Assembly (NCBI GenBank): GCA_963727805.1 | Contig: CAVSHF010000003.1 | Coordinates: 1,600,001 to 1,664,000, forward strand | Source of the DNA: an uncultured Nitrospiraceae bacterium | GTDB taxonomy: Bacteria > Nitrospirota > Thermodesulfovibrionia > Thermodesulfovibrionales > Dissulfurispiraceae | Reading direction: 5' to 3' | DNA: 64,000 nt | Part shown: positions 1 through 64,000 of the stretch, one piece after another | How the letters are laid out: each line of letters begins with the position of its first letter | Position numbering within the stretch: position 1 is the first letter of the stretch | Notes under the pieces: model-generated | Told to the model about the DNA's origin: nothing | Database searches by the model: none | Seen by the model: only the letters and a program-made list of their open reading frames with translations | Program-made: the position numbers and the translations under genes

Positions 1-494
1 ATCCCGCCCTCCTCATCAAGCTGTTTCATAACCTTTTTCCTGACTTCCATCTCCACCATCTTTGTATACCCCGCGAATTTGCTCAGCAGGGAAAGCCTTC
101 CCATGCCGTCACCCCCCGCAAGAATGCTCCTACCGCCTTTCTTGCCGGCAAGTCCGAAAGCGTCGCCCCCAGCCTTTCCCTCTGCATCGAGACCAAGTTT
201 GTCCCCGGCGGGCGTGTTATCATTTTCCGGACCTTTAGGCTGGTCCTGCGGTGCTTCGATAGTCTGTTCAATTTTCTTCTCAACCTGCTTGATCTCCTCC
301 GGCGGTTTTTCCTTTACCGTAACAGGAGGAGGAGGCTTCAATAAGGTCACAGTGGTGACTGAACTCTTTTTATGCGGTCCGTCTTCGGACAAGACCACCT
401 TCACGATATAAACCGCGGCCACCACGAACACAATCATCAGTGCAATGAGGCCCCATGATTGGGGAGCAGACTTTTTATTTGCTGTGTCCGCCAT
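1..494 (-). CDS. TonB-like energy transducer, N-terminal part (runs off window start)
   Basis: Manual translation from ATG at 494: MADTANKKSAPQSWGLIALMIVFVVAAVYIVKVVL...KPPPPVTVKEKPPEE...LGLDAEGKAGGDAFGL. Single TM helix plus Pro/Lys/Glu-rich linker, directly after exbD. Not in ORF track (no stop in window). Confidence 0.8.
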   Translation of the reverse strand, partial: MADTANKKSAPQSWGLIALMIVFVVAAVYIVKVVLSEDGPHKKSSVTTVTLLKPPPPVTVKEKPPEEIKQVEKKIEQTIEAPQDQPKGPENDNTPAGDKLGLDAEGKAGGDAFGLAGKKGGRSILAGGDGMGRLSLLSKFAGYTKMVEMEVRKKVMKQLDEEGG

Positions 495-504
495 GGCCCC
501 CGTG

Positions 505-921
505 TTATTTGACGAGCTTCTGCGTCACGAGCCCGAGCTGGCTGATCTCAAGCTTCTGCAGGATATCCAGGACCTCTATGACGCTTTTGTACGATATCTT
601 TTCATCACCCCGGACCACTACCGGGAAATTAGGGTCCGCTGCCTTATACTGCCGGAGCCTGGCCTCAAGTTCTCCCAGGGTCACCGCAAAACTATCCAGG
701 TAAATTGTCCCCTCGGCGGTAATCGTTATCGCCTTGGTGGTCGGCTTTATCTTACTGACAGCCGCGCTTGCCTTGGGAAGATTGACACTGATCCCTTGTA
801 CAGACGCCGTCACGACGATCATGAACACCAGCAGGAGGTTCCAAGCAAGGTCTAGCATGGGCACTACATTGATCTGATCGTACACTTCATGGTCGCCATA
901 GGGATTTTTTCTCTGGCGCAT
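505..921 (-). CDS. exbD: ExbD/TolR family biopolymer transport protein
   Basis: INVVPMLDLAWNLLLVFMI TM motif and VVVRGD...Y..VIEVLD...LGLVT. Likely start ATG at 921, just after the upstream stop. Confidence 0.9.
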   Translation of the reverse strand: MRQRKNPYGDHEVYDQINVVPMLDLAWNLLLVFMIVVTASVQGISVNLPKASAAVSKIKPTTKAITITAEGTIYLDSFAVTLGELEARLRQYKAADPNFPVVVRGDEKISYKSVIEVLDILQKLEISQLGLVTQKLVK

Positions 922-925
922 AGCT

Positions 926-2722
926 TTAGTCCTCTTCCATCTTGAGGATGAAATCATCCATAAAAACATTCACGTCGGCATTCATATCTTTTATTTTGCT
1001 TGTAATGTAACTGCTGGCAAACAGTGCCGGGATAGCAACCAGGAGGCCCGCCATCGTGCAGGCAAGTGCGGAGGCGACGCCCGGTGCAATGGCCGTAAGA
1101 TTCGCTTCTCCGGCTTCCGCCAGCCCTGCAAAGGTGTTCATAACTCCCCAGACCGTACCCAGCAGACCGAGAAACGGCGCACCTGCGACGCTCATATTCA
1201 AAATGACCATACCTGCTGACAGCTTTCTGCTTTCATACATGGCCTCCTTCTCGAGGGCTGCCTTGAAACTGTTCATAACCCTGTCGGAAAGCCCGTCTCC
1301 TACTTTGCATTGTCCACCTTTCCTCTTCATGCAAATATTCAATTCCTCGCAACCTGCTTTATAGACCCTATAGAGCGACGATGTTGTAAAATCCTCCTCT
1401 TTTTCGAACAGGGCCATAGGATTCTCAAGACTGCGAAAGGACTCTGAAAAAACTTCGTTTCCCTTTCTGGACTGTCGGAGCATTACGACCTTCTGCTTCA
1501 AAATATACAGGGACGTACACCCCATTAGGAACAGGAACCCTATTATCAGCCATCCATCGAGAGTGATAGTCCGGATAATGACCTTCATGAGCTGGATAGT
1601 CAGTGATTCGCCGCCGCTTCCACCACCGGACTCTTCCTCAAGAACTGAGGTTAGGACGCCGTCAGGTCCCTGGCTCTGGACCGCCTCTTTCAGCCAGGCG
1701 GCCGATCTGACGGTATTAGATAACTCAACCTCATCTAGGTCGCCTGTGAAAATATTGCCGCCTTTCGCGGATGCACCGATAATAATGTCGGCGGAGGGCG
1801 CCGGGACAGTCGCCTTGATCTTGAGTGATGCAGCCTCATTACCGTCGATATACAAGGTGACTTGCTTGTCCGGTTCAACTGTCACTGCAAGATTATACCA
1901 GCGCGTGGGTTTTAATGCCGACGTTTTCGGGGTAGTCATCACATGCCCTTTCCCCGTGCTGAGCGAACAATATGCCTTTGCCTCGTCAAGGCCGATCACT
2001 ATGGAATGGCTCCCATCGTCCCAAGAAAAAATATGATCATTGCCTAAGGACTGGTTGAAACGGATCCAGGAGGAGAAGGTAAACCCTTTGGCAAAATTAA
2101 GTGATGTCGCCCTTGCAATCGTCATCTGCTGGCCTGAACCCCCAAACTGGGCGCCGTTGCCTACTACCGCCGGCAGACCTAGCTTGCCCGAAAAAGAAGC
2201 CGCATGGTTGCCATAAGCCGTCGCATCCTTTGGATTGCCGTCTTTCTCCCCAAAGTGGTAGACTGCCACTTGGTTGACATCATACGTGCCGCCACTCTCC
2301 TGACCATCCGGTGCAGCAGGGTTGCCGTAATACATCCAGATGGAATCCTGATTAGCCCCACCGGTTATCCGGGGAACCTTGACCCATACCAGCGCAATCT
2401 CCTCCTTAGCATCGAACTTCTCTATGTGATACTTAAGAGGGGACTTGTCGTCGGCGCTGACAAACCGCAGATCCGCCCCGTCAGACTTGGCATTGGAAAA
2501 TGTGAAATTGCCCGTATGCAAACGTACGAGCACCGGCACGTCGGTGAGGTTTTCCTTGATATCGGCAGCCTTGGGCGAGGCATCAAACTGGACCTTCTTC
2601 CGTTGTTTCCACTTTCCGTCCCACCAGGCATGCGCACTCGGAACTGGCACACTCATGAAGAAGACTAATCCCATGATCGCCACTACAATCTTTGTTAAAA
2701 AATTTCGCCCGTTTATTTGCAC
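926..2722 (-). CDS. DUF2341 + LamG/concanavalin-like + MotA/TolQ/ExbB proton channel fusion
   Basis: Signal peptide; AWWDGKWKQR...DGADLRF...VWVKVP...MYYGNP (DUF2341); LamG-like FTFSSW...LYIDG...GDLDE; C-terminal APFLGLLGTVWGVM...IAPGVASALACT.AGLLVAIPA. Confidence 0.9.
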   Translation of the reverse strand: MQINGRNFLTKIVVAIMGLVFFMSVPVPSAHAWWDGKWKQRKKVQFDASPKAADIKENLTDVPVLVRLHTGNFTFSNAKSDGADLRFVSADDKSPLKYHIEKFDAKEEIALVWVKVPRITGGANQDSIWMYYGNPAAPDGQESGGTYDVNQVAVYHFGEKDGNPKDATAYGNHAASFSGKLGLPAVVGNGAQFGGSGQQMTIARATSLNFAKGFTFSSWIRFNQSLGNDHIFSWDDGSHSIVIGLDEAKAYCSLSTGKGHVMTTPKTSALKPTRWYNLAVTVEPDKQVTLYIDGNEAASLKIKATVPAPSADIIIGASAKGGNIFTGDLDEVELSNTVRSAAWLKEAVQSQGPDGVLTSVLEEESGGGSGGESLTIQLMKVIIRTITLDGWLIIGFLFLMGCTSLYILKQKVVMLRQSRKGNEVFSESFRSLENPMALFEKEEDFTTSSLYRVYKAGCEELNICMKRKGGQCKVGDGLSDRVMNSFKAALEKEAMYESRKLSAGMVILNMSVAGAPFLGLLGTVWGVMNTFAGLAEAGEANLTAIAPGVASALACTMAGLLVAIPALFASSYITSKIKDMNADVNVFMDDFILKMEED

Positions 2723-2783
2723 GATCTTTCTTTCTGCCTCCCTTGCCTAAAATACAGAATAGCAAACACTAAATGAATGGCTT

Positions 2784-2828
2784 ATTTTACAACTTCATTT
2801 GTTACAGCAATATTACGCAACCCTGACT
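2784..2828 (-). promoter_or_regulatory. Pho-box-like array and -10 for DUF2341-exbB-exbD-tonB
   Basis: Plus-strand GTTACA 2801, ATTACG 2812, CTGACT 2823 (11-bp period); -10 TAAAAT (rc of 2784-2789). Confidence 0.6.
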
Positions 2829-3030
2829 TCCACAAACCCTTGCATTACTTACCTAACAAATACCGCGTTCTATTTGTTCTATATAGTTTGTAAGATAATG
2901 TGTCTGCTTAGTTCAATAACTCGGGCAACAATAACTGAAGCCGGATCAACTAAGGCAGGAAGAGTTATAAGACACGTATTCAGAATGAGCGTCTTCAAGA
3001 GAATTCCCCCGGCAATTGCGGATTGTCAGG

Positions 3031-6000
3031 TTAGAATTGAGATTGCGAGCCCGAATCCTGACTGTCCAGAATAAAATCGATGACCTTTACGTCAAGCCAC
3101 TTCATCAGTGTATCATCTATCATCTGGTCTGTCTGTGCCTTTCTTCCGCCAATAGCACCGCTTGCATCACTCATTGCCTGACTGCTCTGGGTCGCGCTAT
3201 TCGTACCCGACAGAGCACCGATTGAAGTCGATGCCGATGCTGTCTGTGGCACTCCGGCAACGATACCGGAGGCGACAATGTTGCTTGCATTCACTACACC
3301 GACTTCAGCCCCTATAAAAATATTTCCTCCGGCAATCCCAGCCTCTCCGGCATCGATTATGCCTTTAGCATAAAGATGGATATCACCGGGCAAAGCGTAT
3401 CCGTAGGTCACAGCCCTGATTCCGCTTCCAATGGAAGGAGCAGAAAACTTACCGTTACTGGGTGGAGACGCGCTGACCGTAGTCTTCGACCCTCTGCCAG
3501 CATTGATGCTTCCGGTGTCGCTCCATACTGTTATATCGCCGCCGTCAAAAGTCATCAGCCGCGATTCCTGAACGTTGACATCCTTAACGGCAAATATGTT
3601 GATAGCGCCTCCGCTGCCAGTAGCAATACCGTTTGTCGGGCTTATTGTGGCGGTTGCGCTGGGTATGGCTGTCTTGCCCAGGTTCAGGGTGCCGGCGGCA
3701 AGAATATAGATATCGGAAGCGGTGATCGAAGTCATGATCTGGGATGACGTCATATCGATGTTGCCACTGCCCGACAAAGCCCCTTGGAAGAATGGGCCTA
3801 TGATCGCGGCCCTGGCTGTATCAATATAGCTGACATCCTTTGTCTGGCTATAGTTGTCTATGGCGCTACGCAGTGTGCTAAAGAAGCTGCTCACGTCGGT
3901 TATATTCTTATTTAATGAATATCCCGCCGCAAGGATAAGATACCCGTTATCCGCCGGAAGAGCATTATTGGTGCCGTTTCCGTTCATTTGGATCCCGTTT
4001 TGCAATGACCCCAGATCGATTGATCCTCCAGCCTCTACCATGAAGCCCCCAGGTCCGCTCTGAAGAATACCCGATGCTGCCAAAGAATTTGCGCTGTTCT
4101 GATTTGCCAAGGCGTGAGGAATTGCAATATTGCCATTTGCTCTAATCCAAGATACGTCTTGATTACTAATGTTCTGGCCCGTATACACAAAATTGTTGAT
4201 ATCCCCACCGGCGGTTATCTCCGCCTGTTTAGGCAAATAAAGGTCCAGGTACTGAATGTTTCCGCCTGCACTGATCAATATTGGCTGATCATCGTTCTGG
4301 TGCAGGATATACCCTATATTCGCAATTTGGTCCCTAGCCTTATAATAGCCATGGGCTGTTTCGTCACCAGTGAACTGACCAATATAAGTATCGTTGCCTT
4401 CCGCGTTGAAAAGCACGCTGGCGTATGTAGGATTAATGTGAGTTTCAACTTGGTACGATGCCGTAATGAAGGTGCCGTACCAATAACTGGGAGGGAGATC
4501 GGACATCACAATTTTAGTCTGATAAAGTGTTGAACCGGTGATAGTGCCACCGGCAGAAAGGTTCAGGTTCCCCAAAGGTGACGACGCAAGCAATAATGAA
4601 TCAGTTAACAGATATATATTGCCGCCCATTGCGTCTATCTTCACGCTGGCGGGCAGGACACTCTCGACTTGTGTTGCTAGATAGTTTGAACCACCCAGAG
4701 TTTGTCCGCGGTACGCAACATCATAAATAGGCGAATGAGCAGTATACGTCACATCGTTGCCAGCCATCAGACTAATGCTCGAATCCTCAGAGTACGTGCA
4801 ACCTATAACAGCAGATCTCGATATAGTAGTACCCAATACCTTAGGAACGTCCAGTTTGTTGCTGGCAAGGGTCGGATTCACCACAGCCCCCACAAGGGCA
4901 TCCCCTGCCGCAGTTACGGAAAATTTGCTGCCCAGGAGTTCGATCTGTGGGGTCTCAGCGGGAAGAAACTGGTTCAATCGTCCGAAGTTCCCCTTGGCAC
5001 TGAGCTGTCCCTGCCCATTAGCGTTCACAAACCGGCCAGTGATATCCCCGCCAGAATATACTACGAGGTTGCCAACACCGAATGTCCCTGTCTGGGCCAG
5101 GAAATCCCCTCCGGTAAAGATTCGGACATTGCCCCCAGCCATAGTTACAATGCCTGCCGTGCCGTTAACATAGTCGGCAGTGAATTTAGTATCATACCCC
5201 GCTAACAAAATACTGTTTTGGATATTTGTGCCACCGCGAGCTAGACTTTGTTGTTTTACAGGCACGGTGAATATTGTGAAATCGTCCCATTGGTAATTGC
5301 TGGAACTGCCGATGGCTGTCGCCCATTGGCTATGTACTTGGTCATATGTTCCCGCATTGCCTCCCACACTTATATTGATATCGCCACCGCTCTGATACCT
5401 CCAGTAGTATTGTGCGGCACTGCTAAGGTAAGAGACTGACAGGTTAGTGCCTCTGCTTGTTGCCGACGCGAGCAGCGTGCAGCCGTTCGGGTTGCCGCAG
5501 TTTATGGCAGCGATTGGTCTGGGAACATCACTATTAGTTTCTTGTATGACGGGTAAATTCCGCAATATGCCATTCTGCAGATTGTCCATCTTCGGATCAC
5601 TGGCGTCAACGCCGATGAGTACAGATGTGTCCAGCAATTCGCCGGTTGTGCGGATGGCTCCCAGAGTGGGAGCACTACCGATGGCGGCGATGCCAGTCTG
5701 CAATTGCAGGTCACGCCCAACATTGATATTGATAGCGCCTGTAGCTGTCTGGATAGCCCCGGTAACTACAAGGTCTCGTCCCACATCGCCCTGGATTGCA
5801 CCGCTGAAGGAAGCCAAATTATAAACCATGTTGAAAGCAGTGGTCTGTCCATTGGTAATGATAGAATTCGGATCAATCATATACCCAGGAGTATTGCCCA
5901 CGGTTTGTCCGCTGCCTGGGTTGATCGGATCGATAACCGTGTCGCGAGCAGACGAGAAACGGATAGGGGCGTTTTCAGTATAGACTACAGTATTATTGGC

Positions 6001-9000
6001 AATGGTCAGGTCCCCGTTGAGCAAGTTTCCAGCTGCTCTTGTTGTTACGGCCATATAGTTTGCGCTTTTGATGTCGGCTCCTGCCACCAGGTTAAAACCC
6101 CATGTCCTGACTAAAGGGTTAGAGACAATAGGAGCATCATTATTAATATTAGTATATGTATAAGCATCAATGAGATTCTGCTGAATATTGAGGTTCCCGG
6201 CTGCACGGAGGGTCAGCACGCCGGGGGCAGGGGCAGTGGCGCTGCCATACTTGATGTTCGACAAATCAATAATTCTATCTACAGCAATGTCGCCCTGAGT
6301 GTTAATAACTTCGATTTCGGGAAGAATATAGAAAGGATTAGTAGTGGGCACTGCACTCGTGTAATTAGTATAGAATGTTGACGCATTAGAAAGCCACGTG
6401 CTAAAAACAGTCCAGTTAGAGGAGATAGAAAAGTTACCGCTAGAATCTACCAAGTTCAAGTTAGCAACATTATAACTCTCAACGGCCTCAATATTGACCG
6501 CTTTTGCGCCCTTGATGTTCCCGCCATTCAGCTTTATATTCACATTACCGGTATCAGTACGTTGTGCCCTAATATTTACAGTTCCAACAGAAACTCCAGT
6601 TGGTCCGCCACCAACATTAATCGTCCCACCGTTGATATTGACAAAGCCCTGAGAAGAGCTCAGGGTAACGGTACCGCCCAGTGAGCCTTCAGCTGTAGAA
6701 GAGGCGTTGACCAAACCACCTGACTGAATATTTAGATCGTTCATAGCATAAAGTTCAACGTTGCCACCGCTAGCTGAAGATGCATCGATAGTGCCGCTTA
6801 CATTAATGTACCCAGTGAGATTGCCATTTGCATCCTTTGCGGCACCATCTGCCGTCAATTTGACATTGTTCGCAGTCAGCGTCTGATTGGCTACATCAAT
6901 GTTCCCTGTGCGTGTCCTAATGCCAACAGATTCTGTAAACTTGCCGACGCTGAGCATAGTGATGAGATTCGCCATTTCTGGATCCCCAATCACAGACGTA
7001 TCGATCGTAAAAGATCCGCCTTTTCCTCCATTAGGTGCTCCGTTTAATGACCCTGCAAGAGTAACTCCACCAATAGGCGCCGACACGATGATAGACCCGG
7101 AGTCGCCCTGGGCGCCTGCTGCAACGTCGATCACGGACCCCGAGTCCAGAGCAATGGAACCACTGTCGGTCTGCATGGTGACCTGACCTCCAGGAGCATT
7201 GTCGGTTCCTACCGTATCAGACGTATGGCCACTTGTGCCGCCAGCAAGTATCGCAGCCTTCCCGCCAAGGTGAATGTTGCCCATTGCATTGAAATCGACT
7301 GTGCCACCATTCGATTGTATGACCGTTCCGATATTTAAAGACATACCGTAGAATTTCAGCTCACCTCCGGAAGTAGGGCCCGTACCAGCTGCTGCGCCAG
7401 AGGGGGAAGCATTGATTGCTATATTACCGACGGGGTTCAGTACCGAACTGGCAGTATTCTGCCCGCAATGTCCCCCGCTATCGCAAAAGTAATTGTCGCC
7501 GGTATATACCACAAAATTGGTCGGCACGATAAGGTTCGTAGAAATCTTTTCAGTGCCCGTCCAGGTTTGCACGCTGCCCTGTGTGTACGATTGTGCACTT
7601 GCAGTCACAACGCGGGCTGCTGCGATATTGAGATCGGCGTTCCCCGTCGTCAGACTTCCTTTCCCAGTTAAGACCAAGTCTCCATTGCTATTGAGTGCGA
7701 TCGATTTAAAATGGGCAAACAACAAATCACTGCTTATTACGCCTGTAGTTACAGGATTGTACGCAACGCCACCGATTGAGATAGTATCAACAGCGTCGGC
7801 TGTGAATGTACCCGAATTGCTCGTATTGAGCATCTTCGCCGACGCTGTCCCCGAATTTCTTATATTGACAGCGGCAGCAGATAGCGTTACATTCGCAGCG
7901 CTTGCGCTTCCGGAAGGCCCTGCAGCCCAGTCAAAGTCGTCAATTACTGTCGCGTCTAGCGTAATACTACGCAATGTAGTGCCGTTTGTAGCCGAAAGAC
8001 TTGTCCCTTGAGGCCCCCAATTGTCCTGAAAATATATTCCGGTTGGCACCGCAGTGCCGGCCACAGCATTCAAAGAATTGCTTTGGAGGGTAATATCCGT
8101 AAATCCGAGCTGCATAAGCGTATTCCATAAATTACCGTCCAGGTAAAGACCGCCTAATGCAGGATTATTGCCCCCAACATATATAGCGGAACTCGCAATA
8201 GTAATGGCGCCGCTGATGGTACTCAGCTGCCCATTTATTATAAGATTGCCGGTATTGATGCCAAAGGTCTGGTCGGCTTGCAGCTTGGCGCCCGCATCAA
8301 TCTGTGTAATTCCACGCGACGATGTTATCAGGTCTATTTCTCCCGTACCATTCGTCTTGGCAATGAGCTGAGCACCGCCCTGCACTTCTATCTGTTGTTG
8401 CGCAGCTAGTTTTATGACCCCGGCCTGCAGCAACGACCCCGCAAGGATTGTTACATACTTGGTATTCTTCCCGTTATTATTAGTCGGATCGCTGGCATCA
8501 ATATACCCTAAATCTATTTCCTGGAACCCGTTTTCTGAAAGACTCTTGTCAGACACGATCATGTATTGCTTCGAGCCCGGCACAGAGGGGTCATCCGGGA
8601 TACGGCTGTCGTTGAAATGAAAATCCGCAGGCAGTGATGAAGAAAAATTCGCTGAAGGCTCAACATAGACACTGCCATTACTTGAGCTGAGTGTAATTTT
8701 CCCGCCGCTAAAGCCTGCAAGAGGAGCTGCAGATAAGGCGCCATTTATAATAACCGTCTTCGCATTAGTGCCAAATGTGATGCTTCCTCCATCGCCCGAA
8801 ACCAGAGGGTTAGCGCCCGATGTCAAAGAATTGGTAGATGTTGCCGAAGGCGGCACAAGATAATTTCCCTCCTGGGCCAGCACATCAGCAGCTGACCTCA
8901 CACTGAAAACGACAGGCTTAGTGCTGACTATCGACGTATCAGCTATGCTGGTCTGCCCGACGATAAGGGGATACCCGTTCGTTGATACAGCGCCATTTAC

Positions 9001-12000
9001 CGGCAACGTTGAACCCGACTGGACTTCCAGTATATACGCTCCGGGCAAAAAGGCATAACGAGCATTTTGAGCAGAACCAAGAGGGATCATAGAGTAGTAA
9101 CCAGCAGCGAGTCCTCCAACACCTGATGGGAAATAGACCTCCGTTCCCGGCTGCTGAAACCCATTGTCCTTAAAAACAACATAGCGGTTGGTCTTAAGTA
9201 AAGGATCGTTAGTCCCGTTGAGGCCGGCCTGGAACTGAGCAGCATAGAGCGACCCGCCACCCTGCACGTCGACCTTTGCATCAGACATTATAATGGTTTT
9301 TCCTGCATTGAAAGTGACGCCTTTGGAGATCTGTTGGTACGGCGTTGCATTGCCGGAGCAGTTGCCGCCGTCACTGCAAAGAATTGCGTTGATAAGTGTA
9401 GGATCCATTTGGTACTGTGTAGCTTCTCTGGAAATATCACTGGCAGGCTTATATGGATCGACCCAGGCCCACTGACCATTGGAATCAACGACACCGTATT
9501 GGATCGGGATGATGCCGCTTGTCGTTAACAGAGAGCCAGCTCCAAGATAGATCATCTGGTCCGTGCCGGCGTTAAGCGTGATAGTCCCCATAGGGGCAGC
9601 CAGAGTTCCTCCCTCTATATCGATCCCGCCCTTGTCGGAGGTAACAGTCAGAGCTCCGGCGGCCGAATAGATAGGTCCTCCAACCGGCGTTTTGCTGGGC
9701 ATTATCTTGATGTCATTTGCGGCCTCGATAGTAAAGATTGAGTACACGCCTGGACACCATGTGATCGTCCCTGCCGCGGTACGCTCATACACATCGCCGG
9801 GATATATACGGTCGGCGGACAACGTCAGACTGCCGCCGGTGAATAATTGCCCAATCGTAGAAACACCCGAAGGCAATCCGACATAATTTACTGAGTTCAA
9901 GCGAATGTCCCGTGCCGCATCAAGCATGACATTACGAAAACCGCTGAACTGTACGCTGCCGATGACATCAATCCATCCAGTACTGGTGAGAGAAATGTCA
10001 GCTGTTGGGGAAGCTGTTGTCATATTCAATGTTGTCGGCAGATCCGTATTGGCCAAGACTATCCACGGTGCCTGAAGCGCTACGCTGCCCGCTCCCTCGA
10101 TAACATGGGCGTCGAGCGTCAGCTTCCTTCCCACAGTTGCACTCATGGCGTTTAGTGTCAGCGTGCCACGACTGACAAGAGAGATATCATCAAAGCCGGA
10201 TGTTGTATATCGCTGCATATCGATGCCACTTACGTCCATGTCGGTAAGATTAGTGATAGAGAGTTTTCCGCCCTGCAAGCCTGCCATCTTAGGATGAGCA
10301 TTAATTGTAGCTGTCAAATTGGCCGCACCGCTCGAATCGTATGTCAGATAAATGCTGCCAGGTTGTCCGGCATTCGTATATTTATAATAGTAAGAAGCAT
10401 TCGCATTCTGGGAGGACTGTGCAATAACATTCTGGACCGGACTCGATCCTGAGATATCAATGAACGACCCGTCGCTCATTGTCAGTGTCCCAGTCGTAAT
10501 GGAAACCGTTCCACCGTTAACCGGGATATAGTTTACGGGAAACCCCTTCAGCGGGGATGACCGATCAGGCTGGTTGTACCCCCCGGCCAATATACTGGCG
10601 CTGCTTCCAATCCGAAGGCTTCCGTTCACTGTCATAGTGATGTTTCCACTCAGCGATTCCAGAGTACCGTCAATATCTAGGTTATCAGGTGAAGCAAGTG
10701 TAATTGTTGAAGGTATGCTTGACGACGCTGGAGTGGGAGTTGTGCGTATAACAACTCCTGAAGAAACCGTTAGTTTCGCAGCAGGATTTCCCAATTTCCC
10801 GTATGCTCGCAGATGGTTCTGATATTGCGATCCGGTCGCAGGATCAAAATAAGAACCGTCAGGGTCCTTAGAAGCAGTCGCGCTAAAGGAGGACTGACCG
10901 GCCATATATGCGGTACTATCGTCAAGTCCATTAAGTCGAATGAGGTCTGGACGGCCGGCGCTACCAACAGACTGTCCGGTACCGAAGGCCGAGCCGCTCT
11001 GCCCGGTAGACAACGGATTATTCAGTCTCACCATGGATGGGGCAATGGTCGTGTTAGGATCTATAATAACAAATCCACCTGCATTAAGCGTGATCCTGGT
11101 AAAGCCCGCATCATCAAACCGGTTACCGGCAAGAAAGAATGTTACTGCGTTTGGATCCTGCATGTCCTGAGGAAGCGGCAAATACGCGCCAAAATCAGAC
11201 CGCTCAGCAGGCGTTGTTGTTGTCACCTCAATATTATGAGATTGCAGCGTTATAGATCCTCCCAAATACTTTCCTGTTGTATCGGCCAAGGCGTATCCAC
11301 GCAGATCGCCGTCAAGCATTAAAGTGTATCCCTGGATGGCCAAGTTTCCTGCATTGCCGCCAGTTACCTTGTACTTGGGGCTTATAATGTAGCCACCGCT
11401 AACATCAACAACAGCCCCGCTCTCTATAAAGACTCCTGCGCCAGCATCTGTTTCGTCCTTGATAGCTATGTTCCCACCGCTGATCTGTCCGGAACTCACG
11501 ATAGCTTTGTTTCCGTTTCCGGCCGGACTGTTATCGATCTTTTGCCCGGATACATCCAGAACGCTCCTCCCGCCGAGAATGATTCGCTGATCAGGCGGAT
11601 TGCTCGCACCATTCTCCCCAATGATCAAAGAAATAGAACCGGAGGGGACTGTAATGTCCCCTTGGTGTTCAATCCTGCGGGCTTCGGCTGAAAAACTACC
11701 GCCAGGCTGCAGATTAATACTTACGTTCGGCGCTGTCATGATGGTCGATAACGCCAGAAGATTAATCGTCCCGAGTTTAGCTTCGTTCAGAGTCCCAGCG
11801 GAAATTATGGTGGTACCTGAACTCAGTTGTGCAGCGATCGACGTTTCTGAAGCATCCGGAACAATGGAAATCGAAGTTGGCGCATATACTGAAGTCAGAC
11901 TCTGACTACCGATCGTCAATGTTCCAGAATGAGGAACCTCAAGTCCGCGAATCCATGAACACATCAAATCGTCATTGTCTGAAATCGGAGATGTTGAGGG

Positions 12001-14229
12001 ATTATTCGTACTCGCAGTCCAGTCTGTCCAGTTATTCTGATGGAAACCGCGAGTTGTTCCACCGATAAGCTGGCCTTCCAGCACAACATTCTTTGCATTA
12101 AATTCAACACTGCCAGCATCCCCACCCTGCGTATATGAAGGCACATACGTTCCTAGCGCTGATGAGCCCCCGTAATATATTCCCGTCCAGGATTCAGCGA
12201 CATCAAATGATACTCCTTTGTGCGTTACGTTGTACGGTCCAAGCACAGCGGTATATTCGAGATTTGCAGGGGCTGATGCAATATCGTATAGCTTCCCGCC
12301 CGATAACAACATCGTTTTATTAACATACCCCCCCTGATAATTAATAGCTCCAGCGGCAAAATTGAGTTTTGCTCCGGGATAGACAATAATTGAACCATCG
12401 GCCACTGTTGCGTTTATATCACCTAACTGCTTTTTATAATAATAATGGTATGACAAATCTGTTGGGTCCTGGTACATCTGCTTTGTCCATGCCCCACCTA
12501 TGCTCCGCTGCAGGGCTGTCCTGTCGAGGGTCAAAATCACCTGTTCGAGATTGCCGATGGATGAACCGTTCACCAGAGTTGTAGTAATCGGCTGCCCAAG
12601 CAAGATACCACTCTTTTGCGTGTATGCATCCGCAAGTTCGACCGAGGTGAGCTTGTAACTCTCGATAGCCGCAACAGGGAGGCTCGCAACAACACCGCTC
12701 ACATCGATAACGCTGCCTGATTCCATTATGATTTGTTGCTTTGCATTAAGAGTCACCTGACCAGCCGGCGCCGTAATAGTTCCAGAAAGATCGATTTCCA
12801 AGGGGGTAGGTTCGACATCCGCAGAGGACTTCCTCGCCCCAATGTACACCGTTGGTTGAATATCAGAAGAATCGGTTACAGTGCCCCCTGATGCGTCGAC
12901 AGAAAGATCGATTGTGCTGTCACTTCCGGTAAGCACTTTCCCGGTCCCCTGGAGCTCGACTTGGCCTTTATGATTCTGGTATGCGGTTATCGCCCGGATG
13001 ACGCCCCACTGCTCAATGTTATTGCCGTACATGCCGACAAAGCCGCCAGGGGCGTATAAGCCGCTCATGCTACCGTCCGCCAGTTGCGTGCTGGACCAAT
13101 TCACCGCCTTTCCAAACAACGGATCATTATTGGGAGGTGGGGATGTGAAATTATCGTTGACTGAAACGTTAAAGATATTACTCGATGCAGAAGTGTGTTG
13201 CAACGAGTAAACATAATTATCGTTGAAAGCCAAAGTTACACTACTGCCTGCCGCCAAACCGATCTGGCCGAGGGGTGCATTTATGACACCTCCATTCTCG
13301 ACGTATGGGGCGATCAGGAACACATACCCACCGGATGCCTGTATATTCCCGTAATTCGATACCGCGGCATTATAGTAAGCACCGGGGGTAAGACTGCCAG
13401 TTATGCTGTCGGTGCCCTGAGGCTTAAGAACAGAGTAAGTGATACCCTGGTAAGAGTAAGGATTTTGCATGGCAATATCGGACCAATCTGATCCAGCTGC
13501 TCCGGTCCCGTCTTCAACATAGAATGGAAATGAAGTGCCTGATGCAAGTTTATTAAGTCCGTTCATATTGGAAAGAAAATCTATATTCCTGATATTCAGG
13601 GCCGAGGCCACAAGGCTGTAAACGTTTACCTGCGAGCCGGGTCCAAAGAGGATTCCGTTTTGGTTGATGAGGTATATCTGCCCGTCAGCGTTGAGCTTGC
13701 CCCAAATTTGACTGGGATTATTATCCCAAATTCGGTTTAAACAGGCCCAATTCGAATGCGGAGCACCCGAAATATTACCTGGTGCAGCGTTATCCCGCTG
13801 GTAAAAATTAACAGACGAGTTGCTGCCTATATTGAAAGACTGCCAATCAATGATGGCTGTAGGCTGATACTGATAAATGTTGAATTGGCTGCTTCCATTC
13901 GGATCCGGACTCTGATTAAAGGAAGGTGTCGCGCCTATTATAACTCCATCTGCTGTGCTCCCATTAAGTTTCGACTTCAATAATGGAATCTGATTCGGTG
14001 AGACAGCATTAAGATTTCTGGCACTCGCATTGTAAGAGGCATTGGACCCGTAAACACCGGGGATAGTCACCCTGCTAGAAGCAGGTCCGGCCTGGCACAA
14101 AAAAGGGAACAAAAGCACGCCTAAAAAAACCGAAGCCCCGACCACAGAGATACTAAGGCACAGAGAAAGAAAAATAAACTTAACAAATTTATTCATTAAA
14201 AGGACCTTCCTTCTATAATCTTTCATCAT
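3031..14229 (-). CDS. Giant two-partner-secretion exoprotein (filamentous haemagglutinin N-terminal domain, beta-helix repeats, C-terminal DUF3739-like), ~3730 aa
   Basis: IIDWQSFNIG...NRI...SQIWGKLNADGQIYLINQNGILFG TPS motif; Gly/Ser/Thr-rich repeats; C-terminal GGDITVWSDTGSINAGRGSKT...IIDAGEAGI. Start likely 14229 or 14196, not 14337. Confidence 0.9.
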   Translation of the reverse strand: MMKDYRRKVLLMNKFVKFIFLSLCLSISVVGASVFLGVLLFPFLCQAGPASSRVTIPGVYGSNASYNASARNLNAVSPNQIPLLKSKLNGSTADGVIIGATPSFNQSPDPNGSSQFNIYQYQPTAIIDWQSFNIGSNSSVNFYQRDNAAPGNISGAPHSNWACLNRIWDNNPSQIWGKLNADGQIYLINQNGILFGPGSQVNVYSLVASALNIRNIDFLSNMNGLNKLASGTSFPFYVEDGTGAAGSDWSDIAMQNPYSYQGITYSVLKPQGTDSITGSLTPGAYYNAAVSNYGNIQASGGYVFLIAPYVENGGVINAPLGQIGLAAGSSVTLAFNDNYVYSLQHTSASSNIFNVSVNDNFTSPPPNNDPLFGKAVNWSSTQLADGSMSGLYAPGGFVGMYGNNIEQWGVIRAITAYQNHKGQVELQGTGKVLTGSDSTIDLSVDASGGTVTDSSDIQPTVYIGARKSSADVEPTPLEIDLSGTITAPAGQVTLNAKQQIIMESGSVIDVSGVVASLPVAAIESYKLTSVELADAYTQKSGILLGQPITTTLVNGSSIGNLEQVILTLDRTALQRSIGGAWTKQMYQDPTDLSYHYYYKKQLGDINATVADGSIIVYPGAKLNFAAGAINYQGGYVNKTMLLSGGKLYDIASAPANLEYTAVLGPYNVTHKGVSFDVAESWTGIYYGGSSALGTYVPSYTQGGDAGSVEFNAKNVVLEGQLIGGTTRGFHQNNWTDWTASTNNPSTSPISDNDDLMCSWIRGLEVPHSGTLTIGSQSLTSVYAPTSISIVPDASETSIAAQLSSGTTIISAGTLNEAKLGTINLLALSTIMTAPNVSINLQPGGSFSAEARRIEHQGDITVPSGSISLIIGENGASNPPDQRIILGGRSVLDVSGQKIDNSPAGNGNKAIVSSGQISGGNIAIKDETDAGAGVFIESGAVVDVSGGYIISPKYKVTGGNAGNLAIQGYTLMLDGDLRGYALADTTGKYLGGSITLQSHNIEVTTTTPAERSDFGAYLPLPQDMQDPNAVTFFLAGNRFDDAGFTRITLNAGGFVIIDPNTTIAPSMVRLNNPLSTGQSGSAFGTGQSVGSAGRPDLIRLNGLDDSTAYMAGQSSFSATASKDPDGSYFDPATGSQYQNHLRAYGKLGNPAAKLTVSSGVVIRTTPTPASSSIPSTITLASPDNLDIDGTLESLSGNITMTVNGSLRIGSSASILAGGYNQPDRSSPLKGFPVNYIPVNGGTVSITTGTLTMSDGSFIDISGSSPVQNVIAQSSQNANASYYYKYTNAGQPGSIYLTYDSSGAANLTATINAHPKMAGLQGGKLSITNLTDMDVSGIDMQRYTTSGFDDISLVSRGTLTLNAMSATVGRKLTLDAHVIEGAGSVALQAPWIVLANTDLPTTLNMTTASPTADISLTSTGWIDVIGSVQFSGFRNVMLDAARDIRLNSVNYVGLPSGVSTIGQLFTGGSLTLSADRIYPGDVYERTAAGTITWCPGVYSIFTIEAANDIKIMPSKTPVGGPIYSAAGALTVTSDKGGIDIEGGTLAAPMGTITLNAGTDQMIYLGAGSLLTTSGIIPIQYGVVDSNGQWAWVDPYKPASDISREATQYQMDPTLINAILCSDGGNCSGNATPYQQISKGVTFNAGKTIIMSDAKVDVQGGGSLYAAQFQAGLNGTNDPLLKTNRYVVFKDNGFQQPGTEVYFPSGVGGLAAGYYSMIPLGSAQNARYAFLPGAYILEVQSGSTLPVNGAVSTNGYPLIVGQTSIADTSIVSTKPVVFSVRSAADVLAQEGNYLVPPSATSTNSLTSGANPLVSGDGGSITFGTNAKTVIINGALSAAPLAGFSGGKITLSSSNGSVYVEPSANFSSSLPADFHFNDSRIPDDPSVPGSKQYMIVSDKSLSENGFQEIDLGYIDASDPTNNNGKNTKYVTILAGSLLQAGVIKLAAQQQIEVQGGAQLIAKTNGTGEIDLITSSRGITQIDAGAKLQADQTFGINTGNLIINGQLSTISGAITIASSAIYVGGNNPALGGLYLDGNLWNTLMQLGFTDITLQSNSLNAVAGTAVPTGIYFQDNWGPQGTSLSATNGTTLRSITLDATVIDDFDWAAGPSGSASAANVTLSAAAVNIRNSGTASAKMLNTSNSGTFTADAVDTISIGGVAYNPVTTGVISSDLLFAHFKSIALNSNGDLVLTGKGSLTTGNADLNIAAARVVTASAQSYTQGSVQTWTGTEKISTNLIVPTNFVVYTGDNYFCDSGGHCGQNTASSVLNPVGNIAINASPSGAAAGTGPTSGGELKFYGMSLNIGTVIQSNGGTVDFNAMGNIHLGGKAAILAGGTSGHTSDTVGTDNAPGGQVTMQTDSGSIALDSGSVIDVAAGAQGDSGSIIVSAPIGGVTLAGSLNGAPNGGKGGSFTIDTSVIGDPEMANLITMLSVGKFTESVGIRTRTGNIDVANQTLTANNVKLTADGAAKDANGNLTGYINVSGTIDASSASGGNVELYAMNDLNIQSGGLVNASSTAEGSLGGTVTLSSSQGFVNINGGTINVGGGPTGVSVGTVNIRAQRTDTGNVNIKLNGGNIKGAKAVNIEAVESYNVANLNLVDSSGNFSISSNWTVFSTWLSNASTFYTNYTSAVPTTNPFYILPEIEVINTQGDIAVDRIIDLSNIKYGSATAPAPGVLTLRAAGNLNIQQNLIDAYTYTNINNDAPIVSNPLVRTWGFNLVAGADIKSANYMAVTTRAAGNLLNGDLTIANNTVVYTENAPIRFSSARDTVIDPINPGSGQTVGNTPGYMIDPNSIITNGQTTAFNMVYNLASFSGAIQGDVGRDLVVTGAIQTATGAININVGRDLQLQTGIAAIGSAPTLGAIRTTGELLDTSVLIGVDASDPKMDNLQNGILRNLPVIQETNSDVPRPIAAINCGNPNGCTLLASATSRGTNLSVSYLSSAAQYYWRYQSGGDINISVGGNAGTYDQVHSQWATAIGSSSNYQWDDFTIFTVPVKQQSLARGGTNIQNSILLAGYDTKFTADYVNGTAGIVTMAGGNVRIFTGGDFLAQTGTFGVGNLVVYSGGDITGRFVNANGQGQLSAKGNFGRLNQFLPAETPQIELLGSKFSVTAAGDALVGAVVNPTLASNKLDVPKVLGTTISRSAVIGCTYSEDSSISLMAGNDVTYTAHSPIYDVAYRGQTLGGSNYLATQVESVLPASVKIDAMGGNIYLLTDSLLLASSPLGNLNLSAGGTITGSTLYQTKIVMSDLPPSYWYGTFITASYQVETHINPTYASVLFNAEGNDTYIGQFTGDETAHGYYKARDQIANIGYILHQNDDQPILISAGGNIQYLDLYLPKQAEITAGGDINNFVYTGQNISNQDVSWIRANGNIAIPHALANQNSANSLAASGILQSGPGGFMVEAGGSIDLGSLQNGIQMNGNGTNNALPADNGYLILAAGYSLNKNITDVSSFFSTLRSAIDNYSQTKDVSYIDTARAAIIGPFFQGALSGSGNIDMTSSQIMTSITASDIYILAAGTLNLGKTAIPSATATISPTNGIATGSGGAINIFAVKDVNVQESRLMTFDGGDITVWSDTGSINAGRGSKTTVSASPPSNGKFSAPSIGSGIRAVTYGYALPGDIHLYAKGIIDAGEAGIAGGNIFIGAEVGVVNASNIVASGIVAGVPQTASASTSIGALSGTNSATQSSQAMSDASGAIGGRKAQTDQMIDDTLMKWLDVKVIDFILDSQDSGSQSQF

Positions 14230-14269
14230 TTTTTCCCGGTATATCTGCGATGAGTACCGATACCCGCAC

Positions 14270-14360
14270 AAAAAAGCCCGAATCAGGACAACAAACTGGC
14301 CTTGTCGATCCGGGCTTTCTGGTCCCATAACACACATATATGTTGGTCAGCAAAGTTCCC
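14270..14360 (-). ncRNA. Conserved cis-regulatory RNA element, copy 1 (antiterminator/terminator-like)
   Basis: GGGAACTTTGCTGACC-hairpin-ACCAGAAAGCCCGGATC...GATTCGGGCTTTTTT at the 5' end of the TPS gene leader; same conserved segments at 21489-21581 and 21432-21485. Confidence 0.7.
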
Positions 14361-14376
14361 TCTGATAACTTATTTA

Positions 14377-14421
14377 ATTATACCATTTACTCTGTTAAAT
14401 TATTGTTATAAAAATGTTACA
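14377..14421 (-). promoter_or_regulatory. Pho-box-like array and -10 for the TPS gene
   Basis: Plus-strand GTTAAA 14394, GTTATA 14405, GTTACA 14416; TATAAT (rc of 14377-14382). Confidence 0.65.
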
Positions 14422-14695
14422 ATTTTTAGCCCAACAAGTCATCATTCATGTTGTAAACGTTTTAGGTTAATCTATCTCACAAAGACTAGCATGATGCGAT
14501 AAATATTTTTTTGTTCAGTGATGCACATTCAGATCATTATTAACAGGGAGTTGATTCGCTGAAGTTCGCAAATATTTATGTCAACCCCAATAAAAATGGG
14601 AAGAAAAGTGTATCCGACGGAAACTTTCGTAAAGGCTTTTGTAACGATATACCACAAGATCTTATTGCGATGCTAGATCTGAGATTATATATCGG

Positions 14696-16360
14696 TTAAA
14701 GAAGACCCTTCACTTTAAAATATACCCTCTCGTCACCACTCCTTATCCTTCCTGAGGACTTCAGTGCCACAGCCCAGTCCAATTCATATTCCACGTGCTT
14801 CGTCACTGAGCCCCGCATTCCCGCACCAGTGCCCTGGAGTTCGACAGTCCTCGTCTGACTGGGAAGAGGTTGTAGTGTTGTTAGTCTAATGATGTCATAG
14901 AAGATATACGGGGTCATTTGAACTGTTTTTGCGATTTTTGAACCCTCAAACGGGGCCGGAAAGGATACTTCGACCGTACCATGTAGAGCATTATCCCCCA
15001 TAGCCTCGTTTTCCATGTATCCTCGGACACTTTCCATACCCCCTGAGCTATATTGTTCATTGTCGATAAGCGGTCCATCGGCAATCTGTCCGTCCAGTTT
15101 CATGAATAGACCCATGCCCAAGGGCAATTTCTGCATTCGCTGGATACCAGCAGTGACATAAAGGTAATTTGCCCTCGCTAGGTAGCGCTTGGTTTCGAAC
15201 TCCGACTCGCGTGAATTCACCTGCCTGAGGTTCAGGTTCAGCCCAGCGCTAAATTGCGACACGCCGCCCAATTCGTCAGGTAATGAGCTATTGTACGAAG
15301 CAGAAAGGGGTGAATACGTCACCGGCGTCTCAGTTATCTGGCCGGTTACCGGATTTGCAAATCCAAAGGACTGCTTGAAATGCTTGTAATCGAGACCCAA
15401 TGATATATTGTGTGTATATAGCTTGTACTGGGGAAGCGGGACCACATAACGAACCCCGAAAATCTGTCCTTTTCCGACTACCGCAAACCCTTCCCCGAAT
15501 GCAGTGTTGCTATCGGACCAGATGCCGTAAAAAACCAACTGATTGTCAACATTCCACGGTGCCGGAAGAACGTAAGAAAAACTCCATGCCTTCGTTTGAT
15601 TCAGATTCAGTGGCGCGGTCTGGTACTGAATCGAAATTGAATGCTCCTTCTGCCATAAATTATCGTAGCGGATCATAGCGTTCAACCGCAATTCAGTCGT
15701 ATCATGACTGGCTCGGTTATTGATTTCAAGATAACCGTGCAGTGGCAGGTGATCCTCAACCTTCAACTCCGCATCAATGGTCCCGAATTCCTGTCCGGGA
15801 GATATGGCGGGGTCAACCTTGAAATCCTGGTTCCTGTTAAGCCTACCTACCTCTTCATTGACCCTCGGCAGATAGAGTATCTCTCCAGGAGTGAAAGCCG
15901 GCAGGTCATGCATGATCTTTTCCTTTGTGAAATAGCGGTTGCCCGTGACTTTTACATTGCCTATCCGCGTCTCGATTACTTCTAGTTTAACAATGCCCTC
16001 CTTGAGAGTCTGAGCCGGTATATTCACCATAACAGCAGGATACCCTGCCTCGTGATAAAGTTTCTCGATGGCATCACGCGCTTTCTCCACGTCAGATGCC
16101 GTCTTTCCCATACCGATGAAAGGAGCTGCAGCACCCAACACCTTGCCCTTAGGTAAAATAGTGTTTCCGGTGATATCAAAGTCCTTGATCTCGAAATCCG
16201 TTTCCAAGTTAGCCGCCGCGCATACGCTCGCCATGGTGGCAAGAAGTGTCACGATGTAAATCCAACCACACAGGCAAGTAGACACTGAGACACTGAGAAA
16301 GAAGAAAAACTTAGTAGGCTTATTCATTGGAGAAGCCTTATCTTTAATCTTAAATCTCAT
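14696..16360 (-). CDS. ShlB/FhaC/HecB family TPS outer-membrane transporter (TpsB)
   Basis: POTRA-like FDITGNT...LYHEAGYPAVMVNIPAQ...GIVKLEV; GGMESVRGY (VRGY motif); beta-barrel C-terminus. Confidence 0.9.
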   Translation of the reverse strand: MRFKIKDKASPMNKPTKFFFFLSVSVSTCLCGWIYIVTLLATMASVCAAANLETDFEIKDFDITGNTILPKGKVLGAAAPFIGMGKTASDVEKARDAIEKLYHEAGYPAVMVNIPAQTLKEGIVKLEVIETRIGNVKVTGNRYFTKEKIMHDLPAFTPGEILYLPRVNEEVGRLNRNQDFKVDPAISPGQEFGTIDAELKVEDHLPLHGYLEINNRASHDTTELRLNAMIRYDNLWQKEHSISIQYQTAPLNLNQTKAWSFSYVLPAPWNVDNQLVFYGIWSDSNTAFGEGFAVVGKGQIFGVRYVVPLPQYKLYTHNISLGLDYKHFKQSFGFANPVTGQITETPVTYSPLSASYNSSLPDELGGVSQFSAGLNLNLRQVNSRESEFETKRYLARANYLYVTAGIQRMQKLPLGMGLFMKLDGQIADGPLIDNEQYSSGGMESVRGYMENEAMGDNALHGTVEVSFPAPFEGSKIAKTVQMTPYIFYDIIRLTTLQPLPSQTRTVELQGTGAGMRGSVTKHVEYELDWAVALKSSGRIRSGDERVYFKVKGLL

Positions 16361-16495
16361 TATATTTTCTATCTTTCCTCCGCATTGTTATTGCCGTCAT
16401 TCCCGAAGATGGTGACAGGAAATCCATTCTTATCAAGGTTAGGTGGCTACATACCTTCGCGGGTATGATGACATGTTCTAACTAGTGTCTGTAGC

Positions 16496-17485
16496 CTACT
16501 TTGCTTTGTCTTTCTCTGTGTCTGCGTTTATTTGTGATGAGTCGCCCTTTTGGTCCTCGGCCTGCTTCGCCTCTGTCTCCCGCTTACTGTCTTCAATCTT
16601 ATCGACCGTAACATCGCATGTCAGGGGTTCACGGCCGAAGGGGTTACGGTAATCCACAGTGATCAATGCATCATTCACAGACGTAATGCGGCCCACTAGT
16701 TGGCCCGTGCGTATAAGTGTACCCACTTTAGCATCAATTTTGATTTGAATTTCGTTTTCTGTCTCCAGGACTGAACCGGGGCCAAACGGTGTCTGCTCGA
16801 TAGTGCCTGGTACTGCTGAAAACCGCACAACCACTTCCTTATCAGTAACCGCCTCCACCCTTCCCGGGAATTTAGGGTCGATTATCACAGGTTGTCCAAC
16901 TTCAGCGGATTTACCTATCCGTTTCTCGTATTCTTCCAGAGGTATTTTCAATTCCCTTGGCCTCTTACGAACCCTGCTCAACTGGGCGACATAATTCTCT
17001 TCCGCCCTCCACGCTAAATCATCTGCTGTCAATTCCACGTGGCGGGTCTCGCCCACGTTCATGCCGACCACAACTGCCGCCAGGCGGCTGATTATCTCGT
17101 CCTCAAGAAGCAAGTCCTGTCCCCTTTGCTCTGGCGTGTGGAGATTGCTTGCCATGACCGATACAGGACCGCTTTCCCTCGTCGGCACAAACAGAGCTGA
17201 CTTGGGTTGATTCTCCGCGAGAGTGTCAGTGGAAGCTACAGCTTCCCCGTTCTTCAGCTTGCAAAGGTAACGGATGTCCGCAACGTCACCGGCCTGGATG
17301 ATCTTCACAGTGTCGGACTTTACAGTCTCGGGTTTGAAACTGTCTGTCTTTACGCTTGCCGTGGTGCCACAACCAGCCAGGAAAAGCATCAAACACAGAG
17401 ACATAATTGTGACTAGAGTTGAAAGTCGCGTGTTACGCGTGAAGACAATGCCCCAAAAACAACGTGCATCAAAAAAAGTAATCAT
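16496..17485 (-). CDS. Lipoprotein, FKBP/SlyD-type peptidyl-prolyl isomerase-like
   Basis: Lipobox LAGC; GDVADIRY.CKL.NGE, GMNVGETRHVEL, VDYRNPFGREPLTCDVTV (SlyD-like DxNHPLAG region). Confidence 0.7.
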   Translation of the reverse strand: MITFFDARCFWGIVFTRNTRLSTLVTIMSLCLMLFLAGCGTTASVKTDSFKPETVKSDTVKIIQAGDVADIRYLCKLKNGEAVASTDTLAENQPKSALFVPTRESGPVSVMASNLHTPEQRGQDLLLEDEIISRLAAVVVGMNVGETRHVELTADDLAWRAEENYVAQLSRVRKRPRELKIPLEEYEKRIGKSAEVGQPVIIDPKFPGRVEAVTDKEVVVRFSAVPGTIEQTPFGPGSVLETENEIQIKIDAKVGTLIRTGQLVGRITSVNDALITVDYRNPFGREPLTCDVTVDKIEDSKRETEAKQAEDQKGDSSQINADTEKDKAK

Positions 17486-17589
17486 TAGATCCCTCCTTCA
17501 TTTAAATACCAAAGTCCGTACCAAAAAGGCACAATCTAACCTCAGAGACGCTTAATATGAAGAAAAATGAAAAGACCCAGTTGGCGTAA

Positions 17590-17860
17590 CTTTTGTTTTG
17601 GTGACCTTGTTTTGCTAAGAAGTCCTCGGCAGCTTTCCGGTTTCCTCGCTCGCCACCTGCTGAAACAAAGTATCCATCTGTCAAGAATTCTCCCTACCTC
17701 TGCGCCTTCTTCACTTCTGCTTGCCTCCAAAATATTTCTCTTGACAGGATGCACTTGAAATTTCTCACAACCTGCCGAGGTGCCAATTTCGACCGAGTTG
17801 AGCATAAGACGTGCATATTCCTTGTCACACTTAAAATCTTCTATCTCAATCTCGTATCTC
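17590..17860 (-). pseudogene. IS200/IS605 TnpA (Y1 transposase) remnant
   Basis: Broken frames read RYEIEIEDFKCDKEYARL and VVRNFKCILSREIFWRQAEVKKAQR*GEFLTDGYFVSAGGERGN, resembling the TnpA FWxxGYxVxTxG region. Confidence 0.55.
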
Positions 17861-17927
17861 TTTCCCCTTCACGGCCACATAGGTCCACACCCAAATAGCT
17901 CACTTTACAGTCGTAGCAGTTATTACC

Positions 17928-18185
17928 CTAATGGGAACCAGGATCAAAATGGCCTTTCACACCTGTGCGATTGTCGATATCGATCGCCTTGTTATCGCGT
18001 AAGTTTCTGTCCCCTTTCTTATTTCTGACGTTTTTTTCTCCTGAACAACTTATTATTGCATTCAATTCCTCTGACTGTTCGACCCTTCCAAGGCTTCCCT
18101 GGCTGAAATTGATCTTGATGTAGCCGCTGAATTCTCCCTGCATAAGCTTTCGTATCGTCTCGATAAGCTCCTTCATCCTACTCAT
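17928..18185 (-). CDS. DUF2292/YezD-like small protein with basic C-terminal extension (paralogue of 21598-21732)
   Basis: GGGGAGG RBS then MSRMKELIETIRKLMQGEFSGYIKINFSQGSLGRVEQSEEL; shares F.GYIKINF..G...RVE..EE with the 44-aa ORF. Confidence 0.7.
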   Translation of the reverse strand: MSRMKELIETIRKLMQGEFSGYIKINFSQGSLGRVEQSEELNAIISCSGEKNVRNKKGDRNLRDNKAIDIDNRTGVKGHFDPGSH

Positions 18186-18406
18186 ATACTTCCTCCCCAA
18201 TGTAGCATAGCGCAAGAAACATGACGCCACGCCAGTAGCTAAGTTCGAGAGCCTAAAAGCCATCTGAAATCACAAAGGGCAATGTGCAAATCTCTGAGGA
18301 AGCAAAGAGTTCTTCCATATCCCTATACCCTGTTATTACCCTATGATCCTGGCCCTGCCACAATGAAGTAGATCAAAGGAATGCAGTCCAAACAATCAAG
18401 TTTTCT

Positions 18407-18451
18407 ATCTTAACAATTTGTTTGTTACATCAATATTACGACAACATCAAG
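18407..18451 (-). promoter_or_regulatory. Pho-box-like array and -10
   Basis: Plus-strand GTTACA 18424, ATTACG 18435, ATCAAG 18446; -10 TAAGAT (rc of 18407-18412). Confidence 0.55.
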
Positions 18452-18854
18452 TATTCAACATCTTTCATTCAATACCTAGCAAAACACAAGAAAACATTTA
18501 GAAACACAGATAAAGGAACCCACTCACCCGGATTAAAGAAGCTGTCCGATAATTGAAGGACCGGCGTTTAGCTGCTCATGGTGGCTTAATTACCCAATGC
18601 ACCAAATACTGCTTCGCGGGGTAATTAATGCCGGTTTTGTATCCGCTGCGATACAAGCAATTACCCGCATTCATGTAGTCCATATTGTTCCGATTGAAGC
18701 CGCCATATCGGGTTGGAACCACTGTGAGGCTTACGGTCAGATCATCAAAAATTCATCAGTGCCGCCAGAGCAGATCTTTCCGAGAAGGGAATACAGACCG
18801 CTGACATAAGGCAAATGATAATTATGAAATGTTGCTTCAGTGTTACTACTGTAG

Positions 18855-18884
18855 AAAAAGGCAGGGCCTCATCAGAGGCCCTGC
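18855..18884 (-). terminator. Intrinsic terminator after PstS-fold gene
   Basis: GCAGGGCCTC-4 nt-GAGGCCCTGC hairpin followed by CTTTTT on the minus strand. Confidence 0.8.
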
Positions 18885-18939
18885 ATGGAATCAACTCATG
18901 TGACAGACTACAAAATCAAAATCAGTGTTTCTTCCCCTT

Positions 18940-20442
18940 TTAATTATAGGGAAACGGTGCCACTGCGGGACAATTAACAATCGGAAGACGAAAAACAGGC
19001 ATGCCACAGCCAGTCCTCCAATACGTCATCTGGCAATTTGTTGCATATGACGGGTCATTTTGGTTACCTGGATCAGCTGCAAAGGAAAGCATGGCCTGCT
19101 GATAGGCATCCGGAGCAGCAGGTGTATAGAAATTCTCAACTGTCCAGAAGTTGTAGGTGCCATCCAAGACGTGAGTCTTGACATCATTTGTCGTAGTGGG
19201 CACGCAGTATCCATTTGCAGGGGGTGTTCCGGCTCCACAGTCCGAATTCTTAGCACAAGAGCCCCCGTTGAAGGCATGGTTCCCAGCGCACCATCTTGGA
19301 AGGCCATACCCAGCATCAGCCGATACACCGTTTAGTGAAAGCCTGATAATATTTGGATATGTGGAAGCATTACCGTTAAAATCTGTCTCCGCGGCAACCA
19401 GCTGATCGGCATCAGAATAGCCGATAGCTAACGGCTGGTTTGCTACGGTACCCCATGTCCATGTACCGCTAGTTACACCATTTACGCAGTTAAGCAAATC
19501 GGGGCTGCCATCGTTGAACCAATAGGCGTAACCCGCAGTCGGCAGTGCAGGCACCGGGGATAGCTCGGTAGAAGCTGCAATCAGAGGTGCCTTCATCTGT
19601 GTGGCAGCTATAGTGGCATGAGTGCCTGAACCGGCATGGCGCATACATACTTGCATGTTCTGACCGGCAGCGTACTTGTCGGTGACGGCTCCGCTGTTTC
19701 CGCCCATGTCGTCCCATAACTCTATCTGACCAGAGAAGATCAGATTCACTTCTGCAGTCGTGATATTACTGATCGGGTTGCCATTGCGTAACAATACATT
19801 CTTATTTGCAAAGAAGGCAAAAGGAACGACTACCGGGTGGGCATCATTAGCGCCATAGCCATTTACTGAACCGACTCCAGCAAAATTACGAGTAATCGGC
19901 ACCGGCACGCCATGAGACTTGTCGCCTAACGGCCCATACTGTGAGCCAGAAGATGTCTGGGTAAAGCAACCTTGCTCCACGTCAGACGCACCTATGGTTA
20001 CCTTCTCGCAACGCAGGGAGGTACCTGCTGTAGTCGGATCTGCCATTGCGCGAAAGCCAGGCAAGCATGCTGCACCTACCGTACCATTCGCTGCTATAGC
20101 ATGATCAATTTGGGAATTATTAGCAGAACAGTTAAGATTGCCGGCGGGATCACTAGCTATAGCGCAAAGGCCGTCATAAGAAGCCTTCGAAGCTATACCG
20201 ATATAGTCACCCGCAGCATTGTAGGCAACACAATGTTTAGAGTCATAACACTTCGTGGTGACGCCAGCAGGGCCGCATGTTGTTGCTAGAAAAGGCCCGG
20301 CTTGATCCTTCCAGAAATTAAACTGGGCGGAAGCGCCGTAAATAAACTGGGCAGGGTCACATACCGCCGCCATGGCTGAGCCGGCAAGGCCAAACAGCAT
20401 GGCTCCTGCAGCAATCGATGCAATTATCTTTCTGATTGTCAT
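18940..20442 (-). CDS. Secreted Cys-rich periplasmic-binding-protein type 2 (PstS-like) protein
   Basis: Signal peptide ending AMA; YGASAQ, IGASDV, VVPFAFFAN, NITTAEVNLIFSGQIELWDD, CMRHAGSGTHAT, AIGYSDAD match the PstS/PBP2 pattern. Confidence 0.75.
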   Translation of the reverse strand: MTIRKIIASIAAGAMLFGLAGSAMAAVCDPAQFIYGASAQFNFWKDQAGPFLATTCGPAGVTTKCYDSKHCVAYNAAGDYIGIASKASYDGLCAIASDPAGNLNCSANNSQIDHAIAANGTVGAACLPGFRAMADPTTAGTSLRCEKVTIGASDVEQGCFTQTSSGSQYGPLGDKSHGVPVPITRNFAGVGSVNGYGANDAHPVVVPFAFFANKNVLLRNGNPISNITTAEVNLIFSGQIELWDDMGGNSGAVTDKYAAGQNMQVCMRHAGSGTHATIAATQMKAPLIAASTELSPVPALPTAGYAYWFNDGSPDLLNCVNGVTSGTWTWGTVANQPLAIGYSDADQLVAAETDFNGNASTYPNIIRLSLNGVSADAGYGLPRWCAGNHAFNGGSCAKNSDCGAGTPPANGYCVPTTTNDVKTHVLDGTYNFWTVENFYTPAAPDAYQQAMLSFAADPGNQNDPSYATNCQMTYWRTGCGMPVFRLPIVNCPAVAPFPYN

Positions 20443-20481
20443 GATATTTTCTCCTTTGATTTTTTATTACCGCTTATTGTC

Positions 20482-21222
20482 CTAAACTGCCATCTTCCTG
20501 CGGATACCGAGCAGACCCAGGAGGCTCGATCCCATCAGCAGGATTGAGGGCGGAACCGGTGTAGCTGTAATAGGATCCAGCTCGGTATGGCCGTCAGCAT
20601 ACGTCCTGAGGTCAACAGCAACCACTGTTTGAGTAAGGGAGCCCCTACCCGCAGGGGCAGAGGGATAATAGTACAGCACTTGGTCAATATAAGAGGTTCC
20701 GATCTTAGCCTCGATGGTTCCCGTTGTGACAGAGCCAGTCATTGTACCTGTACTGCTCCCAGAGAGATCAGCCTGAGTCCAATAAGAATCAGCATTTGAT
20801 TGTGCCAAAGTAGCGTAGGTAAAAGCGCCAGACGTTACGTTGGTGGCAAGAGCCGCATAGGTAGGAGCTATAGCCTGTGTAGCGTTCAGCATACCAACCT
20901 TAATAGTCCCAGGATTAACAACCTGAGTTGCAGCGCCACTCAAATATAACGGATAGCCAAGAGCAGGCTGTGAAAAATAGGCAACAGAATAGCCACTGAG
21001 GCTGCCAAGTCCTAATACGCTTGAAACATTGTTAGTGAAAACCTGATTGCCCGTATCGGTCGTCCTTGAAATAGCTCCAAGGTCAACTGCATACTCATTC
21101 CCTACGCCGCCGGTCTGATAAAGTACCTCGATAAGGTCACCCGTTGCAAACGCAGCCATCGCCTGTCCGCTGAAAGCAAACATAAGCACGGCTACTGCAA
21201 GAAGCATTATGATTTTTTTCAT
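20482..21222 (-). CDS. PEP-CTERM-type (exosortase substrate) surface protein
   Basis: Signal peptide; Ser/Thr/Gly-rich body; C-terminus TPVPPSILLMGSSLLGLLGIRRK. Confidence 0.85.
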   Translation of the reverse strand: MKKIIMLLAVAVLMFAFSGQAMAAFATGDLIEVLYQTGGVGNEYAVDLGAISRTTDTGNQVFTNNVSSVLGLGSLSGYSVAYFSQPALGYPLYLSGAATQVVNPGTIKVGMLNATQAIAPTYAALATNVTSGAFTYATLAQSNADSYWTQADLSGSSTGTMTGSVTTGTIEAKIGTSYIDQVLYYYPSAPAGRGSLTQTVVAVDLRTYADGHTELDPITATPVPPSILLMGSSLLGLLGIRRKMAV

Positions 21223-21258
21223 TTTGTTCTCCTGAGTTATTGTGGATTATTTCTTACC

Positions 21259-21335
21259 CTCAGGCAACCCGGCCATCCACTCGCATGGATCCGTAGGCTT
21301 TCCGTCATCCGGTCACCCGGACTTTGGCCTTATAC
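21259..21335 (-). ncRNA. Cyclic di-GMP-I (GEMM-I) class riboswitch
   Basis: Minus strand AAGGCCAAAGTCCGG-GTGA-CCGGATGACGGAAAGCCTACGGATCCA...TGGATGGCCGGGTTGCC: GNRA-capped P2, GACG(G)AAAGC junction, GG(T/G)TTGCC end, just upstream of the PEP-CTERM gene. Confidence 0.75.
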
Positions 21336-21431
21336 TGGAGGCTGGATGCCGGCTAACCCGTCATCCTACCTTAATTTGCTCCAATCAAGCGAAACCTGTC
21401 ACCTCCCCTTTTTTTTGTAATTCCCAAGCTT

Positions 21432-21485
21432 AAAAAGCTCTTATATCCGGGCTTTCTGTTACCTTCACAGGTCAGCCAAGTACCC
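21432..21485 (-). ncRNA. Conserved cis-regulatory RNA element, copy 3 (short inner hairpin, degenerate terminator)
   Basis: GGGTACTTGGCTG-ACCT GTGA AGGT-AACAGAAAGCCCGGATATAAGAGCTTTTT. Confidence 0.6.
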
Positions 21486-21488
21486 TAT

Positions 21489-21581
21489 AAAAAAAGCCCG
21501 AATCGATAAGAAAAGACTTCTTTTCTCGATCCGGGCTTTCTGGTGCCGAAGCAAATAAAACTGTCGGTCAGCAAAGGACCC
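21489..21581 (-). ncRNA. Conserved cis-regulatory RNA element, copy 2, with strong intrinsic terminator
   Basis: GGGTCCTTTGCTGACCGA...TCGGCACCAGAAAGCCCGGATCGAGAAAAG-AAGT-CTTTTCTTATCGATTCGGGCTTTTTTT. Confidence 0.7.
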
Positions 21582-21597
21582 TAATGATGCTGCTTCG

Positions 21598-21732
21598 TTA
21601 CTTCCTTAGTATCTCTTCAAACTTCTCAACTCTCTGAATGGCCCCGCCTGCAAAATTAATTTTTATGTATCCAGTGAACTTCTTGTCCATTAGGTCCTTG
21701 ATAATATCCATGATTTTTTGTAACCTCTCCAT
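21598..21732 (-). CDS. 44-aa DUF2292/YezD-like microprotein (below ORF-track cutoff)
   Basis: Manual translation MERLQKIMDIIKDLMDKKFTGYIKINFAGGAIQRVEKFEEILRK*; helix plus beta-hairpin pattern of DUF2292; paralogue at 17928-18185. Confidence 0.75.
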   Translation of the reverse strand: MERLQKIMDIIKDLMDKKFTGYIKINFAGGAIQRVEKFEEILRK

Positions 21733-21799
21733 CGCTTTCCGTTATTCTCTACTCTGGATATTCCGTTGAACCTTCCCGATTTCATCGCTTCTTGCCCAA

Positions 21800-21854
21800 A
21801 TCATAACAGTTGAATGTTACAGCTTGATGACAGTAAAATTACAATCAGGTTAGT
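21800..21854 (-). promoter_or_regulatory. Pho-box-like array and -10 for microprotein/PEP-CTERM/PstS-fold transcript
   Basis: Plus-strand GTTACA 21816, ATGACA 21827, ATTACA 21838, GTTAGT 21849; -10 TATGAT (rc of 21800-21805). Confidence 0.75.
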
Positions 21855-22188
21855 ATTGTTTATCCGTTTTATTTCAGAGACTTGTATCTTCTTAACTTAG
21901 GTACTTAGGTTTGCAATTTAACAATCGAGTGATCCACACAGCTATTGGTATTAAGATAACGTGGGCTAAAGAAATGCCCGAGGGACAATGCTCCGTTTCG
22001 ACAGTAATTGACATGCAATTTTTGCGCTCATTTCGTTGACTAATTTCTCTTAATAGACAGACCAACCGGAAGCGTACGGCGCTTCCGCTATCGTTTTAAC
22101 GTCGCTGTCATTCATTTGTCAATATCCCGTCATCAATTGACCGATATGCTTATAAAAGTCTGTCCCCCTGGCCTCCCCGTCTTTTTTT
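21852..22188 (+). repeat. ~300-bp non-coding direct repeat, copy A
   Basis: Shares blocks such as TTTAACAATCG.GTGATCCACACAGCTATTGG, GAAATGCCCGAGGG, GCTTCCGCTATCGTTTTAACGT and CCGTCATCAATTG with 25414-25763. Confidence 0.85.
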
Positions 22189-22189
22189 T

Positions 22190-22582
22190 ATGTTAAATGC
22201 TGAAGATGTGGAGATAAAAGACTATCTATATGGCTTTTTTGTTACAAGCCTTGAGCTTCCGGCTCATCTTGTCTGGACAAACTACTGGATGCGGGCAGAT
22301 GCACAGAACATGTTTAAGGAACTGAAGGACGATTTCGGTGCTGACAATTTCAATATACAGATTTTCTGCGTCACTGAGCCACTGAAAGGGCAAGGAACTG
22401 CGTCATGATAGCCGATAACCTGATGAGTCTTTCCAGGCAGTCGGTCTTGTGCAATAGCGTATTCTCCAGCCTTTTCGAGGTATGCGCCGACTGCAGTGGT
22501 TTGAAAAACTCCGGTGCAAATCATAAGGATTGTGATCTGCCTGCGTCCTCCCCTTCGCATCGCTAATGACAATTATGGATTA
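22190..22582 (+). pseudogene. IS1380-family transposase C-terminal remnant
   Basis: YGFFVTSLELPAHLVWTNYWMRADAQNMFKELKDDFGAD, then frameshifted MIADNLMSLSRQSVL; decayed. Confidence 0.6.
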
Positions 22583-22711
22583 GAAGAGCGTGAATAATCC
22601 TAGACCGGCCCCTGAAGCTTAAGGAAGCTGGGACCTTCACGACAGCAAGAGTCTCTTAGTCCGCGTGTCCAGGCCATCTCCGACGATGCAGCCTTCGGCT
22701 CGTTTCTGCGT

Positions 22712-24940
22712 TCAGCGTTGGCTCGCGTCCCCATGCACTTCCCAGAGCTGGAAGAAGGGAGACTGGAGGGCGACAGGCGTGAAATAGCGCGGTGGCGCTT
22801 CGTGTCGGAGAAAGAGTATATTAAACACCGATGCGGCGATCTGCTCATCCATTACGGCGCCAAATTGCATAGGTTGCAGTATTTCCAAATGGCTGCCGGG
22901 TGTTCCGTAGCTGCGACGAACAATTTTATCGTTGTCTATGATGAGAAGCTCAGTCACTCTGAAAGCCTTGCCCCGAGCCGTCCCTTCCCCCGACGTAAGG
23001 TTTACTCGCAACCCCTCTTCGGACAGTAGCTCATCGTTCTCCTGCCGGATTCCCTGAAACGACTCGTATGCCGGGTGCCGTCCCTCCTCTGGCCTGCCCT
23101 GCCACGTCCCGGCCCAGTACCACGTATATGCGCTTCGCGTCAGAGAATAATCAAGGAACAGGTATAGGGGTCGGCTTGTCGAGGGATAGAGGTAGTTCAG
23201 CCATTCGTCCGTGGTTCTGAGGTCACCCTCCGGGCTCAACGCTGTCGATGCCAGGATGGTCCTCCCCTTTTCCGGTCCGGCGCCCAGAACTTCCTTGATG
23301 AGTGCGAACCCCTTTTTCCGGTCACCCCCCACGGCCCGGTAGATCCGTTCCATACCGTCCATTCCGTGAGTGGCATAGAACTTCATGAAATTGGCTGATA
23401 GACGGAAGTTGCTCGTGGCCAAGGGGAGCCAAAGATAGACGCTAAGCCCCGGACTCATGATCGCCCCATCCGCTAAGGTGGCTCGGTCCGCCCAGTACAG
23501 GAGCGGATATCCTTGGTCCCAAGACGCCCAAAGGATCGCATCGGCGGGTGTCTTTTCTCCGGCCAACTTCATTCCCGCCGCCACCGCAGGATGCACGCTC
23601 GGGTGGAGTAGTGTCCGAGGAAAGGCAGCATGATAGAGCAGCACTCCGATCAAGACTGTGGCAATCGCTCCTACCGCCTTCCTACCTTTATCCGTAAACT
23701 GGGAGGCGACCACATGAACCAGGTAACCCAAACCGAGAGCCATCATCGGTGTGAGAAAAATGATGAAACGCACGCCGCGGAAATAGGAAGACAATCCAAT
23801 GATAAGCGGAGAGACAAAAATCGATAACTCCTTCGGATACTTTCGGATTAAAAGAACGAGCCCAACAAAAGAAGCCACCAACAGCAACACGTTGCCCGAG
23901 GCAAAATGGGCGAACTCGGTAAACGGTAACCTCTTCATCTCTGAAACATCGAATCCGATTGTAGGGAAGAAATCTTCCCCACTCCCCGAGAATAGAAACC
24001 GGGTATATCCAGCAAGAACTTGAAACCCCGATAGCAGCTGCCGCCCTGCTAGCAAAGCCGCAATTGTGATAATTGATGCGAGTAAGCCGAAAAACACCGC
24101 TGCTTCCCTGCGGTGTGGCCGGTAAAAGAGAGCCAATGCCACACAAAACGGCGGCAAACAGAGAAGAGTGCCGTTGGCAATCGTTTCTCCCCAAGCCCAG
24201 AGGAGGAGCAAATAGGATACCCCCCATCCGGCAAAATCTAGGTACCTTTTCCGGGATTGTATAGTTCCGAAACGGAGGGCAAAGTAACATGCTGACACTG
24301 ATAGCAAAACCTCGAGCCCGTCGGGGCGGAAAAAGGCGAAGTTGGTACGGTAAGTGTAAAAGGGTGCCAACAGAGTCGCTAAAGCGGCCACCAGCCCGGC
24401 TATAGGCCCACCGAATCTCCTTCCTGCAAAATAGACGGGGAAGGCGACAAGGATACCGATCATAGGCGCTAGCAGGGCACCGATCCAAGTATAGGCGGCA
24501 CCGGTAATCTTGGCGACCGCAGCCGAGAGGACAGAGAGTAGTGGTGGAAGCAGGGGCCGCACTACCAAATGGTCTGGCACTCCTCGCTTATCGTCCGTCT
24601 TACCATAAGTTCCGGCGATCAGATCACGACCCAGCCGTAGGTAGTGATATCCATCGCTCTCGAAAAGCATGGGTTGGCCCTGAAAGAAAGTTTGCTGAGG
24701 CTTCGTGCGCCAGACTTGGAGCGTTTCGATGCGGACATAGAAGCCAACGGCGAGCACTAGTGCCAATAAAACCGCTGAAACGCTCCAGATGTGAAAGACA
24801 CCGGGCTTTCCGCTGGTTTCGTTCCATGCCTGATTCTGGTTGGGTCCTGCGGGCGGCTCAGACGCTGCATTGGGGCGCGCACGCGAATGAGAGACTTGAA
24901 GGGGTGGGGCGCCACGCAATCTTTTCTTTCGCGATGCCAT
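22712..24940 (-). CDS. STT3/PglB/AglB-like oligosaccharyltransferase (GT-C fold)
   Basis: ESDGYHYLR, ~13 TM segments, DVSEM, RFIIFL.P, WASWDQGY (WWDxG variant), RATLADG. Confidence 0.8.
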   Translation of the reverse strand: MASRKKRLRGAPPLQVSHSRARPNAASEPPAGPNQNQAWNETSGKPGVFHIWSVSAVLLALVLAVGFYVRIETLQVWRTKPQQTFFQGQPMLFESDGYHYLRLGRDLIAGTYGKTDDKRGVPDHLVVRPLLPPLLSVLSAAVAKITGAAYTWIGALLAPMIGILVAFPVYFAGRRFGGPIAGLVAALATLLAPFYTYRTNFAFFRPDGLEVLLSVSACYFALRFGTIQSRKRYLDFAGWGVSYLLLLWAWGETIANGTLLCLPPFCVALALFYRPHRREAAVFFGLLASIITIAALLAGRQLLSGFQVLAGYTRFLFSGSGEDFFPTIGFDVSEMKRLPFTEFAHFASGNVLLLVASFVGLVLLIRKYPKELSIFVSPLIIGLSSYFRGVRFIIFLTPMMALGLGYLVHVVASQFTDKGRKAVGAIATVLIGVLLYHAAFPRTLLHPSVHPAVAAGMKLAGEKTPADAILWASWDQGYPLLYWADRATLADGAIMSPGLSVYLWLPLATSNFRLSANFMKFYATHGMDGMERIYRAVGGDRKKGFALIKEVLGAGPEKGRTILASTALSPEGDLRTTDEWLNYLYPSTSRPLYLFLDYSLTRSAYTWYWAGTWQGRPEEGRHPAYESFQGIRQENDELLSEEGLRVNLTSGEGTARGKAFRVTELLIIDNDKIVRRSYGTPGSHLEILQPMQFGAVMDEQIAASVFNILFLRHEAPPRYFTPVALQSPFFQLWEVHGDASQR

Positions 24941-25413
24941 CTGAACGCCTTTCAACAGTAATATGCTTTTTTGCGGCTAGCCATAATAACACCTGAATTG
25001 AGCGCGCGTCAATGCAATTTTCAAGATTGTGGGGAAGAACTGGAAACTATCCGCGTAGTGTTTGTCCCGCCCGACCGCCTGATTTCGATCTTTAACAACT
25101 AGCAGTACTGTCTTCGCCACGTAATAGCTTTTCTTCAACATTTATCGTACAAACCACCACTGCTACAACACCTGTGGAATTAAGCAATATCAGTCGTCGA
25201 ATTAAGCAAAACGTGGTAAAATTTTCATAATGTACTCGATCCTGACAGCAGTTATTTAAGCATAACATGTCGTAACACCGCATTTTTTGCGAATAAGTTA
25301 TCGTGATTTTCAGTGCGATATATTTATCTGATTTATACGTCTTTTACTTGCGAATGAATCAGAGAAATTAGGCATAAGTGATATCAAGGATGCTAATCCT
25401 GGCCAAAATCGGC

Positions 25414-25763
25414 AGTATGAGTTATCTGTTTTATTTTTTGAACCTTTAGGTATTTAGGGTTGCTATTTAACAATCGGGTGATCCACACAGCTATTGGAAT
25501 TAAGATAACTCGGGCTGAAGAAATGCCCGAGGGGACGTGCTGTTACGGTCGTAATTGACATACAATTTTTGCGCTCATTACGTTGATTAATTCCTCATTA
25601 GCAGATAGATCATTCGGAAGCGTCCGCTGCTTCCGCTATCGTTTTAACGTTATTGTCATTCATGTGTCATTATTCCGTCATCAATTGGACGCTATGCTTA
25701 TAGAAGTTTGTCCCCCTTCCAAAGGCGGGGAGGCCCACCCCCGGGCTTCCCCGTCTTCTTTTA
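25414..25763 (+). repeat. ~300-bp non-coding direct repeat, copy B
   Basis: Colinear, imperfect match to 21852-22188. Confidence 0.85.
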
Positions 25764-25918
25764 TCACTTCATTCAAACGAAAGACATATTACTGTCAAGC
25801 TAGGTCACACCGCGATATTGCGCACACTGACATCGCCTCAACATTCCAAAACATGTTTGGCTGGCAAACCGATAATCTATTGCTTTTTAAAATCTGTCAT
25901 ATCTGAATCGGCTGGTCA

Positions 25919-28588
25919 TTAATACGTGCTTATTCTTCTATCTCTGATTATTGAAGAACCTTTCTGCATCTTTGCCAAATTCTTAACCTCTGTGGCTATA
26001 GAAGCCAGTTGCGCATATGAATCAATCTTGCCAGCTTCCGTGCTTACAATTCCGATTGAAAGCGACAAAAGATCGAATTTCTCTGTTTCTCCTTTTCTGT
26101 TTTTTGAAGTGTAAGCTCCCTTTTCAAAATCTTCCATCCCATGGAATTCCGGCAAACTTGATGCAAATTTATGGATTATCTTCTCCGATACAGTTACCGA
26201 AATTGATGGGCGGGTCAAAAGTATAAAGTCATCACCTCCGATATGCCCGACGAAGTTAAACCTGTCGTTATCAACGGCACTCATAGCGTCATTGATAATA
26301 CCGGCTAGACATCGGATTACCATATCTCCTTTTTCGAATCCGTAGTGGTCGTTATAAGGCTTGAAATTGTCCAGGTCTATATAGCACGCATCGAATTGCA
26401 TGTTTTGGGACAGCCTCTTTTCAATCTCTTTTTGAATAGACACATTTCCCGGAAGTCCGGTAAGCGGGTTGCAGTTCTTTGCGGTACTGATGCTGCGTTC
26501 CGTCATGGCCTCCAGAAGGTCGCTAACCGCCACCGTTCCGCGATATCGACCATGTGTCGTCACGATAAGATCGTCATATAGAAAAACCGCCTCCCGTGCA
26601 TTGACCCTCTGTGCCACGTGTTCGAGCGAAGCGTTCTCATCGACCAGCAGAAAACGCCGTTCCATCACGGCGCCTATATTCTTGTACGAATTGAGGTACA
26701 TGCCATATCCGAATCTTCCCAGTATCTGCTGCTCAGTGAACCTTGTCCTGTGCAGCATCCCGAGCACGGTGCCTTTTACAACAACAGGCAGGCCCCTGAG
26801 TCCTGTATCTCCCGAGAACCTGCCGACTGCTTTCGCAAATGGATCCGCAGGGTATATGGGATCAACTTTGCGGCAGATGTCGCCGATTACATTGAAATGA
26901 CGACCGGTGTTGTTGTCGCATCTGTTGCAGTTCGTTTTTGAACGGCCGACCGTTGTAAAAAGATTTTCATTGACAGCAAGAGAGGGGGATGGTTTACCCA
27001 GGAGGTATCCCTGCAGCAATTCAAAGCCCATATTAATAACGACATCCAACTCTTCCTGAAGCTCTACACCCAGAGCAATGACTTCGATGCCAATCCTGTG
27101 ACATGCAGTGGCGATGGATTCCAGGAGGTTAAACTTTATGGTACTCCTATCAATGTCGGCTATAAAGTGCCGGTCTATCTTTACAAAATCCGGCTTTAGC
27201 GCAGAGAGTATCTTTAACCCGCCCAGCCCAGCCCCAAAATCATCAATGGCTATTTTGTACCCTTGCGCCCGATAGTGGGCGATCGCATCCTTGAAAAGAG
27301 TGTAATTTTCTACGGCCGTTTCTTCAGACAGTTCAAGAACGATCTTCTCCTTAGGCATCCCCCACTGTTCAGCAATCTCATCTGTGATGCCGACTTTGTA
27401 TTGCGAGCACATCAGCGTCTCCGGGCAAATGTTGATGAACAGGTATGATTGTTTCTCTTTAAGCCCCAGCAATGCCGCTTCACGAATTGCATTGCGCCTG
27501 CAGTGCAGGTCGAGGGATGATATCACGTTAGTCTCTTTGGCCTTTCGGAATAGATCGGCGGTATTGCCGAAAGGATTATTATATCCCGATTGTATACGAC
27601 TAAGTGCCTCGTATCCATACACTGAGCCGTCAGTCGCAGAAAGTATAGGCTGGAAGTAGATAGCAAATGCTTCACTGTCGATTAATTCGTATATTACTTC
27701 TTTGTAAAGATTGAATTCGCTTTGTGCATGGGATTTACTAGAACCTATCTCAAAATTAAAATGATGTATCATAAAGGATGCGTTTGAGTGATGCACAATG
27801 GGAATTGATACGTGAGCACTTTCCTGAGGAGAACATTCCAGATGGCCGTGCTGGTCGAAAACCTGTTCCTACGCGCAAAGTTTTGGAGGCTGTTCTGTGG
27901 ATATTGAATACTGGAGCGCAATGGCACATGTTGCCACAGAGCTTTCCGAATTACAAAACAGTTCATCGTCGTTTTCAGCAGTGGTGTAGAAGCGAAGTGC
28001 TTCGCAATGTCCTGACAAGCCTCGCCAATACGCTGAGAGAGCAAGGAGAAATTGATGAACGAGAAAGATTTATAGATGCCACCTTTGCCTCTGCCAAAGG
28101 CGGTGATGCCGACATTGGCAAAACGAAGCGCGGCAAGGGCGTGAAGATCATGGGAATCGTTGACAGGCATAGACTTCCGCTTGCCGTTTGTACTCATGCG
28201 GCGAATCATCATGAAGTGACATTGGTTCAACTGACGTTTGATTTTTATATGATGGAAGCAAAGCCTGAGAAGCTTATTGGCGACAAGGCCTATGACAGTG
28301 ATGACCTTGACGATGATCTTGGCAAACAAGGAATCGATATGATCGCGCCTCATAAAAGCAACCGAGTGAAAGACCCGACGCAGGACGGAAGAAAACTTCG
28401 TCGATATAAGAGACGCTGGATAGTTGAACGTTTCTGGGCCTGGCTTCAATGGCATCGTCGTCTCCTTGTTCGCTGGGAATACTACCCCGAGAATTTCCTC
28501 GGTCTTGTACAGCTTGCGTCTATATGCATACTACTCAAACGATTTTGAGATAGGTTCTAATATAGTCTTTGATAAATCTAGTCTTCAT
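25919..28588 (-). CDS. EAL-CBS-GGDEF c-di-GMP signalling protein, interrupted near codon 10 by an IS5-family element
   Basis: FQPI, YEAL, IAIDDFGAG, KIDR, LLQGY (EAL); CBS pair; NPLTGLPGN, DLDNFKPYNDHYG, HIGGDDF. Removing the IS restores MKTRFIKDYISKSHAQSEF from ATG 28588. Confidence 0.85.
27741..28557 (+). mobile_element. IS5-family (IS427-like) insertion sequence, intact
   Basis: Perfect 16-bp terminal inverted repeats GAACCTATCTCAAAAT / ATTTTGAGATAGGTTC, flanked by TA on both sides. Confidence 0.93.
27778..28548 (+). CDS. IS5-family DDE transposase
   Basis: LSDAQW, WILNTGAQWHMLP, TVHRRFQQW, IDAT, GDKAYDS, YKRRWIVERFWAWL. Confidence 0.93.
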   Translation: MRLSDAQWELIREHFPEENIPDGRAGRKPVPTRKVLEAVLWILNTGAQWHMLPQSFPNYKTVHRRFQQWCRSEVLRNVLTSLANTLREQGEIDERERFIDATFASAKGGDADIGKTKRGKGVKIMGIVDRHRLPLAVCTHAANHHEVTLVQLTFDFYMMEAKPEKLIGDKAYDSDDLDDDLGKQGIDMIAPHKSNRVKDPTQDGRKLRRYKRRWIVERFWAWLQWHRRLLVRWEYYPENFLGLVQLASICILLKRF

Positions 28589-28866
28589 TGCAGACTTCTC
28601 TTGCGTCTTTTCGCGTTGAGATGACCGTCCCGGAAAGTCTACTAACATGGATGACCCCCAATGAGTTCGCTAATGTCCTGTACATGCCTCAGTTGATATT
28701 GCTAGCTTCTACATTATGGAAGCCGCTTCTGAACAAATGGCTTTGCTTGTTACATGTTCTGAACAAATTTCGTGAATTCCCAGACAATGTTCTCGGTGAA
28801 ACGAAAACATCCCTGCGCAATGTACCTCCCCTAAAAAATGTGTACCGCCAAATTATCCTAATACAA

Positions 28867-28921
28867 ATTAGACCACGCAAACTTTACCTCAGCATGAATA
28901 CCAGATTGCAATATGGTTACA
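28867..28921 (-). promoter_or_regulatory. Possible Pho-box array upstream of the EAL-CBS-GGDEF gene
   Basis: Plus-strand TTTACC 28883, ATGAAT 28894, ATTGCA 28905, GTTACA 28916 (11-bp period, degenerate). Confidence 0.45.
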
Positions 28922-29296
28922 TCACTGCATTTTGTGACGGTCGTCTCAAGTTCGGCGATTGCTACACCTGAATTTTGATTGTTAAAGCTCATGCCTCATG
29001 TCAGAGGCATAAAAAAGTGTATATGCTAAAGAAGTTGTATACGTTGGATTATATAATTAAAACTGCCCGCGGGTCGCGAGGATAGCCGAGGCATGCTGTT
29101 CTTATGAAAGCGTGATCAAGCTGCCAGTATGTCGTTCTTGATAAGAAAACCTTCTTCACACGAATACCATCCGTAATACAGGTGGCGTACATCGAGGCTT
29201 ATTAGGTATTGAAAATAGTAGAAATCGGAAAGTGTGTGTGTGGACAGTCTCATGGGCTTCAGATAATTAATGATTATACTTAGAAGCGATCTCCTT

Positions 29297-29620
29297 TCAG
29301 CCCGCCGTAAGCTTGAGTCCTATGATGCCAACCATTATCAGGCAGATGAAAGTAAGCTGTGAGAGCTTATAGGGTTCTCCAAGAAAGAACATCCCGATCA
29401 GGTTGGTCCCCGCAACGGCAATGCCAACCCATATCGCATATGTCGAACCCGTTGGGAGCTGCCTCAGGGCAAGAGAGAGGAAGAAGGCCGCCCCCAGGCC
29501 GCACAGGGCATAAGACAGGATAAATGGAAACAATTTTGTGAAGCCTTCAGTGCCCTTGAGGCTGTAAATCCAGCCAATCTCAAATGCGCCTGCTATGACA
29601 ATATACATCCACGCCATCAT
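29297..29620 (-). CDS. SMR (small multidrug resistance, SugE/Gdx-like) transporter
   Basis: MAWMYIVIAGAFEIGW (Glu14-equivalent), 4 TM, LPTGSTYAIWVGI, GIIGLKL; GAGGTG RBS. Confidence 0.9.
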   Translation of the reverse strand: MMAWMYIVIAGAFEIGWIYSLKGTEGFTKLFPFILSYALCGLGAAFFLSLALRQLPTGSTYAIWVGIAVAGTNLIGMFFLGEPYKLSQLTFICLIMVGIIGLKLTAG

Positions 29621-29659
29621 TTCACCTCGTTCCATTAATATCGACCAATCCTGACGGAT

Positions 29660-29703
29660 ATTGTATCAGTCATCTGTTACGTATAGATGAAGCTGATATT
29701 ACA
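29660..29703 (-). promoter_or_regulatory. Pho-box-like array and -10 for the SMR gene
   Basis: Minus strand TGTAAT-5-CTTCAT-5-CGTAAC-10-TACAAT. Confidence 0.65.
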
Positions 29704-29784
29704 GTTATATTAATTGTCCTATATTCTAGGCATCTTCTCTTGCACCCTCCTGTTGTCGAGGGACTTGCCATATTTGCCTTATCT

Positions 29785-29839
29785 TTTAACTGTCCTGTCA
29801 CAATAATTTAACATGAGCGTAACATTCCATTGATACTCT
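29785..29839 (+). promoter_or_regulatory. Pho-box-like array for the cytochrome gene
   Basis: TTTAAC 29785, TGTCAC 29796, TTTAAC 29807, CGTAAC 29818. Confidence 0.65.
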
Positions 29840-29905
29840 GTAAATAATTGTTGAAATGCCTCTTTGAAGGCTTACACTGTAACCATAATATGCTTGGAGG
29901 AAAGT

Positions 29906-30430
29906 ATGAAAAAGAATTTACTGGTAGTCTTAACCGCAGCAGTTGCAGTGTTCTTTGCCTGTTCTGCATACGCTATTCACGACTTAATTATCGATGGCAC
30001 CAAGTTCCCCTTGGCAGGCCCCGATGCCGGCAAGCTGTACAACTTCATTACTCTGTCAAAACCCAATTATAAGCTATGGAGTCTTGGCCCCGGCAAAAAC
30101 GAATTTACTTCTGCCAAAGAACCGCATGGCGCCTTTGTCACCGCCCGCGCGAACAATATTGCGATTGATTCATTAAAAAAGAATGAAGGCATGGCTGACG
30201 GCTCGATAATCGTCATGGAGAACTATAATCCTGATAAAAACCTTCAAGGATGCACTGTGATGTATAAGATAAAGGGCTATAACCCGGAAGCTGGCGATTG
30301 GTTCTGGGTGAAATACTCAGCCCCTAACGGATATATTGTCGCATCCGGAAAGGTAGAAGCTTGCATCAGCTGTCACTCTGCTCAAAAGGATAATGACTAC
30401 ATATTTTCCGGTGAGGTGAAACACAATTAA
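29906..30430 (+). CDS. Cytochrome P460/c'-beta family monoheme protein
   Basis: GGAGG RBS, signal peptide, GSIIVMENY, VMYK.KGYNPEAGDWFW, C-terminal CISCH...DYIF. Confidence 0.8.
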   Translation: MKKNLLVVLTAAVAVFFACSAYAIHDLIIDGTKFPLAGPDAGKLYNFITLSKPNYKLWSLGPGKNEFTSAKEPHGAFVTARANNIAIDSLKKNEGMADGSIIVMENYNPDKNLQGCTVMYKIKGYNPEAGDWFWVKYSAPNGYIVASGKVEACISCHSAQKDNDYIFSGEVKHN

Positions 30431-30481
30431 TTGGCAGCGAAATTGAATTGACGGTCGGCATTCGTGTGTAGCCTCTCTCTT

Positions 30482-30519
30482 AAACTGGGAGGACCGAGCT
30501 TCGGTCCTCCCAGTTTTTT
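30482..30519 (+). terminator. Intrinsic terminator
   Basis: AAACTGGGAGGACCGA-GCT-TCGGTCCTCCCAGTTTTTT. Confidence 0.85.
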
Positions 30520-30525
30520 GTCTTC

Positions 30526-30581
30526 TGTAATCAAAGTGTAATATGACCTTAATAATCCGTTAACAACATTTCATCTATTAT
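30526..30581 (+). promoter_or_regulatory. Pho-box-like array and -10 for the NeuB-type operon
   Basis: TGTAAT 30526, TGTAAT 30537, CTTAAT 30548, GTTAAC 30559; TATTAT 30576. Confidence 0.7.
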
Positions 30582-30588
30582 GAATGCG

Positions 30589-31545
30589 ATGCCAATGAAG
30601 AAGATCCTGTTCATGTGCGGTTCAATGAATCAAACAACACAAATGCACCAGATTTCCCAGCACCTGACTCAGCATGAGTGTTGGTTCACGCCTTTTTATG
30701 GTGACGGCATTGTCAAACATTTGACCAGTTACGGGATGCTCGATTTCACCATCATGGGCGGACGTTTCAGGAAGGAAACCGAAGAATATCTGAGCAAAGC
30801 CGGCTGCCCTGTCGACCTGGAAGGCAAGATGAACAACTACGATCTTGTGTTTACCTGCTCGGACCTGATCGTCCAGAGGAACATTAAAAATAAGAAAATC
30901 ATCCTTGTCCAGGAAGGCATGACCGACCCTGAAAATATAATGTTCTATATGTCGAAATGGTTCAAGCTACCGCGCTATCTCGCCAGCACATCAACCACCG
31001 GATTGTCACATCAATATGAAAAATTCTGTGTAGCCTCTGAGGGCTACCGGGAGCTTTTTATACGAAAGGGTGTTAAGCCTGAGAAGATAGAGGTGACAGG
31101 CATACCCAATTTCGATCATGTAGAAAGGTACCGCACCAACGACTTTCCTTATCGGAATTACGTGTTTGTTGCAACATCAGATGCGCGGGAGACCTTTAAA
31201 TACGATAACAGGAAAAAGTTTCTGCGGAAATCTTTGATGATAGCCGGAGACAGGCCTTTAATCTTCAAACTCCATCCCAATGAGAATATAAAGCGCTCGA
31301 CAAATGAAATAGAAAGCTTAATTCCTCATGCATTGGTCCTTACCGACGGCAATGCACATCATATGGTGGCCAATTGCGACGTACTTATCACACAGTACTC
31401 TTCCCTTACGTTTACCGGAATTGCTCTAAGGAAAGAGGTACATTCGTACTTTGACATAGAAATGCTAAAGCGTCTCGTCCCGGTTCAGAACGGCGGAAGC
31501 TCCGCCCGAAATATTGCAGAGTCATGCAGGGGATACCTTGACTGA
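30589..31545 (+). CDS. GT-B-fold protein, putative ulosonic-acid (sialyltransferase-like) transferase
   Basis: ILVQEG, KIEVTGIPNFD, LIFKLHPNE, CDVLITQYSS resemble CMP/CDP-sugar GT-B transferases; first gene of the operon. Confidence 0.55.
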   Translation: MPMKKILFMCGSMNQTTQMHQISQHLTQHECWFTPFYGDGIVKHLTSYGMLDFTIMGGRFRKETEEYLSKAGCPVDLEGKMNNYDLVFTCSDLIVQRNIKNKKIILVQEGMTDPENIMFYMSKWFKLPRYLASTSTTGLSHQYEKFCVASEGYRELFIRKGVKPEKIEVTGIPNFDHVERYRTNDFPYRNYVFVATSDARETFKYDNRKKFLRKSLMIAGDRPLIFKLHPNENIKRSTNEIESLIPHALVLTDGNAHHMVANCDVLITQYSSLTFTGIALRKEVHSYFDIEMLKRLVPVQNGGSSARNIAESCRGYLD

Positions 31546-32368
31546 GCATCACGGACGTAATATTGTGACCATCATCCAGACAAGGGTGGGGTCGACACGC
31601 CTGCCTGAAAAAGTCCTGAAACCACTTGGCGGCAAGCCCTTGTTTGTGAGGATGATCGAGCGGATCCGGTGCGCCTCATTGACAGGCAATGTCATGGTGG
31701 CCACTACAAACTTAGAAGAGGACGATGCTATCGAACGAATCTGTAGAAAAGAATATATTACCTGCTTCAGAGGCCATCCTCTGGATCTGCTGGACCGGCA
31801 TTACCAAGCCGCCCTCAGTCATCATGCAGATGTCGTGGTAAAGATACCATCTGACTGTCCACTCATCGACCCATGCATAATTGACAGAGTTATCGGTTTT
31901 TACTTCCGGAACCGGGACAATTTCGATTATGTGAGCAACCTGCATCCGGCGAGTTACCCTGATGGCAACGATGTCGAGGTAATCTCGATGTCAGCGTTGC
32001 GTGCGGCATGGGTGGAAGCAAATAAGGACTTTGAGCGGGAGCACACTACCCCATATATTTGGGAGAATACTGACAGGTTCCGTACAGGCAATGTTGCGTG
32101 GGAGAAAGGTCTCGACTATTCCATGAGCCATCGATGGGTCATTGACTATGAAGAAGATTATCTCCTCATACGACGAATCTATGATGAACTGGCGATCGTC
32201 AATCCTTTTTTCGGCGTTGACGATATTCTCGATCTTGTTGCCGGTAAGCCTGAACTCATGGATATAAACAAGCACCTTGTTGGTGTGAACTGGTACCGGA
32301 ATCACCTCAAAGATCTCAAAACCATCAACGCAGAGCAGACAAAATTGGAACCTATTGAGAGGTGTTGA
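31514..32368 (+). CDS. SpsF-like cytidylyltransferase
   Basis: IIQTRVGSTRLPEKVL, VVKIPSDCPLIDP, YPDGNDVEV, EREHTTPYI, RWVIDYEED; start may be TTG 31538. Confidence 0.85.
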   Translation: MQSHAGDTLTEHHGRNIVTIIQTRVGSTRLPEKVLKPLGGKPLFVRMIERIRCASLTGNVMVATTNLEEDDAIERICRKEYITCFRGHPLDLLDRHYQAALSHHADVVVKIPSDCPLIDPCIIDRVIGFYFRNRDNFDYVSNLHPASYPDGNDVEVISMSALRAAWVEANKDFEREHTTPYIWENTDRFRTGNVAWEKGLDYSMSHRWVIDYEEDYLLIRRIYDELAIVNPFFGVDDILDLVAGKPELMDINKHLVGVNWYRNHLKDLKTINAEQTKLEPIERC

Positions 32369-33229
32369 ATGACAGACGATGATTTGACCGCATTATACCA
32401 AAGAGCGTTGAGGGTGCGCGAACACATATTGCGCATGTCCACTAAGGGCGGCGCATTCACCGGTGCAGCATTCTCATGCACCGACCTGCTCGTATATCTT
32501 TATTCACGCTTTATGAACATTTCGTGCCACAACCTGGACGACCCTGATCGTGACTATCTCTTCCTGTCAAAGGGTCACGCTGTCCCTGCCCTTTATGGAA
32601 CACTCGCAGAGGTGGGGATACTCGATCACGCCAGGTTAACGAATCATCTAAGAATAGATGACGACATATACTGGCATCCAAACCGCAACGTACCAGGCGT
32701 TGAATTCCATTCTGGCTCGCTCGGCCATATCCTGCCAGTTGCAACAGGAGTGGCCCTTGACTGCAAGATGAGCGGCGCCCGAAACTGCGTTACGGTCATA
32801 CTCGGAGACGGAGAATTAAACGAGGGCAGCAACTGGGAAGCTTGCCTTTTTGCCGCAGCCCGCAGGCTCGACAACCTCATCATCGTCGTGGACAGAAACA
32901 GGTTCCAGGCAAACATGAGGACGGAAAGGTTAGTCCCTCTTGATCCTTTGGAGGAGAAGTTCAATTCTTTCCGATTATCGGCGGTGACCATAGATGGACA
33001 TGACTTCTCCGACATGGATGAGACTTTTTCCAGGATTCCGTTTGACCTTGGAAGACCGAGTGTCGTAATTGCGGAGACATTACGTGGCAAGGGGTTGCCG
33101 AAGATCGAATGCCGGGCAGACCGCTGGTTCTGCAATTTTACGGAGGACGAAATTGGACATTCGTTAGATGAGCTTCGCGTAAGCATGCATAAGGAACTTA
33201 TGTCGAAAACATCGGGAATCAGATTATGA
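32369..33229 (+). CDS. Transketolase-like, N-terminal (TPP-binding) subunit
   Basis: RDYLFLSKGHA, SGSLGH, LGDGELNEGSNWEA, IDGHD, TLRGKG. Confidence 0.9.
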   Translation: MTDDDLTALYQRALRVREHILRMSTKGGAFTGAAFSCTDLLVYLYSRFMNISCHNLDDPDRDYLFLSKGHAVPALYGTLAEVGILDHARLTNHLRIDDDIYWHPNRNVPGVEFHSGSLGHILPVATGVALDCKMSGARNCVTVILGDGELNEGSNWEACLFAAARRLDNLIIVVDRNRFQANMRTERLVPLDPLEEKFNSFRLSAVTIDGHDFSDMDETFSRIPFDLGRPSVVIAETLRGKGLPKIECRADRWFCNFTEDEIGHSLDELRVSMHKELMSKTSGIRL

Positions 33230-34143
33230 CCTATCAGGAGCGACTCACAGAAATAGCCCTTGCTGATAAGCGCTATTTTGTAATGACAGCTGAAAACCGC
33301 GCATCCATAAAGTCAATTCCGGAGTCCCTTGGGGATCGGTTTATAGATACCGGCATTAACGAACAGGCCCTGATCGGTGCAGCAGCTGGTCTTGCGCTCA
33401 GAGGCCGCATCCCCGTCGTCCATGCCTTGAGCGCTTTCATGACGATGAGGGCCTTCGAGTTCATAAGGACAGACATCGGCCTGGCCGGGTTGCCGGTCAA
33501 GCTAGCAGGCAGCGTGGCCGGATTTCTCTCAGAGGCCAACGGCCCGACCCATCAGGCCCTCGAAGACATCTCTCTCATGCGGGGCATCCCCAGGATGCAG
33601 ATATTCTGCCCAGCGGACGAAGAAGAGCTTGTCATCGGGCTTAAGGATATACTGGAAAGCCCGTTCCCATGTTACATCAGGTTGAACCATCTGAAGCCGC
33701 CAATTAAACATTCACCTCATTTCAGGATTGGCAGCGCTGAGGTGATATCCGACGGAAAGGACATTTCGATCATAGTTTATGGAATCCTCCTCAAAGAGGC
33801 CTTTGAGGCAAAAAGGGTCCTGGAGGAAAAAGGTAGGTCGGTGAGGATTATCAATCTGCGCACCGTCGTCCCTATTGATGAACAGGTTGTGCGAGCTGCC
33901 GCTAGCGAAACTTCACTTGTCGTTACGCTCGAAGACCATTTTGTCACAGGTGGGCTCTATTCTATCGTAAGCGAACTTCTTATCCGGGAAAGGATTGCCG
34001 GCAAAGTTCTGCCTATAGCCCTCGATAATCACTGGTTCAGACCGGCGCTCCTGCCACAGGTCCTAGAATACGAGGGGGTTACCGGCCGACAGATCGCGGA
34101 CCGGATATTGAAAAGCTTAAACGGAGGAACAATCCATGCCTAA
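33226..34143 (+). CDS. Transketolase-like, C-terminal subunit
   Basis: RFIDTGINEQ, RAFEFIR, NGPTHQALED, VVTLEDH...GGL. Confidence 0.9.
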   Translation: MTYQERLTEIALADKRYFVMTAENRASIKSIPESLGDRFIDTGINEQALIGAAAGLALRGRIPVVHALSAFMTMRAFEFIRTDIGLAGLPVKLAGSVAGFLSEANGPTHQALEDISLMRGIPRMQIFCPADEEELVIGLKDILESPFPCYIRLNHLKPPIKHSPHFRIGSAEVISDGKDISIIVYGILLKEAFEAKRVLEEKGRSVRIINLRTVVPIDEQVVRAAASETSLVVTLEDHFVTGGLYSIVSELLIRERIAGKVLPIALDNHWFRPALLPQVLEYEGVTGRQIADRILKSLNGGTIHA

Positions 34144-35491
34144 CACTGTAGGATTTAATCATGACTACCCCTCGATTACCGAATCTGACAAGCTCTATGC
34201 CAGAGCCTTAAACCTCATCCCCAACGCAACACAGACACTCGCAAAGGGGCCGACCCAGTATATCAAGGGTGTCGCCCCAAAATACCTAATGAAGGGAAAG
34301 GGCTCTCATGTCTGGGATGTTGACGGCAATGAATACATTGATTTCACCATGGCTGTTGGACCATTGTCTTTGGGCTACTGTTATCCAAAGGTCGATAAAG
34401 CCATTCGTCGCCAACTTCGAGACGGCATCACTTTTTCGATGATGCATCCGCTCGAAGTTGAAGTTGCTGAACTCATTCGGTCAGTTGTCCCTAACACCGA
34501 AAGGGTCCGATTTAGCAAAACCGGTGCGGATGTCACCTCAGCCGCGGTGCGGCTTGCCAGGGCGTATACGGGCCGAGACAAGGTACTGTGCTGTGGCTAC
34601 CATGGCTGGCACGACTGGTATATCGGCGTGACCGACAGAGACCGAGGAATCCCGCAGGCGATCAAGGACCTGACCTTCACGTTCAATTATAACGACCTGG
34701 ATTCGGTCATGGATTCGCTGGATGACGACATCGCTTGTGTCATCCTCGAACCGGTTGCGTTTGAGGAACCCAAGCACGGGTTCCTTGCCTGTTTACGGCA
34801 AATATGCTCAGACCGCGGCATCGTACTCATCTTCGATGAGATGTGGACAGGTTTCAGGATCGCTCTGGGCGGCGCTCAGAAATACTATAGTATCGACGCA
34901 GATATCGTGTGTTTCTCCAAAGCCGTCGCCAACGGCATGCCGCTGTCGGTGCTTGCCGGAAAGTCGGAGCTCATGGACCTGCTCGAAGATGACGTTTTTT
35001 TCTTTACTACCTTTGGTGGTGAGACATTGTCGCTTGCCGCCGCGAAGGCTACCATCAAGGAATTGAAGGATAAAGAAGTGCCCCAGTATCTGGCGCGGCA
35101 AGGCGCCAAAATAAAAAACGCTTACAACACCGTGTCAAGCTCATGGGGTCTGGAGAAGTATACCAGTTGCGTCGGACTGGACTGCCGGACACTTGTCACC
35201 TTCGGCAATGAGGCGGGAAACCCCCTGGAGATGAAGTCATTTCTCCAGCAGGAAATGTTCCGGCGCGGCATACTCTGGTCCGGCTTTCACAATATAAGCT
35301 ACTCCCACAGCGATGAAGACATCGATCATCTCATCGGTGTTTATGAGGAAATCCTGCCCGTTCTCAAGACAGTTATTGAAACAGGTGATATAAAGATGCA
35401 TTTAAAAGGAAAGCCTGTAGAGGCGGTTTTCCGCAGAACAAGCAATTTCAACACGAAACCGAAATATGGACCTATTCTCGCTCAACGATAA
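34136..35491 (+). CDS. Class III PLP aminotransferase (GSA-aminomutase-like)
   Basis: WDVDGNEYID, RFSKTGADVT, GYHGWHDW, LIFDEMWTGFR, FSKAVANGMP. Confidence 0.9.
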   Translation: MPNTVGFNHDYPSITESDKLYARALNLIPNATQTLAKGPTQYIKGVAPKYLMKGKGSHVWDVDGNEYIDFTMAVGPLSLGYCYPKVDKAIRRQLRDGITFSMMHPLEVEVAELIRSVVPNTERVRFSKTGADVTSAAVRLARAYTGRDKVLCCGYHGWHDWYIGVTDRDRGIPQAIKDLTFTFNYNDLDSVMDSLDDDIACVILEPVAFEEPKHGFLACLRQICSDRGIVLIFDEMWTGFRIALGGAQKYYSIDADIVCFSKAVANGMPLSVLAGKSELMDLLEDDVFFFTTFGGETLSLAAAKATIKELKDKEVPQYLARQGAKIKNAYNTVSSSWGLEKYTSCVGLDCRTLVTFGNEAGNPLEMKSFLQQEMFRRGILWSGFHNISYSHSDEDIDHLIGVYEEILPVLKTVIETGDIKMHLKGKPVEAVFRRTSNFNTKPKYGPILAQR

Positions 35492-36269
35492 AGTTGCCAT
35501 TGTAACTGGCGCTCTGGGACTCCTGGGCAAAGAGCACTGCATCGCTCTTGCGGAGGCAGGTGCCTACGTCGTTGTATGCGACCTTGATGAAAAAGGCTGC
35601 GCAGACTTTGCCGAGATATTAACACCACGCGGCCTTGGTGTCGGTGTTGATGTAACAGACCAAAGCTCGGTAGAAAACCTTCTTGAGAGGACCATCGACC
35701 GCTTCGGCCATGTCAACGTCCTCGTCAATAACGCAGCGATCAATGAAAAGTTTGAAAACCCGACTATGGCCGCTAAACTCTCGCAAGTAGAGCACTACCC
35801 CCTGGGGGTCTGGAAAAAGCTCATGGATGTGAATGTCAACGGAGTTTTTCTCTGCTCCAAGATCATCGGCGCTTCAATGGCGGAACAGGGCCATGGGTCC
35901 ATCATCAACATTGCTTCAACATATGGAATGGTTGCCCCTGATCAGTCTATTTACCGCAAACCGACTGGCGAACAAGCCTTTTACAAGTCACCGGCCTATC
36001 CTACGACCAAAGGTGCGGTTTTGGCGCTTACCAAACACCTTGCCGCGTACTGGGGGCACAAAGGTGTCAGGGTCAATGCCTTGTCTCCAGGGGGTGTTGA
36101 AAACATGCAGGAAGAATTTTTTATACAGAACTACTGTGAGCGTACCCCGCTCGGAAGAATGGCGCGACCGTTTGATTACCGGGGTGCTGTCATCTTTTTG
36201 GCGAGCGATGCTTCAGGCTATATGACCGGTGCGAACTTGGTTGTAGATGGGGGGTGGACCGCCATATGA
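35466..36269 (+). CDS. SDR oxidoreductase
   Basis: TGALGLLG, NNAA, NIASTYG, YPTTK, NLVVDGGW. Confidence 0.9.
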   Translation: MDLFSLNDKVAIVTGALGLLGKEHCIALAEAGAYVVVCDLDEKGCADFAEILTPRGLGVGVDVTDQSSVENLLERTIDRFGHVNVLVNNAAINEKFENPTMAAKLSQVEHYPLGVWKKLMDVNVNGVFLCSKIIGASMAEQGHGSIINIASTYGMVAPDQSIYRKPTGEQAFYKSPAYPTTKGAVLALTKHLAAYWGHKGVRVNALSPGGVENMQEEFFIQNYCERTPLGRMARPFDYRGAVIFLASDASGYMTGANLVVDGGWTAI

Positions 36270-36805
36270 GAAACGGCAGGTCTTCGCAAGCGATGATCAG
36301 GCAAAAGGCTGAAAAGATCAAGCTACTACTTTCGGATGTGGATGGCGTGTTGACCGATACCGGAGTTTACTATTCAGACGCCGGCGAGGCCATGAAGCGA
36401 TTTTCCATTCGTGACGGCATGGGAGTGGCCCTGTTGAGAGAACTGGCATGCGTTGAGACCGGGATTATTACCGGAGAGTTATCCGGGTCGATCAGAAAAA
36501 GAGCTGAAAAGTTGCAGATTACCGAATTGCATCTCGGAATCAAAGAAAAGGCCGCCGCGCTGCTTGAAATTCTCGGGGCAAAAGGCCTCAGCAGCGAAGA
36601 AGTAGCTTTTATTGGTGACGATGTAAACGACATCGGTATCATAAACAGCGTCGGACTCTCAGCATGTCCCAATGACGCTTATCCTTCCGTGAAATATGAG
36701 GCTGACATCGTTTGCAGGGCCAAAGGAGGCCATGGGGCCTTCAGGGAATTCGCAGAGATCATCATCTCTGCACGTGTAAACCACAGGAAAGCTTCTCCTG
36801 AATAA
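36266..36805 (+). CDS. KdsC/YrbI-family HAD phosphatase
   Basis: DVDGVLTD, FSIRDGMG, FIGDDVND, GGHGAFRE; ATGA overlap with the SDR stop. Confidence 0.9.
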   Translation: MRNGRSSQAMIRQKAEKIKLLLSDVDGVLTDTGVYYSDAGEAMKRFSIRDGMGVALLRELACVETGIITGELSGSIRKRAEKLQITELHLGIKEKAAALLEILGAKGLSSEEVAFIGDDVNDIGIINSVGLSACPNDAYPSVKYEADIVCRAKGGHGAFREFAEIIISARVNHRKASPE

Positions 36806-36825
36806 TGAAACGGAGGAAATAAAAC

Positions 36826-37734
36826 ATGAACGTCCGCAGAAAAGTCAATGTCAACGGTACTGAAATTGGAGATGGGCAGCCTGTCTTTGTCATAGCCGAG
36901 ATCGGTATCAACCACAATGGCTCACTAGAGATGGCAAAAAAGATGATAGATGGGGCAGTCTTTGCTGGCTGCGATGCCGTGAAGTTCCAGAAAAGGACCC
37001 CGGAGCTTTGTGTCCCTAAAGATCAATGGTATGTGGAGCGTGACACGCCATGGGGCAGAATGACATACATCGACTACCGTCACCGGGTCGAATTCGACTA
37101 CAATGATTATTCAGAGATAGACCTATATTGCAAGACAAGAGGGATTATGTGGTCTGCTTCATGTTGGGACGAGGAAGCAGTAGATTTTATCGATCATTTC
37201 ACCCCGCCGTTTCACAAGGCGCCATCGGCCTCCCTGACGGACTCCTCACTTCTTAAGAGAATGAGGGCCACCGGCAAGCCGCTGATGATTTCGACGGGAA
37301 TGTCCACGATGGAAGAAATAGAGAATGCCATTGCGGTTGTCGGAACAGACAATCTCCTAATAGCGCACTCCACTTCTGCATATCCCTGCAAGGTTGCTGA
37401 ACTGAACCTCCGTATGGTACCGACGCTAATGGGTAGGTTCCTGGGCGTACCCATCGGGTATTCGGGACATGAAACTGGGCTTGCTCCCACATGGGCCGCC
37501 GTTGCACTCGGGGCATCTTTCATCGAACGGCATGTGACACTGGATCGTACATTGTGGGGAACGGACCAGGCCGCCTCAGTCGAAGTGATCGGCATGCACC
37601 GACTTGTGAGCAATATACGCGACATCGAACGATCGCTGGGAGATGGAGTAAAGAGGATTTATGAAAGTGAGGTAGGAGTCAGGAAGAAACTTCGACGCGT
37701 CGCCGGAGAACACGAAGCGGCTGTCTGTTCTTAA
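36826..37734 (+). CDS. NeuB-family PEP-dependent ulosonic acid synthase (no C-terminal SAF domain)
   Basis: IAEIGINHNG, DAVKFQKR, ISTGMS, HSTSAYP, IGYSGHE, IERHVTLDR, GTDQAAS. Confidence 0.9.
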   Translation: MNVRRKVNVNGTEIGDGQPVFVIAEIGINHNGSLEMAKKMIDGAVFAGCDAVKFQKRTPELCVPKDQWYVERDTPWGRMTYIDYRHRVEFDYNDYSEIDLYCKTRGIMWSASCWDEEAVDFIDHFTPPFHKAPSASLTDSSLLKRMRATGKPLMISTGMSTMEEIENAIAVVGTDNLLIAHSTSAYPCKVAELNLRMVPTLMGRFLGVPIGYSGHETGLAPTWAAVALGASFIERHVTLDRTLWGTDQAASVEVIGMHRLVSNIRDIERSLGDGVKRIYESEVGVRKKLRRVAGEHEAAVCS

Positions 37735-37805
37735 TCGAAATAACTAGGGCGGGAAGGCCTGCTTATCAGGCCTTGCCGCTCAGAACCATATCCTGCAAAC
37801 GTTTG

Positions 37806-38664
37806 TTATTGCAAGCGATTGCGCGCGTAAAGTTCCAGATAAAGGTCAGAAAATCCGTACTCTTCTCGAAGGCGATGCTTCATCGTTTTGATTCCTTCTC
37901 TGTGATAGGCTGTACCCTTTTGTCCTGATTCGCACAGCCATCATTATTTTTTCCGGAGACAACCCCATATGTGTAAGTCCTTGATGTCGCTGATGTCCAC
38001 GAAATTCATGTAGATAAATCTTCTGGCATCCTCCGGGTCTATTTTGGCAGGGTTGCTTGCCATTGGTATATGAAGGCTTTCTCTGATCAAAAAAGTACGT
38101 CGGATAAGCAACGAGCAACCCTATCAGTACACCGTTAAGAGGATCGACGAAATAAAGGCCGGTGAATTTTATGATAATAGCGGATATTATAACCCCAACG
38201 GAGTCTGGCAGATCATTCAATATTAGCATCGTTGCGCCCTTGAGGTTGATGTCCGCAGTATGCTTATAAAACATCAGTAATCCTTAAGCATTAACAGCCA
38301 GGCCGATTACGGCGATCAGGAGAATCTTATCTGCTTCTAAAGGCTCGGGATGAAGTATTTTGTCGTAGGCATCGAAAAAAATATGGAAGAGAAGAAAACC
38401 GGACAGTACCTTTGCCCTTTCGTATCCGGAGGTCTTGGTACTCGTCGGGGATTTTTCTGAGAGCCACGAGACATAGAAAGCCATGAATGAGGCATAGGTG
38501 ACAAGCGCGAGGCTGTGGTAATAAATACCACCCAATAACTCGACGAAGAAGTATGGTGTTTGCAATGAGAACCGATTCTTGAAATTATGTAGCCATAATC
38601 TTTTCCGATCTTGATTAAAATGTGCTTTAAAAACGTTAATCGCGTTCCGTCCATTATTTCTCAT
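37806..38664 (-). pseudogene. Cation diffusion facilitator (CzcD/ZitB-like) pseudogene
   Basis: Fragments FFVELLGGIYYHSLALV, TSGYERAKVL, INLKGATMLILND..SVGVII, DLHIW in three frames with stops and frameshifts. Confidence 0.75.
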
Positions 38665-38808
38665 TACTTGCCTAAGGACAGCGGTCACTTCGATTGCTGC
38701 GGATGTCAGGTAAGTAATGAAGGAAGTAATGGACAAGGGATAGAGGTACATACTATTTTTAGTTATAATACAATTAGAAAAAAGCACAGAATGCGCGGGA
38801 GGCATGTG

Positions 38809-39090
38809 ATGGGAATTCTTGACAATGGACTTAAAGGTAATATTTTCACAGGGCTTGCTATCGGGATTGGGGCAGCTGTGCTGGGGCCAGCCATCCTGCC
38901 TGTTATAGTTGGCGCCGCAAAACCCATAGTAAAAGCTGCAATAAAGGGTGGCATCCTCCTTTATGAAAAAGGAAAAGAAAACTTCGCAGAAGTCGGTGAG
39001 GTCCTGGAAGACATGGTTGCAGAAGTGAAGGCTGAGCTTGCAGAAACCGGTGAACAGGTCGCGACCCCTCCGCCCCCCCCAGAGGCATGA
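38809..39090 (+). CDS. DUF5132-like small GxxxG membrane protein
   Basis: GGGAGG RBS; TGLAIGIGAAVLGP...KPIVKAAIKGGILLYEK...EVLEDMVAEVKAE. Confidence 0.75.
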   Translation: MGILDNGLKGNIFTGLAIGIGAAVLGPAILPVIVGAAKPIVKAAIKGGILLYEKGKENFAEVGEVLEDMVAEVKAELAETGEQVATPPPPPEA

Positions 39091-39581
39091 TACCAGAAGC
39101 GCACATAGTTCATCGATCTTCCAGGCGGCTGCGACTCAAGATGCCGGTGAAAAAGTACCGCGAAGATTATCTAAAGGCACTGCCTGAAAAGCTGGCCGGC
39201 TGCCCCGGAATAAGCGAGATTGAAATCAACCCGGTTACCGGAAGCGTTCTTGTCAAACATGACGGTAATACGAAAGACATCATCGATTTCGTACGGTCCA
39301 AGGGCATATTTACAATAAAATTCAGCTCGGTGAGACCGCCGTCTGTTCATCAGAGCATAACGTCAGTCTATCGCAACCTTGACGGACTTGTGCAATCGTT
39401 TTCGAACGGCTCTACGAATGCAGGCGGCCTTGCTTTCCTGGGACTCATTGCATTCGGTGCCATCCAAATCGGAAAGGGAAACTTTGCAGCTCCTGCGTGG
39501 TACACAGTCTTCTGGTATGCGATGAATATTTTCCTAAAGTCGCAACCCGATGAAGCAGGCCCCGATATCGACGCAGAGTAA
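39087..39581 (+). CDS. Cys-less HMA-like (HMA2) domain protein with C-terminal membrane segment
   Basis: HRSSRRLRLK...INPVTGSVLVKHD; hydrophobic tail with APAWYTVFWYA; ATGA overlap. Confidence 0.75.
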   Translation: MIPEAHIVHRSSRRLRLKMPVKKYREDYLKALPEKLAGCPGISEIEINPVTGSVLVKHDGNTKDIIDFVRSKGIFTIKFSSVRPPSVHQSITSVYRNLDGLVQSFSNGSTNAGGLAFLGLIAFGAIQIGKGNFAAPAWYTVFWYAMNIFLKSQPDEAGPDIDAE

Positions 39582-39691
39582 CATCACGATATTTAACATG
39601 GAGGTCACAGCAGTGATGGTAATCTTTTGTTGCTGTCCAGGATAAGGCGGAGCTAACAGTCAATAATTCATTGTTCCAAAGGAGGAATAAA

Positions 39692-40363
39692 ATGGCAACC
39701 AAAGCTGTAAAAAAAGAGAGCGTCAAAGAGGAAGTCGGCAAGGCGGGATCCAGCGTCAAGGCGGGCATTATCAGCAGTCTGAAGGGGATCAACGAGATTG
39801 AGGCTGAGATCGTCAGTCTCGTCCGTAACACCGTCTCCAACGCATTGCGGGCTACAGGGTCTGTTGCAGGTGAAGGCTTGGAGATTACCAAAGATGTCAT
39901 AAAGGGCGCGATTCAGGCGACAGAAGAAGTCGGCACTGGCCTCATCCTGAGCACCAAGAACGTGGCTAAGGGAGTGGTGATGGGCGTGAGCGATGTTGGC
40001 GGAGATGTAGTCCATGTTGCTTCGCAGACGGTTAAGGGCGCTGTCAAGGGCGCTGCCGAAATCGGAGCCGATGTTGGCCTTGTTGCTAGAAGGGCCGTCG
40101 ACGGGGTTATCGAAGCAGCCAAAGAGACGGGCGGAAACGTCGAAGAGGTTGCAAAAGTCGCCGTAGGCGGAGCAATCGAAGCTGCCGGCACGATCGGCAA
40201 TACGGCTGTGAAGGCAGTCAGGGAAATGCTCGTCGGTGTGGTGGAGGGAGTCAAAGACATCGCTTCAACTGCCTTACCCAAGAGCAGGGAAACTGCCTTA
40301 GCACCTAAAAAGACCCCATCGCCCGAGGTGACATCCAAAAGAAGTCGGCGTAAAGGAGCATAA
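39692..40363 (+). CDS. Ala/Val/Gly-rich protein with tandem 22-aa amphipathic repeats (paralogue of 59011-59613)
   Basis: AAGGAGG RBS; repeats such as TGLILSTKNVAKGVVMGVSDVG / GDVVHVASQTVKGAVKGAAEIG / ADVGLVARRAVDGVIEAAKETG. Confidence 0.85.
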   Translation: MATKAVKKESVKEEVGKAGSSVKAGIISSLKGINEIEAEIVSLVRNTVSNALRATGSVAGEGLEITKDVIKGAIQATEEVGTGLILSTKNVAKGVVMGVSDVGGDVVHVASQTVKGAVKGAAEIGADVGLVARRAVDGVIEAAKETGGNVEEVAKVAVGGAIEAAGTIGNTAVKAVREMLVGVVEGVKDIASTALPKSRETALAPKKTPSPEVTSKRSRRKGA

Positions 40364-40369
40364 GAGTCA

Positions 40370-43300
40370 GTGGTCAGGGCCGTCCATTGGGCTGTAAAAG
40401 GCAGGGTTCGCTTTAAAGTGGACGGCCTCCGCCACTCCGAGGCGCTTAGGCGTCATATCGAGAGTGCTCTGTATGGCAAAGAAGAAATCACTATTCTTTC
40501 GATTAATACGGTGACCGGGAGTGTACTTGTTGCATACAACTCCGGCAATACATGGCAATCGGTAACGCCGGTTCTCGAAGGGATTGTGTCGGAATATGGA
40601 GCCGGCTCTGAGGCAGCAAAACATGTACAAAGCGGTAACGGAAAGAAAGAGGCTGATGCGCAAACAACGGGCAGACGTCTGTCTTCTTCCTCCGAAGCCC
40701 ACAATCTTCAGAGCAGGAGAAAACTCAGAAACCTCGTTGTCCATGCGGAAGATCAGCCGGAAGAGAAATGGCATAATCTCGAAGCGGATACCGTTCTTCG
40801 CCTCGTTTCTGCCGATGAAGACCTGGGCCTTTCCGATGAAGCAGCACAGCAGCGCCTAAAAAAATACGGCCCCAACATGCTTCCTGAGTCAGTGCCTCGA
40901 TCGGGGTTCAGCATCTTCATAGAGCAGTTCAAATCGTTGCCCGTAGCGCTCCTCGGAGTTGCGGCGGCAGTGTCGGTGGTTACAGGCGGTGTTGCCGATG
41001 CTATTGTCATTATGGCGGTAGTCGTAACGAATGCGGCAATAGGGTATGCAACCGAGAGCCAGTCTGAAAAGACAATCAATTCCCTGAAAAGCCTCGTAAG
41101 ACCGACCGCCTTTGTCATCAGGAACAGCAAGATACGCGAGATAGCAGCTGAAGGGGTCGTACCCGGCGATATCATCGCACTCAGGCCCGGGACATATGTG
41201 CCTGCCGACGCACGCCTCATCGATGCCAGCCGTCTCAGCATTGACGAATCGACCCTTACCGGAGAAAGTCTGCCAGTCGTGAAAAGTACTGCTGCCTTGA
41301 TCCAAGGCAATAAAGCTAACGGTAACAATGAGATCCCACTCGGCGACCGCACAAACATGGTCTATATGGGCACGATCGTCACAGGGGGTCAGGGTGCCGC
41401 TGTGGTAATCGCCACGGGGCGATATACTGAAATCGGACACATTCAGACCCTCGTCGGCTCTGCAAGGCCCCCTGAAACTCCGATGGAAAGACAGCTCGAC
41501 CGGATGGGTGGGCAACTCGTACTTATAAGCGGCGCCGTCTGCGGGATCGTTTTTCTGATCGGCCTTTTGAGGGGATACGGTTTTCTCCAGATGCTCAAGA
41601 TATCCATTTCCCTCGCTGTTGCAGCAGTTCCTGAGGGACTGCCCACAGTCGCAACGACTACGCTATCTCTCGGCATACGCAGGATGAGGAAACACAACGT
41701 ACTCATTCGCCATCTCGACGCAGTTGAGACGCTCGGTTCTGTCCAAACGATATGCATGGATAAGACAGGAACCATCACCTTGAATCGCATGTCTATTGTT
41801 GCGTTGCATACTGGGAAAAAACAGGTCCGGGTAGCCGACGGTAAGTTTTTCCATGGCTCCAAGATTCTGAATCCTTATGAATGCGACGAACTTCTGAGGC
41901 TTCTGCATATTGCCGTCCTTTGCAACGAAAGCGATGTAAGACGGTGCACCCCACAAGAACCTTGCGGGGGACCGGTTGTGGATGTGAAGGGAATGGGCCT
42001 TGCTGTTGGAATGATGCAACAGCACATGGTGAGCGGCTCGTCCACCGAAAACGCCCTTATTCATATGGCCCTCGCAGCTGGTATCGATGTCATTCAGCTC
42101 AGGAAAAAGTTTGTGATTGCTGATATCGGACACCGCGCGGAAATGCGTAATTTTATGACCACAACACATAGCGTACCCGATAACAGGAAACTTGTCGCCT
42201 TGAAGGGCAGTCCAGGCGAAGTGCTACAGATGTGCGATCGACATATCGTGGATGGCAAGATACTTCCTCTCACCGAGGACGACAGAATGAACATAGAGAT
42301 TGAAAACGAAAGAATGGCTGGAAATGCTTTGCGGGTCCTGGGCCTGGCTTATAAGCTGCTTGAAAATGAAGAGAATGATACCGATAGTCTTCAGGTGTTT
42401 ATCTGGCTCGGTCTTGTAGGAATGGCCGATCCGGTTAGAAACGGCGTCGGTGACGTCATTGAAGTTTTTCACAGGGCGGGGATCGATACCGTAATGATCA
42501 CCGGCGATCAGAGCTCTACAGCTTACGCCATCGGCAAGGAGCTGAACCTGAGCAAGGGTGAGCAGATTGAGATACTCGACTCGACCCATCTCACCGACAT
42601 AAGTCCTGAGGTACTCAAAGCCCTCTGCAAAAAAGTTCATGTATTTGCGAGAGTCAGCCCTGCTAACAAACTCCAGATCGTCCAGTCTCTGCAGTCCGCA
42701 GGTAGGGTTGTGGCAATGACAGGTGACGGCATCAATGACGGGCCAGCGCTAAAGGCTGCCGACATCGGAATAGCAATGGGGCACACTGGAACCGATGTAG
42801 CACGCGAAGTAGCAGATGTCGTTTTGGAAGACGACAATCTTGAAACGATGATCATCGCAATCAGCCAAGGCAGGACGATCTACAACAACATCAGAAAATC
42901 GGTCCATTTCCTGCTCTCAACTAATTTGAGCGAGATCATGGTCATGTTCACCTCCATTGCAGGCGGGTTGGGGCACCCGCTGAACGCTATGCAGCTCCTG
43001 TGGATCAACCTCCTTTCGGACATTGCCCCTGGCCTTGCACTGGCTCTTGAACAGCCTGAGCCCGATGTGTTGATGAGGCCACCGAGAGACCCAGGAGAAC
43101 CTATTATCAAGACATCTGATTTCAAGAGGATAGGCTTCGAGGCGGCGATGCTCTCTGTAGGCTCTATGTCAGCCTATCTTTACGGCATAACGCGTTATGG
43201 CATAGGTCCGAGGGCCAGCACAATGGCTTTTATGAGTCTCACCTTTGGCCAACTCTTTCATGCTTATAGCTGCAGATCCGAAACTCACAGCCTATTCGAC

Positions 43301-43564
43301 AAAGGGAAAATGCCGACCAATCCATATTTGAACGCAGCCATCGCCGGGTCCATGGGGCTTCAGGTACTCGCCATGGCTGTACCCGGCCTGAGGACGCTTC
43401 TTGGAATCACACCGATAGGCTTATTTGACAGCTTGGTCATCGGCGGCGGTGCAGTCTTGCCGCTCCTTGTCAATGAAGCTACCAAGTCAAAACCGAAAGA
43501 AGAGGATAAGAAGCATTCTTCTATCATCTTGCCGGACGGGCTCGTAATTGCCGACTCCGTTTAG
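40370..43564 (+). CDS. P-type ATPase of Ca2+-transporting (P2A-like) class with N-terminal HMA2-like domain
   Basis: TGES, AAVPEGLP, DKTGT, KGSPG, TGDGINDGPALK, LSTNLSE, LWINLLSD; N-terminus KGRVRFKV...INTVTGSVLVAYN. Confidence 0.92.
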   Translation: MVRAVHWAVKGRVRFKVDGLRHSEALRRHIESALYGKEEITILSINTVTGSVLVAYNSGNTWQSVTPVLEGIVSEYGAGSEAAKHVQSGNGKKEADAQTTGRRLSSSSEAHNLQSRRKLRNLVVHAEDQPEEKWHNLEADTVLRLVSADEDLGLSDEAAQQRLKKYGPNMLPESVPRSGFSIFIEQFKSLPVALLGVAAAVSVVTGGVADAIVIMAVVVTNAAIGYATESQSEKTINSLKSLVRPTAFVIRNSKIREIAAEGVVPGDIIALRPGTYVPADARLIDASRLSIDESTLTGESLPVVKSTAALIQGNKANGNNEIPLGDRTNMVYMGTIVTGGQGAAVVIATGRYTEIGHIQTLVGSARPPETPMERQLDRMGGQLVLISGAVCGIVFLIGLLRGYGFLQMLKISISLAVAAVPEGLPTVATTTLSLGIRRMRKHNVLIRHLDAVETLGSVQTICMDKTGTITLNRMSIVALHTGKKQVRVADGKFFHGSKILNPYECDELLRLLHIAVLCNESDVRRCTPQEPCGGPVVDVKGMGLAVGMMQQHMVSGSSTENALIHMALAAGIDVIQLRKKFVIADIGHRAEMRNFMTTTHSVPDNRKLVALKGSPGEVLQMCDRHIVDGKILPLTEDDRMNIEIENERMAGNALRVLGLAYKLLENEENDTDSLQVFIWLGLVGMADPVRNGVGDVIEVFHRAGIDTVMITGDQSSTAYAIGKELNLSKGEQIEILDSTHLTDISPEVLKALCKKVHVFARVSPANKLQIVQSLQSAGRVVAMTGDGINDGPALKAADIGIAMGHTGTDVAREVADVVLEDDNLETMIIAISQGRTIYNNIRKSVHFLLSTNLSEIMVMFTSIAGGLGHPLNAMQLLWINLLSDIAPGLALALEQPEPDVLMRPPRDPGEPIIKTSDFKRIGFEAAMLSVGSMSAYLYGITRYGIGPRASTMAFMSLTFGQLFHAYSCRSETHSLFDKGKMPTNPYLNAAIAGSMGLQVLAMAVPGLRTLLGITPIGLFDSLVIGGGAVLPLLVNEATKSKPKEEDKKHSSIILPDGLVIADSV

Positions 43565-43620
43565 CTTAAACTAGGGATTATGCATTAGCGATAACCGGCA
43601 CCATAAAGGAGGCGCCCCGC

Positions 43621-44805
43621 ATGAAGAAAGATTTCATGTTTACTTCTGAATCTGTGACAGAGGGACATCCCGACAAACTATGTGATCAGATTAGCGACGC
43701 CATCGTCGACCATTTTCTTCAGAAAGATCCGTTCTCAAGGGTCATTGCCGAATGCGCGGTATCGACGGCAATAGTATTCATTGCGGCCAGATTTAGTTCA
43801 GGTGATTCGGTGGACTTTCCAGGCATTGCACGTCAGGTCATCAGCCAGGTGGGATATGACCAAAATACATTCAATTCAAAGACCTGCAGCATCTTGACGA
43901 GCCTTAAAGAACTTCCTGAAGAAACAAATCGCTTCGACGAAAATGACCTAAGCGATGAAGAGATCGAGAAAATTACGGTAAAAAACCAGGTGACGGTCTT
44001 CGGTTTCGCCTGCAATCAGACGTCTGCGCTCATGCCCTTGCCGATATGGCTCGCACGGAAGCTCTCACGTAGACTTGCGTCGACACGGCTGCAGAGAATT
44101 CTCCCTTATCTTTCGCCTGACGGTAAGACACAGGTGGGGATCGAGTACCGTGACCGCAAGCCCAGGCGCATTCACAGCATTACGCTTATCGCAAGCCAGA
44201 ATATCGAAGGAACTCCCAATCTCAGGCGCCTTAGAGATGAAATGCGGGAAACCGTCATAGAACCGGCATTTCAGGATGAAGAAATAAAACCCGACAGCGC
44301 TACGAGGATATTCGTAAATCCCGACGGGCCGTTTATCATAGGCGGACCTTCAGTTCATTCGGGCCTTACCGGCAGAAAAAATGCAATCGACACCTACGGC
44401 GAATACTCCCGTCACAGCGGGGCTGCCCTGAGCGGCAAGGACCCTATGAGAATAGACAGGGTGGGAGCCTATATGGCTCGCTATGCGGCAAAGAACATCG
44501 TCGTGGCAGGCCTTGCAGACGAATGCGAGGTGCAGCTCAGCTATTCAATCGGCCTCTCCCGCCCGGTGAGCATTCAGATCGAGACTTTTGGTACCGGCCG
44601 GATTACAGATGACGAGATTGCGTCGCTCGTTGAAAGGCATTTTGACTTCCGGCTCGCCGCTATAGTGAAACAGTTCAGACTCAGGCTTCTTCCGTCAATC
44701 GTAAAGGGTGGTTTTTATCGGAAGCTCGCGGCTTACGGTCATGTTGGCCGTATGGATATTGGCTTACCCTGGGAACTGACAGATCGAGCGTCTCTCCTTA
44801 AATGA
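43621..44805 (+). CDS. Divergent methionine adenosyltransferase (MetK-fold) paralogue
   Basis: FTSESVTEGHPDK, PDGKTQV, GLTGRK, SGKDP..IDR, AAYGH.GR retained; GEIT, QSPDI and GAGDQG motifs absent. Confidence 0.85.
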   Translation: MKKDFMFTSESVTEGHPDKLCDQISDAIVDHFLQKDPFSRVIAECAVSTAIVFIAARFSSGDSVDFPGIARQVISQVGYDQNTFNSKTCSILTSLKELPEETNRFDENDLSDEEIEKITVKNQVTVFGFACNQTSALMPLPIWLARKLSRRLASTRLQRILPYLSPDGKTQVGIEYRDRKPRRIHSITLIASQNIEGTPNLRRLRDEMRETVIEPAFQDEEIKPDSATRIFVNPDGPFIIGGPSVHSGLTGRKNAIDTYGEYSRHSGAALSGKDPMRIDRVGAYMARYAAKNIVVAGLADECEVQLSYSIGLSRPVSIQIETFGTGRITDDEIASLVERHFDFRLAAIVKQFRLRLLPSIVKGGFYRKLAAYGHVGRMDIGLPWELTDRASLLK

Positions 44806-45122
44806 ATTTTGGCAAGACAAAGATGTTAAAAAAAGCTTTATCCGAACGTATAGAACCGGTCGGTTGCGTCGAGAAGACCTCTGTTCCCAACAATGCCGCA
44901 CTTAATTCCGCGCATCGCAACGCAATCAAAGCACTCGCCGATCACTTAGGGATAGCGGTCGAAGATGTCTACAGACTGTATTGCATTGTTCTCAACAGAA
45001 TTGCGAAGGAAGCGAAAATTAAAGATTATCTCCCCATTCTTGTCAGCAGAAGAGTAAGTTACCTGATCCAGAAGAAAATAAAGATGAGCCTGCGAGCTGG
45101 CAGGATGATAAACCTGTCGTAG
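44802..45122 (+). CDS. Small helical protein, DUF3562-like three-helix bundle
   Basis: AIKALADHLG...V.RLY...L.RIAKEAKIKDYLPILVSRRV; ATGA overlap with the MetK-like stop. Confidence 0.6.
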   Translation: MNFGKTKMLKKALSERIEPVGCVEKTSVPNNAALNSAHRNAIKALADHLGIAVEDVYRLYCIVLNRIAKEAKIKDYLPILVSRRVSYLIQKKIKMSLRAGRMINLS

Positions 45123-45140
45123 GACGAATGAGATTTGCTG

Positions 45141-45512
45141 CTAGATAAGCATTGCTAGCAATGCGAGGGGCGTCCCCTCAAGAACGGTACCGAGGACCGA
45201 ACCGAGGACTGACCTCCCGATAAAACTGCCCGCTTTGGAAGCCGCGCCATGAATGTATTCATCATGCGTTAATGCTTTGGACTTGTCGAAGTATCCCTTC
45301 CGGTCAAGCAGATTGACGATATCTTCATGTTTGATAACTTTATGATTGTAATTTATAAGTAGACTGCCGGTCGTCAGGTTGACGTCTACGGTAGCTATTC
45401 CGTTTATCGCACCGAGAGTCTTGCGCACCTCGTACAATGCATTTTCGTTTTTCTTTAAGATGGGGCTTTTGATCCTGAGCCGTCCTGGAACATTGTGGAT
45501 GTAATAGTTCAT
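45141..45512 (-). CDS. Cys-less HMA2-like protein with C-terminal GxxxG hydrophobic tail
   Basis: MNYYIHNVPGRLRIK...VNLTTGSLLINYN; TGATG overlap with the upstream Zn-ribbon gene. Confidence 0.75.
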   Translation of the reverse strand: MNYYIHNVPGRLRIKSPILKKNENALYEVRKTLGAINGIATVDVNLTTGSLLINYNHKVIKHEDIVNLLDRKGYFDKSKALTHDEYIHGAASKAGSFIGRSVLGSVLGTVLEGTPLALLAMLI

Positions 45513-45811
45513 CAGTTTTCCACCTTCTGAGCAATTTTTATGTATGTTCGGCACTGAGGGTAATTCGCACACCTGAATGTCAGCATATTACCACCCCTCA
45601 CATTGAGGTGAGTGTGCCCACCACAGTTGGGACAGAGGGGTTTGTTTCTAACCTCCCTCCGGATTGCGTCGGGAGTGAACTGTCGTCCGCAGATGAGGCA
45701 AAGGAATCGCTGCTTACCATTCTTAATTCTGCCGTTCTTGTAGAGAGCGCCGGAATTACACACAGGGCAGTGTAGTTCAGTTTGAGCTCCCTGTTTGCAT
45801 ACGGCTTCCAT
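45512..45811 (-). CDS. Double zinc-ribbon protein (IS1 InsA-like N-terminus + topoisomerase C4-like finger)
   Basis: CPVC...YKNG...GKQRFLCLICGRQF; CPNC...FRCANYPQC; paralogue at 63126. Confidence 0.75.
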   Translation of the reverse strand: MEAVCKQGAQTELHCPVCNSGALYKNGRIKNGKQRFLCLICGRQFTPDAIRREVRNKPLCPNCGGHTHLNVRGGNMLTFRCANYPQCRTYIKIAQKVEN

Positions 45812-45817
45812 ATGTTA

Positions 45818-45883
45818 ATTAAACCAGATACTTGTTACATCAGCATGAAGGCAATGTTACAATTGTGTTACATAACTATTAAG
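45818..45883 (-). promoter_or_regulatory. Five-unit Pho-box array and -10
   Basis: Minus strand CTTAAT-5-TGTAAC-5-TGTAAC-5-CTTCAT-5-TGTAAC-10-TTTAAT-6-ATG. Confidence 0.8.
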
Positions 45884-45945
45884 AGGCTTAAAGACGAAGA
45901 TTAAATAGGGAGAAGAAAAGTGAGGGTGAATTATAAATAGCTATA

Positions 45946-46284
45946 TCAGGCCCCGATTCCGCCTTCAAGGGAATCTATTATGACCTGTTCAGCGGCTTCA
46001 ACAACTTTTTTTGTCGTATTTTCAATAACCTCATCAGATGTTTGTGCTTCGGCTAAACGGAAATAGTCATGCTTCTCAATAATTCCGATTATCTGCTCGC
46101 AATTTATTATTTTTTCATCAAAGTAGATGACAGCGCTGCCTGTAACGATGTGAATTTCAACCTCTAAAATGCCCTTGAATCCCTTTATAAATATTTTAAA
46201 TTCTTCCCCTTTTTGGGAGTTATCATGAATCAGAGGCGTTTGAATCCTTATTCTGCCCGGCACATAATGAATATAATATTTCAT
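45946..46284 (-). CDS. Cys-less HMA2-like protein
   Basis: MKYYIHYVPGRIRIQ...HIVTGSAVIYFD; similar to 45141-45512. Confidence 0.75.
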   Translation of the reverse strand: MKYYIHYVPGRIRIQTPLIHDNSQKGEEFKIFIKGFKGILEVEIHIVTGSAVIYFDEKIINCEQIIGIIEKHDYFRLAEAQTSDEVIENTTKKVVEAAEQVIIDSLEGGIGA

Positions 46285-46427
46285 ATTTTTATTTTATCAT
46301 AATTTACACTAGTCACCCCTTGGGGTATTTAATATAAAATTGTGACGCTGAAGACGTGCATCGTAATCCGGTGATTAAATAGGATATTCTATGATAAGAT
46401 TATATGAAAGCTGAGGAGGTGAAACTC

Positions 46428-46670
46428 ATGTTCGGGGGGCTCTTCGAGCCACTTCACCTGTTTATAATTCTTATCATTGCTCTCATAGTATTCGGTCCCG
46501 GCAAGCTCCCGCAGTTGGGAGCTGGTCTCGGCAAAGGGCTGAGGGAATTAAAAAGGGTCCTGTCTCAGGGAAAAAAGACTCAGATACCGCCAGTTGAGGC
46601 AGATCATGTAAGGAACATAGTTAAAATTATCGTAAAAAAAATATACTACGTATTCTTTTTTAAAAGGTAA
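46428..46670 (+). CDS. tatA: TatA/TatE family subunit
   Basis: GAGGAGGT RBS; MFGGLFEPLHLFIILIIALIVFGPGKLPQLGAGLGKGLRELK. Confidence 0.85.
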   Translation: MFGGLFEPLHLFIILIIALIVFGPGKLPQLGAGLGKGLRELKRVLSQGKKTQIPPVEADHVRNIVKIIVKKIYYVFFFKR

Positions 46671-46716
46671 AGTATCATATCCGCTTGACGCGGAATATCA
46701 TAGCACGGAGGTTTGC

Positions 46717-47136
46717 ATGGACATATTAAGCGGACTCAAAAAGGACATCGAAGAAGGGATAAAGCAGGGTGTGGATGCTGTCAGGTCCACCGCAACTCTG
46801 GTCAAGGAAACAGCCGCAGAATTGACTGAGAAAGGCAAAACGCAGTATCACATTTACGAGCTGAAGAATAAACTACAGAAACAGTTAGCTGACCTCGGGG
46901 GAAAGCTTCACCAGCTGGCCAAGGCGAAAAAAGTGAAGGTCTCAAATCAGGACCTGACGAAGCTTCTTTCTGCAATCGACAAAACTCATGCCGCAATTAC
47001 CAAACTGGAAAGTAAGGAGCCTACCGCCGCTGCAACTTCGGAAAAGCCAGTCGCGAAAAAAGCCCTGATCAAAAAACAAAAAGCACCGGTGAAAAATAAA
47101 AGGCCGCAGAAAGAAAAAAGGGAGATGTCGAATTAA
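46717..47136 (+). CDS. Amphipathic coiled-coil protein with Lys-rich tail, unknown function
   Basis: GGAGG RBS; helical heptads; K/A/P-rich C-terminus. Confidence 0.7.
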   Translation: MDILSGLKKDIEEGIKQGVDAVRSTATLVKETAAELTEKGKTQYHIYELKNKLQKQLADLGGKLHQLAKAKKVKVSNQDLTKLLSAIDKTHAAITKLESKEPTAAATSEKPVAKKALIKKQKAPVKNKRPQKEKREMSN

Positions 47137-47175
47137 TCAATTCAGGGATATCCTTATAACTGTTTTTTTCCCCGA

Positions 47176-47209
47176 TTGTCATTATTCTGTAACAATCAGT
47201 TGCTATACT
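47176..47209 (+). promoter_or_regulatory. Near-consensus Pho box and -10
   Basis: TTGTCAT-TATT-CTGTAAC, then 10 nt, then TATACT. Confidence 0.75.
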
Positions 47210-47215
47210 ATTCAT

Positions 47216-47280
47216 GGATGTAGAGGTTCACTTCCTGTGCTTGGAGGACCGGCCCCTCCCGGTCCTCCAAGCACTCTTCC
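47216..47280 (+). ncRNA. Candidate Pho-driven small RNA
   Basis: Short segment after the promoter ending in a 15-bp perfect stem GTGCTTGGAGGACCG...CGGTCCTCCAAGCAC; next gene has its own promoter. Confidence 0.4.
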
Positions 47281-47415
47281 CGATACGCCCGTCCGAATAG
47301 ATCATTACTAATAGGCAGCTTCTGTTTTGCAAAGACCTGAAGTCGTTGATGGGGAAGCTTTGGACATGAGACGCTTAGCCTCTCGAATCCCCCGAACGTG
47401 TTCCTGATGAGGACA

Positions 47416-47470
47416 TGTCAAGTTCTTATAATATTCTCTTAACGCTAATGTAACACTCTTTATATACAAT
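47416..47470 (+). promoter_or_regulatory. Pho-box-like array and -10 for PHP-GT operon
   Basis: TGTCAA 47416, TATAAT 47427, CTTAAC 47438, TGTAAC 47449; TACAAT 47465; ATG 47478. Confidence 0.7.
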
Positions 47471-47477
47471 TAACTTA

Positions 47478-49913
47478 ATGACACATCTTTATAAAGCAGA
47501 CCTTCATGTGCATTCAAGGTTTTCTAACAAGCCTTCTATTTGGGCACTCAGAAAATTGAACTGCCCCGAAAGTTATACCTTACCGGAAAGCATCTATAGA
47601 ATTGCCCTCAAAAAGGGGATGGATTATGTAACCATAACCGACCATAACACGATAAACGGTTCACTTGAGATTGCCCACCTGCCGGGTACTTTCATTAGCT
47701 CGGAGATAACTACCTACTTCCCTGAGGACGGCTGTAAGATGCATGTCGTTGCACTCAACATCACTGAGCGCAGTTTTGACGACATCATGCACTTGAGAAA
47801 AGACATCTATGAACTCGTGGCCTATCTTCAAGGAAATCGTATCGCCCACTACATCGCTCACCCGCTGTATGATATGAACGGGCGGATTTCGGCTGAAACA
47901 ATCGAGAAGTTGGTGCTTCTCTTCGATGTCTTCGAGACAAAGAACGGCTCACGTTCTCAGCGATACAACCAGATGGTATCCAGTATCCTCGATTCTCTTG
48001 ACGAAGACAGGTTGGCGAAACTGGCTGACCGGCACGGGATCTTACCATATGGACAATCACCGTGGATGAAGGGTTCCGTGGGAGGGTCAGACGACCATAG
48101 TGGCTTTTTTGTAGCGAGGGCATACACGGTATCCCCGGCAGGAAGGTCCATTGATGAGTTTGTTGGCTCAATATCGGACCGTAACAGTCTGCCCGCCGGT
48201 GACGATGGTGACGCTATGATGCTGGCACACAGCATCTACGGCATCGGTTACCGCTTCTTCAAGGAAAAGTTTGAGAAGAAAAAGATCAATTCCATGCCGT
48301 TTGTCAAAGCCCTGATGAAGCAGGTCATGAATACAGATCGCAGCGGAATGCTTCTAATCGAGAGGTTGCAGTTGTTTATCAGGAAGAACATACCGGAGAT
48401 GTATACCGGGCTTGAGGGTAGGACATTCGAGGAGATCATCGACCGGGAGGCGCGCATACTCCTGAACGACCCGAGCTTCCTATCGAGCATAAGCGTCGAG
48501 GATATTAACAGACGTGTTTTCACTGTGACGAGCTACCTCATCAACAGGCTCATATATATATATACAAATCAGATGATAAAGACATGTTTGTCGATGAGCA
48601 TAATGAATCTTGCCAATTCACTAAGCAGCATAGGGTTCATACATCTTCTTGCATCTCCTTATTACCTCGCGTTTCACCATCAGCACCGAAGCAAGGCTCT
48701 GCTGGCGGAATTAGAGACTCGTTTCCTTGCGGAGATCAAATCACCTTTACCTCAGAAGATCGCGCTTTTTACCGATACGCTCCATGAGATAAACGGGGTG
48801 GCGATAACCATAAAGCGTCTTATGGAAAAGGCCAGGAGAGAAGGTGTCGAACTTGTGGTCATTACCTCGAGCCCGGACGAAACATCCTTCAATAACGGCA
48901 TTATGAATTTCAAATCCTTCGGCATGTTCGCACTACCTGAATATCCGGACCTTAAGCTCCATTTCCCGCCCATCCTCGATATTATCGATTATGTGGAAAA
49001 GGAAGGCTTTACGCGGTTTCATGTCAGCACGCCCGGAACTGTAGGTCTTATTTCCCTTCTTATTGCGAAATTGATGGATATCCCCATATCGGGCACTTAC
49101 CACACCGACATCCCGCAATATGTAAAAAGCCTCACTAACGATGCATTCCTAGAGGATGTCGCCTGGAGTTATATGATCTGGTTCTACAATCTCATGGAAG
49201 AGGTGATGGTACCATCTGCAAGCACACGTAAGCAGCTCATCGAAAAAGGTCTTGTTGCGGACAAGGTGCGTCCCCTTCCCAGATGGGTCGATACCGAATT
49301 TTTTACACCCATAAAAAGAGACCCCTATCTATGGACACGGCAGGGGCTTTTCGGCAGGGTGAAGTTCCTTTACACCGGCAGGGTTTCGCGGGAAAAGAAC
49401 CTTGAGCTCCTCTCACAGGCATTCAGGGCGATGATAGACGCCGGCCTAGATGGTGACCTGATTATCGTGGGAGATGGACCGTATCGGCAAGAGATGCAAG
49501 AGCAGATGAAAGGCTATCCGGCAATCTTCACAGGCTTTCTTACGGGAGAGGATCTCTGTATTGCATATGCTTCTTCCGATGTCTTCGTCTTTCCGAGCAC
49601 TACTGACACCTTCGGCAATGTGGTGCTGGAGGCCCAAGCATCCGGCCTCCCTGTCATCGTATCCGACGAAGGTGGACCAAAGGAACTGATGAAAGACGGC
49701 GTAACCGGCCTTTCGATATCTTCCAATAATCTCGATGCCCTGATCAATGCCATGAGCTTCTTCGTGAGCGAGCGCAGCCTTATTAATACTATGGGGGCTA
49801 ACGCCCGGCATTTTACCGAAAATCATTCAATTGATGTGAGCAATGCATACAGCACCATACTCAGGAGCAAGCCTTGCCGAACGCCGCTCGAAGACGCCAC
49901 CATGACCGCATGA
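47478..49913 (+). CDS. PHP-domain metallophosphoesterase fused to GT4 glycosyltransferase
   Basis: DLHVHS, TITDHN, AHP, GGSDDH (PHP); IALFTDT..EINGVA, HVSTPG, YHTD, GRVSREKN, TDTFGNVVLEAQASGLP (GT4). Confidence 0.9.
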   Translation: MTHLYKADLHVHSRFSNKPSIWALRKLNCPESYTLPESIYRIALKKGMDYVTITDHNTINGSLEIAHLPGTFISSEITTYFPEDGCKMHVVALNITERSFDDIMHLRKDIYELVAYLQGNRIAHYIAHPLYDMNGRISAETIEKLVLLFDVFETKNGSRSQRYNQMVSSILDSLDEDRLAKLADRHGILPYGQSPWMKGSVGGSDDHSGFFVARAYTVSPAGRSIDEFVGSISDRNSLPAGDDGDAMMLAHSIYGIGYRFFKEKFEKKKINSMPFVKALMKQVMNTDRSGMLLIERLQLFIRKNIPEMYTGLEGRTFEEIIDREARILLNDPSFLSSISVEDINRRVFTVTSYLINRLIYIYTNQMIKTCLSMSIMNLANSLSSIGFIHLLASPYYLAFHHQHRSKALLAELETRFLAEIKSPLPQKIALFTDTLHEINGVAITIKRLMEKARREGVELVVITSSPDETSFNNGIMNFKSFGMFALPEYPDLKLHFPPILDIIDYVEKEGFTRFHVSTPGTVGLISLLIAKLMDIPISGTYHTDIPQYVKSLTNDAFLEDVAWSYMIWFYNLMEEVMVPSASTRKQLIEKGLVADKVRPLPRWVDTEFFTPIKRDPYLWTRQGLFGRVKFLYTGRVSREKNLELLSQAFRAMIDAGLDGDLIIVGDGPYRQEMQEQMKGYPAIFTGFLTGEDLCIAYASSDVFVFPSTTDTFGNVVLEAQASGLPVIVSDEGGPKELMKDGVTGLSISSNNLDALINAMSFFVSERSLINTMGANARHFTENHSIDVSNAYSTILRSKPCRTPLEDATMTA

Positions 49914-51199
49914 CGTCAGGCCATGCCTTAATAAAGGGACTTCAACTCCTTACCCCTTTTTTCAGTAACCACCTCCCAGGTCAGGTCGTCATGCAATACA
50001 CCGACATGTGCAATGCTCAGTGTCCCCAGTGCGGAATGAGGAGCACCGAGTCCTTCAAAAGATCGACGCTCGGCATCGATACTGCCAAAAGGATCATAGA
50101 CCATGCCGCCGCAAGCGGTATTTCCGCTCTCTCAATCACCGGAGGAGAGCCCCTGCTATTTCTCGATGATGTTGTGGAACTTATCAGATACGCTCATGAC
50201 GCGGGCATTAAATATACGCGGACCGGTACAAACGGCTTCCTCTTCATGCATTCAGAAAAACCGGATTTTGAGAAGCGCGTCTCAAAGATCGCTGAGACCC
50301 TCGCCGTAAGTGGCATCTACACCTTCTGGATCAGCATTGACTCTGCAATTCCGGACGTCCATGAGCAGATGCGCGGACTACCGGGCGTCATTCCCGGCAT
50401 AGAAAAAGCCTTGCCCATTTTGCACGAACACGGCATCTATCCCGCAGCCAATCTCGGTATTAACCGAAACATTCTGAGTAATATCGAAGGCAATAATTTG
50501 TCGGTCACACACCCAGTCGAATTCTACGAAGCATTCAGGGAAGCCTTCGGCCGGTTCTATTCATTTGTGATTGATCTTGGCTTTACGATGGCAAACGCCT
50601 GCTATCCGATGAGTATCGACTCCAACAAAATTGCGAGACTCAGCGCCGCTTATGCCGCAACCTCGGAAGCACAACTGGTAGAGTTCGCCGATGATGAGAG
50701 ACCTCTTCTATTCAAGGCGCTTTTCGATACCATTCCACTATTCAGGTCAAAAATTAGAATATTTTCTCCGAGGAGCTCCCTGTACTCTCTCATTAGGCAA
50801 TACACTGTCGGTGAAGAGTACTGCTATCCCTGCAGGGGCGGAACGGACTTTTTCTTCGTCGATGCTAAGGAGGGTGCTGCCTACCCCTGCGGGTACAGAG
50901 GAGATGAACGGCTCGGACGTTTTTGGGAGATCAACATAAAAAACCGGGATAGCGCCTCCTCGTGCAGGAGATGCGACTGGGAATGTTTCAGAGACCCATC
51001 GGAACTGATGGGCCCTCTGCCATCGCTTTTTTCGCAGCCTGTGACTACTCTTTCGAGGCTTATTACAGATAAGACCTATTCAAAACTGTGGCTTGGGGAC
51101 ATCTCTTATTTCCGGGCTTGCAACTACTTCGATGGCCGGAGACCTCCAGATTTCAGAAAGATGTCGACATTCTTACCGAAAGAGGAGAGACGTTCATAA
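49910..51199 (+). CDS. Radical SAM protein with C-terminal Cys cluster (SPASM/Twitch-like)
   Basis: CNAQCPQC, TGGEP, TNG; CRGG...YPCGY...CRRCDWEC; ATGA overlap. Confidence 0.9.
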   Translation: MTSGHALIKGLQLLTPFFSNHLPGQVVMQYTDMCNAQCPQCGMRSTESFKRSTLGIDTAKRIIDHAAASGISALSITGGEPLLFLDDVVELIRYAHDAGIKYTRTGTNGFLFMHSEKPDFEKRVSKIAETLAVSGIYTFWISIDSAIPDVHEQMRGLPGVIPGIEKALPILHEHGIYPAANLGINRNILSNIEGNNLSVTHPVEFYEAFREAFGRFYSFVIDLGFTMANACYPMSIDSNKIARLSAAYAATSEAQLVEFADDERPLLFKALFDTIPLFRSKIRIFSPRSSLYSLIRQYTVGEEYCYPCRGGTDFFFVDAKEGAAYPCGYRGDERLGRFWEINIKNRDSASSCRRCDWECFRDPSELMGPLPSLFSQPVTTLSRLITDKTYSKLWLGDISYFRACNYFDGRRPPDFRKMSTFLPKEERRS

Positions 51200-51213
51200 T
51201 AGGCTTGTTGGGC

Positions 51214-53481
51214 ATGTCCAACAAGCCTCATCTCCCGGCATATTTTCGCTCGGGCAGATTGTGCATATTTCTCTTGTTTTCACTTTTCGCCCTCCTCTGC
51301 GCATCGACTGAAAATGGCTCTGCGGCATCACTTTCGCCGGTCAAATCGATTACCATCGAAGCGCCCTCTGAACTCCTAGAAAATAGCATCACAATATTGG
51401 CAATAGATGATGCGATTAATCTTTTGAAAAAAAGTTTCACAGGAGCTGCCATCTCTCTCAATGGCGATAACGCACAAGTACGGATCATCCTGCCGAAGAT
51501 CATTAAGCATGAACGCCTGATGACTTCGAGCTTTTCCAAGGGAAGGACTTATGACTATCTGAATTATCCTGAGCACAATTACAGATGGCGCTCATCTCGG
51601 AAGAAAGACATCATCACTCTGGAGCTCCGCAGTTCTTCTTATGAAGGGACGGCCTTCGGCATTTATGGTCTACTTCAGGAGAAGCTCGGGTTCAAGTTCT
51701 ATCACCCACGGAGATCCATAATCCCATCCCACAAAGCTTGGCCCCTGCCTCCCAATTTTGATTGGCAGGCAACGCCGCGCTTTGATAAAAAAGGCTTCCA
51801 TATCCACACTCAGCACCCTGTCGAACTTGCCGAGCAACTTCATAACCCCGGCATGGTCAATGCACTTGCTGATGTGAAGGAATACATCGACTGGCTTGCT
51901 CGAAACCAGCAAAACGTCTTCCAGTTTTATCTGCTTCGCGATATTCAACGAGACCAGTGGATGAGGCATGCCAAAGAAATAGTATCATACGCTCACAAAA
52001 GGGGAATCCTTATAGGGGTAGAATTCTCCCTCGCCTGCATACAGCAAAAAGCCTTTCAGGCGCTCAAGCTCCTCAACCCTTTGCAGGGCAGCTATCGTAC
52101 TCAGGTTGATGACACCCTTGCATGGTTGTTGCAGGCAGACTGGGATTTTGTGACCGTTGATTTCTCCATGGGCGAATATATGCTGGATCTTGGTGTGACA
52201 ATGCCGGAATTGCGCGACTATGTAATCACTCAAATCACCACGAAGTACAAAACTAAGGTACTATATGCAACTCACATAATTCAGCAAAAGGATTGCGTCA
52301 AACTGCCAAAGGCATTGCAGAGCATGTTCAGTCCCGCATGCGACGGTACTATACATATCCCTCAGCAAGCAGGGGTTCTGATTCACACCGTGATGTGCTA
52401 CTCCATCGATGCGATGAAAGCTCCGGTATACGGCAATGCAAACCAGCGCTATATGCTTCGGCGAGCTGCTGAGGAAAGCAGAATCCGTGAAACCTGGTAC
52501 TGGCCCGAATCGTCTTACTGGGTCTCGTTTGACAACTCCGTGCCTTTGCTTTTGCTTACGTATCTCGACGCGCGGTGGCGTGATATGAATACCATGAAAA
52601 GGATCGGGGTCGATAACCACATTACCTTCAGTTCGGGATGGGAATGGGGTTATTGGCTGATTGACTGGAGCATCGCTCGATGGTCGTGGGTGCATAAGGG
52701 AAAAGGCAGTGGAAAAACATCCCATCCGCTAAACATATTGTTCGACCTATTCACAGATGAGCGCATTGAAAACATCTGGGAAGAAGCACTTGCTCTCCAG
52801 GACTACTTTTTTAATGAACGCGAATTAATGCCATTGATGTCGGCCCTTGACCCATCAGCGGAACTTCCATCACCTTTCAATCATCCTTTCCAGCCCCGGC
52901 CGAGCTTCACATTCGAATGGCTTCTCAGAAAATCTTCAGATGATTATGTAAACAAGGTCCTGCAGGGCCCTGTCGCTTCACTGATTGATTATGACCAAAA
53001 GATGAGTCATTTGACAAAAATGCTCAAGGTCGAATCGGCACGTTTCTTTTCAAAAAGAAAGCATAGCAATCCTCAACTCAAGGGGCTCATGGATGAGTTG
53101 ACCAGAAGCTTACAGATTACCGCCCTACGGGCCAGGCACCGTTCATTGACCATAAAGGCACTGATTGCAAAACGCGAGCAAGTTCTAAAGGGCCGACTGA
53201 CGAATGAAGCGGAGGCCTTGCTGCAACGTGCCATGGAAGTGCGCAGCGAGGCCCAGACAATAGTGCATGTTCAGGAAGGTGCATACCGTTATCCTGTGGA
53301 ATTGCTTGCACGTAAGCGACAGAGCTTTACTGCTTATGAGTTCGGGTATCTTTATCCTGCAAGCAATCTTTACTTCTGGTGGCGGGAAGAAGAGCAGGTC
53401 CGAAACACTAGATTCGATGCCTTTTATCTGAACATATGGGACTTCAGACGCATCATAGGTCTCGAGAGCCTGCTGTATTAA
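51214..53481 (+). CDS. Large exported hypothetical protein (possibly glycoside-hydrolase-like)
   Basis: Signal-like hydrophobic N-terminus; GTAFGIYGLLQEKLGFKFYHP...PRF.KKGFHIHTQHP...YIDWLARN resembles the GH20/GH67-like N-domain plus barrel layout. Confidence 0.6.
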   Translation: MSNKPHLPAYFRSGRLCIFLLFSLFALLCASTENGSAASLSPVKSITIEAPSELLENSITILAIDDAINLLKKSFTGAAISLNGDNAQVRIILPKIIKHERLMTSSFSKGRTYDYLNYPEHNYRWRSSRKKDIITLELRSSSYEGTAFGIYGLLQEKLGFKFYHPRRSIIPSHKAWPLPPNFDWQATPRFDKKGFHIHTQHPVELAEQLHNPGMVNALADVKEYIDWLARNQQNVFQFYLLRDIQRDQWMRHAKEIVSYAHKRGILIGVEFSLACIQQKAFQALKLLNPLQGSYRTQVDDTLAWLLQADWDFVTVDFSMGEYMLDLGVTMPELRDYVITQITTKYKTKVLYATHIIQQKDCVKLPKALQSMFSPACDGTIHIPQQAGVLIHTVMCYSIDAMKAPVYGNANQRYMLRRAAEESRIRETWYWPESSYWVSFDNSVPLLLLTYLDARWRDMNTMKRIGVDNHITFSSGWEWGYWLIDWSIARWSWVHKGKGSGKTSHPLNILFDLFTDERIENIWEEALALQDYFFNERELMPLMSALDPSAELPSPFNHPFQPRPSFTFEWLLRKSSDDYVNKVLQGPVASLIDYDQKMSHLTKMLKVESARFFSKRKHSNPQLKGLMDELTRSLQITALRARHRSLTIKALIAKREQVLKGRLTNEAEALLQRAMEVRSEAQTIVHVQEGAYRYPVELLARKRQSFTAYEFGYLYPASNLYFWWREEEQVRNTRFDAFYLNIWDFRRIIGLESLLY

Positions 53482-53532
53482 CAGAAGTGTAACAGTCCTG
53501 TAATGTTGGCTTAATCTCAATATCGATATAAT
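53477..53532 (+). promoter_or_regulatory. Pho-box-like array and -10
   Basis: ATTAAC 53477, TGTAAC 53488, TGTAAT 53499, CTTAAT 53510; TATAAT 53527. Confidence 0.7.
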
Positions 53533-53679
53533 GAGCTCGATGTTGAACAGGAACATACCTCGCTTACTTTCATGATCTACCTGAACAACATCCTTTTGAC
53601 CTATAATAGACGAGGACGAATTGCCGACCGGAGAGATCGACAGCCCGTATAATATGGTGTTTCCTATGGGAGGAAATTA

Positions 53680-53985
53680 ATGAAAGTATGTGAAACACGT
53701 TTTTATACGAATATCTTCAGGCACGAGGTCGATACCATCCTTAAAGAACTGCAAAAGAATTGTGCGACAATAACGGGTGACAATCCGTGGTATGTTGACA
53801 CCCTCCAGGCCGGCGTCAAGTTAAAGGGTGAGTGGATTGAGAAATCCTTGATCCTATCGATAACCATCACCAATAGTGATTGGTATGTTCCACACTCAAC
53901 AATATGGGCAAAGATTGACGATTTGATGTCCGGCATCAAGGGGATGTCGGATAACGTAACAGCGGCGAATATCTCCCAATCGTAA
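53680..53985 (+). CDS. Hypothetical protein
   Basis: GGGAGG RBS, 101-aa ORF downstream of a Pho-like promoter. Confidence 0.65.
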   Translation: MKVCETRFYTNIFRHEVDTILKELQKNCATITGDNPWYVDTLQAGVKLKGEWIEKSLILSITITNSDWYVPHSTIWAKIDDLMSGIKGMSDNVTAANISQS

Positions 53986-54306
53986 AAATCGCAAAGTCTG
54001 TATTAGACTATATGGTAAAATGTCCACGGCCCTGACATTGCAGATTCCCTCCGGAAATAGTTGCCGCAGAAATAGAGAGCTACGAGTACAAGTCCCTTTA
54101 AAATCGGCCTTCCTAACGGATGTCTGATCACAGCTGGAAAAGTAGCGTCGATATTAGTCCCTGAGTAAGCCATCGCAACCGCTATCTCCTGTTTAAAATT
54201 ATTTCTCTTGGATTAACAATACATATGACCGAGCTTCCCTGAGACTAGTCCGTCGAGGGTTTCGACTTCAATCAGAATATGCAACAGACATTCACAGTCT
54301 TGCATC

Positions 54307-55908
54307 CTATGCAATATGCAATTTCATATGATTATTCCACTCCGCAACTGAAGAGGTCTTGATATGCGGCTTTGCTTCCTCCTCGGTCATCGACGGGTTT
54401 TTATATTTGAGCCCCATGAATCTACACATCACGTTAAATAGATAAGTATTGTCGATATACCTGTTAAGACCGAGTTGTTTGGCCTCATATCCGTAGGCCA
54501 ACACTATCTGGTCTTCCGCGGTATGATTTGTAGAGGTAAATCCAACGTTACCCCTTCTCAATAAAGCCGTCTCCACCCCTTCCCCGTTCTTGCCGTAAAT
54601 GCTGTGGGCCAATGCCTTGCCAAGCAAGGCATCCGGCAGATATATGAAGTCCCCGGGGTAAGACTGGTAGCCAGGCTGCATCGATTCATGTATCATCGAA
54701 GCCTCGTCTGCGGAAAGCTTATAAGTAGTATGGTAATCAAAGATGTCCCTGATTTCAGCTGCTGTCTTGCCTTTCATCTGCTTAGTCATTATTTCAAAGG
54801 ATGCCTTAATAGGCATATATTTCTTCAATGCCTCGGTCGAATCATTATAATCAGGCCCGGTCCCGTTGATACCCCAGCCTGAGTTCCCATGGTCTGAGGT
54901 GACGATCACGAGCGTATTTGGGTTCACCTTCAGATACTCTTCTATCACTCCCAGGGTCATATCCATTTCATACGTATCATTGATGGCCGTCCACGCATCA
55001 TTGGAATGGCTGGCATGATCAATCCTTCCCGCCTCGACCTGCAGGATGAACCCCTTTTGGTTCGCAGACAGCCGCTTAAGGGCAAGCGATGTCATCTCCG
55101 TTAGGTTTGGCTGCTTGCTATTCAATGCCTCATCATTCATCCTGTCAACATAATAGCTTATATGAGATGAATTGAAGAGTCCGAGGAGTGACTTGCTTGA
55201 AGACGATGCGGCCATGGATAACAGCGTTTCTTTGTCCTTTGCCACGTCATAGCCACCATCCGCAAATTCCCGAAAGAGGTCTCTGCCATCCTTTCTCGTT
55301 GATGGACTGAAATGTGCGCTCCCGCCTCCAAGCAGGATATCGGGGCGGAATTTCAAATAATCCAGGGCTATGGCATCCTCAAGATCCCTGTGCATCTGAT
55401 GCGAAATCCACGCAGCCGGTGTCGCATGCGTTACCCTCGTGGTCGTGACAAGTCCGGTTGCGTACCCGGACTCTTTTGCTATCTCAAGAATCGTCTTCAG
55501 GGGTCTGCCGTCTGGCAACGCCGACAGCAACCTGTTGGCGGTTTTAGAACCCGTCGCCCATGCCACCGATGCAGGAGCGGAGTCTGTAACGATACTCGAT
55601 AGACTCTTAGTCCCCACGAACCCGATAGCTGCATTCTCGTCTTTCATGCGAGAATAGAAATTGGTATCGGTAGCCCCGTTGAATCTCACCCTCATCTCGT
55701 GCATCGCCTTGATAACTCCGAGAGGCATTCCGTCTCCAACCACAAAAATCAGCCCGCGCGAATTTGAGGACTCAAATTCCTTAAGATTGCTTGCGGACAA
55801 GCCGGATGGTAAAAGGGAGTAAAGAGCCCCGGCACCTATTATCTTCAGCATATTCCTCCGACTGATACCATCGTCGGACTTTTTGTTATTTTCAGGCTTG
55901 TTCATCAA
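54307..55908 (-). CDS. phoA: Alkaline phosphatase (PhoA family) with twin-arginine signal
   Basis: SRRNMLK Tat motif; VGDGM, VTDSAPA (catalytic Ser), THATPAA, EAGRIDHASH, TSDHGN, NHTAED. Confidence 0.9.
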   Translation of the reverse strand: MMNKPENNKKSDDGISRRNMLKIIGAGALYSLLPSGLSASNLKEFESSNSRGLIFVVGDGMPLGVIKAMHEMRVRFNGATDTNFYSRMKDENAAIGFVGTKSLSSIVTDSAPASVAWATGSKTANRLLSALPDGRPLKTILEIAKESGYATGLVTTTRVTHATPAAWISHQMHRDLEDAIALDYLKFRPDILLGGGSAHFSPSTRKDGRDLFREFADGGYDVAKDKETLLSMAASSSSKSLLGLFNSSHISYYVDRMNDEALNSKQPNLTEMTSLALKRLSANQKGFILQVEAGRIDHASHSNDAWTAINDTYEMDMTLGVIEEYLKVNPNTLVIVTSDHGNSGWGINGTGPDYNDSTEALKKYMPIKASFEIMTKQMKGKTAAEIRDIFDYHTTYKLSADEASMIHESMQPGYQSYPGDFIYLPDALLGKALAHSIYGKNGEGVETALLRRGNVGFTSTNHTAEDQIVLAYGYEAKQLGLNRYIDNTYLFNVMCRFMGLKYKNPSMTEEEAKPHIKTSSVAEWNNHMKLHIA

Positions 55909-55991
55909 ATACCTCCTTTAACAGATTATGTTAAGGGGCAATACCCCAGGATTCCATTTGATTCAATTGCTTTTTGCGTCCTATCGCAACG

Positions 55992-56717
55992 CTATTGCAA
56001 GGCCTTACTGAAGACCAAACTCTTAACCAGCCCTTCGGCGCAGTCTCCCGTATATTGCGAGTTGGTTTGGACCCTTATGCCGCGTATCTTTCGGGGTTCT
56101 TCATTGAATATCTTTCTGTAATCGTCGTGTATATTTCTCGTCATCGTCAGCCACTTCCCCGTATCGGAATTCCCGGTTTTCACGACAAGAACCTTAACCG
56201 TGACAAAGAGGGGGATGCCGATCGATTCATCGGTAATAGTCCCCTCGGGGGCGTTTGAGTCCCAGACATAACTCATGATCTTTCTGCCCTCGAAAGCGAC
56301 GAGGATCTGGAGAACCTGGTCGTTACGCGATCTCTTTCGCAGGTCTCCACGAGCTGGGATAATCAGAGCCTTCCATGTCCAGTTAAAATAAGGGAACTCT
56401 AGTACGTCGAGCGCCAGTTCTCTTTCGAGTGAGAATGAAGATTTCGATGACCGCAGATATAAAGCTGGGCCGCCCCCATCGGTCATCACTTCCGCATAAG
56501 CTGTCCCTTCGTTGACACGCAACTTCCATGGTGCCGGGATTCCCGACTTCCCCTCGGAGTCGGTAAAGTCGATAATAACAGCCGAACCATCCTTGCAGGC
56601 CGATCCGGCTGGAGATGTCATAATGGTCGATAAACTCGCTGCAATAAGCAGCAGCACCAATAATTTCTTGCAGCAGGGGACCGGAATAGTCGTTTTCCCG
56701 ATTAAAAAGTCTGTCAC
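55992..56717 (-). CDS. DUF3047-like exported protein
   Basis: PYFNWTWK, GDLR....ND, MSYVWDS, GKWLTMTRNIHDDYRKIF, IRVQTNSQYT; probable GTG start overlapping the dksA-like stop. Confidence 0.75.
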   Translation of the reverse strand: MTDFLIGKTTIPVPCCKKLLVLLLIAASLSTIMTSPAGSACKDGSAVIIDFTDSEGKSGIPAPWKLRVNEGTAYAEVMTDGGGPALYLRSSKSSFSLERELALDVLEFPYFNWTWKALIIPARGDLRKRSRNDQVLQILVAFEGRKIMSYVWDSNAPEGTITDESIGIPLFVTVKVLVVKTGNSDTGKWLTMTRNIHDDYRKIFNEEPRKIRGIRVQTNSQYTGDCAEGLVKSLVFSKALQ

Positions 56718-57079
56718 GCCCTCTCTTCCAGCAATTCCTGACAGTCTCTGCAATGCGTAGCAAAGGGAAGAATCTTGAGTCTTTTTTCGTCGATCTCCGC
56801 CAGACATTCTTCACAGATACCGTAACTGCCAACGCTTATCTTATCCAGTGCATTGTCAATCTGCTGCATGACGGCCCGCTGCGAATCAAGATTCCTGAAA
56901 TGCAGATAATCGGAATGGCAGGAGAAGGCACAGTCGCCTTCTTCGAGGCCGGCTCCAATAGTCTGCCTGTTTTCCCCTGACATGCGCTTTTTCATCTCGG
57001 TCTTCGATCGATAGATAATCTCTTTCTTCTTTTCGTGGAGCCTTTTTGCGACTTCCGATCGGATAGACTTTGTCAGCAT
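56714..57079 (-). CDS. DksA/TraR C4-type zinc finger protein
   Basis: Coiled coil; IDNALDKI..GSYGICEEC..EIDEKRL..LPFATHCRDCQ. Confidence 0.9.
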   Translation of the reverse strand: MLTKSIRSEVAKRLHEKKKEIIYRSKTEMKKRMSGENRQTIGAGLEEGDCAFSCHSDYLHFRNLDSQRAVMQQIDNALDKISVGSYGICEECLAEIDEKRLKILPFATHCRDCQELLEERA

Positions 57080-57113
57080 GGATGCCTCCTTATCTTTGGA
57101 ACTTCAATACTTA

Positions 57114-57169
57114 AGTATAGAAAAAAGTATATTAAAGCTAATTGACGACAGGATTAAGATACGGTTACA
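57114..57169 (-). promoter_or_regulatory. Pho-box-like array and -10 for dksA-like/DUF3047/phoA operon
   Basis: Minus strand TGTAAC-5-CTTAAT-5-CGTCAA-5-TTTAAT-11-TATACT. Confidence 0.7.
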
Positions 57170-57777
57170 ATATTCTACAACTTTCTGCTCTTGCGTTCCG
57201 GGAAATCCAGGAACGCTGCGCAAAGCGTCTCCACCCTCAGCGGTCGTAGTCAAGAAGCATCTTATATATAACTTAGCCAAGCGGCATGGATTTTATAATA
57301 AGGTATAGAGCAAGCAAAGTATAACGAAAACTATGATCAATTCGATAAAGATAGGCTATTGTATCTCTTTTCTTACTCAAATATTACGCTTTGTTGATCT
57401 ATGACCACAGTAAAATTTCATTAATTGCCTGCCAATTGATCCACTTATGTACATAAAAATTGTATGCTTAAAGGAACTCGCTCACTGAAGCCCGGAAGGT
57501 GAGAGTCCGGAAATAGCGACATTGGGCCGCGCAAGAATATACGACAATGCGTCTCCGCTGTTAGGAGTGAAGTCCTTTGCGCTCCGTGCTGCAAATTAGC
57601 CGCCGGGTTGAAACGGGACTTTTTCTGGCCGTTTCTATAAGTCGACATCCTAGCATTTTAACAGGGTAAGTATGAATAATTGCTGGACCACTGCAGGGAA
57701 TGTGCAATTAGTGTTGATATTCTCTATTGCACAGCCTTCAATGATGATTAGGAACAACATTTGACGGGCTAAAGACA

Positions 57778-58395
57778 ATGCACCATTTCTTATATACATT
57801 TTTCATTGCTTTAACAAACAACTTTGATAATATCGGAGTCCGGATAGCGTACAGCATCCGAGGAATAAGGATATCCACTCTGATAAATCTGTGGATATCT
57901 GTAATAACCTTTGTCATTTCTTTTTTTGCTGCATTATCGGGGACAATAATATCGAGATTTCTGAGTCAGAAACTCTCGTCGCTGCTAGCGATGTTGATAC
58001 TCACTGCTGTCGGATTGTGGATGATATTAGAGCCTTACATAAAAAGAAACAATATTTGTAATGATGAATCTGACCAGACTAGCAAGAGCGGTGCCTGCCA
58101 CGTTATCCTGAATCCCCAACATGCTGATATGGATAATTCAAAACATATCGATTTCAAAGAAGCGACTCTGCTTGGCATTGCGCTGTCGATAAATAATGTT
58201 GGAGGAGGGTTGAGCGCCGGGATGATCGGCCTAAACTCTTTTTGGGTGGGATTCTTGTCTGCAGTACTGAGTTTTCTAGCCCTGTGGGCGGGAAACTACG
58301 TTGCAGAATTATTTATAAAATGGAACATAGCAAAGAGAGCCGCAGTCGTAGCCGGTCTGTTATTAATCGCTATCGGTATAGAACAAATCATTTAA
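57778..58395 (+). CDS. YtaF/MntP-family membrane protein
   Basis: ALTNNFDNIGV, ADMDNSKHIDFKEATLLGIALSINN.GGG, 6 TM segments. Confidence 0.85.
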   Translation: MHHFLYTFFIALTNNFDNIGVRIAYSIRGIRISTLINLWISVITFVISFFAALSGTIISRFLSQKLSSLLAMLILTAVGLWMILEPYIKRNNICNDESDQTSKSGACHVILNPQHADMDNSKHIDFKEATLLGIALSINNVGGGLSAGMIGLNSFWVGFLSAVLSFLALWAGNYVAELFIKWNIAKRAAVVAGLLLIAIGIEQII

Positions 58396-58658
58396 TCAGC
58401 TCTGGCATGTTCATTCGACTCTGCATAAAAAAGTTATTGAGCTGCAGGAGGTCTCGACATATTGCTAGGTGATGGCAGGCTGAGCTGTGGATTGAAGGAG
58501 ATATTCGAAGTTTATATCGCGTCCGGATTGGCAAATATGTTCAGGTCTCCTCTGGCTTCCAGTATATTGAAAATCCCGGATATGACCATGACAGGGGCCT
58601 GTTGCGGGATATACTGTCCGCTTGCGCATGAGTTATTGATGAGAAGGGAGAACGTCCA

Positions 58659-58841
58659 ATGAATATTTTCACACGGCTCTATTACGGGTATCGTAAAATA
58701 TGGAAGGCGATCATGCTCTATTTCATGATTGCAGGCCCTGGCATTGTCGTGATGGTGGCGGATAATGACGCGGGGAAAATTACCACTTATGCGGCCACAG
58801 GCGCCAAATACGGCTACAATCCTCACCTGCATATTCTATAA
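58659..58841 (+). pseudogene. Nramp-family divalent metal transporter, truncated N-terminus
   Basis: AGPGIVVMVADNDAGKITTYAATGAKYGY, then premature stop and AT-rich junction. Confidence 0.75.
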
Positions 58842-59010
58842 TTTTACAAAATAAAATAATCTTGGTGTCCACTGAATCGAGGGACTTTTACCGCCACTCT
58901 TGATGCGAGGTAAGTAATGTCGATAATACCCAATAATCGCTAGGGGGGTACGATATACTGAGTTATACTTTATCTATGAATTATAGCCAACAACGCACAG
59001 GGAGGCGGTC

Positions 59011-59613
59011 ATGAAGAACGAGGAAATCAAAAAGGAAAGCGTTAAAGCAGATGTGGGTAAGGCTGGATCCTCTGTTAAAGCGGGCATTATCAATAGTCTG
59101 AAAGGCATCAATGAGATTGAGGCTGAGATCGTCAGTCTCGTTAGGGATACCGTCTCCAATGCCATTCGGGCCACAGGGTCTGTTGCCAACGATAGCATCG
59201 AGATTACCAAGGATGTTGTAAAAGGCTCTCTCCAAGCTACCGAGGAAGTCGGCACCGGTCTTATCCTCAGCACCAAGAATGTGGCCAAGGGTATAGTCAT
59301 GGGAGTGAGCGACGTCGGCGGTGATGCAGTCAAAGTTGCTTCCCAGACGGTTAAAAGTGCTGTCAAGGGTGCCGCTGAGATAGGTGCGGACGTTGGCCTT
59401 GTTGCCCGAAGGGCTGTGGATGGCGTCATCGAAGCGGCCAAGGAGATAGGTAGTAACGTAGATGATGTGGCAAAGAGTGCTGTCAGCGGAGCAATCGATG
59501 CGGCGGAGACTATAGGCAATACTGCTGTCAAAGCTGTTAAGGAAATGCTTGTCGGCGTGGTAGAGGGCGTCAAAGAAGTCGCTTCTGCCGCCTTGCCAAA
59601 GAATAAGACGTAG
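59011..59613 (+). CDS. 22-aa-repeat amphipathic helical protein, paralogue of 39692-40363
   Basis: GGGAGG RBS; long identical blocks such as SLKGINEIEAEIVSLVR and ATEEVGTGLILSTKNVAKG. Confidence 0.85.
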   Translation: MKNEEIKKESVKADVGKAGSSVKAGIINSLKGINEIEAEIVSLVRDTVSNAIRATGSVANDSIEITKDVVKGSLQATEEVGTGLILSTKNVAKGIVMGVSDVGGDAVKVASQTVKSAVKGAAEIGADVGLVARRAVDGVIEAAKEIGSNVDDVAKSAVSGAIDAAETIGNTAVKAVKEMLVGVVEGVKEVASAALPKNKT

Positions 59614-59891
59614 TCGATACGCCTGAAAAATATACAGGAGTTTGGTATCTCATAGCGGAATGCGACAATGAGAACATCGCAATGAGCTTAGGCTCATCTA
59701 TTCAACCAGTCCGAGCTCTTAAATGAGTGCAGAGTGAGCCTGTAGAAAAATGGCACATTTCTGTAAAGTTAGCCTTACCATCATTAATGTTATCGTGGGC
59801 GAGGTATTGCGCCCGCTCCTCACGAGGGGATTCGATATAGCCAATTAGAGGGATAGAACTTTGCAGAAATGTTTCTTAGAGGGAGAAAGAT

Positions 59892-60104
59892 ATGTGCTCG
59901 GGAAAAAACAGTGTCAATCCGATGATGTGCCCGCATCTGAGGGGAAGCAATAGCGGGGCTATTTGTGATGTCGTTAAGGATTATGTTCGGGACATCACCA
60001 ATGTCGAGATTAAGTTCTGCATGAGCAAATACTTCGAGATATGCCATGTGTACCGCTATGCTATAAAGCGGGCAAATATTTGTCGTCAGCAGCTCTCATT
60101 CTGA
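59892..60104 (+). CDS. Small Cys-rich protein (paralogue of 62848-63063)
   Basis: MCP.L.GS..GA.C....D.VR.I.N..IKFCMS...EICHVY shared with the paralogue. Confidence 0.7.
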   Translation: MCSGKNSVNPMMCPHLRGSNSGAICDVVKDYVRDITNVEIKFCMSKYFEICHVYRYAIKRANICRQQLSF

Positions 60105-60185
60105 TAGGATATCATTGCTCTTTGAAGATAGGAGTGCGTGCAGGCCGCATCAATTTACTTTCTCAAGAGTCTTTAATTGAGTAGT

Positions 60186-60998
60186 CTATCGCACGTGGCT
60201 ATCGATCCATGCTGCGACAGCACGGTAATCCGAAGCGCCATGGGAGGAGGATGCAAAAGTTATGATCGGCCTGCCGTGTGCAGGAGCCTCGGCAAGGGCG
60301 GCGTTTTCGCGCACCAACGGTGCTATCAGACCGGGATAAGCATTCTCAAGCTGTAACATGATATCGCCATGTATACGCCTGCGGATGTGAGTACGGCAGG
60401 GAATGATAGCTTGCAGCTTGAGGTGGCGGTCTCGATGCTCTCTGGCGATCTCATCGATTGTTGCGGTCATCTGGTGTAACCCAGCTACGGAAAGACGAGT
60501 AGCCTCCACCGGTATCAACACACCATTGCTCGCATGCAAAGCCGCAACGGTAAGCACACCCATGCTGGGTGGACAATCTACGATAATCCAATCCCATGAG
60601 CCATCAGTATAGCGGAGACATTGCCAGAGAATCTCTTTGCCTAGAGCGCCGGCAAAACGCTGCCAGGCTCCTATAAGGAGGGGGCCAGACGGCACAAGGT
60701 CCACCCCGGTAATCATCGTTGCCTGAATCGGCAGGGGTATCGTTTTTTGCAAAGCTTGAAAAAGCCGTTCACCGTCATCCTCAAAACCTAAAGCGAGACT
60801 GGCGCTACCCTGAGGATCGAGATCAATAACTAATACGCTGTAACCCCGTTCCCCCAGGCATGCAGCCAAGTTGACAGCCGTGGTTGTTTTGCCAACACCG
60901 CCTTTATGGTTAACGACTGATAGTAAGTAGCGCTTTGGTCGAACCTGGATATCTTTCATCATAAGTAGATTATACACCATGGGTTTCTTGTCTCTCAA
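60186..60998 (-). CDS. ParA/Soj family ATPase (orphan, no parB)
   Basis: NHKGGVGKTTTAVNLAA, IDLDPQGS, VDCPPSMG, EAPAHG; exact start uncertain. Confidence 0.9.
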   Translation of the reverse strand: MRDKKPMVYNLLMMKDIQVRPKRYLLSVVNHKGGVGKTTTAVNLAACLGERGYSVLVIDLDPQGSASLALGFEDDGERLFQALQKTIPLPIQATMITGVDLVPSGPLLIGAWQRFAGALGKEILWQCLRYTDGSWDWIIVDCPPSMGVLTVAALHASNGVLIPVEATRLSVAGLHQMTATIDEIAREHRDRHLKLQAIIPCRTHIRRRIHGDIMLQLENAYPGLIAPLVRENAALAEAPAHGRPIITFASSSHGASDYRAVAAWIDSHVR

Positions 60999-61631
60999 TC
61001 GAAGGTGTATCTCGTTACCAGCTTCAGTGTAAAGGGCCCCCTGACATTAGTGGGTGCAAGTTCCCTTTCTTGTGAAGGTCATCAATATAAGGTGGGGCTT
61101 AGGCAATACATCACACAAGGAAGTCATAGTAGCCACACCTATCGTGAAAGATAAAAATGATCATACGTGGGGAAGAATAACACAGGGCAAGCGAGAGATC
61201 CTTCCTACATACATTTCAGGAGTTACTTTTCCCCTGTCTGAATCTCGCTCCCTCAGTTCGACATATAATGTTGAATCAAAGCTGCTTTAGAAATGCTCGT
61301 CTTTTATTCGGTAATAGCTATCTCGAAAAAACCTCTTAAAATCTCTTATTGCAGAAGAGAAACAGCCTTTGAATGGCTCATATCGTCACGCATCCCTGGA
61401 TAAAAAAAAGAATCTTTAACATGAACTTAATATGTCTCTAATAATCTTTCAATATGGCGTAGTGTATAGTCAAAGTGAGATTATTTGCGAGCTGCGGTGA
61501 ACGAAGCAATCGTTTTCATTCAGATTTTATATATACGTTTCCGTACGAAGAATATGGAGTCTGTATTATAAGTGACAAAATTGAGTGCTCGGTTGACTTC
61601 AAAATAATTTCCCATTATCGAAAGGAGCATC

Positions 61632-62075
61632 GTGACCCCAGGGACTCATCTTGACATTATCGCTCATACAATCCAGCTTTCTCTCGCACCCATATTTGTT
61701 CTCGTTGCCTGTGGCACAATTCTTTCTGTTCTGATCAACAGGCTTGGGCGCGTAGTTGATCGTGCTCGCCTTCTGGAAGGCCGGCTGGCTGCCCATCATG
61801 AAGAGGAAGAAAATACCAAACTACAAATAGAACTCGACTCGCATTTCCTTCGTGCTCGACTAACTTACTTTGCTATCACCTTAAGCATTGTTTGCGCTCT
61901 TGCAATCTGCCTAGTGGTCGCCTTTATGTTTATTGGAACATTCATGTCGAAGGATTTTACAACAATCATCGTATTGCTCTTTGTGGGTGCGATGATTGCT
62001 TTTATTGGAGCACTTCTGACCTTTCTGCGGGAAATCTTCATCGCTGTGACATCGCTTAGAATTGGCAACAGTTAG
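61632..62075 (+). CDS. DUF2721-like membrane protein
   Basis: AAGGAG RBS; IQLSLAPIFVL...NRLGRVVDRAR...FLREI. Confidence 0.8.
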   Translation: MTPGTHLDIIAHTIQLSLAPIFVLVACGTILSVLINRLGRVVDRARLLEGRLAAHHEEEENTKLQIELDSHFLRARLTYFAITLSIVCALAICLVVAFMFIGTFMSKDFTTIIVLLFVGAMIAFIGALLTFLREIFIAVTSLRIGNS

Positions 62076-62764
62076 TAATGATCGCTCAACTGTATGGCAT
62101 GCTGTTTCTGCATTCATTTCAAAAGCACTAATAGAGCCATTAGAATGGAAAATTAAATGTTGTGGTTATATCGGGATAGAGGGCCCCTCATTTGAATTCC
62201 ATCATTGTCGACTGAAGATTTGACGCGCATTACCATTGGAATTCTGTAGAATCGGGTCAGAGACGCCGTGCCATTATTGTCGTCAGTCTTCTCCTATCTA
62301 CTTCGCGGTAGGGACGTTCGTTACCAGCACCCCAAAATAGTTGAGACGACCTCGCACGACCGAGCGGTGCCATTTACCCTGAACAGTTAACATTTCGTGC
62401 CTCATGCGCATGATCTTTCCCCTCACCTCTTTGAGTTTTACCCGCTTGCGTTTGATGATTGTCTTGCGGCGAATTTTGAAACTAGCCGGTAGGATAAGGT
62501 GTCAACAGTTCAGATAAGCGCAGTATCTTGCTGATTTCCTGACAATATTTACACAATATGTAGTGTATCAACACCCTAAGCAGCCGGCTAGATTGTAACC
62601 CGACCTTCGTTCCTTCCGTCTTACTTACATAAAGCTTCCGACTTCGATAAGTCGGATCTTTTCACTATCTATTACCAGCATATGAGCCAGTCCGCAAATT
62701 CAGGAGCAGCTTTATATCCCGGCATACCGAACAGGGTACGAAGCTGCTCTAACAATTCACGTTT

Positions 62765-62820
62765 TGTAATGATATTGTAACATTCCTGTAACATTGCCGT
62801 AACTTGCGATGTGGTGTAAT
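62765..62820 (+). promoter_or_regulatory. Pho-box array
   Basis: TGTAAT 62765, TGTAAC 62776, TGTAAC 62787, CGTAAC 62798. Confidence 0.8.
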
Positions 62821-62847
62821 TCATTATTAAGTTTATGGAGGCAAGTT

Positions 62848-63063
62848 ATGTATTTTGACATGAAACTCACCAAAACGGTCATGTGCCCTTATTTAAAGGG
62901 AAGCGATCATGGGGCCGAATGCGCTGTTGCCATGGACCTCGTACGTAATATCGAAAATGCTGATATAAAGTTCTGCATGAGCAGGCACTATGAGATATGT
63001 CACGTCTACTTTACATCATTAAGACGTGAAAATAGTCTTCGGTCACAGCTGCAAGCGTATTGA
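62848..63063 (+). CDS. Small Cys-rich protein
   Basis: GGAGG RBS before ATG 62848; four conserved Cys shared with 59892-60104. Confidence 0.7.
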   Translation: MYFDMKLTKTVMCPYLKGSDHGAECAVAMDLVRNIENADIKFCMSRHYEICHVYFTSLRRENSLRSQLQAY

Positions 63064-63118
63064 TGTAACGCAATTGTAACGCTGCCTTCATACTGAAGTA
63101 ATCAATATTTGTTTTAAT
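63064..63118 (+). promoter_or_regulatory. Pho-box array and -10, homologous to 45818-45883
   Basis: TGTAAC-5-TGTAAC-5-CTTCAT-5-AGTAAT-10-TTTAAT-7-ATG. Confidence 0.8.
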
Positions 63119-63125
63119 AAACATC

Positions 63126-63437
63126 ATGGAGACAGCCATACCAAAGGTCGTTCAGTCCGAATTGCTATGCCCTGATTGCACTTCCCCTGCCCTGTACAAA
63201 TACGGAAAGATTAAAGGCGGCAAGCAGCGATTTATCTGCCTCATGTGCGGTAGGCAGTTCACACCGGAGGCAAGCCGAAAAGAGGTCAGAAACAAGCCTG
63301 ACTGTCATATCTGCGGAGGACCAATGCACCTGTATAAGAGGAACGCTGCATGGGTAATATTCAGGTGCTCGAATTATCCTCTCTGCAAAACGTATACGAA
63401 AAAGCCGGCAGATCATGAAATGCCCTCATCTCATTAA
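63126..63437 (+). CDS. Double zinc-ribbon protein (InsA-like), paralogue of 45512-45811
   Basis: CPDC...YKYG...GKQRFICLMCGRQF; CHIC...FRCSNYPLCKTY. Confidence 0.75.
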   Translation: METAIPKVVQSELLCPDCTSPALYKYGKIKGGKQRFICLMCGRQFTPEASRKEVRNKPDCHICGGPMHLYKRNAAWVIFRCSNYPLCKTYTKKPADHEMPSSH

Positions 63438-63621
63438 TTGGCGTCTGACGGTTTGCAAGGCATGCGAAAAGCCTTATACCCCGACATCCTTTCAGATCAG
63501 GGAATATTGTAAAAGTTTTCTTCACCGGAGATGCCCCTTTTATCTGAACATCATGGAAAGGCACAAAGATAAGATCTATTGTTAGATTCAGTCGGCATTG
63601 CTTTGTTCCAGCCAGTCACTC

Positions 63622-63676
63622 TGTAACATGATTGTAACATCAGCGTAATACGCCCTTAACTGTGAGGTTTTATAAT
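63622..63676 (+). promoter_or_regulatory. Pho-box array and -10 (distal pstS promoter)
   Basis: TGTAAC 63622, TGTAAC 63633, CGTAAT 63644, CTTAAC 63655; 10 nt; TATAAT 63671. Confidence 0.85.
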
Positions 63677-63730
63677 TAATTACTTGCATCACGAAAGAGA
63701 TGAGATTCCACTAATACGGGGAGGTGACAT

Positions 63731-63783
63731 TTTAACTCAAATGTAATAGTTTTGTAACATGGCTGTAACATTTTATGTATACT
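63731..63783 (+). promoter_or_regulatory. Pho-box array (proximal pstS promoter)
   Basis: TTTAAC 63731, TGTAAT 63742, TGTAAC 63753, TGTAAC 63764. Confidence 0.85.
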
Positions 63784-63810
63784 CTAAGTTAAGACTTAAG
63801 GAGGAAATTA

Positions 63811-64000
63811 ATGAAAACAATCTTCAAGTTAGCAGCGATAAGTATCTTGATCCTGTGTTCCGCTACTGTATGGGCAGTCGAAACTCTAAACGGCGCGGGG
63901 GCTTCATTTCCCTATCCTGTATATTCTGCATGGTCCTTTGAATACAATAAGGCCACTGGAGTCCAGCTCAACTACCAGTCAATCGGGTCCGGTGGAGGTA
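63811..64000 (+). CDS. pstS: Phosphate ABC transporter substrate-binding protein, 5' part (runs off window)
   Basis: [73 protein letters not shown]. Confidence 0.93.

Follow-up and report, generated by a model that had tools for sequence, protein, structure and literature searches.

A conserved hairpin switch and a candidate 44-residue antiterminator behind Pho-box-like promoters in an uncultured Nitrospiraceae bacterium

Introduction

BglG-type antiterminators act as symmetric dimers that read two internal loops. HutP confers protein-dependent read-through, needs histidine and occludes the terminator itself, and UpxY/RfaH-like factors serve surface-polymer operons. LOOT is a leader motif of long operons. 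In the RAT systems, the protein stabilizes a stem-loop of 23-30 nt that partly overlaps a terminator, and ANTAR proteins confer read-through at conserved leader RNAs by reading two tandem stem-loops (both described in PMC4347634). OscA, a small protein of unknown function in the DUF2292/YezD/OscA family (PF10055), is encoded beside sulfate-transport genes and tied to sulfur starvation (PMC2996968).

Here we analyse a window of 64,000 nt from an uncultured Nitrospiraceae bacterium (GCA_963727805.1 CAVSHF010000003.1:1600001-1664000), for which a sequence-only reading had proposed that DUF2292-like peptides act on a repeated RNA switch to allow read-through into long operons. The switch element, its tie to the peptide and a probable DUF2292 kinship stood up to our analysis, but long operons as the general target did not. 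Like the BglG/SacY/LicT-RAT pairs, the element is a short stem-loop partly overlapping a terminator; like the ANTAR and HutP systems, it comprises conserved leader RNAs in several copies per genome, with protein-dependent read-through as proposed here. The logic of a protein-stabilized hairpin overlapping a terminator is already known. The parts differ: the element core spans 37-50 nt, the candidate protein is a 44-aa helix plus beta-hairpin without the PRD domains of the BglG family, and the input seems to be promoter-level (a Pho box), whereas that of BglG is PTS phosphorylation. The literature searched, leaving aside the supplementary motif lists of PMC5737381 and PMC11109978, held no account of the element or of DUF2292 as an antiterminator, and an earlier description may exist. 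Both lists hold many RNA motifs; that of PMC11109978 includes a Geobacter genome.

Results

A conserved hairpin overlaps a more stable terminator

The pattern GCTGACC-N5-30-CAGAAAGCCCGG matches three times in the window, on the minus strand and where the sequence-only reading had placed its copies (Table 1), against no match in 100 dinucleotide shuffles. The whole genome holds seven copies, four of them outside the window. Their consensus, GG-NNN-UUU-G-CUG-A-CC-(variable stem)-GG-NNN-CAG-AAA-R-CC, forms a hairpin with pseudo-two-fold symmetry, in which two 3x1 internal loops lie head-to-head. The earlier claim that each inner hairpin can pair needs refining: what is conserved is the CC/GG pairing between the internal loops, and the stem on top is variable. 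This variable stem covaries, with both-side changes at its first two pairs in 29/82 and 28/82 rows. Covariation support for the lower stem is small because that stem is almost invariant; alignment A1, whose search pattern had a fixed lower stem, contains none, and alignment A4, which was fitted to the covariance model, contains one both-side change and a few changes from U-A to U-G, with one lower-stem U-A pair unpaired in 8/38.

No Rfam family matches the element. None of the Rfam 15 covariance models matched a window copy at any E value up to 10; among 20 other element loci, a single one had overlaps, all of them sub-threshold (E 2-3). LOOT (RF03000) was tried and rejected: the displayed part of its consensus is unlike the element, no copy matches it, and its best score in the genome, 20.8 bits against a cut-off of 46.4, lies elsewhere. 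A K-turn reading was dropped because the strand after the 3-nt bulge is CAG, which pairs with CUG.

Copies 1 and 2 can adopt two overlapping folds, as had been described for them: a terminator by default, and an alternative in which CUUUGCUG pairs with CAGAAAG, one G being bulged. The antiterminator fold is 8.8 and 9.5 kcal/mol costlier than the long terminator in copies 1 and 2, respectively (-26.6 kcal/mol for the antiterminator form of copy 2). More generally, the last ~7 nt of the element double as the 5' arm of a terminator ~10 kcal/mol more stable. In 71 of the 76 elements with a detected terminator, 4 nt or more of AAARCCC are part of that terminator, and the median antiterminator penalty is 10.7 kcal/mol. 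Because the terminator shares the 3' end of the element and is more stable, the default state is off. A generic promoter/terminator scan performed at chance level, and the long terminators were not among its output. The hairpin behind copy 3 is weak and lacks a U tract; the tandem layout of copies 2 and 3 recurs at loci L133, L149, L165 and L169. Together, these data support a conserved antiterminator/terminator element outside Rfam.

Table 1 Features of the locus, with positions counted from the first letter of the window.
Feature	Position	Strand	Basis
TPS-domain/DUF3739 exoprotein gene (~11 kb), putatively gated by copy 1	3031..14196	-	Pfam; start inferred
Intrinsic terminator overlapping copy 1	14270..14318	-	Minimum-energy fold -34.7 kcal/mol, z -3.13
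Core of antiterminator hairpin, copy 1	14312..14360	-	Pattern match, genome-wide model match, fold energies
Promoter belonging to copy 1, with three TNTAACA repeats at 11-bp spacing and TG-extended TATAAT-like hexamer	14377..14421	-	Sequence reading
ShlB/FhaC-type two-partner-secretion transporter	14696..16360	-	Pfam ShlB and POTRA_2
329-aa lipoprotein-like gene, weak FKBP-type similarity	16496..17485	-	Pfam E 0.029 only
85-aa paralogue, long-tailed subtype	17928..18185	-	46% identical to 44-aa ORF over 41 residues
Pho-box-like repeats ahead of paralogue	18423..18454	-	Rank 6 in genome-wide matrix scan, 23.0 bits
Terminator-like hairpin after 500-aa PBP-superfamily gene	18884-18861	-	Promoter/terminator scan at chance level
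500-aa secreted PBP-superfamily (PstS-like) protein	18940..20442	-	Profile matches
246-aa secreted protein with tail of PEP-CTERM/VPLPA type; for copies 2 and 3, the first target	20482..21222	-	Pfam PEP-CTERM weak, E 0.042; tail read by eye
c-di-GMP-I riboswitch aptamer, leader shared with copies 2 and 3	21260..21338	-	Rfam RF01051, 52.1 bits, gathering score 35
Element copy 3, tandem, short stem	21449..21485	-	Pattern and genome-wide model match
Intrinsic terminator overlapping last 7 nt of copy 2	21489..21539	-	Minimum-energy fold -36.1 kcal/mol, z -3.78
Core of antiterminator hairpin, copy 2	21533..21581	-	60.2 bits, copy itself in the model's training set; pattern, fold energies
44-aa candidate RNA-binding antiterminator; microprotein of the short subtype, ending in KFEEILxK	21598..21732	-	Homologues, codon positions, AlphaFold
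Pho-box-like 11-bp-period direct repeats, -35 position of peptide-gene promoter	21815..21846	-	Ranked second by the matrix among 7.79 million genome positions
Reference site outside switch: Pho-box-like repeats before pstS (start 63811), pstSCAB-phoU operon	63728..63770	+	Matrix rank 3

Secreted proteins lie downstream of the element

Copy 1 adjoins the TPS gene whose leader it had been taken to be, but the start of that gene probably shifts: the longest frame begins within copy 1, and an in-frame ATG at 14196 with GGAAGG ahead is more likely the real start. Most targets are singly encoded secreted proteins, including VPLPA/PEP-CTERM ones, and the first downstream genes at L006, L027, L071 and L073 match VPLPA/PEP-CTERM models. 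Since many targets are single sorting-signal proteins of 200-280 aa, read-through into long operons is unsupported as a rule. The c-di-GMP-I riboswitch in the leader of copies 2 and 3, like the Pho-box-like promoters described below, was absent from the sequence-only reading.

These targets bear on how the element might work. The peptide could act through RNA polymerase or Nus factors, with the hairpin as a nut-like loading site for processive antitermination rather than occlusion of a single terminator. Copy 3 and similar tandem second copies without a U-tract terminator would suit such loading, as would some very long targets (the 11-kb TPS gene, polysaccharide genes) and a tiny peptide that has no solved RNA-binding relative. 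However, loading has no need of the overlap with an own terminator seen in 71 of 76 elements, and many targets are single short genes; we consider this explanation unlikely.

The microprotein is probably a distant relative of DUF2292

The 44-aa ORF directly before copies 2 and 3 and its paralogue are both present as the sequence-only reading had them. Codon-position identities of 0.71/0.80/0.41 across 31 distinct peptide cores indicate that the ORF is under coding selection, and its family comprises 248 representatives at 50% clustering. The predicted fold consists of a helix (residues 2-16) and a beta-hairpin (strands 21-28 and 31-39; AlphaFold pLDDT 90). The peptide is not markedly basic, matched no Pfam or NCBIfam family, carried no ANTAR-type domain in profile searches and had no solved relatives by sequence. 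In structure searches, the best VIA Z score was 3.6 with the peptide as query and 5.1 with a two-domain DUF2292, and there was no Foldseek match at E 0.001; these blanks indicate neither a new fold nor an absence of kin. The ESM Atlas returned two unnamed clusters at 0.76, which serve as a lead only. The genome-wide element search found no element behind the paralogue, which seems to represent a separate, element-less subtype. In other genomes, the paralogue's domain makes up the front part of a lipoprotein (fusions P0077 and P0166) that, judged by eye, resembles the downstream lipoprotein of the window.

Kinship with DUF2292 is probable but distant, judging from sequence patterns and predicted models. 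The earlier description of the peptides as DUF2292-like gains from the predicted topology and from a hairpin behind the gene, but the Pfam gathering cut-off is missed: none of 36 peptide members matches Pfam DUF2292 at E up to 10, this genome has no match, and the best score, 14.7 bits against a cut-off of 22, belongs to a Geobacter homologue that is the only match in its genome. Using hhalign, the two families align at E 0.033 and 0.042 over 35 columns (29% identity), with a probability of only 1.3-1.5%. They are alike in size, in a predicted helix and two-strand hairpin, and in a G-x-I-x-I...G...E-K pattern; each DUF2292 repeat is predicted to be helix-strand-strand as in the peptide, the comparison being one of predicted topology. 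A CUGAC-core hairpin overlaps a terminator behind 13 of 30 true DUF2292 genes (shuffle mean 0.97, maximum 6), as counted with a pattern picked after viewing those Bacillota sequences. That hairpin is smaller with the same core, whereas the element here exceeds it in length and has a second stem and loop; element model R1 does not find the smaller hairpin, and no Rfam family matched that hairpin at the 20 of 31 DUF2292 loci scanned. Seven of the 30 genes are two-domain fusions, which fits a dimer. The contexts differ, with sulfur for OscA/DUF2292 and phosphate plus surface proteins for the peptide.

Element and peptide occur together in other genomes

The element is spread patchily over Nitrospirota and deltaproteobacterial genomes. 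Of the 48 genomes with an element, most of them draft assemblies, 39 carry a peptide gene and the other 9 gave no peptide match, and 26 of 29 short-type peptide genes have an element 0-301 nt after the stop codon (often 0-30 nt), with no downstream model match for the remaining 3; related genomes are not independent in these counts. Thus, the homologous elements and the association with the peptide family that the sequence-only reading had looked for in other genomes are there, and a tight tie between element and peptide is supported. One mobile island with both parts would also give such co-occurrence.

Among 41 relatives, the element occurs in G000, G003 and weakly G010, and the peptide in the same three, adjacent to the element in G010. 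Two samples of 150 had neither part in 147 and 146 genomes: the class sample had the element in G000 and G130 and the peptide in G000, G130 and G010, and the sample around a Geobacter genome had both strongly only in G167 and G254. Weak peptide matches without an element came from G008, G018, G020, G237 and G346. Element absences are soft because no more than 39 candidates per genome were scored in the large RNA searches. In viral contigs, a looser pattern found at least 120 stretches, and none of the 80 scored with model R1 passed E 0.01.

This distribution weighs on three further explanations. The hairpin might be a small metabolite- or ion-sensing riboswitch, with the peptide gene a co-inherited passenger or active elsewhere. 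Highly conserved internal loops, a terminator expression platform and a place among true riboswitches speak for that idea, but the peptide gene comes before the terminator and is therefore not a regulated target, co-occurrence with the peptide spans distant lineages, the targets are metabolically unrelated to one another, and true DUF2292 genes are paired likewise with the smaller hairpin. We regard a riboswitch as highly improbable, and give no more credence to a peptide that favours termination (negative feedback) or to a ribosome that steers the fold on finishing the short ORF (leader-peptide attenuation). The short distance from many stop codons to the element invites the latter pair; against them, the spacing reaches 301 nt, 5 of the 7 copies here have no peptide-family gene directly upstream, the terminator wins by ~10 kcal/mol unaided and the protein is conserved as a folded unit. 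Least probable is that another protein opens the switch, either a UpxY/RfaH-like NusG paralogue or some RNA-binding protein yet to be named: a UpxY-like gene exists (C3:533929-534399), but it lies ~1 Mb from the elements, such genes occur in 17 of 41 relatives of which only 2 have the element, G010 has none, NusG paralogues (RfaH/UpxY/LoaP) did not track the element across the 41 genomes, and no BglG-type CAT RNA-binding domain (PF03123, CAT_RBD) scored above cut-off in this genome.

Pho-box-like repeats at the promoters of the peptide gene and most element copies

Ahead of the peptide gene and of most element copies stand Pho-box-like repeats that also occur at pstS, a feature newly seen here. 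The peptide promoter has CTGTCAT-4 nt-CTGTAAC at 21833-21816 and an extended -10-like hexamer at 21808-21800. A motif discovered de novo in 31 upstream regions from other genomes had a log-likelihood of 308, against 94-96 for shuffled sequence; the Pho-box-like matrix was trained on other genomes' regions, and its site is missing in 9 of the 31. In this genome, five of six element promoters, plus the paralogue promoter, score 8.7-24.9 bits and the sixth -1.2 bits; copy 1 scores 8.7 bits, and 0.7% of random 300-nt windows reach the 8-bit level. Across 82 element upstream regions, TGTAA[CT] is enriched (27 against a shuffle mean of 7.0 and maximum of 13), and an early Pho-box regex gave a weak result (4 against a shuffle maximum of 4).

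Direct repeats with a period of 11 bp before the -10, as in a Pho regulon, are common to pstSCAB-phoU and the element promoters here, and agree with the PhoB-box consensus given in PMC3333781. Similar repeats stand at olsB/olsA-like genes in this genome. From these sequences we infer PhoB binding and a transcript start at the peptide promoter. The PhoB-like gene at C3:1528791 scores 277.9 bits, under the cut-off of 296.2, and another OmpR-family regulator could read these boxes. In Geobacter, element copies sit behind Moco riboswitches.

Discussion

We favour, with a probability of about 0.65, a mechanism in which a putative peptide dimer antiterminates in the BglG/RAT manner within a PhoB-type regulon. 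Upon phosphate starvation, a PhoB-type regulator would fire the peptide and element promoters. The peptide gene precedes its own terminator, and the peptide would therefore be made first. Its dimer, matched to the pseudo-two-fold of the RNA, would then bind the nascent hairpin and block the terminator, so that the 44-residue protein probably holds the hairpin open. Acting at its own locus and in trans at solo copies, it would let polymerase enter surface-protein, adhesin, polysaccharide and secreted-hydrolase genes. The outcome would be a delayed AND gate (a coherent feed-forward loop) in which the hairpin switch is apparently a second gate behind the phosphate-starvation regulator, and the c-di-GMP riboswitch would add a third check on the main PEP-CTERM gene.

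If true, this mechanism would place an RNA-level second gate over PEP-CTERM-type surface proteins and adhesins in a phosphate-starvation regulon; the literature searched contained no such gate behind a Pho promoter. It would also add a very small RNA-binding antiterminator with an RNA outside Rfam, offer a testable mechanism for DUF2292/YezD/OscA, a family of unknown function, and for the unnamed branch here, and might make a 44-residue protein and a 50-nt RNA useful as a compact orthogonal switch.

A broader and much more tentative idea, which we hold to be doubtful, is that the DUF2292-like microproteins belong to a single superfamily of RNA-binding antiterminators, minimal in size (~40 residues) and dimeric, whose cognate hairpins co-diversify, the hairpin here being doubled and pseudo-symmetric. 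Placed behind different starvation sensors (PhoB in this genome, the Moco riboswitches of Geobacter, the SAM riboswitches of Bacillota), each would be a self-made key committing the cell to a surface-protein, floc or biofilm programme, which the long-tailed paralogue would tune as a heterodimer partner or membrane-tethered sink.

Conserved hairpins overlapping terminators

The three element copies, the 44-aa peptide ORF and its 85-aa long-tailed paralogue lie where the sequence-only reading had placed them, and the thrice-repeated pattern that it described has three matches in the window against none in 100 shuffles. When 185,579 species genomes were scanned for the exact pattern, 108 loci came up. 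From these, 79 distinct cores were retained once loci without the upstream GG, one contig-edge locus and duplicates had been excluded; L003, L026, L040 and L056 were set aside by eye as chance matches. Among the 80 record titles listed, retained loci are mostly from Nitrospirota, Geobacteraceae, Syntrophales and other deltaproteobacteria. Trained on the three window copies and 79 outside copies, a covariance model (R1) found seven copies in the 3.9-Mb source genome (E 4e-10 to 5e-7), all on contig C3 at 1.547-1.697 Mb. The proposed Rfam check found no family at the element copies.

The conserved consensus in the alignment is GG-NNN-UUU-G-CUG-A-CC-[variable stem]-GG-NNN-CAG-AAA-R-CC, laid out as a 6-bp stem that carries a bulged G and separates two facing 3x1 internal loops, a pseudo-two-fold arrangement. 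The variable stem covaries, with both-side changes in 29/82 and 28/82 rows; this 82-row set is uninformative on core pairing because the search pattern fixed the core. Of the cells in 38 distinct copies that neighbour peptide genes, 91% are paired; in the core there is a single both-side change, U-A becomes U-G in some cases, and 8 cells are unpaired at one pair. Both-side core changes being nearly absent, the lower stem is supported mainly by complementarity. At least 4 nt of AAARCCC contribute to the terminator in 71 of the 76 elements with a detected terminator, and across these 76 the terminator form is favoured over the antiterminator by a median of 10.7 kcal/mol.

Copy 3 has no U tract, and tandem second copies resembling it are present in other loci. 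Copy 2 has a near-duplicate, its terminator included, elsewhere on C3 and at locus L078, where it stands ahead of a ribbon-helix-helix-like gene, possibly a further regulatory layer. Downstream of many tandem or second-type copies (L133, L143, L148-L151, L154, L160, L165, L176) lies a GGAGGTGA-type sequence, which also sits between the two pstS Pho-box groups; within the window it is not followed by a clear start codon.

Positions of features in the window and elsewhere (window positions unless a contig is named)
Feature	Position	Strand	Remark
Element copy 1	14270-14360	-	
Element copy 2	21489-21581	-	
Element copy 3	21432-21485	-	
Peptide gene	21598-21732	-	just upstream of copy 2
Paralogue gene	17928-18185	-	
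c-di-GMP-I riboswitch	21260-21338		Rfam match, between copy 3 and next gene
GGAGGTGA-type sequence	21396-21405	-	
GGAGGTGA-type sequence	63719-63730	+	
Pho-box-like sites	29706, 29782, 45864, 47163, 61412, 62762		
Sugar operon	from 29864		
Cation-efflux similarity	37846-38805	-	
Glycosyltransferase gene	47478		
Alkaline phosphatase gene	54307-55908		within Pho-box-like-site cluster
Near-duplicate of copy 2	G000:C3:1554432-1554965		source genome
AATCTTAATTA repeats	G000:C3:2009668-2009701	-	source genome
Decayed peptide gene (L134)	G010:C29:1032-1207		internal stops, directly before degenerate element

A peptide family that accompanies the element

Judged from sequence, the peptide is a real protein family, with 248 representatives (50% clustering), coding selection in its codon-position identities (0.71/0.80/0.41) and a predicted fold of a helix plus a beta-hairpin (pLDDT 90). 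Searches returned no relative in Pfam, NCBIfam or PDB. One subtype is short and ends in KFEEILKK; the other carries a variable tail, as in the window paralogue, and is in some cases fused to a lipoprotein (P0077, P0166). Tails of several long-type homologues (P0074, P0084, P0148, L139) repeat ERR/DRR motifs, which we take to resemble c-di-GMP-binding RxxxR sites.

The expected association of element and peptide gene in other genomes was borne out by both co-occurrence and position. Among 41 relatives, the element occurs in the source genome, G003 and, weakly, G010; the peptide is strong in the first two, and a decayed gene directly precedes the G010 element, where the pair appear to be eroding together. 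Three marginal peptide matches in this set are without an element. Neither partner was found in 147 of 150 genomes of the class. In 150 genomes sampled from the phylum to which a Geobacter genome belongs, G167 and G254 alone have strong matches to both, 146 genomes have neither and two have marginal peptide matches alone. Element absences in these sets are soft because 39 candidates were scored per genome. Following 50 of 72 element loci led to 48 genomes, of which 39 contain the peptide; these are genomes picked for carrying an element somewhere and including kin that are not independent. Among the best 30 peptide loci there, 29 are of the short type, and in 26 of them (25/28 plus L159) an element lies 0-301 nt past the stop on the same strand; the single long-tailed gene is without one.

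Distant hints of DUF2292

The suggested likeness of the peptides to DUF2292 (PF10055; YezD/OscA) survives as hints of distant kinship and not as Pfam membership. In one Geobacter genome the Pfam DUF2292 model matches the peptide gene alone (14.7 bits), hhalign aligned 35 columns at low probability (E 0.03-0.04), and the predicted topology is the same. The RNA provides a stronger link than the protein comparison. Among 30 DUF2292 loci in a sample of 250 genomes around a Ruminococcus record, 13 carry a short hairpin, CUGAC-C-AG...CU-GG-AGGC, no more than 200 nt past the stop, and the end of this hairpin forms the beginning of a terminator arm (shuffles: mean 0.97, maximum 6, for a pattern picked after data inspection). 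R1 does not match this hairpin, which is therefore a sister RNA and not the same RNA. Two-domain proteins make up seven of the 30 loci, which suits a putative dimer. PMC2996968 describes OscA as a small protein of unknown function.

Canonical DUF2292 genes L188, L192 and L216 lie downstream of SAM-I riboswitches; in L188 and L192 a small hairpin-terminator also follows the gene, placing two gates in series. A DGxGI tail is conserved in two-domain proteins and one single-domain protein (L210-L215, L217, L185), with no hairpin directly downstream.

Shared promoter boxes

De novo discovery on 31 non-redundant regions upstream of peptide genes in other genomes yielded three repeats with an 11-bp period, ending GTCAT-N6-GTAACA (log-likelihood 308 vs 94-96 for three base-shuffled sets, for which fewer seeds were used); 22 of the regions hold a site above 10 bits. 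Scanned across the source genome (7.79 million positions), the matrix ranked the peptide promoter second, the pstSCAB-phoU promoter third and the paralogue sixth. Among the other element promoters, three carry sites of 20.5, 17.7 and 10.5 bits, copy 1 reaches 8.7 bits and one has no site; matrix sites likewise lie ahead of olsB/olsA-like lipid genes and of PrsT-like genes. The boxes span 21846-21815 ahead of the peptide gene and 63728-63770 ahead of pstS. The window peptide-promoter site, CTGTCAT-CAAG-CTGTAAC, agrees with the PhoB box in PMC3333781. We infer that PhoB may bind these promoters; the best PhoB-like gene is 18 kb from the first element copy. Geobacter copies stand downstream of Moco riboswitches and upstream of transporters, and the module is therefore portable.

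Pho-box-like sites cluster at C3 ~1.46-1.70 Mb, preceding a polysaccharide cluster, a second ShlB-like gene, olsB/olsA-like genes, the sugar operon and the glycosyltransferase, in what looks like a phosphate-starvation surface-remodelling region. Molybdenum/tungsten cofactor riboswitches precede peptide and element in the Geobacter-type genomes of L002, L048, L172 and L180 (the last two by eye), and a CitMHS-like transporter follows in L002 and L048. The matrix also picked up tandem 11-bp AATCTTAATTA repeats, possibly an array of another regulator.

A candidate peptide-operated switch

Because the overlapping terminator form is the more stable, the element is off by default, and some factor has to hold the hairpin. 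In the most likely joint reading (probability about 0.65), a PhoB-type regulator would open the promoters and the peptide would be made from the transcript portion ahead of the terminator; a peptide dimer would then clamp the pseudo-symmetric hairpin and polymerase would read on, at its own locus and at solo copies. The sequence analysis itself establishes the overlap, conservation, co-occurrence, coding selection and shared promoter boxes; that the peptide binds the RNA, that it does so as a dimer, in which direction it acts and to what signal are what we infer. BglG/SacY-RAT (PMC4347634) works similarly, but the element system is not a member.

The hairpin could also serve as a loading site for processive antitermination, which we regard as unlikely. 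Less probable still is a metabolite riboswitch. An opposite sign of the peptide effect, or ribosome-coupled attenuation, rates no higher. Least probable is that another protein opens the switch: a UpxY-like NusG paralogue (present in 17/41 genomes) does not track the element, and no BglG-type domain scored above cut-off in the source genome.

The system is a real, apparently undescribed candidate protein-RNA switch. Literature listings held no paper describing the element or antitermination by DUF2292, although a motif of this kind may be catalogued in the supplements of PMC5737381 and PMC11109978.

Downstream targets

Read-through had been proposed to lead into long surface-protein operons; the survey of downstream ORFs upholds secreted or surface proteins as targets and not long operons as a rule. 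Four of six source-genome units lead to VPLPA/PEP-CTERM-type proteins (one behind the ribbon-helix-helix-like gene, by eye); the remaining two lead to a secreted repeat protein and to the TPS exoprotein. Elsewhere, 59 first downstream ORFs were found and 44 scanned: 13 matched VPLPA/PEP-CTERM models, three were polysaccharide glycosyltransferases, and others included a TPS protein, exosortase H, a pilin-like protein and cytochrome c7. Four pro-kumamolisin proteases and one metallophosphoesterase are also among the downstream targets.

Elsewhere in the window, cation-efflux similarity is divided between two neighbouring ORFs, perhaps a frameshifted gene, with several HMA_2-domain genes and a P-type ATPase as neighbours.

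Follow-up and report, generated by a model that had tools for sequence, protein, structure and literature searches.

The gene at 43621..44805 (+ strand) of the window, by which is meant the whole 64,000-nucleotide stretch of DNA analysed, encodes a 394-residue paralogue with the fold of methionine adenosyltransferase (MAT), designated MetK* and identified from its open reading frame, residue alignment and profile matches. The results indicate that MetK* is a real, conserved and apparently undescribed variant that is misannotated, as database records label its homologues SAM synthetase. Conservation, selection, phylogeny and the presence of a separate canonical metK give good support, at the level of sequence, to the view in the preliminary description that it would not be a SAM synthetase and would be neofunctionalised rather than decayed; SAM synthesis has very probably been lost. 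As the most likely of the functions considered, though short of even odds, it is proposed that MetK* may hydrolyse tripolyphosphate or similarly short condensed phosphates in a Mg2+/K+-dependent reaction that serves a cation pump encoded immediately upstream. No description of the family was found in a literature search covering the main text of mostly open-access papers; supplementary neighbour tables for fez and ccyA could contain it.

The MetK* open reading frame is intact, with an ATG start and a clear ribosome-binding site (AAAGGAGG) upstream, and begins 56 bp after the stop codon of the gene for a P2A (Ca2+-type) P-type ATPase. The only Pfam matches at E ≤ 0.001 were PF00438, PF02772 and PF02773, and the profile for archaeal-type MAT (PF01941) gave no match at E 0.001. 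The score against TIGR01034 was 381.2 bits, above the cut-off of 309.4. Alignment with E. coli MetK (sequence from NC_000913.3, substitutions numbered as in the mature protein) bore out the retention of the GHPDK, E42, DGK, GRK and GKD...DR elements described previously, the unchanged residues being E8, H14, D16, K17, E42, D163, K165, F230, R244, K245, K265, D266 and D271. The substitutions described at positions 55, 118, 238 and 269 were likewise all present: E55R (GGEIT to AARFS), D238H (MGDCG to SVHSG), K269R at the residue that binds the methionine carboxylate, and G117K/D118N in the GAGDQG signature, which has become TVKNQV. In the gating loop the E. coli Q-S-P-D-I is replaced by ELPEET and Q98, S99 and I102 are gone; the loss of Q98 holds in either register of the alignment, but the residue aligned with it is L98 (Q98L) and not E97 as first described. 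Substitutions additional to those described earlier are T227D, R229P, I246N, G258S and F262L.

Twelve catalytic residues of human MAT are catalogued in PMC7271947 and were mapped to E. coli H14, D16, E42, E55, Q98, K165, D238, R244, K245, K265, K269 and D271, the correspondence being inferred from alignment with the aid of the paired numbering in PMC8715544. MetK* retains eight of the twelve, comprising the metal/triphosphate set (H14, D16, E42, K165, R244, K245, K265 and D271), and alters exactly four, all on the methionine side. In human MAT the methionine nitrogen is held by E70 and D258 and the methionine oxygen by Q113, and D258, equivalent to E. coli D238, also binds ribose O3' (PMC6850014). 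The SAM contacts reported for E. coli MAT are E55, Q98, I102, H14, D163, R229, F230 and D238 (PMC8727953), and T227 contacts adenine N1 (PMC8715544). The methionine pocket of MetK* is rebuilt as a basic pocket of R57, K121, N122, H246, N254, S266 and R277 (MetK* numbering). Further features are an acidic helix at 100-118, with 9 D/E against 2 K/R and conserved within the near branch of the family described below, and a C-terminal insertion near 354-365. The structure model built from a diverse alignment had a pLDDT of 96.3 and superposed on E. coli MAT (7lnn) with a Z of 52.4 and an rmsd of 1.6 Å over 368 residues. A stretch of low confidence at 236-272 in the first model (pLDDT < 50) was an alignment effect that was gone with the more diverse alignment.

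The genome containing the window (G000) carries a canonical metK on contig C5, where it is flanked by asd and ahcY; none of the methionine residues is missing from its product, which is 45% identical to MetK*. A canonical metK was present in 46 of 50 MetK* genomes (in one as two pieces), in 30 of the 33 MetK* genomes of the phylum sample and in all nine deep-branch genomes. Genomes lacking a full canonical gene matter in that they could mean that MetK* suffices, and ahcY was used in five of them as a marker of assembly gaps. In G202 and G018 this gene is truncated by the end of a contig, and in G004, G009 and G167 it is absent; asd of G202 likewise breaks off at residue 290, close to the end of a contig. 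Since ahcY was either cut or also absent, the missing canonical metK in the five tested genomes is likely explained by assembly gaps. No archaeal-type MAT was found in G004, G009, G018, G048 or G202, all lacking a full canonical metK; G061 contains a canonical fragment. An archaeal-type MAT is present in G167, although its replacing the canonical enzyme there is a weak explanation since ahcY is missing too.

The altered residues are those of a family and not of this copy. Among 200 homologues, comprising the best 80 of 424 genome loci and the best 120 of 5500 proteins and not dereplicated, E55R was found in 199 and D238H and K269R in all 200, while position 118 was N in 177 and D in 21; E55, D118, D238 and K269 were present in 24 of 24 canonical controls. 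Of 12 MetK* pairs, two were saturated and the other 10 gave dN/dS values of 0.032-0.129; those of canonical metK were lower (0.017 and 0.028 in two pairs). In two quick maximum-likelihood trees (68 and 57 rows, unrooted) MetK* was separated from canonical MetK by one split with SH-aLRT support of 100 and a long stem, and did not branch among canonical MetK. Phylogeny, a separate canonical gene and conservation of the substitutions in pump-adjacent homologues, which the preliminary description had named as checks, all came out in favour of neofunctionalisation. Records of MetK* carry nine phylum labels (Nitrospirota, Planctomycetota, Cyanobacteriota, Myxococcota, Thermodesulfobacteriota, Acidobacteriota, Binatota, Deferrimicrobiota and Pseudomonadota). 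It is an accessory gene: in the phylum of the window 33 of 201 genomes have it, as against 197 of 201 for canonical MetK, and the counts elsewhere are 13 of 201 for cyanobacteria, 2 of 401 for a sample of Pseudomonadota and 9 of 127 for a single order. Among the plasmid matches listed (30 of 161 and 30 of 35), all below 60% identity, there was no MetK*.

The upstream ATPase (40370..43564, + strand, 1064 residues; assigned from profiles and motifs) is intact, with TGES, PEGL and DKTGT, N/E in TM5, N/D in TM6 and Q in TM8. Within the pump family DKTGT was found in 150 of 150 sequences, TGES in 143 of 150 (7 not covered) and PEGL in 148 of 150, with N/E in TM5 and N/D in TM6 in the commonest forms, and Q in TM8. 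The pump scored below the equivalog cut-offs for PMR1 (TIGR01522, 638.9 against 798.3 bits) and SERCA (TIGR01116, 541.8 against 703.4 bits), models that are eukaryote-centred. An N-terminal HMA_2/CoBaHMA (GRxR) domain opens the protein, as it does 70 of 70 full-length pumps. The earlier observation that MetK* follows a cation pump was confirmed and extends to the family: a pump is directly upstream in 79 of the best 80 of 424 loci, the 80th starting at a contig edge, and in 8 of 9 second MetK* copies, the ninth also being at a contig edge. Searching from the pump side, MetK* was downstream in 61 of 65 metagenome pump loci with at least 600 bp of downstream sequence. The other four are three near-identical cyanobacterial loci without MetK* (L099-L101) and one too short to judge; no gene substituting for MetK* was evident behind the solitary pump at L099. 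The pump tree recovers 17 of 21 strongly supported MetK* splits, with two in conflict, a congruence for which the shared descent of adjacent genes accounts no less well than co-evolution does.

The putative operon opens with a DUF5132 protein of 93 residues (38809..39090, +) and continues with an HMA_2/CoBaHMA protein of 164 residues with a hydrophobic C-terminus (39087..39581, +), both identified by profile match, and a Gly/Ala/Val-rich repeat protein of 223 residues (39692..40363, +) with no Pfam match, the cluster of which occurs in 49 of the best 80 of 424 loci. Downstream, the start of a DUF3562 protein of 106 residues (44802..45122, +; cluster in 26 of the same 80) overlaps the MetK* stop codon. 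On the opposite strand are small HMA_2/CoBaHMA proteins of 123 (45141..45512, -) and 112 residues (45946..46284, -), each a profile match, and between them a double zinc-ribbon protein of 99 residues (45512..45811, -; cluster in 31 of those 80). Most non-cyanobacterial loci have DUF5132, further HMA_2 proteins and the repeat protein around the pump-MetK* pair; many cyanobacterial loci consist of the pair alone, the small membrane genes often missing. No methyl-cycle gene was a conserved neighbour and no conserved downstream enzyme accompanies MetK*. An intact pump-MetK* fusion was found neither among the matches listed (120 of 153 longer-protein hits) nor at deep-branch loci. Three chimeras (P0123, P0124 and P0171) are singletons, each with its own junction; all lack helices of the pump and two lack the N-terminus of MetK* as well, and they were set aside as deletions or misassemblies. 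A 1457-residue open frame at G655 is long and GC-rich and contains MetK* with a frameshift. The cyanobacterium Chlorogloeopsis fritschii PCC 6912 has two copies of MetK*. The C. fritschii stretch was present in 14 RNA runs from 5 studies, and one contig spanned pump and MetK* in 2 of 4 runs examined, although a contig of this kind is evidence neither of a transcript nor of its abundance.

The phosphate-starvation island in which the gene had been placed was upheld in part. A gene for alkaline phosphatase (54307..55908, - strand; a profile match and context only) lies 9.5 kb downstream of MetK*, and pstC/B-phoU is located just beyond the end of the window (C3:1664959-1668156), about 20 kb downstream; the best Pho-box-like site upstream of the operon, however, has 3 mismatches, and no convincing Pho box was found there. 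In the fetched flanks of the best 80 of 424 loci, pst, phoU, phoH or psiE genes were present in 22 (25 by script, three being dropped as resting on an ABC ATPase alone), so that the pump, at 79 of 80, rather than phosphate-starvation genes defines the context. Divalent-cation transporters (CorA, MgtE, CDF or MntP) were present in the flanks of 23 of these 80. Scanning 71 upstream regions for Pho boxes gave 5 within one mismatch against 0.85 in shuffles, the five being one site in close kin, and a promoter scan was at chance level (9 found, 9.0 expected). No SAM riboswitch or other Rfam match was found near the operon.

Neither PPK1 nor PPK2 had a match in the genome of the window, which is 100% complete and carries a Ppx/GppA gene; the S. 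elongatus control was matched in the PPK1 search. Among the 201 genomes of the phylum sample 38 have PPK1 and 33 have MetK*, with an overlap of 1 against about 6 expected at random. This single PPK1 among the 33 MetK* genomes is a count confounded by kinship: PPK1 is almost confined to two families of the sample, f23 and f25, and the exclusion, which follows families, is therefore not independent evidence.

Deep relatives of MetK*, with 38-59% identity and sharing the R/H-H-R pattern, were found by a profile search over representatives at 50% identity. Nine deep-branch genome copies were placed, a count that does not include 13 deep P-numbered proteins, and a pump of the same type is directly upstream in all nine. 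One of these loci adjoins genes of a phosphonate-type ABC transporter, a label read from the sequences and not a profile match. Conservation was tabulated over 104 MetK* rows dereplicated at 90% (86 near, 18 deep), locus rows being assigned by the residue at 238; this was H or D at every locus, and the trees support the assignment. K245 and K265 were present in 104 of 104 rows, E42 in 103, R244 in 103 (one K), D271 in 102 (two E) and H14, D16 and K17 in 103 (one row truncated); position 238 was H in 103, position 269 was R in 103, and E at position 55 occurred in none. In the near branch D163 (86/86), Q119 (85/86) and the new pocket residues N254 (83/86) and S266 (85/86) are also nearly fixed. 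F230 was found in 66 of 86 near but 2 of 18 deep rows, and K165 in 82 of 86 near but 4 of 18 deep rows, each compared with 24 of 24 canonical controls. T227, present in 24 of 24 controls, has been exchanged for D/E in 83 of the 86 near rows and is lost in the deep branch too, where E8 persists in 8 of 18 rows, H occupies position 55 in 4 of 18, and the acidic helix is short or missing in several members. Deep members also lose D118 yet retain the anion-binding residues. Since nucleoside-side residues are lost while metal/phosphate residues are kept, selection appears to act on the metal/phosphate site and the new basic pocket and not on adenosine binding; in the near branch, which includes MetK* of the window, the retention of D163, K165 and mostly F230 means that ATP binding is still possible.

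The MAT reaction consists of two separable steps. In the function proposed, MetK* would be a dimer that hydrolyses tripolyphosphate or similar short chains and works with the pump. Judged from published MAT structures, R57, H246 and R277 would replace both acids that hold the methionine ammonium and form an anion site beside the triphosphate site. Since deep members lose the residues on the adenine and ribose side, the second half-reaction (PPPi to PPi + Pi) may be the only one to have stayed under selection across the family. The human MAT1A variants R249W, G257R, D258G, A259V and K289N reportedly lose SAM output while their phosphatase activity is unimpaired (PMC6850014, citing its ref. 44), and the equivalent E. 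coli positions 229, 237, 238, 239 and 269 are all altered in MetK*. Co-crystals of E. coli MAT with UTP or GTP have phosphate in the product region (PMC8715544). The weakest step would be the matching of phosphate bound or released to the divalent-cation flux of the pump, by which either cytosolic Ca/Mg might be balanced against phosphate or the DUF5132, CoBaHMA and repeat proteins might build a membrane compartment for loading. The missing PPK1 and PPK2 deprive this genome of an obvious source of short polyphosphate and therefore count against a hydrolase. K181 and E23 of the human enzyme (K165 and E8) are counted as catalytic in PMC6850014, and deep members that lost them may have weak or no catalysis. 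The conservation of E42 and R244 may be partly structural, as the pair doubles as a dimer salt bridge (PMC7271947). Also to be set against hydrolysis are the dN/dS of MetK* above that of canonical metK, the cyanobacterial pumps without MetK* and the frequent absence of the small membrane genes.

A role that the preliminary description did not consider, and that fits nearly as well, is that of a phosphate, pyrophosphate or nucleotide sensor, a non-catalytic or very slow subunit with its ligand in the old active site that switches the pump by direct contact, a candidate interface being that of the acidic helix (100-118) with the basic CoBaHMA domain. The absence of polyphosphate kinase, also missing from that description, and the loss of K165 and often E8 in the deep branch favour such a sensor, which is possible though on the unlikely side. 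It is consistent with the near-obligate one-to-one linkage and congruent trees of MetK* and pump, the minimal cyanobacterial module of these two alone, the deep members that keep anion-binding residues without K165, E8 and D118, the conservation of the strongly acidic helix (9 D/E, 2 K/R) in the near branch, and the GRxR domain in 70 of 70 full-length pumps. Conservation of H14, D16, K17, E42, R244, K245, K265 and D271 at or near 100% presumably goes beyond the usual needs of binding and argues for catalysis; several deep members have a short acidic helix or none, and no intact fusion with the pump occurs among the matches listed. Of the two functions offered originally, tri/polyphosphatase fits the conservation pattern and the human mutants, whereas an adenosyltransferase is weakened by pump-linked deep members without K165, F230 and T227, which argue against adenosyl transfer. 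Transfer of an adenosyl or other nucleosidyl group from NTP to some anionic nucleophile in place of methionine, bound through R57, H246 and R277, is judged distinctly unlikely, the more so as D238, the ribose O3' contact, the gating-loop residues Q98, S99 and I102 and any conserved downstream enzyme are lacking. In its favour are the near-branch retention of H14, K165 (82/86), D163 (86/86), Q119 (85/86) and mostly F230 (66/86), the fixation of N254 (83/86) and S266 (85/86), and the D/E at position 227 in 83 of 86 rows, which could mean an altered base preference. A structure (6p9v) also exists of the human MAT mutant K289L, which was reportedly made to change co-substrate use.

That MetK* is a second SAM-making isoenzyme with a differently built methionine pocket is quite improbable, even though it scores 381 bits against the TIGR01034 cut-off of 309.4, has H at position 55 in 4 of 18 deep members, and occurs in some draft genomes without a full canonical metK (4 of 50 and 3 of 33). 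Archaeal MATs catalyse the same reaction with other SAM contacts (H59, N61) but retain the acidic contact D280 (PMC8727953); in MetK* both acids are gone. A canonical metK accompanies it in 46 of 50, 30 of 33 and 9 of 9 genomes, the five tested gap genomes point to assembly gaps with a fragment in G061, and no methyl-cycle gene is a conserved neighbour. The reverse chemistry, in which MetK* makes condensed phosphate by PPPi release from ATP or short-chain extension and replaces polyphosphate kinase in a storage module, has a very low probability. The co-occurrence with PPK1 in one genome where about 6 were expected (38 and 33 of 201), the absence of PPK1 and PPK2 from the genome of the window and a basic pocket that would adjoin the C5' position agree with it. 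The exclusion nevertheless follows families f23 and f25 and is not independent, the hydrolytic residues are intact, ATP-side residues are lost in deep members, and MetK* is present in cyanobacteria (13/201), which normally have PPK1. Decay of a metK duplicate, to which one frameshifted deep copy (G655) and three database proteins that are internal-deletion pump/MetK* chimeras might point, has a negligible probability and is refuted by the conservation data: the substitutions stand in 199-200 of the 200 listed homologues, dN/dS is at most 0.13, and the family forms a long-stem clade across phyla.

MetK* shares with MetK/MAT (EC 2.5.1.6; TIGR01034; E. coli 1RG9 and 7LNN) the three-domain fold, a score above the family cut-off and H14, D16, K17, E42, K165, R244, K245, K265 and D271. 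It differs in E55R, Q98L, D118N, D238H and K269R, in a rebuilt GAGDQG signature and gating loop, in the added acidic helix and C-terminal insertion, and in being an accessory gene behind a P2A pump whereas canonical metK is near-universal and beside ahcY. By analogy MetK* likely operates as MAT does in its second half-reaction, yet its methionine residues, signature motif and phylogeny place it outside MetK. The uncoupled human MAT1A variants (R249W, G257R, D258G, A259V and K289N; PMC6850014), on which this analogy is modelled, although changed at equivalent positions, are single disease mutations in a SAM synthase that only remove contacts, whereas MetK* is a selected family with new basic residues. 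Archaeal-type MAT (PF01941) sets a precedent for diverged SAM contacts (PMC8727953), but is a separate family with the acidic contact kept.

The neighbourhood of MetK* resembles the ferrosome (fez) genes, which encode a P-type ATPase with an N-terminal R-rich motif together with small R-rich and hydrophobic proteins; here GRxR/RRxR occurs in the pump and three HMA_2 proteins and GxxxG in the DUF5132 protein, features that amount to resemblance only. FezB is a P1B-6 ATPase with D[Y/F]SCA and HNxxT motifs (bioRxiv 2020.01.10.902569), whereas the pump of the MetK* module is P2A with PEGL and hence not a fez member. The ferrosome is a membrane-bound metal-phosphate granule that depends on its gene cluster; the likeness of the MetK* module to it lies in the genes. 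In Microcystis, DUF5132 and CoBaHMA genes flank ccyA, which encodes calcyanin, as they do the MetK* pair (bioRxiv 2024.07.07.602159; PMC8890360). The MetK* module belongs to neither cluster: no MetK-like gene appears in the fez and ccyA passages compared, and the available text of the Microcystis preprint (bioRxiv 2024.07.07.602159) has 0 matches for 'methionine', 'metK' and 'P-type'. It is conceivable, though unlikely, that the pump, the CoBaHMA, DUF5132 and repeat proteins and MetK* form a ferrosome-like calcium/magnesium-phosphate store, in which the P2A pump would load the cation and MetK*, docked on the pump, would supply or condense phosphate. New here are the pump-linked deep branch with nucleoside contacts lost, the parallel with human mutants, the use of ahcY to test for assembly gaps and the lack of polyphosphate kinase.

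MAT is a textbook single-function fold. A multi-phylum family that had kept the triphosphate half alone and tied it to a single membrane pump would show the MAT mechanism divided in nature, and would add a new type of partner to those of P-type ATPases. At present, models derived from genomes include an extra metK that is probably not a genuine one. The function of MetK* is testable in cultured, non-pathogenic cyanobacteria such as C. fritschii PCC 6912, reported to have Ca- and P-rich inclusions, and gives access to the question of how bacteria coordinate phosphate with the loading of cations in their mineral stores. If the store were real, it would provide a mineral phosphate reserve for bacteria without polyphosphate kinase, and the phosphate-supply step of a bacterial metal-phosphate organelle would be assigned to a MAT-fold protein with no role in SAM synthesis.

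Several heterocystous and related cyanobacteria (G036, G030, G046, G047, G042, G034, G037 and G028) contain two copies of MetK*, the MAT-fold paralogue of the window, and each copy is accompanied by its own pump wherever the contig permits a check. The pump ORF in the reference sequence of locus L064 (C. fritschii PCC 6912, NZ_CP170746.1) is short, encoding 961 aa. Since one base at L064:9130 was missing in all four of the RNA runs compared, the short ORF may be the result of a sequence error or a strain difference.

In the window, the Gly/Ala/Val repeat protein of the MetK* operon has a second copy (59011-59613, + strand) that is 85% identical to the first, and the zinc-ribbon protein is also present in a second copy (63126-63437, + strand). 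A ParA-like ATPase is encoded between these second copies (60186-60998, - strand). ParA-like genes were also found close to the module at three related loci among the best 80 of 424 MetK* loci. A cation-efflux (CDF) gene immediately upstream of the MetK* operon (37846-38805, - strand) is apparently broken, as read from its two ORFs; among the same 80 loci, an intact CDF gene follows MetK* at nine.

Other MAT proteins were also encountered. In some Nitrospirota, MetK* and a gene for an archaeal-type MAT (PF01941) lie approximately 6-7 kb apart; genes of this type are located at L036:17201-18403, G017:C2:330366-331553 and G167:C46:3575-4762. The canonical metK of genome G017 is in two pieces. 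The second, long-branch MetK of locus L092 in genome G050 (5355-6506), with canonical E55, D238 and K269 and the substitution Q98V, is unrelated to MetK*. Among the matches listed in the longer-protein search, many within P0125-P0237 were canonical MetK proteins of 770-880 aa containing PF14528/PF14890 domains, which we take to be of the intein/homing-endonuclease type; several were named from DPANN archaea.

No match to PPK1 or PPK2 was found in the whole, 100% complete genome containing the window, and PPK1 was present in only 38 of the 201 genomes sampled from the phylum, nearly all within two families.

Elsewhere in the window, a c-di-GMP-I riboswitch (21260-21338, - strand) lies upstream of a run of genes that extends to those for a 3768-aa protein and a two-partner secretion pore of the ShlB type. 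Genes read from sequence, rather than profile matches, as cytidylyltransferase, split transketolase, aminotransferase, SDR, phosphatase and NeuB-like synthase (30580-37734, + strand) form a cluster resembling those for keto-sugar acid/nucleotide-sugar synthesis. Consecutive genes at 47478-53481 (+ strand) encode a PHP-like/GT4 glycosyltransferase (811 aa), a radical SAM protein (441 aa) and a 797-aa protein with no Pfam match. Glycosyltransferases, and pairs of GNAT and acyltransferase genes, are located close to related loci, which suggests phosphorus-free lipid synthesis.
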